Counted from the stretch's first letter, positions 1 to 64,000 are shown. The stretch: DNA of 64,000 nt from Callorhinchus milii (GCF_018977255.1 NW_024704771.1:2232001-2296000); one strand, 5' to 3'. Numbers and translations are program-made. The notes: generated by a model from the sequence alone, not told the origin.

Positions 1-3000
1 CCAACTCTCACACTGATCAGGTCGTCAGACAGGATGAGCTGAGGATGGGCTGTGTCAGGATCCAGAGTGACTGTAACTAGAGTGAGAATCAGAACATTAC
101 TCAGAACAGTGAACCACACTTACAGCTATAAATAAAATAATCTTTAGCATCACACATTACACACTGTGTAATACATCAACATCTCGTGGTAACAGAATCC
201 AGAAAAAAGGTTCACTGTATGTGTGTGTGTGTGTCAGGGGTGGGGGGTGATGTGAGGGTGTGTTTTGTGTGGGGGTGTAAGTGACGGTGTGTGTGTTGGA
301 GGGGGAGGAAAGCGAAGGCCGCGATGTGGAAATGTTGACATTTACATTTTGGAAAAGTAAACCAGTCCTGGCAGCACAAACCTGTAAATTGTTCTTGTTC
401 ATGATTTTAGGATCTTGTATAACCATGGATTAGATTTCCCCGGTTGATGGATTGTGATGAACATGGACTACTTTTTCCAGTTTTCCCATCTCTCTGGAGA
501 AAAATTATATTCCTGCACTTTGCATTTGTTGCTCTGAACATTTCCTCAAATCACAAAGGCAGAGTCTGCCTATTTTCCTCTCACCTTCTGATTGAATTTT
601 CTGATATTTCCACTGACCTGTTTTCCACCCAAGAGTCTTATTTGAAAAATTATAATATATTTAACTCTGCAAGACTTTTATAATAATAATCCTTGTGTTT
701 GATACAGTGCTTATCACATCATCAAACCAGAATATACTCTAAAGTGAATTGACTGTGTGATTTATGGGAGAAACATGGCATCCAGTTTGCACTCAGAAGC
801 GTTGCACCAACAGTCCTGGGGTGAGGGATCAATTTTATTTGGGGGATTTGTTGACCAGGGGAAACTCCCTTCTCTTGTCGAGTTCTGCCACGGGATCTTT
901 AATGGCCACCAGAACAGGCAGACAGGACCTCGGTTTAACATCGCATCTGAAGGACACCTCTGTCAATACAACACACCCCCAGCACTGAATTGGAGCATCA
1001 GCTTAGACGATGTGATTCCAAGATCCGATGTGAGATTCTGACTCAGAGGCGAGAAAGCTCCCACTGAGCCCGGCTGACACATCTTTTATCCCTCCAGGAT
1101 GACTGTGTTCATTCTACATGTCACTGACCAATCCATATCTTATGGACCACTTTGTAACAGAGTGTAACCGATTGCAGGAGTTCCTTTCAGAGTGGACAGT
1201 CCCAGTGTTTGACAATGAACGTGGCAGGTTTATGGGAATATTGTGTTCCCAGGTTACTGAGACTCTTACCTGCGTAGGGGGTGAACTTTCTCCGCTCTGG
1301 AAACAAGAAGAAAGGAGAATTAATCAGTTTCACAGCTGCCGCACACGCAGATGAGGAGTATGTTCATGTTTGAAGTCAATGTACATGAGTGAGTCCATGG
1401 AAAGCCACTGCCCCTCACACTGAGAGCTGCCGCTGTGTTCAGCCAATTCACACCAGCCACAGATTATAATGTGTGAGATGCTGATAACTTAATTAGAGTT
1501 TTCTCTATATATTAATTATAATCATTGTAATAATTCTTGCATTTGATATAGAGCTTTACCACGTCATTGAGATGTCTCAAAGCGCATCACAGGATTTACT
1601 GCTAAGTGAATTGACTGTATTTTGTGAGCGAAACACAGCAGTCAATTGTGCACAGCAGTGTCACACAAACAGACATGGATTGAGTGACCCAAATTATTAT
1701 TTTAAAAATAATAATAATAATAATCCTTGCATTTGATATAGTGCTTTTCACGTCTGGAGGACTTCCCAAAGCGCCTCACAGAATACACTGTAAAGTGAAT
1801 TGATTGTATATTTGTGGGCGAACGCGGCAGCCAATTGCGCACAGCAGTGTCCCACACACAGTCATGGATTGAAAATGACCAATTTATTATTGTTTTGTTT
1901 TTTTGGAGGGATTATTATTAGGCTCTGTGTGGATTAAGGGAATTTAACCAAGGTTTCGCCCTCTGCCTGGGATTGAACTCAGGTCTCTCACTTGCAAAGC
2001 GACTGCTCTAAATTTTGCTTTTAAAGAGATTATTACACCTGGAAAAGTGAAGATTAATTGACAAACAGCCAGGTTCCCACTTATTGCTGTGTAAACAGAG
2101 GCACGTGGAGTAAGGAAACTGGCCTTAGGTTTTTCCCTGTTTAGGAATCAAACCCGTGACCTCTCGCTTGTGAGGCGAATGCTCTAAACACTGAGCTACA
2201 GGACTCCATAATTCAAAAGATTAGCCAAATCAGCAAGGCCATAATAATGTGCTTGATAGTATTTACTATAAATAATAATATATATCGTAATGTACTTTAT
2301 GCTTTATTTTTTTCTAGTAGGTCTGAAATTAAGTTATTTCTGGTTAAGTTTGTAATACATTGGAATTAATTTGGTAGTTTTGATTTACTTTTTCTCAGCT
2401 TTCAGTGATCAGAAACCCTCCACATGAGGTGATATCACTGGTATATTTCCTTTATAATTTACTTCAGAAATGTTCAAGATCTGAAACCATTTATCAATAA
2501 AAATCTGAATTTAATTCAGTTTCCACACTCCACACGCCTAATAATAATCCCTCAAGAAAAAAAACAATAATAAATTGGTCACTTCAATTTGGTTGCTGCT
2601 TTTTGCCCATAAATATACAGAATACACTTTGCAGTATATTCTGTGAAGCACTTTGAGACGTCTAGAAGATGCGAAAAGCATTATATTAAATGTAAGGCTT
2701 ATGGTCATTATTATTATTATTATTACTGTGATAAAGGACTTGTGAGGCCTGAAAAGTGAAGCTGTTTATAAAATTTGACCAGGATTTTGTGGAACATTTT
2801 CCAACAAGGAAGGAGGCAGCCCGAGCACTAACTCTCGGCAATGACGGTTGGTAAGAAAGCTGTGTAAGAGAAGGGGAAGTGTACCAATTAATAACCATAA
2901 CATAACTCGAATTGATATAGAATATATAGAATATATAGAAATATAGACTGTATCTTACAGCACAGAAGGAGGGCATTCGGCCCATCGTACCCGTGACATG

Positions 3001-3967
3001 TTTTTGAAATAACTACCAATTAGTCCCATTCTCCTGCTCTTACCCCATAGCTCTGCACATTATTGCTTTCAAAGTAAATCTATCTTTTTGGTTCATGCAC
3101 TACCTTCATCTCAGTCGATTATTAGTATCTCAGGATAAATATTGGGGTTTGTTAACATTTATCTCTCAGTCACGAAGATTGTGTGAAACACATTTTATGC
3201 AACTATTTGGTGTTGAGGTGATCTAATGTCAATGAGATTTCATCACAACAGAGATTGTTGTATAATTTTGCTTACCCAGTCTTTTCTGAAGGTCTGTTGA
3301 ATAAAAAATTGAAATTGTTAGTATAGACACATTGTTACTACATTGACAAACTGATTATGTATAGTCGTGTAGCTCAGTGGTTAGAGCACTCGCCTCACAA
3401 GCGAGAGACCTGGGTTCGATTCCCGGTAGTGCGACATGTTGGGCAAGTTTCCTTACTCCACATGCCTCTGTTTACCCAGCAGTACATAGAGACTGGTTGT
3501 TAGTGGATTGGTGTATGGCTTTTCCGGGAGTAATAATTCCTTCCAAAAACTATTAATAATTTGATCACTCAATCCACGACTTTGTTGGCCACTACTGAGC
3601 GCAATTGGCTGCAGTGTTTTGCCCACAAAATATACAGTCAAATAAATTTGCAGTATATTCTATGAGGTGCGTTGTGACCTCTCGCAGATGTGAGAAGGCG
3701 CTATATCAAATGCAAGGATTATTATTATGATGAATACAGTTTTATGTTGAGGGATAATCTACAGGGTGTTTAGCAACCCCAGGTTTTCTTTCTTAAAATG
3801 ATTTTTTATTTTCTAAGCCTACAGAGGAGGTGAAACAAGCTATCAGATATACATATCAACTTGTTACTCCATCATGGTACAGAAGATGTTGCACCAACCT
3901 TGGCAACGGATCATTATCTGCCATGAAAATGGTGGAGCTCATTCACTCTCACCGATCCTCTGGACGT
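1..3967 (-). CDS. 3' half of a butyrophilin-like gene (copy A'): microexons 3947-3967 (21 nt), 3276-3293 (18 nt), 1270-1296 (27 nt) and start of the B30.2 exon (1-76, runs off the window)
   Basis: Near-identical to 17535-21500. All exons are AG/GT-bounded and phase 1, reading (D)[40 protein letters not shown]. No TM, IgV or leader exon is visible upstream (N gaps at 4204-5057). Confidence 0.8.
720..1080 (-). mobile_element. tRNA-derived SINE, family 2 (resembles the shark SacSINE1/DeuSINE type)
   Basis: The minus strand reads GGCTCAGTGGGAGCTTTCTCGCCTCTGAGTCAGAA...GTTAAACCGAGGTCCTGTCTGCC. Paralogues at ~18250-18610, 23588-23770 (+) and 33400-34610 (split by a CR1). The family name is from recall, not a search. 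Confidence 0.6.
1711..2010 (-). mobile_element. tRNA-derived SINE, family 1 ((TAA)n tail)
   Basis: Same body and (TTA)n tail as the full copy at 49475-49795; head partly truncated. Confidence 0.8.
3363..3730 (+). mobile_element. tRNA-derived SINE, family 1
   Basis: A box TAGCTCAGTGG and B box GGTTCGATTCC, followed by the family body and an (ATT)n tail. Confidence 0.85.
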
Positions 3968-5057
3968 CTAAATACAGTTAAACCTCAGCCTCGCCTCCTT
4001 GCTTGCTTCCTTTAAGACCCATGTTAAGAATCTCCTCTTCGACCCTGCTTTCAATCACCCTGATTCCCCATGCCATACACCCTCCCCAATCCCAACCCGC
4101 AGCTTGGGTCCAAAACTCTGACTGTCTAATGCCTTGGGACGTTATCAAGCTACCGGCCCATCTCCAACCTCCCCTTTCTCTCCAAGGTCCTGGAAAGAGT
4201 TGTNNNNNNNNNNNNNNNNNNNNNNNNNNNNNNNNNNNNNNNNNNNNNNNNNNNNNNNNNNNNNNNNNNNNNNNNNNNNNNNNNNNNNNNNNNNNNNNNN
4301 NNNNNNNNNNNNNNNNNNNNNNNNNNNNNNNNNNNNNNNNNNNNNNNNNNNNNNNNNNNNNNNNNNNNNNNNNNNNNNNNNNNNNNNNNNNNNNNNNNNN
4401 NNNNNNNNNNNNNNNNNNNNNNNNNNNNNNNNNNNNNNNNNNNNNNNNNNNNNNNNNNNNNNNNNNNNNNNNNNNNNNNNNNNNNNNNNNNNNNNNNNNN
4501 NNCACACACTCACACTCACATTACNNNNNNNNNNNNNNNNNNNNNNNNNNNNNNNNNNNNNNNNNNNNNNNNNNNNNNNNNNNNNNNNNNNNNNNNNNNN
4601 NNNNNNNNNNNNNNNNNNNNNNNNNNNNNNNNNNNNNNNNNNNNNNNNNNNNNNNNNNNNNNNNNNNNNNNNNNNNNNNNNNNNNNNNNNNNNNNNNNNN
4701 NNNNNNNNNNNNNNNNNNNNNNNNNNNNNNNNNNNNNNNNNNNNNNNNNNNNNNNNNNNNNNNNNNNNNNNNNNNNNNNNNNNNNNNNNNNNNNNNNNNN
4801 NNNNNNNNNNNNNNNNNNNNNNNNNNNNNNNNNNNNNNNNNNNNNNNNNNNNNNNNNNNNNNNNNNNNNNNNNNNNNNNNNNNNNNNNNNNNNNNNNNNN
4901 NNNNNNNNNNNNNNNNNNNNNNNNNNNNNNNNNNNNNNNNNNNNNNNNNNNNNNNNNNNNNNNNNNNNNNNNNNNNNNNNNNNNNNNNNNNNNNNNNNNN
5001 NNNNNNNNNNNNNNNNNNNNNNNNNNNNNNNNNNNNNNNNNNNNNNNNNNNNNNNNC

Positions 5058-5305
5058 ATAAACATAGACACACTCACACACAGATATACACAGACACACA
5101 CACTCAGACACACACACACTCACATTACACAGTCACTCACATTACACTCACACATACATCACACATCACACACACACTCAGACACACACTCACACACAGA
5201 AACACACAGATACACACAGACACACTTACTCAGACACACACACACTCACATTACACACAGTCACACTCACACACTCACATGACACACTCACATTACACTC
5301 ACAGA
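5058..5305. repeat. (CA)n-rich microsatellite / low complexity
   Basis: CACACACTCA-type repeats next to an N gap. Confidence 0.9.
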
Positions 5306-5399
5306 CACAGTGTTGCTGACACTGACCAGAAGCAACGGGAGCAATGGCGGTGCTCAGGAGCCACAATGCACTGCGCGGTGAAAGCGCCCTATCTCTGTG

Positions 5400-5900
5400 A
5401 TGGTGGCGGTGTCTCACTGACAGTGCGGAGCGGCTGCAGCGCCACCTGTTGGTGCCACAGCGTCACCGCAGCATATAACCACACAGCGCGCGGGGCAGCG
5501 CCACCCGTTGGTGACACAGCGTCACCGCGGCATATAACCGCACACAATGGCGGCCGCGGTACTCGGGTAACGTTGGACACCGGTTAATTCGGACAACAGG
5601 CGCCGGGTCCCGGTTGGTTTGGGCCTTGAACCGGTTTCCATCCGACGGCTGTCAATCAGCGAAGGGGGCGGGAGGAACGGGACCGAGAGGAGGGCGGGGC
5701 CGGAGAGGGGCGGAGTCACCACCGCACATTGATTGACAGCGGCTCCGGGCGGCCAATCAGCAGCCAGAGCGGGGGGGGGGGGGGGGGGGGGCATTGACCG
5801 CTTCCGGCGGACGGGAAGGAATCCGTCATTTCCCCCAAAACTTCCCGGAAATCAACACGTTACCGTTTATCATCATCTCCTCCCCTCCGCCCTGAGCGCT
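5400..5900. promoter_or_regulatory. CpG-island promoter, likely driving the Tigger-derived gene and possibly bidirectional
   Basis: High CpG density; GC boxes (~5690-5717); CCAAT (GGCCAATCAG ~5751-5760); ETS-like CTTCCGG (~5801); YY1-like ATGGCGGC (~5547); two CTCF-like motifs at 5438-5452 and 5497-5511. Confidence 0.75.
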
Positions 5901-5919
5901 CGCTCTCCTCCTCCATCTC

Positions 5920-7160
5920 TCCGACTCTCACTCCCTCTCTCACTCCCTCTCTCACTCCCTCTCTCACCCTCTCTCCTCCCTCTCTCTCACTCCCTCTCAC
6001 TCCCTCTCTCACTCCCTCTCTCTCACTCCCTCTCTCTCACTCCCTCTCTCTCACTCCCTCTCTCGCTCCTCTCTCACTCCCTCTCTCACTCCCTCTCTCA
6101 CTCCCTCTCTNNNNNNNNNNNNNNNNNNNNNNNNNNNNNNNNNNNNNNNNNNNNNNNNNNNNNNNNNNNNNNNNNNNNNNNNNNNNNNNNNNNNNNNNNN
6201 NNNNNNNNNNNNNNNNNNNNNNNNNNNNNNNNNNNNNNNNNNNNNNNNNNNNNNNNNNNNNNNNNNNNNNNNNNNNNNNNNNNNNNNNNNNNNNNNNNNN
6301 NNNNNNNNNNNNNNNNNNNNNNNNNNNNNNNNNNNNNNNNNNNNNNNNNNNNNCTCCCTCTCTCACTCCCTCTCTCTCACTCCCTCTCTCACTCCTCTCT
6401 CTCACTCCCTCTCTCACTCCCTCTCTCACTCCCTCTCTCTCTCGCTCTTGCTCCCTGACCGCTCGCTCTCCGTCTCCATCTCTCCGACTCTCTTCCCCCT
6501 CCCTCTCCCTCTCTCTTGCTCTTTCTCGCTCTCTCTTTCTCACTCCCTCTCCCTCTCTCTCGCTCCCTCGCTCCCTGACCGCTCGCTCTCCTTCTCCATC
6601 TCTCCGACTCTCACTCCCTCTCTCACTCCCTCTCTCTCACTCCATCTCTCTCACTNNNNNNNNNNNNNNNNNNNNNNNNNNNNNNNNNNNNNNNNNNNNN
6701 NNNNNNNNNNNNNNNNNNNNNNNNNNNNNNNNNNNNNNNNNNNNNNNNNNNNNNNNNNNNNNNNNNNNNNNNNNNNNNNNNNNNNNNNNNNNNNNNNCTC
6801 CCTGACCGCTCACTCTCCTTCTCCATCTCTCCGACTTTCTTTCGCTCTCTCACTCCCTTTCTCTCTCTCTCGCTCTCGCTTCCTCGCTCCCTGACCGCTC
6901 GCTCTCCTTTTCCATCTCTCCGACTCTCTTTGTCTCCGACTCTCTCTCACTCCCTCTCTCGCTCTCTCACTCGCTCTCTCTCGCTCTCACTCCCTCTCTC
7001 TCTCTCTCTCTCTCTCACCCTCTCTCTCACTGTCTCCCTCGCTCTGACTCCCTTTCTCTCACTCAGTCTCTCTCTCACTCCCTCTCTCTCTCACTCCCTC
7101 TCACGCTCTCACTCCCTCGCTCTGACTCTCTTTTCTCCCTCTCACTCCCTCTCTCTCACT
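5920..7160. repeat. (CT)n/(CTCACTCCCT)n polypyrimidine low-complexity tract, containing two N gaps
   Basis: Direct reading; it produces only Ser/Leu or Arg/Glu artefact ORFs. Confidence 0.95.
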
Positions 7161-8191
7161 TCACCCAGTTGTGCGTCGCTTTTCCGGGTGTAATAATCCG
7201 TACAATAATAATAATAGTAATTTGTTTACTTCAATCCATGACTGTTTGTCGGGACGCTGCTGCTGTGCACAATCGGCTGTCGCACTTCGCTCACAAAGTA
7301 TACAGTCAAAGTATACGCTTTAGAGTATGTCCTGTGAAGCGCTTCGAGACGTCGTGACTATGTGGTAAGTCACTATACCAAACGCATGGATAATTATTAC
7401 GTTTCGCCCACAAAATGCACAGTCAATTCACTTTACACAAAATTGGGTGAAGCCCTTTGGGACGTCTGAAAGATGTGATGAGGCACTATATCAAATGCAA
7501 GAATTATTATTACATTCAATTCTTGTCTCCTATCGCCCTCTTCGCCTGATCTCTCTCCTGAGCCCCTCCACAGCCTGAGCATCCTCCACCAGGCTCACCG
7601 CAACACTTGGCAATGGTTGTCCCAGAGCCGCCACCCCAACTGCCCCATGGTCAGCGCTCTCTGCAAGGCCTGCCTCCCCTGCCTCCGAATGGTAACCCCT
7701 CGCCTTCCCTCACTGCCCTCATGCACATCCTTCCCAACTGAATAAAATAAATAATAATTTGGTCACTCAATCCACGAGTGTCTGTGGGTCACTGCTGTAC
7801 GCAATTAGCTGCCATCCTCCGCCCACAAACTACACAGTCAATTCACTTCACAGTTTATTCTGTGAACCCCTTTGAAATACCTCAAAGATGTGATAAGGTC
7901 TCAAAGATGTGATATATCAAATTCAAGGAATATTATTATTATTTCTTACCCCTCATACTTGATAGTCATTTTCCCCGAAACCCTCTCCCACCAGCTCCCC
8001 AATTCGCATCACCCTCCAAAATGTTGGCTCCTTCTCTAACAAAGCTTTCACTATCCACCGCCTTCACCTGCCTGTCAAGTGCTTTGAGATGTCTCAACGC
8101 TGTGATCGGGCGCTGTATCAAATATACGGATTATTATCTTTCATCATTAATTCATGTCATCCTCTCACACAGCGCGAGATAAAAAGCCGCA

Positions 8192-9723
8192 ATGTCGAAG
8201 AAAATGTCTCGGACGCTCTTGGAGAAGATAGAAGTGTTAGACAGAGTCAAGATGGAGCCGCGAGGAACTCCGCTACGAGAACTGGCCAGAAGACTCGGGG
8301 TCAAGAAGTCGACCCTGGGCGACATCATCGCCAGTGAGATGAAGCTGCGCCACACAGCGTCCTCCTTAGCCGAGGGCGATGTTGGTCTGCGTAAGAAGAG
8401 GGATCGCAAAGGCAAAGATCCCCAGGTGGAGCACGCTCTCCTTCTGTGGTTCCAAAGGGCGTCCACTGAGGGGCAGCTGCTCAATGGGCCCATCCTCAAA
8501 GCCAAAGCAGAGAGCCTGGCACGTGACCTCGGGAAGCCGGGCTTCACGGTGACTGACGGCTGGTTTAGCCGCTGGAAGGCACGTAACAACATCGTGTACA
8601 GACTGCTTCCCGGAGAGCTGAAGACCGCTGCCGTAGAGGGCGCTGACACCAGCAGCGCGCTGCTCTCTTCCTACGCCGCCGATGACATCTACAACGCAGA
8701 GGAAACGGGACTGTACTACCGTGCGGCGCCCGACGGCTCATTGTATTTCCACCGAACGGTGCTGAGCGGTGTGAAGAGGGCGATGGACAGCATCGCGCTG
8801 ATGGTCTGCGCCAACATGACCGGCAGCGACCGGCGCAAACTGCTGGTCATCGGGAAGAGCCAGTGCCCTCGCTGTATGAAGGGAGTCGACCTCACTGTTC
8901 TGCCCGTCATCTATAAGGCCAATAAGATGGCGTGGATGACGAGAGGGATCTTTAAGGATTGGCTGATGCAGTGGGACACAGAGCTGGTCGAGCAGGGGCG
9001 TAAGATTCTTGTTTTCATGGACAGCGCACCATGTCACCTGCCCATTCCAACCCTAGAGAACATCTGCCTGGAGCTGATTCCCCGGACACCACTCTGATCC
9101 AGCCCATGGGTCAAGGAGTCATCCGAAACCTGAAGCTCTCCTACCGCGAGGAGCTACGAAAGCGCCTCCTGGACGCCATCGAAGGCAACGTGATCAGTCC
9201 CCACGCCACGGTGGGAGAGGTGGTGAGACACATCAGCCTACTGGATGCCATCGGTATGGTTGCCAGGGCCTGGGAGAGCATGAAGCCTAAGATGATATCC
9301 GACTGCTTCGCAAAGGCCGGGTTTGTGACTGGTGACGCTGCTCCCTGCACTGAGGCTGAGGGGAGGACAAGTGCAGAGGCCGAGGGCGAGAGGCAGATCA
9401 CTGACCAGTTCCTGGACATTGACGCTGATCTACTCTGCCGTGATCCCCAGGACCACGAGGCCATCGTGACTGAAGCTGTGGCCGCCGAGCGCTTGCTAGT
9501 CGAGAACGACAGTGACAGCGACTCTGAGGAGAACGAGGCCCCGTCTGTGACGGCCGGCACAGCTCTGACCGGCCTGCGAGAGGCAGAAAGCTTCTTACTA
9601 AAGAGCGGACTCTACGGCAAGTGTTCGAACGCACTTCACGACATTGTTGCGAGCATCAGAGAGAGACGCCACACTGATCTGGTGCAGTCTGACTTGAGAG
9701 AAGTTTTCAATAAAAAAGTTTAA
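8192..9723 (+). CDS. Tigger transposable element-derived protein (TIGD4/TIGD6-like, CENP-B HTH + DDE_1), ~510 aa, one apparent 1-nt deletion at 9080-9083
   Basis: ORFs 8192..9097 and 9031..9723 join into one pogo-family protein: N-terminal HTH (LEKIEVLDRV...RELARRLGVKKSTLGDI), CENPB HTH (VEHALLLWF...NGPILKAKA...GWFSRWKARNNI) and DDE region (DDIYNAEETGLYY, LVFMDSAPCH, LIQPMGQGVIRNLKLSYR). A plausible splice acceptor (CCTCTCACACAG, 8161-8172) precedes the ATG. Confidence 0.9.
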
Positions 9724-11152
9724 ATTTCTGTAAATTTTACTCCCTTTTTCTGGAAATATTGCTTATAAAGGGACAATTGCCATGTTTTCCTTGTGAATGA
9801 TACTGAGCTTTCTGTTCAGGCCTTTACATACCAGTAATTGGTATCAGCGCCTTGGGATGTCCTCCTGATCAAACCGGGTGAGATTTGAAACCAGTTAAAT
9901 TCAGACGCCGATTAATTCGGACAAAACGCCCGACCCTGGCGTGTACGTCTTAAATGGCTTCCACTGTATAAGCCCAGGTTCACTGTCATTTTAAGTCTCA
10001 CCGTATGACTGTGTTCCTCAAATCGCTCAACAACATCCATCAGGAGACGTGAGGAAAAGGTGACTGAGAAGTGAGAGCTCCAGCATCCGAGGCAGTCTGA
10101 CACACTGCGACACACACACACAAATATCTCTGGTATAAACTGTTTAATAAAATGATATTCACAATCCCACTGCTGACACATTGACATACATTCACAACAG
10201 ATCATTGGAGCAAAACAAACATCAAACAATCTTACAGCACAGAAGCAGTCGATTCGGCCCATCGAGCCTATGCCAACTCTTTGAATGAGTTCCCAAGTAG
10301 TCCCTCTCTCCTTTCTTACACCGGCAATTATTTGCTTTTTAAGTACAAGAGTGAAATCCCAAATCAGTTCTAAATTGACTTCTTACAACATTATAGAATA
10401 TCCAGACTTTGACAAACTTGACGACAATCTCAATTTGACAATGGGTTTTCTGGAACGAGAATTCACAGAAAGTACAGCTGCAAAATTAAGGTTTTAGGTG
10501 TTTTTAAGAATTAGCCAAATTCCGTAATGCTCTGAAATGTGATGTAGATAGAGAAAGCCCAAGTAATACAGTTTTTACAGCAGTCACTAAACTTCACAGT
10601 GAAATCCCGTGTAGCGCCTTGAAATAATAATAATAATAATCCTTGCATTTGATATAGCGCTTTTCACGTCGGGAGGACGTCCCAAAGCGCTTCACAGAAC
10701 ACACTGTAAAGTGAATTGCAATGTCCTCGAGACGTGAAAGCCTCAATTGTGACAATAATAATCCTTCCATTTGATATAGCTCCTTATCACATGGTTGAGT
10801 CATGTCAAAGTGCTTCACAGAATATCCTGTAAAGCGCTGTGACTATTTTCTGGGTGAAATGCAGCATCAATTGTACACAGCAACATCCCACAAACAGTGC
10901 TGGATTGAGTATCAAATGCAAGGAATATTATATTCCACGAAAACGTCAAGTAAAGTCCTCCCATATTTACAGAAACCTGCCCTGCTGCAGTGTGTACAGA
11001 TATCTGGCATGAAGCTGTATATAGATATGTGTGGCTGTCTACAAACTTATCATTTAAACATATATATATATATATATAAACCAAGTGTCCGAAGGTGGGA
11101 AAGATTATCATCTGAGCATGTGCCAAAGTGGCAGGAAGTTCATCGGCGACGT

Positions 11153-13053
11153 TCAATCCACTTCCTCCACGGTTGGGCCCGTAGATGGACAGCTCTTGCC
11201 CGATTGCTCGCTCCCCGCTGCCCCTCCCTGCCTCAGCCTGGCCATGACAGGACTGCACACCCTCTCCAGCTCCTTCAGCTGGTGCTCAAACTCTTCCTTC
11301 TCCGCCGTCTGGTTTCCATCCAGCCAGGCAATGACCTGTCTGCACTTGTCCAGCGCCTGCCTCCTTTCCTCCTCGCCCACCTTGCCCTCTGTGCTCTTGT
11401 CCTCCATTGCACTTTTGGCTGCGTAGACGAACGACTCCAGCCCGTTCTTGGCCGCCACCCTCTCCCGCTGCAACTCGTCATCCACCTTGTAGTTCTCGGC
11501 CTCCTGCACCATCCTCTCAATCTCCTCCTTGCTCAGCCGACCCTTCTCGTTGGTGATGGTGATCTTGTTCTCCTTGCCTGTGCTCTTGTCAGCAGCCGAG
11601 ACGTTCAGGATACCATTGGCATCGATGTCGAAGGTGACCTGGATCTGCGGAACCCACGGGGGGCCGGGGGATTCCACTCAGCTCGAACTTGCCCAGGAGG
11701 TTGTTGTCCTTGGTCATGGCTCTCTCACCCTCATACACTTGCACCAAGACGCCGGGCTGGTTGTCGGAGTAGGTGGTGAAGACCTGGGTCTGTTTGGTGG
11801 GGATGGTTGAGTTCCTCTTGATGAGGGCGGTCATCACGCCTCCCGCCGTCTCCAGCCCCAGGGACAGAGGAGTCACGTCCAGCAGGAGAAGGTCCTGCAC
11901 GTTCTGAGACTTGTCACCCATCAGGATGGCGGCTTGCACAGCCGCACCATAAGCCACTGCCTCATCTGGGTTGATGCCCTTGTTCAGCTCTCGGCCGTTG
12001 AAGAAATCCTGCAGAAGTTTCTGGATCTTCGGGATGCGAGTGGAGCCACCGACGAGGACCACATCTTGGATCTGAGACTTGTCCAGCTTCGCGTCAGTTA
12101 ATGCTTTCTCCACTGGCTCCAGGGTCCCTCTGAACAGGTCCCCATTGAGCTCCTCAAACCGTGCCCTGGTGATGGAGGTGTAGAAGTCGATGCCTTCAAA
12201 GAGGGAGTCGATCTCAATGCTGGCTTGGGTGCTTGAAGACAGAGTCCTCTTTGCCCTCTCACAGGCTGTCCTCAGCCTCCTGACCGCCCTCTTGTTCTGG
12301 CTGATGTCCCTCTTGTGTTTCTCTTGAACTCCTGGATGAAGTGGTCAACCATGCGGCTGTCAAAGTCCTCGCCCCCCAGGTGGGTATCACCAGCCGTGGA
12401 TTTGACTCGAAGATCCCACCATCGATGGTGAGGACGGACACATCGAAGGTGCCCCCACCCAGGTCGAAGATCAGGATGTTCCTCTCCCCGTGGCCCTTCT
12501 TGTCCAGGCCGTATGCGATGGCGGCCGCCGTGGGCTCGTTGATTATTCGGAGGACATTGAGCCCTGCTATCACTCCGGCATCTTTGGTGGCCTGGCGCTG
12601 GGAGTCGTTGAAGTAAGCGGGCACCGTGATGACAGCGTTGGTGACCTTGGAGCCCAGATAAGCCTCAGCGATCTCCTTCATCTTGGTTAGAACCATAGAG
12701 GAGATCTCCTCAGGGTTGAAAGTCTTGGGCTCTCCCTTGTACTCAACCTGCACCATGGGTTTTCCCCCCTGGCTCAACACCTGGAAAGGCCAGTGCTTCA
12801 TGTCCGCCTGCACCACAGGGTCATCGAACTTCCTCCCTATCAGCCTCTTGGCATCAAAGACGGTGTTGGGGGGGTTGAGGGCCACCTGGTTCTTGGCCGC
12901 CTCCCCGATCAGCCNNNNNNNNNNNNNNNNNNNNNNNNNNNNNNNNNNNNNNNNNNNNNNNNNNNNNNNNNNNNNNNNNNNNNNNNNNNNNNNNNNNNNN
13001 NNNNNNNNNNNNNNNNNNNNNNNNNNNNNNNNNNNNNNNNNNNNNNNNNNNAT
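11153..13053 (-). CDS. HSP70: Cytosolic heat shock protein 70 with intronless CDS (HSPA1-like); N-terminal ~46 codons fall in the N gap; four apparent 1-nt deletions
   Basis: Diagnostic motifs [68 protein letters not shown] and C-terminal GPTVEEVD. Frame breaks at ~12406, ~12319, ~11668 and ~11654. The start is inferred from ...CAAT|N at 13051-13053. Confidence 0.95.
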
Positions 13054-13300
13054 TGTCCTGCAGTCAGTGGCCGGGACTTTATGGAACTCAGAGCTTTGAC
13101 TCGGAATCGCTGTCCCAATGGCAGTGGATCTTGTGGTGGAGTCGCTGCGAAGANNNNNNNNNNNNNNNNNNNNNNNNNNNNNNNNNNNNNNNNNNNNNNN
13201 NNNNNNNNNNNNNNNNNNNNNNNNNNNNNNNNNNNNNNNNNNNNNNNNNNNNNNNNNNNNNNNNNNNNNNNNNNNNNNNNNNNNNNNNNNNNNNNNNNNN

Positions 13301-14047
13301 GCTCTCGGTCACTCTGTGGCTGTGCTCTCGGTCACTCTGTGGCTCTGCTCTCGGTCACTCTGTGGCTGTGGCTGTGCTCTCGGTCACTCTGTGGCTCTGC
13401 TCTCGGTCACTCTGTGGCTGTGGCTCTGCTCTCGGTCACTCTGTGGCTGTGGCTCTGCTCTCGGTCTCTCTGTGGCTGTGGCTGTGCTCTCGGTCTCTCT
13501 GTGGCTGTGGCTGTGCTCTCGGTCACTCTGTGGCTGTGGCTCTGCTCTCGGTCTCTCTGTGGCTGTGGCTGTGCTCTCGGTCTCTCTGTGGCTGTGGCTC
13601 TGCTCTCGGTCACTCTGTGGCTGTGGCTGTGCTCTCGGTCTCTCTGTGGCTGTGGCTGTGCTCTCGGTCACTCTGTGGCTCTGCTCTCGGTCACTCTGTG
13701 GCTGTGCTCTCGGTCACTCTGTGGCTCTGCTCTCGGTCACTCTGTGGCTCTGCTCTCGGTCACTCTGTGGCTCTGCTCTCGGTCACTCTGTGGCTCTGCT
13801 CTCGGTCACTCTGTGGCTGTGCTCTCGGTCACTCTGTGGCTGTGGCTGTGCTCTCGGTCACTCTGTGGCTGTGGCTCTGCTCTCGGTCACTCTGTGGCTG
13901 TGGCTCTGCTCTCGGTCACTCTGTGGCTGTGGCTCTGCTCTCGGTCACTCTGTGGCTGTGGCTCTGCTCTCGGTCACTCTGTGGCTGTGGCTCTGCTCTC
14001 GGTCACTCTGTGGCTCTGCTCTCGGTCACTCTGTGGCTGTGGCTCTG
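13301..14047. repeat. Minisatellite (23-29 bp unit GCTCTCGGTCACTCTGTGGCT[GTGGCT]) between the HSP70 TATA box and start codon
   Basis: About 750 bp of tandem units read directly. Confidence 0.95.
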
Positions 14048-14049
14048 AC

Positions 14050-14180
14050 TCTCTGTATATGGCATCAGCTGCTCGGGCTGTGGGCGGGTCTGTCGCCCAC
14101 GGCGGCCAATCAGAGGGCGGTGCGGTGACGTCACGGACAGAAACCCCCAGAAGCTTCCGGGTTGGCGGCCAATCAGAGCG
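14050..14180 (-). promoter_or_regulatory. HSP70 proximal promoter
   Basis: TATA-like CATATACA (14054-14061, minus); GC boxes (14082-14087, ~14115); two GCGGCCAATCAGAG CCAAT boxes (14106, 14169); perfect CRE TGACGTCA (14126-14133); gap-type HSE aGAAa-ccccc-aGAAg-cTTCc (14139-14158). Confidence 0.85.
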
Positions 14181-14229
14181 GCGGAACTGTGGGGAAACCT
14201 CAGGAAGGAACGAAGCGGAGAATCCGCTG

Positions 14230-14900
14230 TAAATCAGGAAAACCGCATCGAAACTTCTGGGAACATCTGGAATTCAGCACAAATACAGCGCAAAAGTGCC
14301 GAAACCTGAAAATCAGCGGCACCTCAGTGTAAAGGGCAGAAACACCCGAAAATCAGCACAAACTTCAGGAAAAATGCCCCCAAACAGCTGGAAATCAGCT
14401 GAAAATTAGCGCAAAAGTTTCCAAACATCTGGAATCAGCCGCGACTTCTTCTTAATATGTGGAGATCGCGATCACTGGAAATCAGCCGAAACTTTGGGAA
14501 TGTGTCGCTGGAAACCAGACAAACGTTCACGTGAGTGTTCGACCGCTGGTTATCAGCTGAAACTTCTGGAAAGTGCTGTAAACCATTGGGAACTCATATC
14601 AAATTGTTCGCAATTTTTGCTGAAATTTTGGGGAAGTGATAGACACAGCGGGAGATCCGCTGAAACTTCATTGAAAGTGTCCAAAACATCACGAAGTCAA
14701 AGTTTATATGAAGTTATTATTATTGAAGTGAAGATGTGTAAAGTTACTGGAAATCAGCAGAAGTTTCTCGACAGTGCAGCTGGAAATGAGCCAAAAGTTC
14801 ATGTCAAGTGCCGACACCACAGCTCATCAGCTGTAACTTCGAGAAAGTGCTGCAAGAAATTTGCTGAAGTTTCCAGTAAGTGCCGGAATCAGTTGGAAAT
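14230..14900. promoter_or_regulatory. Distal array of heat-shock-element units in a degenerate GGAAATCAGCnGAAACTTC repeat
   Basis: Perfect 3-unit HSE tGAAa-cTTCt-gGAAa at 14558-14572; 2-unit HSEs at 14249, 14363, 14661, 14759, 14837 and 14865. Confidence 0.55.
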
Positions 14901-14939
14901 GTACATTAAATTGTTCAAATGTGAACAGCCACTCAGACA

Positions 14940-15240
14940 ACAACACGATTACATTTGTATAGCGCCTTTCACGACGGGAGGACGTCCTGAGGCGCTGGAC
15001 AGAGTACAGCATTTCAGACCTGAGTGGGGTCGGGGGGGAGGGGGAGGGGGAGGGGAGAGGCCGATGGTGTGGTCGATGAGGAGGGTCTTGAGGCGAGACT
15101 TAAAGGAGGCTAAGGAGGGGGCGAGGCGGAGTGATGGGGGATGGATTCCCAGAGGTTCGGGCGGAGTGGCTGAAGGCTCTCCCGCCAATGGTGGGCGGGT
15201 GGGTCGGGGGACGTTGAGCAGCCAGAGCCGGCTGAGCGGA
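14940..15240 (-). mobile_element. L2-clade LINE 3' end
   Basis: [11 protein letters not shown]-type terminal ORF2 motif plus the GGACGTCCTCC...GTGAAAGGCGC tail and (GTT)n. Confidence 0.75.
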
Positions 15241-15244
15241 ATTG

Positions 15245-15612
15245 AATTGGCTAAAGGGAGTACAATTGCCAAGTTTTAAGTCTGCAGATGATACTAAGCT
15301 AAGACAAGCAGTGAACGGAGAGGAGGATAGTAGCAGAATATAAGAGGACGTAGACAGAGTGGTAGAATGGGCAGACATGTGGCACATGAAGTTTAATGTG
15401 GAGAAATGCAAAGTGATGTATTTCGGGATGTGGGACCTCATAGTTGGTACAGTAAATCTTTGAAGGTCGCAGGACAGGAAGACAAAGCTATTTAAAAATA
15501 TATAGGAAATACTTGGCTGTATTAATAGGGGCAAAATTCAGGAAGTGGTACTTTATAAAACACTGGTTAGGCCTCAGCTAGAGTTCTGCAGGGTGCAAAG
15601 GAAATTTACCAG
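15245..15612 (+). mobile_element. CR1 LINE RT fragment
   Basis: Degenerate KxADDTKL...EWADMWHMKFNVEKCKVMYFG. Confidence 0.75.
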
Positions 15613-17083
15613 GTGACATGATTTATACCTCATCAGAAAAGTATGCAATGCAGAGTGTCATGGGCATATTTTTGTGGGCAGATATCTATCGTTGATGAGC
15701 TTAATCCTCAAAATATGAGTATGCACAGTACTCTGCAACAAATCACACTCCCTTCCATATTCTGCAATAACATAGCGAAAGGAGTCCTCCCACTAAGTCC
15801 TCCCAACAAGGAATCCTCCCACTGAGTCTTCCTATTGAGTCCTTCCAACAGCCGCCATCCCAAAGGCACATTTTCTTAATCTTAAGGATACCTAAGGGAA
15901 GATCAAGCCTTCCAAGGAGAACAAAAATGCCACACAAAGGAGAGAAGTCTGAATAAATGAAACTGAAGAACAAAGAACAGCTCAGTTGGACTTCGACACA
16001 GAACGACATGATCTCAAAACCTGTACATCATGTTCGAAGGAGAAACTGTAAATGTCATCTACATGGAAGCTTTGCAATAACTCAAAGACAATCTGGATCA
16101 CATATAAACTCGTCCGGTTAGCATAGCATTGACAATATCTTTCATTGTTGATGAGCTATGACCCATCGCACATGTATGGGAGTTTTGCTTAAGGTGTACA
16201 TACAGTGTTCGTGGCATGTTAAATGGTTTGTCAGTGCTATCACTGCAATCTACGTTCCATATCGGATCTTTGTTATTATTATAAATTAGAGTTTAATATT
16301 TCTTCAGGAGTTTCAAATATTTTATTTTTCATATATAAACCGAGCTGTCTGGGATAGAAAGATAAAATTATTTAAATAATAATTAAATAATTTTAAACAC
16401 GACTGTGTGTGGGACATTACTGTGTGCAATTGCCTGCTGCGTTTTGCCCACAAAATACATACGCAATCAACTTTCCATTATATTCTGTGAAGGGCTTTGA
16501 GATATCTCGAAGGTGTTATCAGGCCCTATATGAAATGCAAGGATTATTGTTATCATTAATAATCATCTTGTGATTCATTGTTTAATTACATAAACAGATA
16601 AAAGGTATTAAAATGAATATAGTCATCAAAAGCAATCACAAAGGGAGACACAAGGATTGATTATTATTAATAAGAAAAAACAAGTAAAGCTCTGTGTAGA
16701 CAGCGGGTTACGAGTGCTCGAAGGGTCTCAGCACCCATACCCCCTCCTCCCACCCTCCTCCCACAACCTATTACCGTCACCTGTTTAAGGGGAGCTGGGA
16801 GGAAAAAGCCCTGAGGAAGACCACAGTCAGTCTCCTCAACGTCCCCAACACATGGGCCCCTCTTGCCCTTCACCTAACTTGTCAACGGCTGCTCGTCTGG
16901 ACATCATGAGCTCTGATTGGCCGATGGACCTCGGAGTCAGTGGTGAAGAGGGAGGAGAACCCATCTTTGATGATGGCACAGAGATCACATCCGTCTTAAG
17001 GGGAACAGTCCCACTCATCTCCCCGAGAATATTTTCACCCACCGCTTATCAATCTAGTGAATGGCTGAGGGTTTTCCATCTTA

Positions 17084-17610
17084 TTAAGCTCTCACTGAGC
17101 AGATTGTCAGCGGCTCAGAGTTTCCTCCGTCCTCATTATACCAGGGACTGAACAGAGGATAAAGTTTCTCAGTGAAAGTTTGGGTGAAAGTGTGGAGATG
17201 AGCCATGTTGTCAGCGTTGTAAAATGACACCTGTCCCCCCTCATAGTCCAGGAACACTCCGACCTTCCCGGGTCTCTCTCTCGGGGTCAGACAGGTACGA
17301 TGGGAGGTCAGAGCATAATAGACCACACCCATCAGACACACACACCAGACTCCACCCTCTGTGATGGGTTCTTTTCTGTCCACCGACTCTCTGGCTACTC
17401 CCACAATCCAGTCAGTCTTGTTGCCCACCTGCACCTCCCAGTAATGTCCCCCCGACATGTAGCCCTCAGATCCCAGCACAAATGGCCAGTTAATGAACCT
17501 CTCCGGGATGTCCGGGAGCTGCTGCTGTTCATCTCCAACTCTCACACTGATCAGGTCGTCAGACAGGATGAGCTGAGGATGGGCTGTGTCAGGATCCAGA
17601 GTGACTGTAA
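17084..17610 (-). CDS. B30.2 (PRY/SPRY) terminal exon of gene A
   Basis: [17 protein letters not shown]...GHYWEVQVG...[18 protein letters not shown]...[11 protein letters not shown]; acceptor at 17611-17612, TAA at 17084-17086. Confidence 0.95.
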
Positions 17611-20600
17611 CTAGAGTGAGAATCAGAACATTACTCAGAACAGTGAACCACACTTACAGCTATAAATAAAATAATCTTTAGCATCACACATTACACACTG
17701 TGTAATACATCAACATCTCGTGGTAACAGAATCCAGAAAAAAGGTTCACTGTATGTGTGTGTGTGTGTCAGGGGTGGGGGGTGATGTGAGGGTGTGTTTT
17801 GTGTGGGGGTGTAAGTGACGGTGTGTGTGTTGGAGGGGGAGGAAAGCGAAGGCCGCGATGTGGAAATGTTGACATTTACATTTTGGAAAAGTAAACCAGT
17901 CCTGGCAGCACAAACCTGTAAATTGTTCTTGTTCATGATTTTAGGATCTTGTATAACCATGGATTAGATTTCCCCGGTTGATGGATTGTGATGAACATGG
18001 ACTACTTTTTCCAGTTTTCCCATCTCTCTGGAGAAAAATTATATTCCTGCACTTTGCATTTGTTGCTCTGAACATTTCCTCAAATCACAAAGGCAGAGTC
18101 TGCCTATTTTCCTCTCACCTTCTGATTGAATTTTCTGATATTTCCACTGACCTGTTTTCCACCCAAGAGTCTTATTTGAAAAATTATAATATATTTAACT
18201 CTGCAAGACTTTTATAATAATAATCCTTGTGTTTGATACAGTGCTTATCACATCATCAAACCAGAATATACTCTAAAGTGAATTGACTGTGTGATTTATG
18301 GGAGAAACATGGCATCCAGTTTGCACTCAGAAGCGTTGCACCAACAGTCCTGGGGTGAGGGATCAATTTTATTTGGGGGATTTGTTGACCAGGGGAAACT
18401 CCCTTCTCTTGTCGAGTTCTGCCACGGGATCTTTAATGGCCACCAGAAGAGGCAGACAGGACCTCGGTTTAACATCTCATCTGAAGGACACCTCTGTCAA
18501 TACAACACACCCCCAGCACTGAATTGGAGCATCAGCTTAGACGATGTGATTCCAAGATCCGATGTGAGATTCTGACTCAGAGGCGAGAAAGCTCCCACTG
18601 AGCCCGGCTGACACATCTTTTATCCCTCCAGGATGACTGTGTTCATTCTACATGTCACTGACCAATCCATATCTTATGGACCACTTTGTAACAGAGTGTA
18701 ACCGATTGCAGGAGTTCCTTTCAGAGTGGACAGTCCCAGTGTTTGACAATGAACGTGGCAGGTTTATGGGAATATTGTGTTCCCAGGTTACTGAGACTCT
18801 TACCTGCGTAGGGGTGAACTTTCTCCGCTCTGGAAACAAGAAGAAAGGAGAATTAATCAGTTTCACAGCTGCCGCACACGCAGATGAGGAGTATGTTCAT
18901 GTTTGAAGTCAATGTACATGAGTGAGTCCATGGAAAGCCACTGCCCCTCACACTGAGAGCTGCCGCTGTGTTCAGCCAATTCACACCAGCCACAGATTAT
19001 AATGTGTGAGATGCTGATAACTTAATTAGAGTTTTCTCTATATATTAATTATAATCATTGTAATAATTCTTGCATTTGATATAGAGCTTTACCACGTCAT
19101 TGAGATGTCTCAAAGCGCATCACAGGATTTACTGCTAAGTGAATTGACTGTATTTTGTGAGCGAAACACAGCAGTCAATTGTGCACAGCAGTGTCACACA
19201 AACAGACATGGATTGAGTGACCCAAATTATTATTTTAAAAATAATAATAATAATAATCCTTGCATTTGATATAGTGCTTTTCACGTCTGGAGGACTTCCC
19301 AAAGCGCCTCACAGAATACACTGTAAAGTGAATTGATTGTATATTTGTGGGCGAACGCGGCAGCCAATTGCGCACAGCAGTGTCCCACACACAGTCATGG
19401 ATTGAAAATGACCAATTTATTATTGTTTTGTTTTTTTGGAGGGATTATTATTAGGCTCTGTGTGGATTAAGGGAATTTAACCAAGGTTTCGCCCTCTGCC
19501 TGGGATTGAACTCAGGTCTCTCACTTGCAAAGCGACTGCTCTAAATTTTGCTTTTAAAGAGATTATTACACCTGGAAAAGTGAAGATTAATTGACAAACA
19601 GCCAGGTTCCCACTTATTGCTGTGTAAACAGAGGCACGTGGAGTAAGGAAACTGGCCTTAGGTTTTTCCCTGTTTAGGAATCAAACCCGTGACCTCTCGC
19701 TTGTGAGGCGAATGCTCTAAACACTGAGCTACAGGACTCCATAATTCAAAAGATTAGCCAAATCAGCAAGGCCATAATAATGTGCTTGATAGTATTTACT
19801 ATAAATAATAATATATATCGTAATGTACTTTATGCTTTATTTTTTTCTAGTAGGTCTGAAATTAAGTTATTTCTGGTTAAGTTTGTAATACATTGGAATT
19901 AATTTGGTAGTTTTGATTTACTTTTTCTCAGCTTTCAGTGATCAGAAACCCTCCACATGAGGTGATATCACTGGTATATTTCCTTTATAATTTACTTCAG
20001 AAATGTTCAAGATCTGAAACCATTTATCAATAAAAATCTGAATTTAATTCAGTTTCCACACTCCACACGCCTAATAATAATCCCTCAAGAAAAAAAACCA
20101 TAATAAATTGGTCACTTCAATTTGGTTGCTGCTTTTTGCCCATAAATATACAGAATACACTTTGCAGTATATTCTGTGAAGCACTTTGAGACGTCTAGAA
20201 GATGCGAAAAGCATTATATTAAATGTAAGGCTTATGGTCATTATTATTATTATTATTACTGTGATAAAGGACTTGTGAGGCCTGAAAAGTGAAGCTGTTT
20301 ATAAAATTTGACCAGGATTTTGTGGAACATTTTCCAACAAGGAAGGAGGCAGCCCGAGCACTAACTCTCGGCAATGACGGTTGGTAAGAAAGCTGTGTAA
20401 GAGAAGGGGAAGTGTACCAATTAATAACCATAACATAACTCGAATTGATATAGAATATATAGAATATATAGAAATATAGACTGTATCTTACAGCACAGAA
20501 GGAGGGCATTCGGCCCATCGTACCCGTGACATGTTTTTGAAATAACTACCAATTAGTCCCATTCTCCTGCTCTTACCCCATAGCTCTGCACATTATTGCT

Positions 20601-23600
20601 TTCAAAGTAAATCTATCTTTTTGGTTCATGCACTACCTTCATCTCAGTCGATTATTAGTATCTCAGGATAAATATTGGGGTTTGTTAACATTTATCTCTC
20701 AGTCCCGAAGATTGTGTGAAACACATTTTATGCAACTATTTGGTGTTGAGGTGATCTAATGTCAATGAGATTTCATCACAACAGAGATTGTTGTATAATT
20801 TTGCTTACCCAGTCTTTTCTGAAGGTCTGTTGAATAAAAAATGTAAATTGTTAGTATAGACACATTGTTACTACATTGACAAACTGATTATGTATATTCC
20901 TGTAGCTCAGTGGTTAGAGCACTCGCCTCACAAGCGAGAGACCTGGGTTCGATTCCCGGTAGTGCGACATGTTGGGCAAGTTTCCTTACTCCACATGCCT
21001 CTGTTTACCCAGCAGTACATAGAGACTGGTTGTTAGTGGATTGGTGTATGGCTTTTCCGGGAGTAATAATTCCTTCCAAAAACTATTAATAATTTGATCA
21101 CTCAATCCACGACTTTGTTGGCCACTACTGAGCGCAATTGGCTGCAGTGTTTTGCCCACAAAATATACAGTCAAATAAATTTGCAGTATATTCTATGAGG
21201 TGCGTTGTGACCTCTCGCAGATGTGAGAAGGCGCTATATCAAATGCAAGGATTATTATTATGATGAATACAGTTTTATGTTGAGGGATAATCTACAGGGT
21301 GTTTAGCAACCCCAGGTTTTCTTTCTAAAATTAATTTTTATTTTCTAAAACTACAGAGGAGGTGAAACAAGCTATCAGAGATACATATCAACTTGTTACT
21401 CCATCATGGTACAGAAGATGTTGCACCAAACTTGGCAACGGATCATTATCTGCCATGAAAATGGTGGAGCTCACTCACTCTCACCGATCCTCTGGACGTC
21501 TAAATACAGTTAAACCTCAGCCTCGCCTCCTTCCTTGCTGCCTGCAAGACCCATGTTAAGAATCTCCTCTTCGACCCTGCTTTCAATCACCCTGATTCCC
21601 CATGCCATACACCCTCCCCAATCCCAACCCGCAGCTCGGGTCCAAAACTCTGACTATCTAATGCCTTGGGACGTTATCAAGCTACCGGCCCATCTCCAAC
21701 CTCCCCTTTCTCTCCAAGGTCCTGGAAAGAGTTGTCGCCTCCCAACTGCGCTCTTTCCTTTCCACCCATTCTCTTTTCAAACCCCTTCAGTCAGGTTTCC
21801 GTGCTGCCCATAGCACAGAAACTGCCCTGGTCAAGGTCACCAATGATATCCTGACCATCTGTGACCAGGGCTCCCTCTGCCTCCTCGTCCTCCTCGACCT
21901 ATCGGCAGCATTCGATACGGTCGACCACGCTATCCTACTCCACCGCTTGTCCTCCCACCTCAACCTTCAAGGCACTGTCCTTTAGTGGTTTAGGTCGTAC
22001 CTTTCTCACCGTCTTCACTTTGTCTCGACGAATGGCTTCTCCTCCACCCCCCGTACTGTCTCATGTGGAGTCCCTCAGGGCTCTGTCCTCGGTCCCCTCC
22101 TCTTCACCCTCTATATGCTCCCCCTTGGTGACATCATCCGCAGACATGGAGTTAACTTCCACATGTATGCGGATGACACCCAACTCTACCTTTCCTCCTC
22201 TACTCTCAACTCCACGACCACCGATGTCCTGACAGCTGCCTGTCCGACATCGAGTCCTGGACGAGAGACAACTTTCTTCAGCTCAACGTGCGAAAAACCG
22301 AGGCCCTCCTGATTGGTTCGCGTCAGCGCCTCCGCACCTCAGGCGCCGACACCATCAGCATCCAAGGCTGCACTCTCCACCTCTCAAAGCCAGTCAGGAA
22401 CCTCGGCGTTTTGTTCGACCCTGAGCTGTCCTTTCTCCCTCACATCCGCACCACAACTGGCACCGCCTTCCATCACCTCCGGAACATCGCCAGACTACGG
22501 CATTACCTCACCCCTCACGCTGCTGAAACCCTGGTTCACGCCTTTGTCACCTCAAGACTGGACTATGGGAACTCTCTCCTCGCCGGCCTTCCCGCCACCT
22601 CCCTCCACAACTGCAGGTCATTCAGAACTCTGCAGCTCGTGTACTGTCCCGCACCAGGCTTCCGGAACACATCACTCCCACCCACGCTGGCCTCCACTGG
22701 CTCCCCATCCCCCAGAGGATTGATTTCAATATCCTCATCCTCACCTACAAGGCCATTCACGGCCTTGCTCCCTCCTACCTCTCCAACCTACTATCCCCCT
22801 ACCTACCTGCCCGTACCCTCCGTTCCTCTGGCTCCGGTCTGCTCCAGGTCCCCCGCCCCAACCGCCCTACCATCGGTGGTCGGGCCTTCAGCCTCTCAGC
22901 CCCGAGGCTCTGGAACTCTATCCCCCAGTGCCTTCGCCGCTTCCTCCCTCTCCTCCTTCAAGGCCGGTCTCAAAACCTTTCTCTTTGACCGAGCCTTCAG
23001 CTCCCCTCTCGACTCTCTTCCCCCTTCTCGCTCCCTCCCATCCCTCCCCTCACCCTGACCATTTCCCCCCTCCTCGCTCCCTCCCCTCCCCTCACCCTGA
23101 CCATTTCCCCCCTCCTCGCTCCCTTCCCTCCCCTCACCCTGACCATTTCCCCCCTGCTCGGGTCATGACCCAACTGTGCAGCGCCTTGGGACGTCCTCCT
23201 GACGTGAAAGGCGCTTTATAAATGGAATCTTGTTGTTGTTGTTGTCCTCTCAACATGAAAGGAGCTACACACATGTAATTTTGTTCTTATTTCAGTGGTA
23301 CACAATAAAATTAAGGACTTTGAAATACAATCACAATTAGTGTAACAATTGTTTCATAGAAAGTATTTGTTTCATGAAAACAAACAATGTGTGACTTGTA
23401 ATGGGAGATGTTACTGGTGGGAACGTACCTTTGATTTCTCGATGCTGTTTTATACTGTAGCCGACAAGAACACTCAGCACCATTATGGCAAGTCCTAAGA
23501 GCAGTGAGGAAACCATCAAACTCACTGGCATTTTGGGAAAGAAGTCGTCTGTCAAGAAATGTAAATAGACATTTAAAGAAGTGGTGTGTCAGCCTGGCTC

Positions 23601-25152
23601 AGTGGTAGCACTCTTCCCTCTGAGTCAGAAGGTTGTGGGTTCAAGTCCCCATATCGGGATTTGGAATCAAATAGTCTAAGCTGAAGCTCCAGTGCATTGC
23701 TGGAGGTGTTGCATTGTCGGAGGTGCCGTTCTTTGGATAAGATGATAAACTGAGGTCCCCGAGGTCTACCAACCTGGATGATTCAAGGTTTTTTTTCCAT
23801 TTGGCTTTTAACACTGAGGAGACCTTCAAAATCCTCCCTGACCATCCAGTTACTGAGTGTTGTTAAGTTAATGAATTGTTATTTTTGTACAATGTGAATT
23901 TTATCAAATAAAAATGAGTTGTAAACATTACTGACCAATAACATTCAACTCCATCACTGCCTCTTCATACCATTCAGAGTACTCAACGAAGCACGTGTAC
24001 TCTCCGTGGTCTGACACCCGCACATCTTCCAGTCTGAGAGACACATTGCCATTGATAAACTCCTCCACAAACAGTTGTGTTCTGCCTCTGTAGGTTTCTT
24101 TCTGCTTCTGCAGTTGATGACGTCCCTCCTTGTATAAATGCACTGGGGAGTCATATCTTGTCCTGAACCACTTCACTTCCACACCCTCTAGGGGCAGGTC
24201 TGTGGAACACTTACAGTCCAGGACAACATCCGAACCAGCAATGGCTGAGACAGGGAGGGCCGGGCCACTGACTGTGAATTTCTCTGTTTAATAACAAACA
24301 ATGGATAAGTTAGGAATCAACTGACTCAGACAAACTCTGTAATGCAAGATGTCTCCCTCCCGGGTGAGAGAGCGCATTCCATTCCAACAACCTATCTGTG
24401 AAATTTCCATGTCTAGATGGGATGCACGGAAATCTCAGCTTGATTTGGATCCTCTTAAACACGGTAATGGGTTTCTGCATGTGTCAGAATCACGGCTGAG
24501 CAAAAAAAAGTCACTGTGATATCAATTAGTTCCGACATAAACAATGATAATAATCCTTGAGGGACGAGTTCAGAATACAACAAGTGAGATTAATGATGGT
24601 CTTTGTAACAAGAGGAATGTAAATTGAGGTGCTGTCAGGCCTCAACTGAAGCTATGACTTGAGGCAACCAATGTTGAGAAGCTGATCCATGAATTAATCC
24701 CTGGGATGAAATGGTTTAGCTGTGTTGAGAGGCTGTTTAGACTTAGATTATATTCCTCAGCACTGAGGATGTTTAAGGGGTGATCTGATTGAGGTGATTC
24801 CAACGGTGAGGAGCTATTGTAGAGCTATTGGAGAAAATTCCCTTCACGATTATAAGTGAACAACCGAGTTCCTAGTTATTGCAAGGTAAACAGAGAAGGG
24901 TGGAGAAAAGAAACTTGGCTAAAGTTTAGCCCCACCTGGACTTGAATCTTTGAGGCTTTGCCCAACTCCTGGAACATTAGCAGCTGTCAGTGTGTGAATC
25001 ACACTCACTCCCAGCCGCCACCTTCAGCAGCTCTCCCTTTACCCTCAGCAATTTAACACCAACAAAATCAAACAGATTCAATGTGTTTCCTTACCAGCCA
25101 GTGAGAGGGGAAGCGCAAGCCATAGGACCTGAAGAAAGTGTTTCCAGCTCAT
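17084..25152 (-). CDS. Butyrophilin-like gene A with single-Ig architecture (leader-IgV-TM-microexons-B30.2); 372 aa if the 26-nt exon is really 27 nt
   Basis: Exons 25095-25152, 23936-24283, 23429-23548, 21479-21499, 20809-20826, 18804-18829 and 17084-17610. All are AG/GT-bounded and phase 1 and open, except for one missing G in the 18.8 kb microexon. IgC is present only as a relic. Confidence 0.85.
18804..18829 (-). CDS. Pre-B30.2 microexon of gene A (26 nt; 27 nt in paralogues)
   Basis: TTCTTGTTTCCAG acceptor and GTAAGA donor. Four G on the plus strand versus five in the copies at 1270-1296 and 34802-34828. Confidence 0.8.
20809..20826 (-). CDS. 18-nt juxtamembrane microexon of gene A (N-LQKRL)
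   Basis: TTTTTTATTCAACAG acceptor and GTAAGC donor; homologous exons in A', B and C. Confidence 0.75.
20895..21262 (+). mobile_element. tRNA-derived SINE, family 1
   Basis: A and B boxes plus family body; duplicate of 3363-3730. Confidence 0.85.
21479..21499 (-). CDS. 21-nt heptad microexon of gene A (D-VQRIGE)
   Basis: TATTTAG acceptor and GTGAGT donor; conserved in A' (3947-3967) and B (36970-36990). Confidence 0.75.
21676..23243 (+). mobile_element. 5'-truncated L2-clade LINE (RT domain + 3' UTR) in the intron after the TM exon of gene A
   Basis: [15 protein letters not shown]...[17 protein letters not shown]...[13 protein letters not shown]...[13 protein letters not shown]...YADDTQLY, with stops and frameshifts and a (GTT)n tail. 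Absent at the homologous site in copy B. Confidence 0.92.
23429..23548 (-). CDS. Transmembrane exon of gene A (120 nt)
   Basis: [40 protein letters not shown]; CTTGACAG acceptor, GTACGT donor. Confidence 0.9.
23770..23869 (-). pseudogene. Relic of the IgC exon in gene A
   Basis: Matches 55945-56040 of the intact IgC exon of gene C. The acceptor and 5' part are deleted and the 3' end is replaced by a SINE (23588-23770). Confidence 0.85.
23936..24283 (-). CDS. IgV exon of gene A (348 nt)
   Basis: EKFTVSGP...LDCKCS...VEVKWFR...YRGRTQLF...[23 protein letters not shown]...ELNVI; BTN-type V domain, AG/GT-bounded. Confidence 0.95.
25095..25152 (-). CDS. Signal-peptide exon (coding part) of gene A
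   Basis: [19 protein letters not shown] followed by G|GTAAGG; acceptor at 25182-25184; upstream non-coding exon donor CAG|GTAAGT at ~26513. Confidence 0.9.
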
Positions 25153-25244
25153 CCTCTCGGACCTTCACAATGAGATCAGAACTGGTTACAACACAGCAAT
25201 TCAGATCATACACACAGAGACTTGTGTTTGTATATCTATCTATA

Positions 25245-25982
25245 TTAATCAAGACAAAATGTTTGTGTGAATTTGTCTGCGTGTCAAGCCAATAATGCTA
25301 ATAACCAATTAACATTGATTATAAGTCATCAGAAAGGTCTTTCAAGTTGGAGTGTCATGGGCATATTTGTTTTGTGGAACACCTATCACTGATGAGCTAC
25401 ATTTAAAAAATACTTTAATTCAGCCCCACAATTTGAGGTGTGCATCGTATACTGCAACACGGTTTTGACAGAGAAAACACACACCATTCCAGAGAGATAC
25501 ATCTACGCTAATGTATTCTGAAACAAAGTTGCATGAGAGAAAACCAGGGGCATTTTTTGGGTGGATCTCCTATCTTTATATCAAGGCTAATAATGTAATA
25601 TAAATTAGGATAATATAAATTATAATCATATAATATAAAAGTATAATAATATACTATAAACTGCCAGCTGTGGCTCGAGCACCTCCGCACCTACTGCCTC
25701 TCCCCTTCACAGGCCAATCTGACTTTTAATCCAAAGTCATCCTGGAGGCAAACAACAATCCAAAGACGCTGTTATCCACCATCCATATAGAAGGTGCTAT
25801 AGAAGTACAAGTTGTTGTTGTTATAAAGTACAAAAATCTAATATAAAGTACAATGATCTAATATAAAGTACAGTAAACTAATATGAAATACAATAATATA
25901 ATATAACATATAATAATACTAAAATCCTCATTCCATATTGGATCCTTTGGTTGCAAGTGCAGCTGCAATAGGTTCAGCCGGT
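25245..25982 (+). mobile_element. Non-autonomous Helitron-like element in intron 1 of gene A (orthologous copy in B at 39440-42258, interrupted by L2)
   Basis: 5' TCTATA(C/T)TAAT end; 3' TTGCA..TGCAA hairpin followed by GG(T)ACAGC(CGG/TAG); inserted between A and T; absent in gene C. Confidence 0.55.
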
Positions 25983-27479
25983 AATTAATAAACATGGAAA
26001 ACATAATTAATAATTGTGTGATCTTACAACATGTATTTACATTTACATACACAGCAGAACAAACTGCATTCTCTGTTGGAATAGTGATCTGACCTCTTTA
26101 ATTGTGACAGTGAGGCCCCCGCTGGCCCCGTACTGGGGGTCTCCATGAGGATTATTGGGGTGGAAACGTGTTATGTGTTAACTGCTGTAATGTGCTCCTG
26201 CCCTCCCCCTCCTCACAGCCGCTCCTTATTCACCCCAACATGGTGCAGGTCAGAGAGGAGCTCCCATTCCCTCCCTCCTCACTTGCCTCCAATTCTCAGC
26301 ATTTAAACAACAAACTGGGAATAAACTGACTGCAGAGCTCCCGCTTTACTATTGACACAAACCTGACAATAGAGAACCTCTTTTTCATATTTAAACTCCA
26401 CATCACCAGAGGTGACGGCAAAACTAATAAATCTATGACTGGAATACAGAATAAAATATTTTTTTTCAATCACAGTCTAATGTCATTTCAGGCAACAATT
26501 TCTGACACTTACCTGTTGGTGATTTGCCTCAAAGAGAGGAATCTTCACAGGTAAAACTGTATTGATGTGTGACCGGAATTGCATTTGTCTGACTGTCAAA
26601 TTGTCTTGTGGGAGTTACATCGCAAAGAATGTACAGCACCTAAATAGGCAACTCGGTCAAACCAGTCTGTGCGGTGATTATATTCCACAGGCGTCTTCAC
26701 CCATTCCTTACTCCCTGAACATTTTGTTTGTGAAATATCCAGTCAATCCACTTTACAATGTGTTCTATGAAGCAATTTGAGGCATCTCAACAACATGATA
26801 AGGCGCTACATCAAATGCAAGGATGAACTGTTTCAACTACTTCTTCAGGCAGAGAGTTCCACAATCTCACTACGCTCTGCGTCAATTATTATATAACACA
26901 CTACTATATATCACACATATATACACTATACACACATATCCTCCCAATGTGAAAGGCGCCATACAAATGTAAACTTGTTGTTATGACACTGAATAAGGAG
27001 AAGGGTAAAACATTCCATAAAACATAGATTATGGAAAAGTCCTGCAATTTTCCTGTTTGTGATGACAATAGCTCATCGCTTGTTGTCAGTAACACAAGAT
27101 TCCTGATCCAAAACCCCTGGTTACACCTTCACATTTCCCTGGAATAATCTTCAATCCCACAGGAAAGGTCCCCACATGACTGATTTCCCAATTCATAAAA
27201 CAGATCATTTACTGAGTACAGCATTCTCAGAGGCTTCATACATCTGGTTATCCAATGGGTGTGATAGAGTGTGCGAATGAGTGTGAGAGAATACGTCAGT
27301 GTGTGTCTCAGTGTGTGTGTGATACACTGTGTTTTAACAACAATAACAAATTACATTTGCACAGTGCCTTTCACATTGGGAGGATGACCCAAGGTGCTGG
27401 ACAGTCAGGGCTTTCGTCACAAACTGGAGGTCTGTATCAGGATTGGTGGAGGGCATGGAGGGTGGGGTTGGGAGGGTGA

Positions 27480-27790
27480 CTGAAGGTGCGGTCAACGACG
27501 AGGGTACTGAGATATGCCTTGAAGGGAGATAAGGGAGAGAGTGAGGTGACCGAACTCTGGAATGGAGTTCAAAAGTGTTGGGGTGGAGAGGCTGAAGCCT
27601 CGACCGCCAATGGTGGTGTAGGCCGGCCGGGGGACATGCAGCAGGCCAGAGGCTGCTGAGCGGGGAGCGTGGACAGGTTGGTAATGGGTCAGCAGGTCAC
27701 AGAGGTAGGAAGGGGCAAGGCCGTGGAGGGCCTTGATGGAGAGGATGAGGATTTTTAACGTTGTCCTCTGGGGGATGGGAAGCAGTGGAA
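27480..27790 (-). mobile_element. L2 LINE 3' fragment
   Basis: [23 protein letters not shown]...TTIGGRGFS. Confidence 0.8.
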
Positions 27791-29161
27791 TCAAGTGAGG
27801 GTGGGGCTGATAGGATTACGGAGCCTGTTGTGTTTCTGGATGATCTGCATCTTATGGAGGCGTGGTCGAGTCGAGATATAATAAATTCAATGGGTGACAG
27901 TGTGTCTCAGTCTGCTTTTGTCTGAGTATGAATAGTGGAGACTTGCTGACGGGCTGTGACACAGACTGAATAGACTGAGTGTCAGGATTAATGATCAGTC
28001 TCTGCAAACACAGCATCAACATGGGGCAAATTCACCATATTCCCAAAAGGTGGAGACACAAATTGCCATTCCCGTGTCTGAGTGTAATTCACACTGTCTG
28101 TGAATGTTTCTGTCTCCAGTTGTTTGGGGAAAGCCTCAGTCGGCCATCTCAGGGGCTGGGCATCGAGTTACACTTGATTGAAGGAATGTACAGATTTACA
28201 AAGAATATACAGCACAGAAACCGCCAAACCAGTCTGTGGCGGTGTTTATACTCCACATCAGTCTCCACCCATTCCTTACGCCCACCCATTCCATTCAATT
28301 CTCCTCTCCCTCATGCGAAGGTCTCCTGACTATACTTAAAGGGAGTGTCCCAAACACGTGTGCTCATCCCGTGTGTTGTTAACCAGCCTGAAATCCCCAT
28401 AAAGAGGAGGGTTTGGGGATAGGTTTAGAGGATCCAACTTCCTCTTAAAAACAACAGTCCTATAGCTGTGTGGTTAGAGCACTCGCCTCACAAGAGAGAG
28501 ATTCCTGGGTGGGGTGAAACCTTAGGCAAGTTTCCTTATTCCACACACCTCTGTTTACCAAGCAGCAATAATAATAATAATCCTTGCATTTGATATAGCG
28601 CTTTTCACGTCTTCTAGACATCCCAAAGCTCTTCACAGAATATACTGTAAAGTGAATTGACTGTATATTTGTGGGCGAATGCAGCCAATTGCGCACAGCA
28701 ATGTCCCACAAACATTTGTAGATTGTGAATGACCAATTTATTATTGTTTTTGTTTTTGGAGAGATTATTGTTCGTGTGTGGAGTAAGGAATCTTGCCCAA
28801 GGTTTCGCCCTTCCTGGAACCTGGTAAGTAGGAACCTGGTTGATAGTTGATTGGTGAATCGCTTTCCGGGGGTAAAAGTCTCTCCCACAAGTTAATTTGG
28901 TCACTCAATCCACCATTGTTTGTGGGACACTGCTGTGCACACTTGGCTGCAGCATTTTGCCCAACGAACACACAGTCACTACACGTTACAGTATGTTCTC
29001 TAAAGCGTTTTGAGAAGTCTCAGCAAACCCCAAAAATGGAGCAGCCGGTGAGGCTGTAGAGAAGCAACAACCGGATCAGAAACTAACACTGGAGCAGAGA
29101 GCAACGAGGGTCAGAGGAGGAGGTGGGCATTCAGTGTCTCAGTGCCGTGTTACTCTGTACA

Positions 29162-29468
29162 GTAATAATAATAATAATAATCCTTGCATTTGATATAGCG
29201 CTTTTCACGTCGGGAGGACGTCCCAAAGCGCTTCACAGAACACACTGTAAAGTGAATTGACTGTATATTTGTGGGCGAACGCGGCAGCCAATTGCGCACA
29301 GCAATGTCCCACAAACAGTCGTGGATTGAAAATGACCAATTTATTATTGTTTTTGGTTTTGGAGGGATTATTATTAGGCTCTGTGTGGAGTAAGGAATCT
29401 TGCCCAAGGTTTCGCCCTCTGCCTGGAATTGAACTCAGGTCTCCCGCTTGCAAAGCGAGTGCTCTATC
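29162..29468 (-). mobile_element. tRNA-derived SINE, family 1 (young copy)
   Basis: Nearly identical to 49475-49795. Confidence 0.85.
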
Positions 29469-32400
29469 ACAGTAAGGGGCAGAGTGAGTTAAGACAGCTC
29501 AGGGTGTGTGTCAGGGGTTGAGGTTTAATCCAGACGAGCTGTTGCGGTGCTGGTGCTGATTGTGCTGTCTGGCAGCTACAGTGGCTCATTACACTGAACC
29601 CCCGGCTCGAGGCCGGACCAATGGGGGAGATCCCGTCTGGAGAGCCGGAATTTCCAGCTGAGTGTCATTACAATGTCTGTCCCGGCATTTACTGCTTTAT
29701 TGCAAAACGCCAATAAATTGTAATTGTTTGAATCCCAGGAACAGAAGATAGTGTATAAGTGATTCAAACAATCTGAGTGACAGTGGGTATCCGCGGCCCC
29801 TGTGAAGGCCAGTGGGGATGGTGAGGCGGCTGAGTGTGACAATCTGACTCAATCTGACTCAGTCAGGTGGATGCACAGCTTTGTCACATCGAGGTAGAAT
29901 TCCTCAGAGACATTCCTTGTTAATGACAGCCCGTAAACTTTTGCATCAATAAATGTACATCATACATTTCCTTACTCCACAAGCCTAATAATAATCCCTC
30001 CAAAAAAAACAATAGTAAACTGGTCATTTTCAAGCCATGACTGTTTGTGGGACGCTGCTGTGCGCAATTGGCTGCCGTGTTCGCCCACAAATATACAGTC
30101 AATTCACTCTACAGCATATTGTGTGAAGCGCTTTGGGACGTCTAGAAGACGTGAAAAGCGCTATAACAAATGCAAGGATTATTATTATTATTATTTTATT
30201 TATTTATTTTTTGAATAATATTATTGTATAATAATGGGAGCAAGTGGAGCCTGGCAAGGACTAGTGTGATGGGGATACTGGGTTTCATGCGGGTGAGTAT
30301 CCAGATGGCAGAATTTTGAAGCAATTGTATTTCTGTATGGGGAGCTGGGGAGACCTGCCAGGAGGGCATTAGCGTAGTCCAGCCTGGAAGTGACTAAGGT
30401 GTGGATCAGGGTTTCCTATGTGTCGTTTGTGAGATACAGACAGAAGTAGGCAATGTGGCGGAGGTGGAAAAAAGTAGTACTGGTCAGGGAACAAATAGCT
30501 GTGTGGCAGAAAGGAAAGCTGGGGATCAAACCTGACACCAAAGTTGGGCATCTGTATCCTCTGGTTACCGACCCACCCGCCAGAAGAAACAGTTTCTCCC
30601 TATCTACTCCATCAAAATCCCTCATAATTTGGAACATCTCTATTAAATCAATCCACGTCATTTTAAACCACAGTAACTTTCAGCAAATGATTCTATTCCT
30701 CAAATTACACGACAACATCCATCAGGAGAAGCAAGGAAAAGGTGAATCTATTGCTCTGTCTGTAATAGTGTTACTGCAGCAGCAATTTGGCTGCCACATT
30801 TCGCCCACAAATATACAGTCAATTCACTTTACACTATATTCTGTGAAGCGCTTTGAGATGTCTAGAAGATGTGAAAAGCTGCATACCAAATACAAGGATT
30901 ATTATTATTATTATATAAATCTCCCCTTAACCTTCTCTGCTCTAAGTAAATCAATGACACCTTCTCTCGGCTCTCCGCATAACTTAAGTCTCTCATCCCT
31001 GATATCATTCTGGTAAATCTCCTCTGAACCCTCTCCAAGGACTCGACATCCTTAAATAAACATATCCGAACTATAGTGGGAACCTTCTCCATATGTTTGG
31101 AGGCTGTTCCTGCCCGAGACAATTTGACTTTGTCAGGATTATTATTGTTGGTTTACTCTGAACATTGGGGTCATGTTTCCCAGTACAACACCATTATCTG
31201 CCGGCAGTAACGCGGTACTGCAGGTTTATATATTTAACGCTATCTGTGGCCTCACTGTCATGTTAATCTACAGTAACTTTCAGAAAATGATTCTATTCCT
31301 CAAATTACACCACAACATCCATCAGGAGAAACAAAGAAAAGGTGAATCTATTGCTCTGTCTGTAATAAAGTGTTACTGCAGCAATTTAAAATATTTCATT
31401 TTTCAGTCAATTCACTTTACATTATATTCCTTGAAGCGCTTTGAGACGTCTCAAAGATGTGATGAAGTGATATATCAAATGCGAGGATTATTATCTGTAA
31501 ATAAACATGAAATATCTGTCTGCCAAAATGCAATAACTGATTGACATGATTTATACTTCATTTTAAAGATCTTGCAATGTGGAGCGCGTTGGGATGTCCT
31601 CCTACGTGAAAGGTGCTACACAAATGTAATCTTGTTGTTGCCATGGACATATTTTTTGGGGAATCTCCTATCATTGATGAGCTTAAGCAGCAAAATATGA
31701 GGTGTAAATGGTATTCTGCAACAAAACCACACACCATTCTATATTCTGCGACAAAGTAGCAACAGGAGTCCTCCCAACAAGTTGTCCTCCCAACCATGAG
31801 TCCTCGCATAGGAGTCCTCCCAACAAGGTCTCCTCCCACTGAGTCTTCTCACTCATTCTTCCCAACAGGAGTCCTCACAATAATATATTTTCTTAACCTT
31901 AAAGATGCTTAAGCGAAGAACAAGCCTTTCAAGAACAAATACAAATTCTATGAGAAGAGAGAACGTGAATTAAATGAAACTGAAGAACAAAGAACCACAC
32001 AGTTGGATTTCGAAGGAGAAAGCCATGATCTCAAAACCTGTACATCATGGTCGAAGAAGGAAATACTGCAAATATCATCTATGTGGAAGCCTTGCAATAT
32101 CTCGAGGATCTACTGGATCACACAGTAAACCGCTTTGGTTAGCGTAACTTAGATAGGATCTTCTATCATTCATCAGCTATGACCCATTGCACATGTATGG
32201 CGGTTTTGCTTAAGGTGTACACACAGTGGTCAAGGCATGTTAAATGATTTGCGAGTGCTATCATTGAAATCTACATTCCGTATTGGATCGCTTGATTGCA
32301 AGCAAAGCTGCAATGGGCACACTATTATAAATTAGAGTTTAACATTTTTCAGGAATTTAAAATATTTTATTTTTCATATACACCTGTCCCCTCTCAAAGT

Positions 32401-33724
32401 TGAGGAACACTCCGATCTTCCTGGGTCTCTCTCTCTCTCTCTGTCTCTCAGGGTCAGGCAGTTATGATGGGAGGTCAGAGCAAAATAGACCACATCCATC
32501 AGATGCACACACCAGACTCCACCCTCTGTGACGGATTCCTTTCTGTTGACAGACTCTCTGGCTACTCCCACAATCCAGTCAGTCTTGTTGCCCACCTGCA
32601 CCTCCCAGTAATGTCCCCCCGACATGTAGCCCTCAGATCCCAGCACAAATGGCCAGTTAATGAACCTCTTCGGGGTGTCTGGGAGCGGAGGATGGGCTGA
32701 CAGGATGTAACAAACATTTTACAGTCAGGATGAGCTGAGGATGGGCTGTGTCAGGATCCAGAGTGACTGTAACTAGAGTGAGAATCAGAACATTACTCAG
32801 AACAGTGAACCACACTTAACAGCTATAAAATAATCTTCAGCATCACACATCACACTCTGTGTAAAACATCAACATCTTGTGGGAACACAATCCAGAAACC
32901 CGTGTGTGTGTGCGCCAGGGGTGGGGGGATGATGTGAGGGTGTGTTTTGTTTGGGGGGGTGTGAGGGTGTGTGTGGTGGTAGGAGGGGGGGGGAGTATGT
33001 GAGGTAGAAATGTTGACATTTACATTTTGAAACATGAAAACTCTCCTGGCAGCACAAACCTGTAAATGATTCTTTTTCATGATTTTAGGATCTTGTATAA
33101 ACATGGATTAGATATCCCTAGTTTCTGGATTGTGATAAACATGAATTATTTCTCCCAGTTTTCCCATCTCTCCGGAGGAAATGATATTCCTGCACTTTTT
33201 AGTTGTTGCTCTGAACAATTCGTCAATTCACAAAGGCTGTGTCTGCCTGTTTTCCTCTTGCCTTCTGATGGACTTCTCTGATATTTTCACTGATCTGGTT
33301 TCAATCAATTGTTTTATTTGAAAAATTATAATATATTTAACTCAGCTAGAGTTTTCTAATAATAATCTGTGTGTTTGATACAGTGCCATATCACGTCATT
33401 GAGATATCTCAAACCATGATATGCTGTAAAGTGAATTGACTGTATAATTTGTAGGAGAAGCACGGCATCCAGTTTATATGCGGCAGTGTCACAACAGCCC
33501 TGGAGTCAAAAAAAAACATTTATTTGGGAGAGTGGTGACCAGGAGAAACTCTCTTTCCTTTTCAAATTCTGCCACGGGATCTTTAATGGCCATCTAAACA
33601 GGAAGACGGGACCTCGATTTAACATCTCATCTGAAGCATGACAACTCTGACAATACAACACCGCCCCAGCTCTGAATTGGAGCATCAGCTTAGACTATGT
33701 GATTCCAAGGATCCAATGTGAGGT

Positions 33725-34480
33725 ATTCATAGAATCGTACAGCACATATAGAGACCATTCGGCCCATCGAGTCTCTGCCGGCTCTTTGAAAAGAGCAATG
33801 TAACGTCAATCCCACTGCCCAGCCCTTTCCGCATAACTGTGCACAACCATCCTCCTCAAATACCCGTCCAACGCATTTTTGAAAGTACCGCCCTTTCAGG
33901 CAATGTGTTCCAGATTCGCACAATTCTCTGCGTGAAAAAATTTCTTCTCACCTCCCCTCGGCTTCTTTTGGAGACTATTTTGAATCTGTGACCTCGAGTC
34001 ACCGACACACAGTGGAAACAGTTGTTCCCTTTCTAACCTATCAAATTCCCTCATGATTTTGAAGACCTCTATTAGGTCTCCTCGTAACCTTCTCTGATCC
34101 AATGAGAATATTCTCAGCCTTTCCTTATAATCACGGTCCCTCATTCCTGGTACCATTCTTGCAAATCTCCTCTGCACCCTTTCCAATGACTTAACAGCCT
34201 TCCTATAGTGTGGTGCCCAGAACTGAGAACTGAGGCTTGTAGACTCTTGTAGTCTATGCTCCTATTTATAAAGCCTAGTATCCCATATGCCCTTTTTACA
34301 GCTTTATGTACCTGTCCTGCTATCTTCAAGGATTATTTACCTGAACCCCCAGGTTTCTCTGTTCTTTTACCCCCTTTAAGATTCACCTAACCTATATTGC
34401 CTCCCCTCATTCTTTCTTCCAAAATGCATTACCTCGCATTTCTCCACATTCAAAATCATCTGCCATGTGCCTGCCCATTT
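33725..34480 (-). mobile_element. CR1 LINE 3' fragment
   Basis: ERVQRRFARMVPGMRDRDYKERL...[15 protein letters not shown]; KRAYGILGFINRSIDYKS. Confidence 0.85.
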
Positions 34481-36082
34481 TATCATTCTGTATATATCTT
34501 CTTGCAGTTGGCCACTATCCTTCTCACTGTTTACCACCCTACCTAACTTTGTTTTGAACCCAAATCCTACTGACTCAGAGGCGAGAAAGCTCCCACTGAG
34601 TCAGGCTGACACATCTTTTATCCCTCCAGTATTACTGTGTTCATTCTACATGTCACTGACCAATCCATATCTTCTGAACCACTTTGTAACAGAGTGTAAA
34701 TGATTGCAGGAGTTCCTTTCAGAGTGGACAGTCCCAGTGTTTGACAATGAACGTGGCAGATTTATGGGAATATTGTATTCCCAGGTTACTGAGACTCTTA
34801 CCTGCGTAGGGGGCGAACTTTCTCTGCTCTGGAAACAAGAAGAAAGGAGAATTGATCAGTTTGACAGCTGCCGCACACGCAGATGAGGAGCATGTTCGTG
34901 TTTGAAGTCAATGTACAATGAGAAAGTCCATGGAAAGCCACTGCCCCTCACACTGAGAGCTGCCGCTGTGTTCAGCCAATTCACACCAGCCACAGATTAT
35001 AATGTCTGAGATGCTAATGATGTAATTAGAATTTTCTCTACAAATTAATTATATTAATAATAATGATCCTTACATTTGATATAGAGCTTTACCATGTCGT
35101 TGAGATGTCTTAAGGCGCTTCACAGAATATACTGCAATATATAAGTGAATTGACAGTATATTTTGTGGGTAAAACAAAGCAGCCAATTGCACACCGCAGT
35201 GTCCACACACAGTCATGGATCGAGTGACACAAATGATTATTTTTCGTTTAAAAAAATTATTACCCCCAGAAAAGCAATAATCAATTGACTAACAACCATG
35301 TTCTTATTTACTGCTGGGGAAACAGAGTCATGTGGAATAAGGAAACTGGCCTACGGTAATGCCAATTTGGATTCAATCCCATGTTCACTAGCTTACGAGA
35401 CAAGGGCTCACGCTACAGGACTCCACATTTCAAAAGGTAAGCAGAATCAACAAGGCCATAATAATGTACTGTGATAAAGGACTTGTGAGGACCAAAAAGT
35501 GAAGGTGTTTCTACAATTTGACCAGGACTTTCTGGAACGTTCTCCAAAAAGAAAGGAGACGGCCCTAGCACTAACTCTAGGCAATGACATTTGGAAAGAA
35601 AATTGTGTAAGAGAATGGGAATGTGCACCATACAATAACTGTAACATAACTAGAATTGATACAGAATCATTATATCTTACAGCACAGAAGGAGGGCATTC
35701 GGCCCATCGTGCCTGTGATATCTCTTTGAAAGAGGTACCAATTTGTCCCATTCCCCTACTCTTACCCCATAGCCCTGCACATTTTTGCTTTCCAAGTAAT
35801 TATTCAATTCTCTTTTTGCTTCATATACTACCTTCATCCCAGTCCATTACTAGTGTCTCAGGATAAATATTGGGGTTAATTAACATTTATCTGTCGCATG
35901 TGTGTGACACATTTTATGCAAGTATTTGGAGTTGAGGTGATCTGATGTCAATGAGCTTTCATCACAACAGAGATTGTTGTATAATTTTGCTTACTCAGTC
36001 TTCTCTGAAGGTCTGTTGAATAAAAAAATAAAAATTGTTAGTACAGAAAAATGATTACTACAGTGACAAATTGATTATGAAT

Positions 36083-36685
36083 GGTCCTGTAGCTCAATAG
36101 TTAGTGCACTTGCCTCGCAAGCAAGAGACCTGGGTTCGATTCCTGGTAAGTTGAAATATTGGGCAAGTTTGCTTATCCAGCAGCAAGTGGGAACCCGGTT
36201 GTTTGTCGGTTGGCGTATCACTTTTCCGGGGGTAATAATTCCTTCCAAAAACAATTTGGTCACTCAATCCATGATTGTTTGTGGGCCATTGCTGAGTGCA
36301 ATTAGCTACTCTGTGTTGCCCACAAAATATACAGTCAATTAACTTTGCAGTTAATTCTGTAAGGCACTTAGAGATATGATATGATAATAATCCTTGTATT
36401 TGATATAGGACTTTTCTCGTCTTCGAGACATCTCAAAGTGCTTCATAGGATAGACTGTAAAGTGAATTGACTGTATATTTGTGGATGAAATGTGGCAGCC
36501 AATTGCGCACAGCAGTATCCCACAAACAGTCGTGGATTGAAACAACCAATTTATTATTTTTTTTGAGGGATTATTATCAGGCGTGTGGAGTAAGGAAACT
36601 TGCCCAAGGTTTAACCCTGCCAGGAATCGAACCCAGGTCTCTCGTTTGCAAAACGAGTGCTCTAACCACTGAGCTACAGGACTCC
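36083..36685. mobile_element. Two family-1 SINEs tail-to-tail (+ 36083-36350, - 36375-36685)
   Basis: tRNA-like heads at both outer ends. Confidence 0.75.
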
Positions 36686-37439
36686 AGATGTCTCGCAGAC
36701 GTGATAAGGCTCTATTCCAAATGCAAGGATTATTATTATGAAGCATTACGTTTTGTGTTGAAGGATAGTCTACAGAGCGGTTGCAAAGTCATGTTAGCCC
36801 CACAAGTTTTTTTTCTTACAATGAATTTTTCTTTTCTGAGACTACGGAGAAGCTGAAACAAGTTATCAGAGATATATTTCAACTTGTTACTCCATCATGG
36901 TACAGAAGATGTCACCCCGAACTTGGCAACAGATCATTATCTGCCATGAAAATGGTGGAGCTCACTCACTCTCACCGATCCTCTGGACATCTAAATACAG
37001 TTAAACCTCAACCTCACCTCCTCGCCGTACATGAAAGGTGCTACATAAGTGTAATTTTGTTGTTTTTGTGGTACAGAATAAAATTACGGACTTCAAAATA
37101 CATTCACAGTGAACAATTGTTTCATAAAAATAAGTTGTTTCATGAAACAATGTGTGATTTGTAATGGGAGATGTTACTGGTAGGAACGTACCTTTGATCT
37201 TTTGGTACTGTTTTATACTGTAGTTGACAAGAACACTCAGCATTATTATGGCAAGTCCTAAGAGCAGTGAGGAAACCAGGAATTCCACTGGCGCTTTGGG
37301 AAAGACGTCGTCTGTCAAGAAATGTAAATAGACATTTAAAGAAGCAGAGTGTCAGCCTGGCTCAGTGGCTTTTCCTTCTGAGTCAGAAGGTGTGGTTCAA
37401 GTCCCCAAGTCAGGATTTGGAATCAAATAGTTTACAACA

Positions 37440-38440
37440 ACAACAACATTATATTGTGCAGAGTCTTTCACGTTGGGAGAATGTCCCAAGGCATTGGACA
37501 GTGTACAGTATTTCAGATCTGAGCTAGATTCAGGTGGGGGAGAAGGGAGGGGAGGGGAAAGAGGGTGGCTGATGGCATGGTCGAAGAGGAGGAGGCGCTC
37601 TATAAATGGAATCTTGTTGTTGTTGTTGTTGAGGGTCTTGAGGAGGTACTTGAAGGAGGCTAAGTAGTGGGCGAGACGGAGTGATTGGGGATGGAATTCC
37701 AGAGGTTGTGGGCAGAGTGACTGAAGGCTCTCCTGCCAATGGTGGAGCGTGTGAGTCGGGGGACGTTGAGCAGGGCAGAGCCGGCAGAGTGGAGGGAGCG
37801 TGCGGGTTGGTAGGGTGTTAGGAGGTCACAGAGATAGGGTGGGGCGAGACCATGGAGGGCTTTGTATGTGAGGACCAGGATCTTGAACTGGATCCTCTGA
37901 AGAATAGGGAGCCAATGAATTCGGGCGAGAATGGGGAAGATGGGGGTCACGGAGTTTGGTGCAGGAGAGGACATGGGCTGCAGAATTCTGGATTATCTGC
38001 AGCCTGTGGAGGGAGGTGTTATGAAGGCCGACAAGCGGGGAGTTTGCATAGTCGAGCCTGGAGGTGATGAAGGCATGAACAAGAGTTTCAGTGGCCTGAG
38101 GGGTGAGGTAGTGGTGGAGTCGGGCGATGTTATGGAGGTGGGGAATGGTAGAGTGGTTCATGGCTTGGATGTGGGTAGAAAAGATAGTTGAGGGTCGAAC
38201 AAGACACCCAGGTTCCTGACTGGCTGAAGGTTGATGCGGCAAGAGCCTGAGGTGCTGAGCCAATCAGGAGGGCCTCAGTCTTGTTCACATTCAACTGTAG
38301 GAAATTTGCCCTCATCCAGGACTTGTTGTCTGACAGGCAGTCTGTCAGGACAGCAGTGGTCCTGGAGTTGAGGGTGGAGGCAGAAAGATGACCCCATGTC
38401 TGTGGATGATGTCACCAAGAGGGAGCACGAAGAGTAAGCT
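37440..38440 (-). mobile_element. L2 LINE 3' fragment inserted into the family-2 SINE of pseudogene B
   Basis: HLHNIARLHHYLTPQATETLVHAFITSRLDYANS...ILARIHWLPILQRIQFKILVLTYKALHGLAPPYL. Confidence 0.85.
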
Positions 38441-39959
38441 GAAGCCACAGTGCATTGCTGGGGGTGTTGTATTGCCGAAGGTGCCATCCTTCAGATAAGA
38501 TGCTAAACTGAGGTCCTGATGTCTACCAACCAGGCTGGTTGAATGATTTATTTCTATTTGGCTTTTAACACTGAAGTCCTCTCTGACCATCTAGTTACTG
38601 AATGTTGTTAAGTTAATGAATTGATAATCTTGTACATTGCAGATTTCATCAAATAAAAATGAGTTCTAAACATTACTAAACAATAACGTTCAACTCCATC
38701 ACTGCCTCTTTATGCCATCTGGTGTACTCAATGAATCCTGTACTCTCCATTGCCTGACACCCGCACATTTTCCAGTCTGAGAGATAAGAGGAATGTAAAT
38801 TGTAGACATTATACAAAGTGCTTTTAGGCCTCATCTGAAGCTATGACATGAAGATTGGGAAGAAGCTGATTTACGAGATCTTTAGAAATCTTTAGCTGCT
38901 GATTCACAAAGATTAAAACTTGGGAAGAAATGGTTTAGCTGTGTTGAGGATGATTAGACATAAGTTACATTCCTCATCACTGAGGAAATTTAAGGGGTGA
39001 TTGAGGTGTTTCAAATGGTGAAGGGAATTGTCAAGCTATTGGAGACAATTCCTTCATTATTATGATCGAACAACAACTGCTACGTAAACAGAGGAGGATG
39101 GAGAAAGAAAGCTTATGTCAGGTTTAGCTCCGCCCGTACTTGAAACCTTTGAGCCTTTGTTCATCTCCTGGAACATTAGCAGCTCTCAGTGTGTGAATCA
39201 CATTCATTCCCAGCCACCGCCTTCAGCAGCTCTGCCTTTACCTTTAGCAGTTAAACCCCAACAGAAATCAAAGACATACAATGTGTTTCCTTACCAGCCA
39301 GTGAGAGGGGAAGCACAAGCCATAGGACCTGAATACAGTGTTTCCAGCTCATCTTCTCGGAACTTCACAATGAGATCACAACTGGTGATAACACAGCAAA
39401 TCAGATCATTACACACAGAGATTTGTGTTTGTACATCTGTCTATACTAATAAAGGCAAAATGTCAGTGTGTGTTTGTCTGTCAAGCCATTAACGCAATGA
39501 CTGATTGACGTAGAGACATAGTTATATAAGGTCTTGAAAGTTGGAGTGGCATGGGCATATTTGTTTTCAGGATTTCATATTGTTGATGAGCTATATTTTN
39601 AAAAATGTATTACTTAAGCCCCAAAATATGAGGTATTCACGGTATTCTGCAACAAAATTTTGACTGAGAAAATCACACACCGTTCTAGAGAGATTCATCT
39701 ATAACTAATATATTTTAAAGTAAATTAGCGACAGAGTAAACCATGGACTTATTCTAGGGGTATCTCCTATCATTATATAAAGTATAATAATATATTATAA
39801 TGTATAATAATATAATTATATAGTATAATAATATGAAAGTATAATAATATACTAAAAACTGTCAGCTGTAGCTCGAGCACCTCTGCACCTACAGCCTCTG
39901 CTTTCAAAGGCCCAAACTGACTTACTTCAAAGGCATCCTGGAGGCAAACAACACTTCAA

Positions 39960-42140
39960 GATGCTGTTTTCCACCATCCATCACCAACTCTGTGCACCCC
40001 CTCAAGTCCCCTCTATCCTCACATCAAATGCCAAGTGGAATAAGGTCCTAGACTTCTTTGCTTCAAAAATTGAAAACATCCATTTGTTTGCATTGGCCTG
40101 CGTCCTCGCCAATCCCCCAACATGTCCCCTTCCACCTCACCCAGACCATCCACACTGTCTCCTTCCTTTGCCACAGCTCCTGCCACTCCCCCTTCCTTAC
40201 ACTCCTTTGCCCCCATTTCTACCCCCTCCCTCTCAACCACAATCACCCAGATGAAGTTCACCATCTGCTGCCTCAAACCCTCTCCATCCAGCTGCTGGTT
40301 ACTCAACTCCCCCTTCTCTCATCCTGCTGGCAACATGGTCAACCAGTCTCATTCCTCAGGCTGTGTTCCACTCTCCCTAAAAAGGCACTGTTATCCCCTC
40401 CCCCCCAAAAATCCTGAATCTCTCTCGTCTTTCATACTGCTGTCTGATCTACAACCTACCCTTCCCTGCCGAAGTCCGGGAATGCATTGTTATAGGTCAA
40501 ATTCGGTCAAACCTTTCCCCCCCATTCACTCTACGATCCTGCAGTCTGGTTTCCGCCCTGCACACAGCACAGAGACAGCGCTTGTCAAAATCACAAAAGA
40601 CATTCTCTCTATCTGTGACCAGGGCTCTCTCTGCCTCCTCGTCCTCCTGGATCTCTCTGTCACATTTGACACAGTCAACCATGCCATTCTCCTCCACCAT
40701 CTCTCCTCTCTCATCTACCTTAGAGACCACACTTGCAAGGTTTGAGTCCTACATAATGAACTGCCTCCATTTCATCTCAGCAAATTGATTCACGTCCCAC
40801 CCCTGCTCAGTCACCTGTGGGATACCCCATTGCTGCATTCTTTCATTACCTATATGCTCCCTCTGGGCAATGCCATCCACTGACATAGGGTAAACGTCCA
40901 CACTTATGCAATGATAAACAAATTTACTTTGCCTCTTCCAGTACCAACTCCAACTCCAGCTTGTTTGGCACACAGTAAAGCCTGGATGAGGGTAAACTTC
41001 CTGCAGCTAAATATGAACAAAATGGAAGTCATACTCCATGGTGCCCATCAACGCCTTCACTCCTGTGGATCTAAGCTTCTCAACCTCTCTGAGCTCTCCC
41101 TCAGACTCATTGAACCAGTGCACAATCTTGGTGTTCAGTTTGACCCCAACTATCCGTCCTCACCCACATCTGATCCCTGACCAGGACCAACTTCTACCTC
41201 AGCCACATTACCCACCTTTGGACCATACCTTAATAATAAAAAAAATCCTTGCATTTGATAAAGTGCTTTTCATGTCTTCTTGATGTCTCAAAGTGCTTCA
41301 CAGAACAGACTGTAAAGTGAATTGACTGTATATTTGTGGGCGAAATGCAGCAGCCAATTGTGTCCCACAAACAGTCGTGGATTGAAAATGACCAATTTAT
41401 AATTGTTTTATTTTGGAGGGATTATTATTAGGCTTTGTGTGGAGTAAGGAAACTTGCCCAAGGTTTCGCCCTCTGCCTGGAATTGAGTCCAGGTGTTGCG
41501 TTTGCAAGACAAGTGCTCTAACCACTGAGCTACAGGACTTAACCGAAATGCAGCTGAAAAACTTGTGCATTCGTTTGCCAAATCCAGCTTGGATTACTCC
41601 AAAATACTCCACATCGGTCTCCCCAGCTCCACCATTCAAAAGATCCAGCTCATTCTTCCGAATGCCGCCTGCATTCTGACCTGGACCAAAGTCTATATCA
41701 ACATCTTACCAGTTCTGGCCAGGCTCCACTGACTCCCCATCACTGAATAGATCAACTTCAAGAGACTCACACTCATATTCAAACTCATTCACTCCGAGCA
41801 CCTCCTTACTTCTCCGGCCTCCTCACTGCCCAATCCACCACCCGGTGTCTCCGCCTGACTGGCACTGGTCTCTTGCTCATCCATCGCACCCTTCGCCCCA
41901 CAATCGGAGGTCGCACTATTGGCTACTACTCTATGAAGCTCTGGAACACCCTCCCTCAATCCCTCCATCTTGACCATTCCCCTTTTTCAAGTCCTGCCTG
42001 AAAATGTTCTTCTCTTACCGTGCTTATGGCCAGCTACCATCCCCACCAACCACCAGTTTGGAGTCAGGCGTCGCCACTGTTAAGCGCTATGAGATGCTAC
42101 CCAGTGTGAAGGGCACTATATAAGTGCAAGTTGTTGTTGC
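39960..42140 (+). mobile_element. Degenerate L2 LINE ORF2 fragment, split by a family-1 SINE at ~41228-41540
   Basis: [23 protein letters not shown]...[20 protein letters not shown]; WMRVNFLQLNMNKMEVIL. Confidence 0.8.
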
Positions 42141-42667
42141 TATAAAGTATAATAATCTAACACAAAATATAATAATATAATATAAAGTATAATAATACTG
42201 AAATCTACATTCCATATTGGATCCTTTGATTGCAAGTGTAGTTGTAACAGGTACAGCCGGTAATTAATAAAAGCGGAAAATATAATTAATGATTCTGTGA
42301 TCTTATAACATGTACTTTGCATTTACACCCACAGCAGAACAAACTGCCTTCTCTGTTGGAATAGTGATTGGGATCTTTAACTGTGATAGTGAGGCCCCCC
42401 CTGGCTCCGCAGTGGGGGTCTCCATGAGGTGGTTTGGGGAAGAAACATGTTATGTGTAACTGCTGTAATGTGCTCCTGCCCTCCCTCTCCTCATAGCCGC
42501 TCCTTATTCACCCCAACATGGTGCAGGTCAGAGAGGGGCTCCCATTCCCTCCCTCCTCACTTGCCTCCAATCCTCAGCGTTTAAACAACAAACTGGGAAT
42601 AAACTGACTGCAGAGTTCCCGCTTTACTACTGACACAAACCTGACAATAGAGAACATTTATTTCACA

Positions 42668-43270
42668 CTATCTGTACCCATTGCAGCTTCGCTTGCAACC
42701 AAAGGATCCAATTTGGAATATATATTTCAGTGTTACCATCACATTTAAAATGCCATAAACCTTATGTGCACACCTTAAGCAAAACTGCCATACATATGTG
42801 ATGAGATTGTTCAGGTCATAGCTCATCAACGATAGGAGAACCCCCCCCCGCCCCAAAAGAATATACCCATTCCAGTTTCTCTGGATCTACATTCTTCCAT
42901 GCAAGACCTTTCCGATGAGGTATAAATCTTGTCTATACGTCAATGACTTATTGGCAGACAGATACACAAGACATTATTATTATCACAGACAGACGTTTCG
43001 TCTTCATTAGAATGTATTTCTCCAGAAGGGTGTGCGATTTCCACTGTCGCTTCTTTGTTGTAGAATACCATGCATACCTCATATTTTGTGGCTTATTTAA
43101 AGCTTTTTTCAATATAGCTCAATGCGAGGAGTTGCCTCCCCAAAAATATGTAATGACACTGCCCCATGCAAGACCTTTGCAATAAGGTATAAATCATGCC
43201 TCATCGTCAATCATTTATTGTGTTCTTGGTGGATACACAGACAGACATTTTGTCTTTATTGGTATAGAAT
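42668..43270 (-). mobile_element. Helitron-like element (orthologous copy in gene C at ~59474-60040; absent in A)
   Basis: The minus strand begins CTATACCAATAAAGACAAAATG and ends TTGCAAGCGAAGCTGCAATGGGTACAGATAG|T. Confidence 0.55.
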
Positions 43271-43490
43271 TTAACTCCACACCATCACACATAAAACTGA
43301 AACCAGTGAACTGTATAACGCGAATAAGAGTAAAGTTATGTAATTATTTTAATGATAAAATAATATTTAATTTCAGGAAGCAATTTCTGACACTTACCTG
43401 TTTAAGTTTGGCATTGAAAGACAAGAATCTACACTCTTAAAAGTAAACAAAACATGTGTCTGTGATGGCGATGTCCAGAGTCTAATCTTG

Positions 43491-43501
43491 CTTTCAGTTT
43501 C
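43491..43501 (-). promoter_or_regulatory. ISRE/IRF motif upstream of the non-coding exon of B
   Basis: GAAACTGAAAG about 100 bp upstream of the CAG|GTAAGT donor (~43397); conserved in C. Confidence 0.55.
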
Positions 43502-45699
43502 TGTGGGAATCACATTTTAGACACGCAAGCAGGGAAAGCGCAGTTCAAATTTTACCTATAAAATAGAGTGAAGAAACATCCTGTGATCTTCACGTTAATG
43601 TTGATTGTTGTTCATCATTTGCTATCAGAAAGTAATATTCCTGCTCTGAGACCCTGGTTACACCCTCACGTTTCCCTGAAATAATCTTCAATCCACAGAA
43701 AAAGTGATTGATTTCAGGTTAATGTGTAACAGATCTGTATGGTTGGAGGTGTTTGCTGAGGTTGGGAGGGGAGAGACCGAGGAGAGCTTTCAAGGTGAAA
43801 CAATGATCTGAAACTCAATCAGCTGAGGGTGGGGATGGGGATCTGAGCTGAGATAGAGTGATAGGTTGGCGGAGCCTGGAGTGAGAGAGGATACAGGTGC
43901 CGGTATTAACAACACCGTGACCATCTCTGTATGATCAAGACAGAATCGAAAACCTCGATCTATTAAAACAGCACTTGATGTTGTCGCAGAAACAGAATTT
44001 TAAAAACAGAATATAATCTATTGTAAACATAACATAACAAACTCACAATTCCTGTTTCAAAGCACTTTATTTACAGGCACAGTTACACTGTGTCCCCGCT
44101 CTGGCAGCCTGTATCTACAGGATGATGAGTTGATACCTATATTGGGGCGTGAGCCTCAGCTGTTCCCCCAGATTCCACATATCGTACACATACATATACA
44201 CAACAACAATAACTCGATATAGCGACCTTCATGGAGTGTAGCATCCCAGAGCACTGCACAGTGGTGGAGTCTGACAATAAGCCACGGGAGAAAGAGAGGG
44301 GAGGCGACTGTAAGCACGATCAAAATGGGGAGGTCATTGGGTGGGATTTCAAGGAGGGGAGTGAGGGAACTAAGTGGAGGGATTGAGGGAAGGAGTTCCA
44401 GAGGCTCAGAGTGTAATGGCTAAAAGCACGGCCACCAATGGTGAGTGGAGGTCATGAGGGACAGATAGGCTGGGGCCAGCTGAGTGGAGGCAGTGGGTGG
44501 TGGAGTGAGGGGTAAGCAGGTTGGATAGGTAGGGAGGTGCGAGGGAATGATGTAATTTGAAATGCATGAGAGGATCTTGATGTTGATCTGTTCAATGAAT
44601 GGGAGCCAGTGGAGTCTGGCAAGGACTGGTGTTTCATTTGGGTGAGTGTCCGGAGCGGGCAGCGGACGGAGTTTTTATTTAATTGAATTTTGCGTAGGGT
44701 GGAGATGGCAAAACCAGCGAGGAGGGCATTGAAACAGTCCAGCTAAGAAGTGAAGAAGGTGTGGATGAGGGTTTCAGCTGCATCAGTGAAGTATGGACGG
44801 CAGTGGGCAATATGGCGGAGGTGGAATAAATGGGTCCTGTTCAGGGAATGAATGTGTGGTAGAAAGGAAATACAGATACAATACTGTCTGGTATCAGACA
44901 CCACCTCATCTTTGTACTGGGTGTAGGTGGTAATATAATAATAACCTTTGTATTTGATAAAACAACAAGCAGTGGGAAAGCTCGGCAAGCTTTGCCTGAA
45001 AGGATGGTTTAAGCTGATTCAATAACAATGTTTAAGAGAAAAGTAGGGAGGACAAATATGCAGGGCTATCAGGAGAGAGCGGGGGGTGCGATTGATTTGG
45101 AAGCTCTTTTCAAAGAGCTGACACAATGGGCCAAATAGCCTCCTCCTGTGCTGTATAATGTATGATTCTATAGCTATGCAGTTTTATCTATTTAAACTCC
45201 AGCAGTTATCCCAATGCACATTCTGGGTTCCCCCGGCCTTGGTTCTTGCCAACCTGAGCCTAATACTTTCCGGAATTAGGTAAATAGGATGTGTCCCTCC
45301 AAGGAGAGAGTTCACATTGCATTCCAACAATCTATCTCTGGGATTTCCATGTGTAGATGGGATGCAAGAAAATCCCAGCTTGGTTTGGTCACTCTTAAGC
45401 CTCTCAGCCTGAAATGATCTTCCAGGATTCCTGCACTGATAATCTCCAGTGCCCAAAGCTGGGAAGGTGCGTGTGTGGATGTTGTGCTGTTTGTCACAGC
45501 CTTTGTGCTTCTTCTCTGCCCAGTTTTCCTCCTTCAGCTGCTCCGAACAGTACGTGAAGTGTGTGGTGTTGGTGTCGAGTCAGACTGTGTGTGTGTGTGT
45601 GTTTGGCTTCACCGAAGAGCAGAAATGTGCGTGAGCAAGAATCACAATGACATCTACACCCCCCCCACAACTGGTAAGAGAATCTATACTAAGGACACC

Positions 45700-46100
45700 A
45701 TACTATAGGAAGGATATTAAGGCATTGGAAAGGGTGCAGAGGAGATTTACGAGGATGGCACAAGGATGGTACCAGGAATGAGGGACCGTGATTATGAGGA
45801 AAGGTGAGAGGTTAGGATTATTCTCATTGGAGCAGAGAAGGTTACGAGGACCTAATAGAGGTCTTTAAAATCATGAGGGCATTTGATAGGTTAGAAAGGG
45901 AAAAACTGTTTCCACTGGTGGGTGTGTCGGTGACTCGAGGTCATATATTCAAAATTGTTTCTAAAAGAAGCCGAGGGGAGGTGAGAATTTTTTTTCATGC
46001 AGCGAGTTGTTCGAATCTGGAACGCATTGCCTGAAAGGGATGTCGAGGCCGATTTGTAACTACGTTTAAACGCGGTGGACGGGTATTTGAGGAGGACGGG
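45700..46100 (+). mobile_element. CR1 LINE 3' fragment
   Basis: KALERVQRRFTRM...LFSLEQRRLRG-like sequence. Confidence 0.8.
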
Positions 46101-46464
46101 TGTGCAGGGTTATGTACCCCATGGGGTCGAGGAGAGAGTGAAGGCAGGGAGGGCAGTGGGAGAGAAGGACAGAGGGGGGATAGCGGATAGAGGGGGTTGG
46201 GAGCAGAGGCATAGAAGGGGGTGGGAGGAGAGACATTTAGAATGGAGGGTGAGGCTTGGGTTGGGCGGCAGCAAAAACGTACACACAGAGACCGGGAGTG
46301 AGCGACCAGGGGGACGGCATCAGCCCTCAGGCTTAGCCTCCCAGGTCATGGCTGGGATGGCAGTGGCAGCGGCTGCCAGGCCATTGCCGTTGTTGGTCAT
46401 TATTTTTTAACTGTGACGTCACGCCGGTGTCACTTTGTGAATCGTGCCCCCTCTCCTCACTTAC

Positions 46465-46581
46465 CTTCCCACCGTGCTCTCCCGACTCCTCACTCCCCGC
46501 GCTCTCCTGACTCCGCTCCCGATTGAGTGGCTCCTCACCTCGCTGGGCTTTATACCTGCAGCTCGGCCTCGGGTCCGCCCC
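46465..46581 (-). promoter_or_regulatory. Compact Pol II core promoter plus 60-nt first exon (GC box, TATA, Inr, splice donor)
   Basis: GGGGCGG 46575-46581; TATAAAG 46548-46554; Inr-like TCAATC with its A at 46524 (30 nt from the TATA); AAG|GTAAGT donor after 46465. Confidence 0.6.
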
Positions 46582-47447
46582 ACGCTCCGCTGAATCCACT
46601 CCCGACAAAGGATGTACAGCACAGAAACCGCCAAACCAGTCTGTGACGGTGTTTATGCTCCACATCAGTCTCCACCCATTCCTTACTCCCTCCCATTCCA
46701 TTCAATCCTCCTCTCCCTCATGCGAAGGTCTCCTGACTGTGCTTAAAGGGAGTGTCCCAAACACGTGTGCTCATCCCGTGTGTTGTTAACCAGCCTGAAA
46801 GCCCCATAAAGGGGAGGGTTTGGGGGATAGGTTTAGAGGATCCAACTTCCTCTTGACAACAACACAGTCCTATAGCTGTGTGGTTTGAGCACTCGCCTCA
46901 CAAGAGAGAGATTCCTGGGTGGGGTGAAACCTTAGGCAAGTTTCCTTATTCCACATACCTGTTTAAGTAAGTACGAACCTGGTTGATAGTTGATTGATGG
47001 ATCGCTTTCCGGGTGTGATAATCTCTCCGACATGGTTAATTGGGTCACTCAATCCAGCACCGTTCGTGGGACACTGCCCTGCACACTTGGCTGTAACATT
47101 TCACCCACAGAACACAGTCACTGCACATTACAGTATGTTCTCTGAAGTGTTTTAAAACGTATCAGCAAACCCCAAACATGGAGCAGCCGGTGAGGCTGTA
47201 GAGAGAAGCAACAACCGGATCAGAAACAAACACTGGAGCAGAGAGTAATGAGGGTCAGAGGAGGAGTTGGGCATTCGGTGTCTCAGCGCTGTGTTACCTG
47301 TGTGGTCTCTGTACAGTAAGGGGGAGAGTGGGTTAAGACAGCTCAGGGTGTGTCAGGGGTTGAAGGTTAGGGATGTGTGTATCAGAGGGTGAGGGGTGTG
47401 TGCAGATTCTGTGTAATGATTGGACGTAAAATAATAGCATCACATGA

Positions 47448-47453
47448 TTTATT
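47448..47453 (-). terminator. Candidate poly(A) signal of gene C
   Basis: AATAAA on the minus strand about 770 nt after the B30.2 stop codon. Confidence 0.5.
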
Positions 47454-48217
47454 GTAAATTGAGGCAGTATTTTGCAAGTTAATCCAATATTTTGGACAAT
47501 AATATCCACTTGAACAGACACAGACGTGACCTCGGCTTAATGAAGATACAGCTTCTTGGGTGACTGTTAGTGAATGAGAAATGTTACAGATTATAAAAGC
47601 TGTCACTGAAAATATACATTGTTTATACACAGTGAGACGCGGCTGCTCACTGGACAACACAGCACCTGTTTATAGATATAAAAGTGATTTGGGAGATTTC
47701 AGTGAGATTCTGAGCACAGCCCCGACTGTGAGACTGGGCATTGCTGGAGAGAAAGATATCAGCGATATATATCCCTGTCTCAGAGCGTGTGAGTCACACA
47801 CTGGATGGCAAGTCAGATTCTCTCAACACGAGCACAGAGACGAGCTGGCGATGAGCTTTACACAGATGGCTGCAGAGAGGACCGCAGAAATTTTAAAGAT
47901 ATCTATTTTGGTGTCAGACTCAGTCCGGCTGGTTGTGAATCCAGGATACCCGGAGTCCTGTTAGTGGGGTTTACTGTATTGATGCTGGAATGTGCAGTTG
48001 CCGTGTTGTGGCTGCTCAGTGACGATGGCCACAGATGGCTTTCCCGGCACAGGATACAATGTGGAGCTGACGTCTCCCAGGGAGACCCCACTCAGCTCCA
48101 CCCTTCACTTCCCGTCACAATCTCAGCTCAAAACTGGAGCAACAGCACAGAATCAAACACTCGGCACCATCCAAACCTCATGGAAAAAACAGTCAAATTT
48201 TCCTCCTCATTAACCTG

Positions 48218-48729
48218 TCACCGGCAGATTGTCAGAGGCTCAGAATCAAACATGGGATGTAAAAGAGGATAAAGTTTCTCAGTGAAAGTTTGGGTGAAAG
48301 TGTGGAGATGAGACATGTTGTCAGCGTTGTAAAATGACACCTGTCCCCCCTCATAGTCCAGGTAAACCCCGACCTTCCCGGGTCCCACTGTCAGGGACAG
48401 GCGGGTACGAGGAGACGTCAGAGCCTCATAGGTGCCGCTCCCCAGCTCCACCCCACAGACCCCACCCTCTGGTGTCCATGTGATTGGTTGTTTCCTGTTG
48501 ACAGACTCTGTGGCCAATCCCACAATCCACATTGTCTTGTTGCCCACCTGCACCTCCCAGTAATGTCTCCCTGATGTGAAGCCCTCAGATCCCAGGACAC
48601 AGCGAGATCCATTAAACCTCTTCGGGGAGTCAGGGAGCGGCTGCTGTTTGCCTCCGTATCTCACACTGGTCCGGTCCTCAGACAGGATGAGCAGGGGATG
48701 GGCTGTGTCAGGATCCAGAGTGACTGTAA
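48218..48729 (-). CDS. B30.2 (PRY/SPRY) exon of gene C
   Basis: [23 protein letters not shown]...[10 protein letters not shown]...[18 protein letters not shown]...EKLYPLLHP. Confidence 0.95.
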
Positions 48730-51700
48730 CTAGAGAGAGAATCAGACCATTAATGTCAGACACATTTACAATTATAAATAAGATTATCTTCAGCGTTGTC
48801 ACCGGGAGAGAAGCCTTTGTGTAAATCATCGACATCTTCTGGGAATAGAATCCAGCATAAAGTCTCACAAAGTGTGTGTGTGTGGATGGGACGGGATATG
48901 AGGGTGTGTGGTGGGGCTTGATGGTGTGTGTGTGTGTGCAGGATGTGTGTGGAGGGGGTGCGGGTGTGTGTGGTTTTGAGGATGTGTGTGGGGGGGATGT
49001 GAGAGTGTTTGGGGGGGAATGTGTGGGTGTTTGGGAAGATGTTAGAGCATATATGTTGGGTGGTTGTGAGGGTGTGTCTGTGGGGGAATTTGACGGTGTG
49101 TTTGGGGGGGGATGTGAGGATGTGTATGGGGAGGGGAGGCTATTGAAATATATTGACTATCATCTCTGCATAAATTGCTATACTTCAAACAGCAACCGAA
49201 TGTTCCAGAAGGTTTGATAGTTAAATGGTTAAAGGTAGCTTTTCGGGGCCGGTTAAGGTCAGCTGCTGATTAAACGGCTGCAGTCTTAATACCTACCTCT
49301 CTCAAGGCTGAGAAGCAAGGAGACTGTGAAAGGCTGGACAGAAGTTGTCCATATCTTTCTCCTTATCAGATATTTTCTTATGCGAAAGAGCTTACACAAA
49401 GATCGCTAGCAGTCTGTGAAGGCCATGGGGTCTGTCTCGGTGACCAGGGGAGGTGAAGTTAGAAACACATAATAATAATAATAATCGTTGCATTTGATAT
49501 AGCGCTTTTCACGTCAGGAGGACGTCCCAAAGCGCTTCACAGAACACACTGTAAAGTGAATTGACTGTATATTTGTGGGCGAACGCGGCAGCCAATTGCA
49601 CACAGCAATGTCCCACAAACAGTCATGGATTGGAAATGACCAATTTATTATTGTTTTTGGTTTTGGAGGGATTATTATTAGGCTCTGTGTGGAGTAAGGA
49701 AACTTGCCCAAGGTTTCGCCCTCTGCCTGGAATTGAACTCAGGTCTCTCGCTTGCAAAGCGAGTGCTCTAACCACTGAGCTACAGGACTCCACATAGTTG
49801 GAGTACTGTAGAGGGTTAGCCAGTGCAACCGGTATTAATTCTATTGTATCTATGTATGTGTCCAGGGGACAGGGCATTTACCTCCAGTAAGAAAGTGAAA
49901 GAGGAGGAGTGGTCGACAGCAGCCAGAGGGAAGACAAGGATAGAGATCAGATGGTCGTTGTCCAGAGTCATCGGAATGGGTAATATACTTTGATTCTGTA
50001 AATACTTATATTTGACTAATTCTACAATAAAACTTTGTTACACCATTTTGGATTGTTGAGTCATATTTCGAACTCAGGAAATCCCAATGTGAGAGTGTGT
50101 GTGTGGGGGGGGGATGTGAGAGAGTTGTGTGTGTGGGGGGTGAGTGTGTGTGTGGGGGGGGGATGTGAGAGAGTTGTGTGTGGGGGGTTGAGTGTGTGTG
50201 TGGGGGGGATGTGAGAGAGTTGTGTGTGGGGTGATATGAGGGTGTTTGGTGGGAGATGTGAAGATAAGTGTGAAGGGGCATGTGAGGGTATGTGGGGGTG
50301 TATGTGAGGGTTTGTGGAGGATGTGAGTGTTTTTGGAGGAGTTTGCACATGTATTTGTGGGGGAATGTGAGGGTGTGTGTGGGGGGATGTGAGGTGGGTG
50401 GGAATGTGAGGGTGTGTGGGGAAAGGATGTGAAGACTGAGTGTGGAGGATGTGAGTGTGTGGGGAATTGATGTGAGGGTGTGTGTGAGGGAGGTAAGTGA
50501 GTGTGTGGGAGGGAGGTGAGTGAGTGTGTGTATGAGGGAGGTGAGTGTGTGGGGGGGGGGTGAGGTGAGGGTGTGTGTGTGGATTTGTGCGACTGTGTGG
50601 GGGGAATATGTGGTTGTGTGTGGGGGTAATGTAAGGTTGTTTGTGTGGGGAAGTTTTGAGGTGTGTGTGGAGAGCTTAGTGAGGGTGAATGTGGGTTTTT
50701 GTGAGGGTGTGCAGGGAGGGATGAGAAGTTATGGGTGGGGGGCATGTGAGGTTGTTTGTGTGGGGGAGTTGTGAGGGTGTGTGTGAGGGATAGTGAGGTT
50801 GTGTCTGGGGTAATGTGAGGGTTTTTTGTGGGGGAGGGAAATGAGTGTGTATGGGGTGGGGGGATGCGATGGTTTGTGTGGGGGATTGATAGTGTGTGTG
50901 GGGGGGTGTGAGTGTGTGTGGGGAGTTGTGAGAGTGTGTGGGGGTGTATGAGGATGTGTGGGTTGCGTGATATTGTATGTGTGGGGGATGTGAGGCTGTG
51001 GGTGGGATGAGGGATGTGAGGGTATGTGGGGGGATGAGAGGGTGTGAGAGTATGTGGAGTGGGGATGTGAGGTTGTGTTTGTGTGTGGATGGGATGTGAG
51101 TGTGTGCGGGTGTGTTGGATGTGAGGGTGATGTGAAAGTGTGTGGGGAGGTTTGTGTGAATTTGTGTTTGTGTGTGGAGTATGTGAGGGTGTTGGGGGAT
51201 ATAAAGGCGGGTGTGAGTGTTTTGGGGAAGTGTGCGGCTTCTGTGTGAGGTTGTATGTATGGGGAACGTGAGCCTGGGATAGTGGAGAGTGGAGATGAGG
51301 GTATATTGGGGAGATGTGAGTATGTGCGCATCGGGGTTGTGAGTGTGTGAGGTGGGGATATGAGAGTTTGTGAGTGGGGGGATGTGAGGTTGTGTGAGGA
51401 TGTGTGTGTTGGTGAGTGTGGGGGTGTATGGGGTGTGTGTGTGGGTGTGCAGGGATATGAGGATGTTTGTGGGGGATTGGCTGTGATGGTTTGTGTGTGA
51501 GGGGATGTGAGGGTGTGTGTAAGATGATGTAAGGGTGTGTGTGGGGGGTTGTGAGGGGTATGTGTGTGAGGGTCTGTATGTTGTGGGGGGTGATGTGATT
51601 GTGTGTGGGGTGGTGGGAGTCACTGTGTTGGATGTTGGTTGTTTGATCACTCAGACTCTTACCTGCACACTTGCAAATCCTTTTCAAACCTGGAACCAAG

Positions 51701-54700
51701 AAGAAAGAAGTGATCAGACCTTTGGCAGTTCCTAACAAAGTCACACTCCCTCCCTCTCTAACTCCCTTTGTCTCCCGATGCCTCCCTCTCTCACTCACTC
51801 TCTCTATCTCTCTCCCCTCCCTCCCTCCTCCTCTCACTCTCTCCCTCATTCCCTCCTCCTCTCACCTCCCTCCCTCTCTCAATCCCGTTCTCACTCCCTC
51901 CCCCTCTCACTCCCTCCCTCCTCCTCCTCCTCTCACTCCCTCCCTGCCTCTTCCTCACTCCCTCTTCCTCTCACTCCCTCTCTCATTCCCTCCTCCTCTC
52001 CCCACCTCGCTCCCTCCCTCCCTACCTGCCTCATTGATACTCGCTCATTCTCTCTCCTACATGTGTGTATATCCATAAGCCAATGTTGTCTGGGGGAAGA
52101 CAAGGGAAAGCTAAAGCTGTGAAATAGACCAATGTTTGGAGTTAAACAGCCTGTAATAATTCATGGATTAGATTATTGAAATTTACAGCGCACAAGGAGA
52201 CCAATCACCGTCCAGTCTATATGGGCTCTCAGAGCAAAGTGTTCATACAACAGCTGCCCTGCCCATACAACAGCTGCCCTGCCCATACAACAGCTGCCCT
52301 GCCCATACAACAGCTGCCCTGCCCATACATCAGCTGCCCTGCCCATACAACAGCTGCCCTGCCCATACAACAGCTGCCCTGCCCATACAACAGCTGCCCT
52401 GCCCATACAACAGCTGCCCTGCCCTTCAAGCCTCTATCCCTCATATACCTGTCTACCTCTTTTTCTACTTCCCCTCCGCTCCACCATTGGAAATCGTGCA
52501 TTCAGGCACAATACCCCGAAACTCTGGAACATTCTCCCTCAGTCCCTCTGCCTTGCCCCCTCACTCCCTTTTTACAAGTCCCACCTGAAAACCTTCCTTT
52601 TCGACCGTGGTCACCGCCCACCAACCCCGCCACCACACCGGCTCGGAATCAGACTCCACCTCTGTTAAGCGCTCTGAGAAACTGCCCTGAGTGGAGGGAA
52701 CTATATATGTGCAAGTTATTGTTGTCCTATAATAATAATCCTCGTATTAGATTTAGCTCCTCATAAGCATTTTACTGGATTTACTGGAGAGTGTAGTGAC
52801 TGTATGTTTTGTTGGCAAACTATGTCTCCTTTGTGTGCAGCTTGTGAATGAGATTAATCACAATGTGAGATTGTTATTTTATTCTGATGACTTACCCACT
52901 CTCTTTTCAAGATCTAGAGGATAAAAAACAAAACCATTAGAAACCAATCCCAAACCAGTATTATTTAATGGTCAGTCTAAATGTTTACAACATTAACAGT
53001 TAGAGACTCCACAAAGTGCAGCTCAGCACAATTACAAGAGGTTCGAATTACAATAAAATTGACATTTACACAGCACCTTCCACAGCGGAGGACATCCCAA
53101 AGTACTGACAATGGGGTCTGAGGTCTGAGCTGGGGGTGGGGGCCGGGATGGGGGCGCGGGGCGTGGAAGAAGAGGAAACTTAACTGAAAATGCAGAATGC
53201 AGTAGGTCATGAGATGGGCCTTGAAAGAGGTGAGGGAGGGAGCGTGGGGTGGGGGATGGGAAGGATTTTTGGATTGAATTCCAGAGAGTGGAGGCAGAGA
53301 GGCTGAAAGCCTGAGCTGCTGACGGTGGGCAAGATAGGATGGTGACATGAAACAGGCATTCAGGTCACTGAGTGAAGGGAAGGGCCAACTGCTTTATAGA
53401 ACTTGTACATTTGTACACAAACAGTAACAAGTGTTGTGATGGGAACGTACCATTGATCTCTCGGCGCTGTTTTACACTGTAGCCGACAAGAACACTCAAC
53501 ACCATTATGGCAAGTCCTAAGAGCAGTGAGGAAACCACCAAACCCACTGGCACTTTGGGAAAGAACTCGTCTGTCAAGAAATGTAAATAGACATTTAAAC
53601 ATCTATTCTCATATCAAACAACAATTACCTTCATTTACCCCAAAGTGACTGTATTACACACAATAGCTCAGTATCTGTCACAGGCTTGAGTCAAAGTGAA
53701 GTCCTGGTAGTGTATTGGATGGAGCACTCGCTTCACATCCGGGTTAGATTCCTGAACAGGGTGAAACATTAGACAAGTTTCCTTAATCCATATGTCTCTG
53801 TGTACCTAGCAGTAAATAGGAACCTGCTTGTTCGTTGATTGGCAGATCGCTTCCGGAGCTATTCCATAAAAAAAACAATAATAATTTGGTCACTCAATCT
53901 GCGGCTGTTTGTGGGACACTGCTGTGTGCAATTGGCTGCTGAGTTTCCTCCACAAAATACACATTCAATTCACTTTATCTTATATTCTGTGAAGCACTTT
54001 GAGATGACTCAGATACGTTATAATGCGCTATATGAAATACAAGGATTATTATGTACTTTTACTGGGGAGAGAAATGTCCAGGTGCTGTGAGCAGAGAGGA
54101 AACCAGTTTGGAGAAAGTTATACAGGAAATTATGTGAGAGGAAGCAATGGAGCTTCGAGGATACAATTCATCCCAGCACTTTGGAGAGGAAATGCAGGTT
54201 GGAAATGGCGCAACAGCTAGAGATTTTGTGAGGAGTTCAGTGAAAGTTTAATTGAAGAGAATAAATGGCAGCATTTCTGAAAGAGAAATACCATGCCAGA
54301 GGAAAGGAAATCATTCCTAATATCTATTTTATTTCAGTTTACAATTGTGATTTCTGGAAGAACCTCTAACCTTTATTGTCTAGTAACAGAAATCAGAGAC
54401 CCCAAAGAGAAGTGGAAAAGGACATTGGAACAAATGTGAAGCATAATCCCAACACATTCTTCCAATGTTATAGCAACAAGAGGGTAATCGGGGAACAAGA
54501 TAAATCCAGAGGATCCAAAGTGTACTGAAGGGGCTGAACAGGAGATACTGAATGTATTAAATGACTACATTTTGTTGTTACTCAAACAGGAAGGTTCTGT
54601 CCAACAGAGCTGTGATGACAGAGCCATACCTGGCAACTCATGAACATAAGTGAATGGAAAATTGATGAAAACAATAAATAGCAGAAATAGTTGGAAGATG

Positions 54701-57700
54701 ACCCCAGTGTAAATGTCTGTGTTAAACCCGACCTTCAGAACGCTGAACTTGTGTCCTCTTGTCCTGCTGCCTCCATGTGGAAGTCCTATAACTATGTCCT
54801 ATTCCCCAGCTCAGATCCAAATTCCTGATGGTAAAGCACCTTGGGATGTTCTCTCAGTATGAAAGACGCTTTACAAATGTCATTTGTTGTTGTTGTTGTT
54901 GTTGTCCTGTAGCTTCTCAGCTCTTAAGTTGGAGTCTTCCCTTCACTGTGAGGTGGATCAGGCAATATTTGTTTCTTCTGAAGCAATGTTGGCTGTGAGT
55001 TATGAAGTACGACAACAACAAGAACTTGGATTTATATAGCACCTTCCATACCGGACGGCGTCTCAGAATGCTTTACAGTTACGGATCCCGGGACTGAGCC
55101 ATGGGGAGTGGGGGGGGGAAAGGTGACCAAAGGCGCGGTCGAAAAGAAAGTGTCTCTTCAGCAGAGACCTGAAAACGGGAAGGGAGGGATTGAGACAAAG
55201 GGAGTGAGGAAGGCAGTTCCAGAGCTTGGGGCATAGTGGCTGACGGCACGGCCATTGAGGGTGGAGCGGAGGACTCGGGGGACGAAAAGGAGGCCAGACG
55301 CGGAGGAATGAAGGCATGAAGTATTGACTCATTCACAAGATAATCAGCAGTTTGAAAGGTTAGCAGGAAGGGTGGGTGAGCTGAGGTCATTTCAGAATTG
55401 ATTTCAGTTTGTAATGAAGATTAATTTCCTTCAAAGCCCTCAAAGCTTTTCCCTATCTCTGTGATCAGCTAACTCCATATTTCTGCTCCAATTCTGTGAA
55501 ACACCATTCACATTCCCTCCATCTCGCTCAGTTGCTTTACCTCCTTCAAGACCAACCTTCTTTGACCGTGCCCTCAGTCACCCTCCTACTTCCACTCTCC
55601 CTGCCCTCCACCCATCATGATCCCAAACCCCAGCTCGGGTACAAATCCTTGATTGTCCAGCACCTTTGTTAGCGCCTCTGACGTTCGGACATCCTCCCAA
55701 CATGAAAGGCAATTTACAAATGTAATTTGTTGTTATTGTTGAAGATGGTGAGTTTGGTATTTTGAAAGGATGAACTCAGATGGACTGTATCATCCAGACT
55801 GAGGTAATTTTCACCTCATGTGTTGTACAAATCTGCATCATATTTATCAGACTATTGATAATAATTCAGTGTATTTACTGACCTGAGATTTGGAGTTTTG
55901 CTTCTTGTTCATTTTCTGAATTGTGAATCAGACACCTGATCTTGTTGGTTGAATGGATTATTTCTATTTGGCTTTTAACACTGTAGAGACCTTTAGAATC
56001 CTCTCTGACAGTCCAATTACTGAGTGTTGTTAAGTTGTTTCCCTGATCATCAAACCATAGAACCTCTGGTGCTGGGAACCATCCACTGGATTCACACAGC
56101 AGCCTCACACCATCACTGTGCTGCCCATCAACGTGAATCCAAGGCTGTCTGCCAAGAACTGGAAGAGACAGTAGACGTGAATCAGGCAATATTTATATCC
56201 GGGACATTACAGAGCAGTGACCGCACTGAAGGCCTGTTCACAACATTCTGAATACATTTACACCAATGATAACTTGTTCTTGTTTCTATAAAGTATTGTA
56301 TTTTGAACATAACATTAACAAATACTGAATTTTGTACACACAGATTATATGAAATAAAATGAATTGTAAACATTACTGACCTGTAACTTTCAACTCTATC
56401 AGTACATCTTGATATGATCCGGCGTACTCAACAAAACATGTGTATTCTCCATTATCTGACACCCGCACATCTTCCAGTCTGAGAGACACATTGCCATTGA
56501 TAAACTCCTCTACAAACAGTTGTGTTCTATGTCTGTAGGCTTCATCCTGTTTTCTCAGTTGATGTCGTCCCTCCTTGTATAAGTACACAGGGGAATCGTA
56601 ACTTGTCCTGAACCATCTCACCTCCACACCCTCTCGAGGCAGGTCTGTGGAACACTTACAGTCCAGGACAACATCTGAACCAGCAATGGCTGGGACAGGG
56701 AGGGCCGGGCCACTGACTGTGAATCTCTCTGTTCAATAACAAACAATGGATTGTTACAGTTAGGATTTTCAGTCACACTTACTCAGACAAACTCTGTCAA
56801 TAGACACTCACTGAGATAATAATAATGCTTGCATTTGATATAGCTTATAGATAATTATTTGGGAAGCACAAGTTTGCAGAGCTATGGGGAGAGAACAGGG
56901 GACTGGGATTGATTTGGATAGCTCTTTTAAAAGAGCTGGCACCCTGGGCTGAATGTCCTCCTTCTGTGCTTTATATCTCTATAATTCTATGATGAATCTA
57001 TGGTTAGCACGTTGCCAAGAAGTCTCAAAGATCTTCATAGGATATATGGTAAAGTACTGTGACTGTGTATTTTGTGGATGAAAGGTGGCAACCAGTTTTC
57101 GCACATGATTGTCCCACAACTAATCATGAATTGAGTGACCCATTTTTGTATTTTGGAGTAGTGACAGCATGGATGAGTTTTTCAGCAGCCTGTGAGGAGA
57201 GATAAGAGGTGGAACTGGGCAATATTGTAGACGCGGGAAAGGCAAAATGGGTAATGGCATGAATGTGGGGTATAAAAGACAGTTGAGGGTGAAACAGGAT
57301 ACCAAGTTGCTGTACTGGAAGTGGAGAGTACATCCATGAATAGTGATGCTGTGAGTGCCTGAGGTGCAGAGATGCTGACGGGAACCAAGGAGGAGAGCCT
57401 CGGTCTTGTCGACATTCAACTGTACGAAATTGGCTCTCATCCAGGCCTTGTCTGACAGATTATCCATCAGGACAGCAGAACTGGAATCGAGGGTGTAGGC
57501 AGAAAGATAGAGTTGGATGTCATCCGTGTACGTGTGGAATTTAACCCCATTTGTGTGGATGATATCCGTAAGCAAGAGCATGTAAATATTAAAGAGGAGA
57601 GGATGAAGAAAAGAGCCCTGAGGAGCATCACATGTGACAGTGCGAGAGTTAGAGGAGAAGTCATTGGTGGAAACAAAGTGGAGACGATGGGAAAGGTAAG

Positions 57701-58981
57701 AATGGAACCAGGCAAGGGCAGAGCGGTGATGGTGGAGCTGAGAGGAGAGGCACTGGGAAAGAATAAGAGTGGTCAACACTGTCAAAAATAGCGGAGAGAT
57801 CAAGAAGGATAGAGAGCCCTGGTCACATATAGACAGAATGTCAGTTGTAACTGTGACCCTGTACCATGGACAGAAACCAGATTGGAGAGATTCTCCCTTT
57901 ACCTTCAGCAATTTAACACCCACAGAAATCAAACACATGTAATATTCTCACAAGACTCTGTGAAGAAATAATAATAATAATCCTTGCATTTGATATAGCG
58001 CTTTTCACGTCGGAAGGACGTCCCAAAGCGCTTCACAGAACACACTGTAAAGTGAATTGACTGTATATTTGTGGGCGAACCCGGCAGCCAATTGCGCACA
58101 GCAATGTCCCACAAACAGTCATAGATTGAAAATGACTAATTTTATTATTGTTTGTTTGCTGATCTCACTTATAACCAGGTTAGCTACAATTTCAGATTTT
58201 ATGTTCCTTTGTTTTCCAAGAAGGAAATGTTGTCCACTATTTAGCTTGACAATTCCCTTCACTATTTAAGCATCTCAATCAGATCCCCCTTCAACCTAAT
58301 CAGCTCTGAGGAATATAACCGATGTCTAACCAGCCTCTCAACACAGTTAAAACATTTCATCCCAGGTATTAATCTCATGAATCATTTTAAGAATAGCGGA
58401 ACTCCCTTCTCACAGAATCATACAATAACACAGCACAGAAGGACATTCGGCCCAGCGAGTCCATGCCGGTCTTTGAAAGAGCTAATGTCTTAAAATCTCA
58501 GAGCTTTTAAAAAAAGCATTTGGTCACTCAATCCAAAACTGTTTATGGGGCACTACTGTGCAAAATTGGCTGCCACAAATCTGCCCACAAAATTTTCCTC
58601 AATTCTGTGAAATGCTTTGAGATGTCTCAGCAATGAGATGAGGCACTATATCAAATGCAAATATGATTGTTACATAAATTCCTCACTTTTATATTCCTCT
58701 TTATAAAGACCATCATTAGTTTCACTAATTACTTTATCAACCCAAAAACAAGATTTCAGTGATTTATGTATTTGGAACCTAAATGCCTTTGCTCATCTCC
58801 TGGAACATTAGCAGCTCTCAGTGTGTGAATCACACTCACTCCCAACCACCACCTTCAGCAGCTCTCCCTTCTTCAGCAATTTAACACCAACAGAAATCAA
58901 ACAGATTCAATGTGTTTCCTTACCAGTCAGTGAGAGGGGAAGCACAAGCCATAGGACCTGAACAAAGTGTTTCCAGCTCAT
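48218..58981 (-). CDS. Intact canonical butyrophilin-like gene C (leader-IgV-IgC-TM-2 microexons-B30.2), 452 aa
   Basis: Exons 58924-58981 (58 nt), 56381-56728 (348), 55883-56158 (276), 53451-53570 (120), 52896-52913 (18), 51663-51689 (27) and 48218-48729 (512) sum to 1359 nt. All junctions are phase 1 and AG/GT, with no internal stop. Confidence 0.92.
49475..49795 (-). mobile_element. Full-length tRNA(Ala-like)-derived SINE, family 1
   Basis: GTAGCTCAGTGGTTAGAGCACTCGCTTTGCAAGCGAGAGACCTGAGTTCAATTCC head, L2-like 3' tail and (TTA)n. Confidence 0.9.
50080..51620. repeat. GT/G-rich low-complexity tract in the last intron of gene C
   Basis: Degenerate (GT)n/GATGTGAGGG repeats. Confidence 0.95.
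51663..51689 (-). CDS. 27-nt pre-B30.2 microexon of gene C (G-LKRICKCA)
   Basis: TTCTTGGTTCCAG acceptor, GTAAGA donor. Confidence 0.8.
51745..52030. repeat. (CT)-rich low-complexity tract
   Basis: Direct reading. Confidence 0.9.
52244..52424. repeat. 20-bp minisatellite CATACAACAGCTGCCCTGCC x9
   Basis: Nine near-perfect copies with one substitution. Confidence 0.95.
52896..52913 (-). CDS. 18-nt microexon of gene C (D-LEKRV)
   Basis: TTTTGTTTTTTATCCTCTAG acceptor, GTAAGT donor. Confidence 0.85.
53451..53570 (-). CDS. Transmembrane exon of gene C
   Basis: [40 protein letters not shown]. Confidence 0.92.
55883..56158 (-). CDS. IgC exon of gene C (276 nt)
   Basis: [35 protein letters not shown]...[12 protein letters not shown]...KIRCLIHN; BTN-type C domain. 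Confidence 0.95.
56381..56728 (-). CDS. IgV exon of gene C (348 nt)
   Basis: ERFTVSGP...LDCKCS...VEVRWFR...[26 protein letters not shown]. Confidence 0.95.
57130..57890 (-). mobile_element. Degenerate L2 LINE RT fragment
   Basis: [11 protein letters not shown]...[19 protein letters not shown]...[12 protein letters not shown]. Confidence 0.8.
58924..58981 (-). CDS. Signal-peptide exon (coding part) of gene C
   Basis: [19 protein letters not shown] followed by G|GTAAGG. Confidence 0.9.
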
Positions 58982-60262
58982 CCTCTAGGACCTTCACAAT
59001 GAGATCAGAACTGGTTACAACACAGCAAATCAGATCGTTACACACAGAGATTTGTGATCAAATATAATTGATAAAATATAAAACATAATTAATAATTCTG
59101 TGATCTTACAACATGTTCTTTGAATTTACACCCACAGCAGAACAAACTGCCTTCTCTGTTGGAATAGTGATTGGGATCTTTAACTGTGATAGTGAGGCCC
59201 CCCCTGGTCCCGCACTGGGGGTCTCCATGAGGTGGTTTGGGGAAGAAACATGTTATGTGTAACTGCTGTAATGTGCTCCTCCCCCTCCCCCTCCTCAGAG
59301 CCGCTCCTTATTCACCCCAACAAGGTGCAGGTCAGAGAGGGGCTCCCATTCCCTCCCTCCTCACTTGCCTCCAATTCTCAGCGTTTAAACAACAAACTGG
59401 GAATAAACTCACTGCAGCAGCTCCCGCATTACTATTGACACAAACCTGACAATACAGAACATTTAACTCACACTAACTGTACCTGTTGCAGCTTTGCTTG
59501 CAACCAAAGGAGCCAATCTGGAATGTAGATTTCAGTAATAGCGCTGACAAACTTTTTAACATGCCATAAACACCTTAAGCAAAACTGCCATATATGTGTG
59601 TTTAGGTCTTAGTTCCTGTGACCTAAACACATCAATGTAGAAGCTCACCGTCGAAAAAAGATATCCTCATAACACTTCCCTTGGCAAGACCTTTCTGATC
59701 AGGTATAAATCATATCTTTATTTCAATGCGTTATTGGCAGACAGACCCACAGACATTTTGTCTTTATTAATATAGAAAGATGTATTTCTCTTGAAGGCTG
59801 TGTGAATTCCTCTGTCACTACTTTGTTGCAGAATACCATGCATACCTCATATTTTGAGGCTTAATTAAAGCATTTTTAACATAGTTCATCAATAGAATAT
59901 TTCCCCAAAATATGCCCATGACACTCCCCCTTGAAAGTCCTTTCCAATGAGGTATAAATCGTGTCTCTACGTCAATCGATTATTGTGTTCTTGGTGGACA
60001 CACAGACAGACTGACGGACATTCTGTCTTTATTAGTGATTTTTTAAACTCCAGATCAGCGCACTTAATAGTGAAACCAATGAATTATATACTGGAATAAC
60101 AGTAAAGTTAAGTCATTATTTTAATGGTAAAATAATATATCATTTCAGGACACAATTTCTGACACTTACCTGTTTAAATTTGGCATTGAAAGACAAGAAT
60201 CTGCACTCTTAAAAATAAATGAAATGTGTGTTCGGGATGGCGATGTCCAGAGTCTAATGCTG

Positions 60263-60273
60263 CTTTCGGTTTC
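60263..60273 (-). promoter_or_regulatory. ISRE/IRF motif upstream of the non-coding exon of gene C
   Basis: GAAACCGAAAG about 95 bp upstream of the CAG|GTAAGT donor (~60170). Confidence 0.6.
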
Positions 60274-61944
60274 TGTGGGAATCACATTATAGTCACACAA
60301 ACAGGGAAAGGGCAGTTCAAATTTTACCTACAATAGAGAGTGAGGAATAATCGTATGGTTTTCATGTTAGTGTTGATTGTTGCTCATCACTTGCTGTCAG
60401 TAACTAACATTCCTGCTCTGAGACCCTGGTTACACCCTCACGTTTCCCTGGAATAATCTTCAGTCCCACAGAAGACATCCCACGTGATTGATTTCCAGGT
60501 TAATGTGTAACAGATCTGTATGGTTGAAGGAGATTGCTGAGGTTGGGAGGGGAGAGACTGAGGTGAAACCATGATCTGGAACTCAATCAGCTGGGGGTGG
60601 GGAGCCAGGGAGCTGAGCTGAGATAGAGTGATAGGTTGGCGGAGTCTGGAGTGGGGAGGGCACGGTTGCAGTTATAACACCGTGACTATCTCTATATGAT
60701 CAAGGTTGAATTGAAAACCTAGATCTATTAACACACCATTTATTTACAGGCACAGTTACACTGTGTCCCCATTCTGCCAGCCTGTATCTACAGGATGTTT
60801 AGCTGATAAAACAGATGTGATTGGGGCAGGGAGTTTCATTTGGGTGAGTGTCCGGGCAGCGGGCGGAGTTAATAATAATAATAATTGTTATTAATTAACT
60901 GAATTTTGAGTTTGGTGGAGATGGCGAAACCAGCGACGAGTTCATTTAAATAGTCCAGCTGGGAAGTGAAGAAGGTGTCGATGAAGATTTCAGCTGTGTC
61001 AGTGATGTACGGACAGTGATGGGCAATGTGGCGGAGGTGGAATAAAGGGGTCCTGGTTAGGGAATGGATGTGTGGTAGCAAGGAAATACAGATACGATGC
61101 CGGCTGGGGTCAGACACCACCTCACCTTTGTACTGGGTGCAGGTGGTAATATAATAATAACCTTTGTATTTGATAAAGCAACAAGCAGCGGGAAAGCTCG
61201 GGAAATCTTTGCCTGAAAGGATGGTTTAAGTTGATTCAATAACAATGTTTAAGAGAAAAGTAGATAATTATTTGGGGAGAATGAATTTGTAGGGCTACGG
61301 GGAGAGAGCGGGGAATAGGATTGATTTGGAAGCTCTTTTCAAAGAGCCGACACAGACACAATGGGCCAAATAGCCTCCTTCTGTGCTATATAATTTATGA
61401 TTCTATAGCTGTGCTGTTTTATCTGCTTAGACTCCAGCAGTTACCCCAATGCACAATCTGGGGACCCCCGGCCTTGGTTCTTGCCAACCTGAGCCTAGTG
61501 AGAGATCTTCCAGGATTCCTGCACTGATAAACTCCAGTGCCCAAAGCTGGGAAGGTGTGTGTGTGGATGTTGTGCTGTTTGTCACAGCCTTTGTGCTTCT
61601 TCTCTGCCCAGTTTCCCACCTTCAGCTGCTCCGAACAGTATGTGAAGTGTGTGGTGTTGCTGTCCAGTCAGATTGTGTGTGTGTGTGTGAGTTTGGCTTC
61701 ACCGAAGAGCAGAAAAGCGCTCAAGTGAGGGGCACAGCGACATCTATAACCCCCCCTAACTGATAAGAGAATCTATACTAAGATACTACGAAATGTCTAT
61801 GTAAGTGTCTGTCTGTCAGTGTATCCGACAATCACACAATAACCAAATAACGTAGAGACATGATTTATACCTCATTGGAAAGGTCTTGCTTCTGGCAGTG
61901 CCATGGGCATATTTTTTTTGGGGAGCCATCAATATAAAATAATC

Positions 61945-62200
61945 ACCGATAAATCAAATAGGGAAGTCAGAAGAAACCTCTTTACCCAGAGAGCTGTGGG
62001 AATGTGGAACTTGCTACCACAAGGAGTAGTTGAGGCGAACAGCATAGACGCATTTAAGGGGAATCTAAATAAGTGCATGAGAGAGAGAGCAATAGAAGGT
62101 TATGCTGATAGGCTTACCTGAGGAAGGGCAGGTCATGTGGACAATAAACATTGCATAGACTAGTTGGGCCGAATGGCCTGTTTCTGTGCTGTATGATCGA
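61945..62200 (+). mobile_element. CR1 LINE 3' end
   Basis: REVRRNLFTQRAVGMWNLLPQGVVEANSIDAFKGNL followed by the GGGCCGAATGGCCTG 3' UTR. Confidence 0.85.
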
Positions 62201-62449
62201 TGTAATTCCATGTAATTATCTGTAACAATAAATAACAAACAATAAATATCAAAGTTGATTTCTACACTACACCTGTATTCCTCACAACACCACATGCACG
62301 CAGACATTAACTCCAGATGGTTAGGTGTGCTTGAAGACCTAAAGATCTTTACTTTCGATCGTGCTTTCGGTCAACTCTCCCCTCTCCCCTTCTGGCTCGG
62401 GATCAGACTCCAGCACTGTCAAGCGCTCCGGGATGCATGACCCCGAGTT

Positions 62450-63280
62450 ACACAGATTATAAAAGATTACACTGAAAATATACATTGTTTATACACAGTG
62501 AGACGCGACTGTTCACTGGAGAACAACATGTCACCTTGTTTATAGATATAAAAGTGATTTGGGAGATTTCAGTGAGATTCTGAGCACAGCCCCGACTGTG
62601 AGACTGGGCATTGCTGGAGAGAAAGAGATCAGCGATATATATCCCTGTCTCAGAGCGTGTGAGCTCACACACTGGATGGCAAGTCAGATTCGCTCAACAC
62701 GAGCACAGAGACGAGCTGGCGATGAGCTTTACAAAGATGGCTCACGTTTTGCTCCCACACATTGGGTGTCAGGTTCCTCTGATGCTCTGAATGATGTTAA
62801 TCCAGACGAGCTGTTGCGGTGCTGGTGCTGATTGTGCTGTCTGGCGGCTACAGTGGCTCATTACACTGAACCCCCGGCTCGAGGCCGGACCAATGGGGGA
62901 GATCCCGTCTGGAGAGCCGGAATTTCCAGCTGAGTGTCATTACAATGTCGGTCCCGGCATTTACTGCTTTATTGTAAAACGCCAATAAATTGTAATGTTT
63001 GAATCCCAGGAACAGAAGATAGTGTATAAGTGATTCAAACAACAGTGACAGTGGGTATCCCCGGCCCCTGTGAAGGCCAGTGGGGATGGTGAGGCTGCTC
63101 AGTGTGAGAGGAGAGCTGAGCCTGTGTGAGGCTACACAGCGAAGACCATCAAAAATTTAAAAAATATCTATTTTGGTGTCAGATTCAGTCCGGCTGGTTG
63201 TGAAACCCGGATGCTGTTAGCGGGGGTACCGTATTGATACTAGAATGTGCAGATGCCACGTTGTGGCTGTGTTTACACTG
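62450..63280 (-). other. Paralogue of the gene C 3' UTR/flank, probably the 3' end of a further gene lying beyond the window
   Basis: High similarity to 47580-48020, with a ~430-bp insertion. Confidence 0.6.
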
Positions 63281-63769
63281 AGCATCAGCCACTGAACCAG
63301 TCCCGACAAATAGAGCAAATATTGTATAAAACAAGTAACAGAAACTGCCGTTAATCCTCACACCTCCTCCAGTGAGGAAATGTGCACAAATCTCACCATT
63401 AACAGTGAGACCACCAGTCACTGCCCCCAACACAGGCACCGAGACACGGGGCAGAGCAGAGCCCCGGCAATGCCGACACTGACAGATCCCACAAATACAG
63501 AGAGACAGAATCCTGATATATTCAGACCAAATAAAACATGTAGAAAGAAGAGTGTTCCCACAAAAAGAAATGTGACAAGAAAGAATGGAATGTTTTGTGT
63601 CAGGAAACAGGGAAAGGAAGATCTTGGAGTCAGTGTTATATTGAGTTGACTGTTGTACAAACATACATACATACATACATACATAAATAAAGCCATCTCA
63701 CTGTAACAAACAAGCTGATCTCATTGTACAGAACAAACTAAACTCATTATATTTTTTAAGAACGATCTG

Positions 63770-64000
63770 AAACAGAAAAACCCTGCAATTTTACTTACTG
63801 TCTCACACCACAGGCCACCGAAACCCTCATACACTCCTTCATTACATCGAGGCTCGATTTTCCAAACTCTCTGCTTGTTGGTCTCCCCAACTCCTCCCTC
63901 CATAGACTACAGATCATCCAGACCTCTGCAGCCCGTGTCCTCTCCTGCACTCGGCTCCGTGACGCTATCAACCCCATCCTCGCCCGACTCCATTGGCTTC
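63770..64000 (+). mobile_element. L2 LINE fragment (runs off the window)
   Basis: FITSRLDFPNSLLVGLPNSSLHRLQIIQTSAARVL...INPILARLHWL. Confidence 0.8.

Follow-up and report, generated by a model that had tools for sequence, protein, structure and literature searches.

Does a butyrophilin (BTN) whose IgC exon has been destroyed still exist as a working gene? The question is raised by a gene in a 64,000-nt window (the whole stretch of DNA analysed) on scaffold MU249860.1 of the elephant fish Callorhinchus milii, a holocephalan (chimaera) and not the shark that an earlier sequence-only reading had taken it for. Three BTN copies, all on the minus strand, lie in the window (Table 1): A and B, which are IgC-less, and C, in which the IgC domain is recognised by Pfam (C2-set_3, E=2.5e-21). 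A third IgC-less copy, A2, lies ~127 kb away. A seven-exon structure with all exons in phase 1 is found in C and in the further copies D, E and F. The BTN descent of A is indicated by its nesting among IgC-bearing BTNs in a clade specific to C. milii (SH-aLRT 99) and by the exon structure and flanks that it has in common with the other copies. It is likely that A, A2 and the pseudogene B constitute a small Callorhinchus-specific butyrophilin lineage; the three have a large number of derived substitutions in common, and also an in-frame deletion of 9 nt in B30.2.

Table 1. Positions of the butyrophilin copies, their exons and associated features in the window.
Feature	Position	Strand	Remarks
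Gene A	25152-17084	-	IgC-less; six exons including two mini-exons
A exon 1, leader	25095..25152	-	58 nt; ends in phase 1; N-terminus identical to RefSeq protein P0001
A exon 2, IgV	23936..24283	-	348 nt; phase 1/1; Pfam V-set E=1.7e-13
A, deletion 1 breakpoint and 11-nt filler	23870..23881	-	from comparison with C; identical in A2 and B
A, IgC fossil	23777..23869	-	93 nt; coding nt 123-218 of 276; neither acceptor nor donor
A, tRNA-derived SINE	23583..23778	+	antisense to gene; contains A box and B box
A exon 3, stalk and TM	23429..23548	-	120 nt; phase 1/1; part of modelled helix 144-189
A mini-exon 4a	20809..20826	-	18 nt; encodes DLQKRL
A mini-exon 4b	18804..18829	-	26 nt, not 27; C-run of 4 vs 5; frameshift if included
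A last exon, B30.2 (PRY and SPRY)	17084..17610	-	527 nt including stop; open; identical to Z copy
Duplication, A-side	14088..21739	-	99.5% identity; intron part, 4a, 4b, B30.2, 3 kb of 3' flank
Duplication, Z-side	1..4203	-	runs past window start; 4a 3293-3276, intact 27-nt 4b 1296-1270, B30.2 start at 76
Other SINE copies	925-1081, 18459-18615, 33608-33708		sequence matches in window
Pseudogene B	~39352-32371	-	IgC-less, decayed
B leader	39352-39295	-	
B IgV, 3' third	38784-38681	-	2-nt deletion; donor GT>TT
B IgC fossil	~38614-38536	-	
B SINE halves	38534-38435 and 37434-37349		
B TM	37311-37192	-	
B mini-exons	4a 36012-35995; 4b 34828-34802	-	4b 27 nt
B B30.2	32772-32371	-	stop, indels, 3' end missing
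Gene C	58981-48218	-	canonical 7-exon BTN, 452 aa = RefSeq P0004
Gene C exons, 5' to 3'	58981-58924, 56728-56381, 56158-55883 (IgC), 53570-53451, 52913-52896, 51689-51663, 48729-48218	-	

Destruction of the IgC exon

Relative to the IgC-bearing copies C, D and F, 293 nt are absent from A, A2 and B (deletion 1): 171 nt of the IgV-IgC intron, the acceptor, and nt 1-122 of the IgC exon, which is 276 nt long in full. The sequence-only reading had estimated this loss at ~280 bp, including the acceptor and the first ~120 coding nt, and the lesion that it described is real. The breakpoints are identical in the three IgC-less copies, as are the 11-nt filler at the junction, the IgC fossil and a tRNA-derived SINE, which stands in place of the last ~58 nt of IgC, its donor and almost all of the IgC-TM intron. 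The fossil of A now has a stop codon in the old reading frame, and no Pfam match to C2-set_3 was obtained in A, which thus lacks the IgC domain of the BTN family. Because the breakpoints and the SINE are common to A and B, the comparison supports a single loss of IgC before the two copies split. Replacement of the IgC 3' end by a SINE and the presence of the lesion in B had both been reported in the sequence-only reading, and both were confirmed here. B itself is a clear pseudogene, with two-thirds of IgV gone, a dead donor, and stops and frameshifts.

The A box (TGGCTCAGTGG) and B box (GGTTCAAGTCC) of pol III can be read directly in the SINE (23583-23778), and five further diverged matches occur in the window; the copies at 925-1081 and 18459-18615 are duplicates of each other. 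B carries the same SINE as A, later split by an insertion of ~1 kb. Neither ARAGORN nor Rfam called a tRNA in the SINE region, where two weak Rfam matches, with E=0.03 and 0.13 and scores well short of the gathering cut-offs, were discarded as noise.

Two lesions destroyed the exon in the common ancestor of A, A2 and B: the 293-nt deletion took the IgC acceptor and the 5' half, and a SINE-associated deletion took the IgC 3' end, the donor and the intron after it. Since every exon is in phase 1 with AG/GT sites, the IgV exon, after destruction of IgC, splices directly and in frame to the TM exon. This junction, anticipated from the sequence, is seen in the cDNA-derived, 365-aa RefSeq protein NP_001279822.1/AFK10745.1 ('...MELNVI/DDFFPK...', the slash marking the junction). 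The locus offers a clean, datable case of an immune-receptor family member that lost a domain because the exon for it was destroyed, and the fossil exon, the common SINE and the decayed sister copy allow a direct before/after comparison.

Coding capacity and the frameshift in mini-exon 4b

The leader, IgV, TM and B30.2 of A are all open while B has decayed, as had been noted previously. The broader statement that all other exons of A are open did not survive, for two mini-exons had been overlooked and one of them, the 26-nt 4b, shifts the frame. A model of A with only four exons (350 aa) proved incomplete, since comparison with P0001 revealed these mini-exons. The product of the lineage would be a 365-aa type I membrane protein with a signal peptide, an IgV domain, a stalk of ~8 residues, a helix and a cytosolic B30.2, where the helix would run through the TM into a short juxtamembrane segment of two heptads. 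The IgV of A has C43, W58 and C117 in invariant or near-invariant columns and a pLDDT >90, while its TM is a hydrophobic 23-mer within a helix that is continuous from 144 to 189 in the model, and its B30.2 is recognised by Pfam as PRY (E=5.6e-22) and SPRY (E=2.9e-22). Structure prediction, proposed earlier as a check, yielded an AlphaFold model in which both domains fold confidently (mean pLDDT 90.3) and the B30.2 superposes on those of TRIM21 and BTN3A1 (TM-score ~0.9). The best PDB sequence matches were BTN3A1, BTN2A1 and BTNL3/8.

The IgC-less protein is already annotated and has been in databases since a 2012 cDNA project. The protein cluster with NP_001279822.1 has V-set, PRY and SPRY without C2-set_3, and none of the genomic copies is an exact match to the cDNA. 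The RefSeq 365-aa model takes its 5' exons from A and its 4b and B30.2 from Z, a duplicate of A's 3' half located 17.5 kb downstream of A's own, and the RefSeq CDS for P0001 terminates at the Z stop codon. In practical terms, the analysis flags the RefSeq model XP_042200766.1, which combines exons from two near-identical duplicates over a distance of about 25 kb (RefSeq gene 25.6 kb), as well as a possible homopolymer assembly error. At a second locus, where D is followed by A2, the six-exon ORF of A2 is fully intact. The cDNA-derived protein with the IgV-TM junction, the intact A2, and the constraint seen relative to B and to introns support the view that the IgC-less lineage is still a working, expressed gene. 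The sequence-only proposal of a functional IgV-TM-B30.2 gene thus stands for the lineage, but not for the copy in the window, which has a 1-nt deletion in 4b.

In this assembly, mini-exon 4b is 26 nt long in A only; the copies of it in genes B to F, in A2 and in Z measure 27 nt, while 4a has 18 nt throughout. In a full six-exon A transcript, the frame shifts at 4b and a stop is reached 20 codons into B30.2. No rescue splice site was found near the 26-nt 4b: there is no GT one base to the side of its donor (CAG/GTAAGA), and splicing to an AG that lies six bases inside the B30.2 exon leaves the frame shifted. A transcript that skips 4b would be in frame (356 aa), but nothing supports such a form.

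There are two potential explanations for the frameshift. It is quite possible, if short of probable, that the 4b deletion and the 99.5% identical A/Z duplication are assembly artefacts, namely a wrongly called homopolymer and a false duplicate; in that case there would be one gene with an intact 365-aa ORF, as in the RefSeq model. The only coding difference between the A-side and the Z-side is C4 (18811-18814) versus C5 in 4b, small indels, mostly in short runs, make up 13 of the 40 differences (far above the usual indel:substitution ratio), and a 27-nt 4b is what the B, A2 and Z copies, as well as the cDNA-derived proteins, imply. However, the A and Z copies are separated by ~9.9 kb of different sequence containing HSP70-like fragments and a Tigger-like transposon, and their ~27 substitutions are partly clustered, like real divergence. 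A real frameshift is somewhat unlikely; A would then make a short-tailed IgV-TM protein without B30.2, or be a very young pseudogene, with A2 as the working gene. The early stop of the six-exon transcript speaks for this reading, under which the A mRNA would probably escape nonsense-mediated decay because this stop lies in the last exon. So does the intact A2, and the two changes that separate it from A are both nonsynonymous; diagnostic codons (K21/R21, R74/H74) tell the two copies apart. However, the B30.2 exon of A is identical to those of Z and A2, so any loss in A would be extremely recent, and a sequencing error fits the same data.

Putative partners and selection on the lineage

As in other BTN/BTNL proteins, the working mode may involve dimerisation via the helix and B30.2, either with itself or with full-length neighbours, and the IgV, much nearer the membrane, would be presented to a lymphocyte receptor. 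The sequence-only reading suggested that A is a partner or antagonist of C. That the IgC-less protein serves specifically to pair with or antagonise its full-length neighbour (A with C, A2 with D), like BTNL3/BTNL8 or BTN2A1/BTN3A1, appears unlikely. In its favour, two loci each carry a full-length gene with an IgC-less gene after it in the same orientation, and the D-A2 spacer is made up of the C 3' flank and the A 5' flank. RefSeq also includes a D-A2 read-through model, and the exons for the TM and the juxtamembrane segment show conservation between A and C. However, tandem arrays yield such adjacency anyway, and no member of the local clade is more divergent than A (dS 0.24-0.29 to C-F). 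There is only a small chance that holocephalans have, through destruction of the exon, fixed a short-ectodomain BTN beside full-length paralogues (C...A, D-A2) as an obligate modulatory heteromer subunit that alters the height or geometry of IgV display to gamma-delta T cells. Such an arrangement, ancient and of independent origin, would parallel the way in which mammals divide labour among BTN3A1/3A2/2A1 or BTNL3/8.

Selection was estimated by NG86 and by outgroup-polarised substitution counts. Since the A/B split, A has acquired 11 nonsynonymous and 7 synonymous changes and no stop. The corresponding counts in B, where stops and indels have also accumulated, are 41 and 4 (Fisher p=0.009, or p=0.025 when the scrambled stretch of B is excluded). 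These lineage counts could be distorted by gene conversion, which is evident in a ~180-nt B30.2 stretch identical between A and B. Between the introns of A and B the distance is 0.17, and indels number 13.5 per kb. Under neutrality ~61 changes would be expected, compared to the 18 polarised changes counted, and an intact ORF would have a probability of ~0.01 with substitutions only and ~5e-5 with indels. Pairwise omega is about 0.45-0.5 in a family that evolves fast overall (0.56-1.3 among C-F). On these data, the A lineage has in all likelihood been under purifying selection after the loss of IgC. A neutral dN/dS had been named beforehand as grounds for rejecting a functional gene; the contrast with B and with introns speaks for constraint, but, taken by itself, the N:S ratio of the A lineage does not fall significantly under the neutral value (binomial p=0.11). 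It is very improbable that the whole lineage is a transcribed, functionless relic heading to decay, for although B has decayed, A carries a frameshift, an omega of ~0.45 is not low and the A-lineage test falls short of significance, ORF survival is far beyond neutral expectation, the contrast with B is significant, both domains have confident folds, and the lineage was recently duplicated with its ORF kept (A2).

Relation to other butyrophilins

A shares with canonical butyrophilins (BTN1A1, BTN2A1, BTN3A1; BTNL3/BTNL8) a signal peptide, an IgV, a single TM, heptad mini-exons, B30.2 and all-phase-1 exons; unlike them, it has no IgC, the exon being physically destroyed, and its IgV sits on the ~8-residue stalk. 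Its domain order, IgV-TM-B30.2, is that of ERMAP and ERMAP-like genes, and as this layout is already known, the locus reveals no new mechanism by itself. However, the ERMAP-like proteins of bony vertebrates fall in another part of the tree and are only 42-46% identical to A, and, unlike that of ERMAP, the architecture of A arose recently from an IgC-bearing gene and retains an IgC fossil. Because A nests in the C. milii clade of IgC-bearing BTNs, its loss of IgC was independent of the ERMAP-type genes, in agreement with the sequence-only reading. An ERMAP orthologue was ruled out by the same tree, in which the ERMAP-like sequences (human ERMAP not among them) group with bony-vertebrate BTNs.

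Predicted IgC-skipping isoforms (Cetorhinus X3, Chelonia BTN3A3 X3, Pelodiscus X3) also reach IgV-TM-B30.2 via phase-1 exons. These forms are optional and their genes retain the IgC exon, whereas an A-type gene can make only the short form. The locus also shows that, with exons all in phase 1, butyrophilin ectodomains are modular far outside mammals. Human BTN3A2 is a BTN3 paralogue that is devoid of B30.2, keeps IgV-IgC and functions with full-length partners. Like BTN3A2, the IgC-less genes are BTN-cluster paralogues minus one domain, although here IgC is the missing domain and B30.2 is kept; BTN3A2 also resembles the truncated product that A would make if its frameshift were real.

IgC loss in the A lineage

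The window matches scaffold MU249860.1 of assembly GCA_018977255.1 at 100% identity, and tblastn and DNA comparison identified three butyrophilin (BTN)-like genes in it, all on the minus strand. At its left edge the window also takes in the first part of a fourth B30.2 exon. A protein search pointed to Callorhinchus milii (elephant fish), a holocephalan and no shark. Gene C has the canonical seven-exon butyrophilin structure, phase 1 throughout, and its 452-aa product is the same as its RefSeq protein (P0004); three further paralogues on the same scaffold (D, E and F) have the same exon structure. Pfam domains were V-set, C2-set_3, PRY and SPRY in gene C, and V-set, PRY and SPRY in gene A, where an IgC match was absent.

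The IgC lesion proposed earlier for gene A was confirmed by alignment with C, D and F. A, B and A2 (a third IgC-less copy) align over the first 51 nt of the IgV-IgC intron and then again from IgC coding nucleotide 123, so that 293 nt are missing (171 intron nt with the acceptor, plus 122 coding nt); all three copies have the same 11-nt filler. The IgC remnant in A, its old frame now interrupted by a stop, adjoins a SINE that stands in place of the IgC 3' end and is regarded as tRNA-derived because it carries the A and B boxes of pol III and recurs in the window as diverged copies. Since A-C homology in the DNA comparison restarts just 29 nt ahead of the TM exon, the last ~58 nt of IgC, the donor and the entire 1.3-2.3-kb intron were also lost. 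In B the SINE occupies the identical site, subsequently interrupted by a ~1-kb insertion; sharing the deletion, the filler and the SINE site, A and B acquired the lesion before they split, as had been suggested. Insertions in C are ruled out as the cause of the difference, as D and F match C, and the mutual consistency of C, D and F places the deletions in the A/B ancestor.

B is a pseudogene, in line with the decay noted earlier: its IgV exon lacks the 5' two-thirds and carries a 2-nt deletion in the rest, the IgV donor is changed from GT to TT, and B30.2 has an in-frame TGA and indels (-4, -1, +14, -1), and its 3' end is missing.

In a maximum-likelihood tree, A nested among IgC-bearing BTNs in a clade restricted to C. 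milii (SH-aLRT 99), distant from ERMAP-like proteins. The A lineage arrived at the IgV-TM-B30.2 layout independently, as proposed from the sequence, and irreversibly. ERMAP has this same layout, as do predicted IgC-skipping isoforms of basking shark and turtle BTNs; the layout was already known, and RefSeq and UniProt already list the gene A protein. A literature search found no paper on the IgC loss of this protein.

Expression and constraint of the IgC-less product

The IgC-less product is expressed and constrained. The 90% cluster of XP_042200766.1 (P0001, the RefSeq model of A) includes NP_001279822.1 (AFK10745.1, K4FSR3), a 365-aa "precursor" in which MELNVI is followed directly by DDFFPK, the IgV-to-TM junction, so the in-frame joining expected of phase-1 exons is read in a protein record. 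Judged by its "precursor" status, this record is of a type that RefSeq bases on mRNA, and its accession type suggests that it came from the 6,778 full-length cDNAs reported by Tan et al. 2012 (PMC3466250). It matches neither A nor A2 exactly. The A2 locus lies ~127 kb away in the opposite orientation, with 6/6 exons intact (including a 27-nt mini-exon 4b) and the same deletion, IgC fossil and SINE as A; the 387-nt IgV-TM intron differs at 9 places between the two copies, and their proteins at two amino acids. Full-length gene D is directly upstream of A2, and in the spacer between them C's 3' flank leads straight into A's 5' flank; compared with the D-A2 locus, the window thus has ~18 kb of additional sequence, which includes B. 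Also in the cluster is a read-through model of 838 aa, the second half of which is a further IgC-less protein; this model (XP_042200683.1, A2 locus L002 1501-27117) fuses D to A2 and either arose as an annotation artefact or points to co-transcription.

Loss of the IgC exon fixes the IgV-to-TM splice as the sole route. By analogy with other BTN/BTNL proteins, the product would dimerise via the TM/juxtamembrane helix and B30.2, and its IgV domain would be displayed close to the membrane. The recurring full-length-plus-short gene arrangement and the read-through model hint at a putative pairing with C or D. The 365-aa protein was modelled with AlphaFold using 42 homologues (mean pLDDT 90.3), and the model contains an IgV sandwich, a single helix (144-189) and a B30.2 domain at pLDDT ~95 in spite of its 3-residue deletion. 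The modelled B30.2 superposes at TM ~0.9 on TRIM21 and BTN3A1 B30.2 structures; at full length, BTN3A1 and BTN2A1 cryo-EM chains matched best.

Pairwise omega (NG86) was 0.50-0.60 between A and C-F (dS 0.24-0.29) and 0.56-1.33 among C-F, indicating that the BTN family evolves fast. Many common derived states, including a 9-nt in-frame B30.2 deletion, unite A, A2 and B as a clade. A B30.2 stretch of ~180 nt is identical in A and B while the flanking introns differ by 15%, and is likely, from this pattern, a gene-conversion tract. With the caveat that conversion thus occurs in the cluster, using C-F to polarise the A/B differences in 715 comparable coding columns gave, for the A lineage since the split, 11 nonsynonymous changes, 7 synonymous ones and no stops, versus 41 nonsynonymous and 4 synonymous changes plus stops and frameshifts in B. 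The A-lineage ratio on its own does not lie significantly below neutral (p=0.11); the contrast between A and B is significant (Fisher p=0.009; p=0.025 leaving out B's scrambled stretch). Non-coding A-B distance was 0.17, with 13.5 indel events/kb; half of this distance predicts ~61 neutral changes in the 715 columns compared to the 18 polarised changes observed, and the neutral probability of an intact 1,098-nt ORF is ~0.01 (substitutions only) or ~5e-5 (with indels). Between IgC-bearing paralogues, omega of the B30.2 exon (C, 48218-48729; NG86 codon alignment) exceeded 1 for C/E (1.88), C/F (1.30) and E/F (1.54), a pattern that diversifying selection acting on this cytoplasmic sensor domain could explain, as could conversion leading to very low dS.

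Mini-exons, the duplicate Z and neighbouring elements

XP_042200766.1 (365 aa) equals the four-exon model of A plus 15 residues, which come from mini-exons 4a and 4b, overlooked in the sequence-only reading. Mini-exon 4b is 27 nt long in B, C, D, E, F, A2 and Z (a near-identical duplicate of the 3' half of A) versus 26 nt in A in this assembly, and its inclusion shifts the frame to a stop 20 codons into B30.2. The claim that all other exons are open thus holds for leader, IgV, TM and B30.2, and fails for 4b. The RefSeq protein is intact because its CDS, which starts at A's ATG (25152), ends at a stop ~450 bp past the window's left edge, in Z, which contains 4a, an intact 4b and the B30.2 exon; the model therefore bridges 17.5 kb to join 5' exons of A with 3' exons of Z. 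Between the A and Z sides there are ~27 substitutions and 13 small indels, none of them in 4a or B30.2, and the C-run is the sole coding difference. The high share of indels hints that the duplication and the C4 in 4b may be assembly artefacts, whereas the 9.9 kb of unrelated sequence (HSP70-like fragments, a Tigger-like transposon) that parts the two sides favours a genuine duplication.

Features in the window
Feature	Position	Strand	Description
Gene A	25152-17084	-	
Gene B	~39352-32371	-	
Gene C	58981-48218	-	leader 58 nt, IgV 348, IgC 276, TM 120, mini-exons 18 + 27, B30.2 512 nt
IgC remnant of A	23869-23777		93 nt
SINE	23583-23778	opposite to gene A	196 nt
Mini-exon 4a of A	20826-20809	-	
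Mini-exon 4b of A	18829-18804	-	26 nt, run of four C's
Mini-exon 4b of Z	1296-1270		27 nt
Duplicate Z	1-4203 + 3.4 kb past left edge		99.5% copy of A 21739-14088
Identical A/B B30.2 stretch	~17490-17310 (A), ~32655-32475 (B)		~180 nt
Tigger/pogo-like transposase	8192-9723	+	CENP-B_N, HTH_Tnp_Tc5, DDE_1; two overlapping ORFs
HSP70 matches	11153-12885	-	3 overlapping-frame ORFs; Pfam HSP70 positions 55-211, 313-464, 459-598; E down to 5e-77
Minisatellite	13337-14053		29-nt unit x 26.6
Tandem pair	19061-19405 (A), 1528-1872 (Z)		189 nt
A intron insertion	within 19237-19544 (A 19544-19241)		~308 bp
A intron insertion	21674-23244		1.6 kb; long + strand ORFs
Minisatellite in C intron	50099-51046		GT/G-rich 22-nt unit x 42
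Minisatellite	52244-52424		20-nt unit x 9
LINE fragment	57120-57938	-	RVT_1 (reverse-transcriptase) ORF

The transposase lies between Z and A. The HSP70 region, with shifted frames and its middle absent, is probably either a pseudogene of HSP70 or a copy broken by indel errors; its 5' end enters an N stretch at 12915, and the 29-nt minisatellite also adjoins an N stretch. Both A intron insertions are absent from A2. The 1.6-kb element had no Pfam match, and the ~308-bp insertion shows a 93% match to C intron 49771-49469 and several more diverged matches across the window. The LINE fragment sits within C's leader-IgV intron, and the 22-nt minisatellite is the source of a spurious 591-aa ORF. 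RefSeq isoform X2 (P0121, 347 aa) is predicted to use an internal AG in A's TM exon at ~23494 (CTCTTAG followed by GACTTGCC), and would lack 18 residues, half of the TM segment among them.
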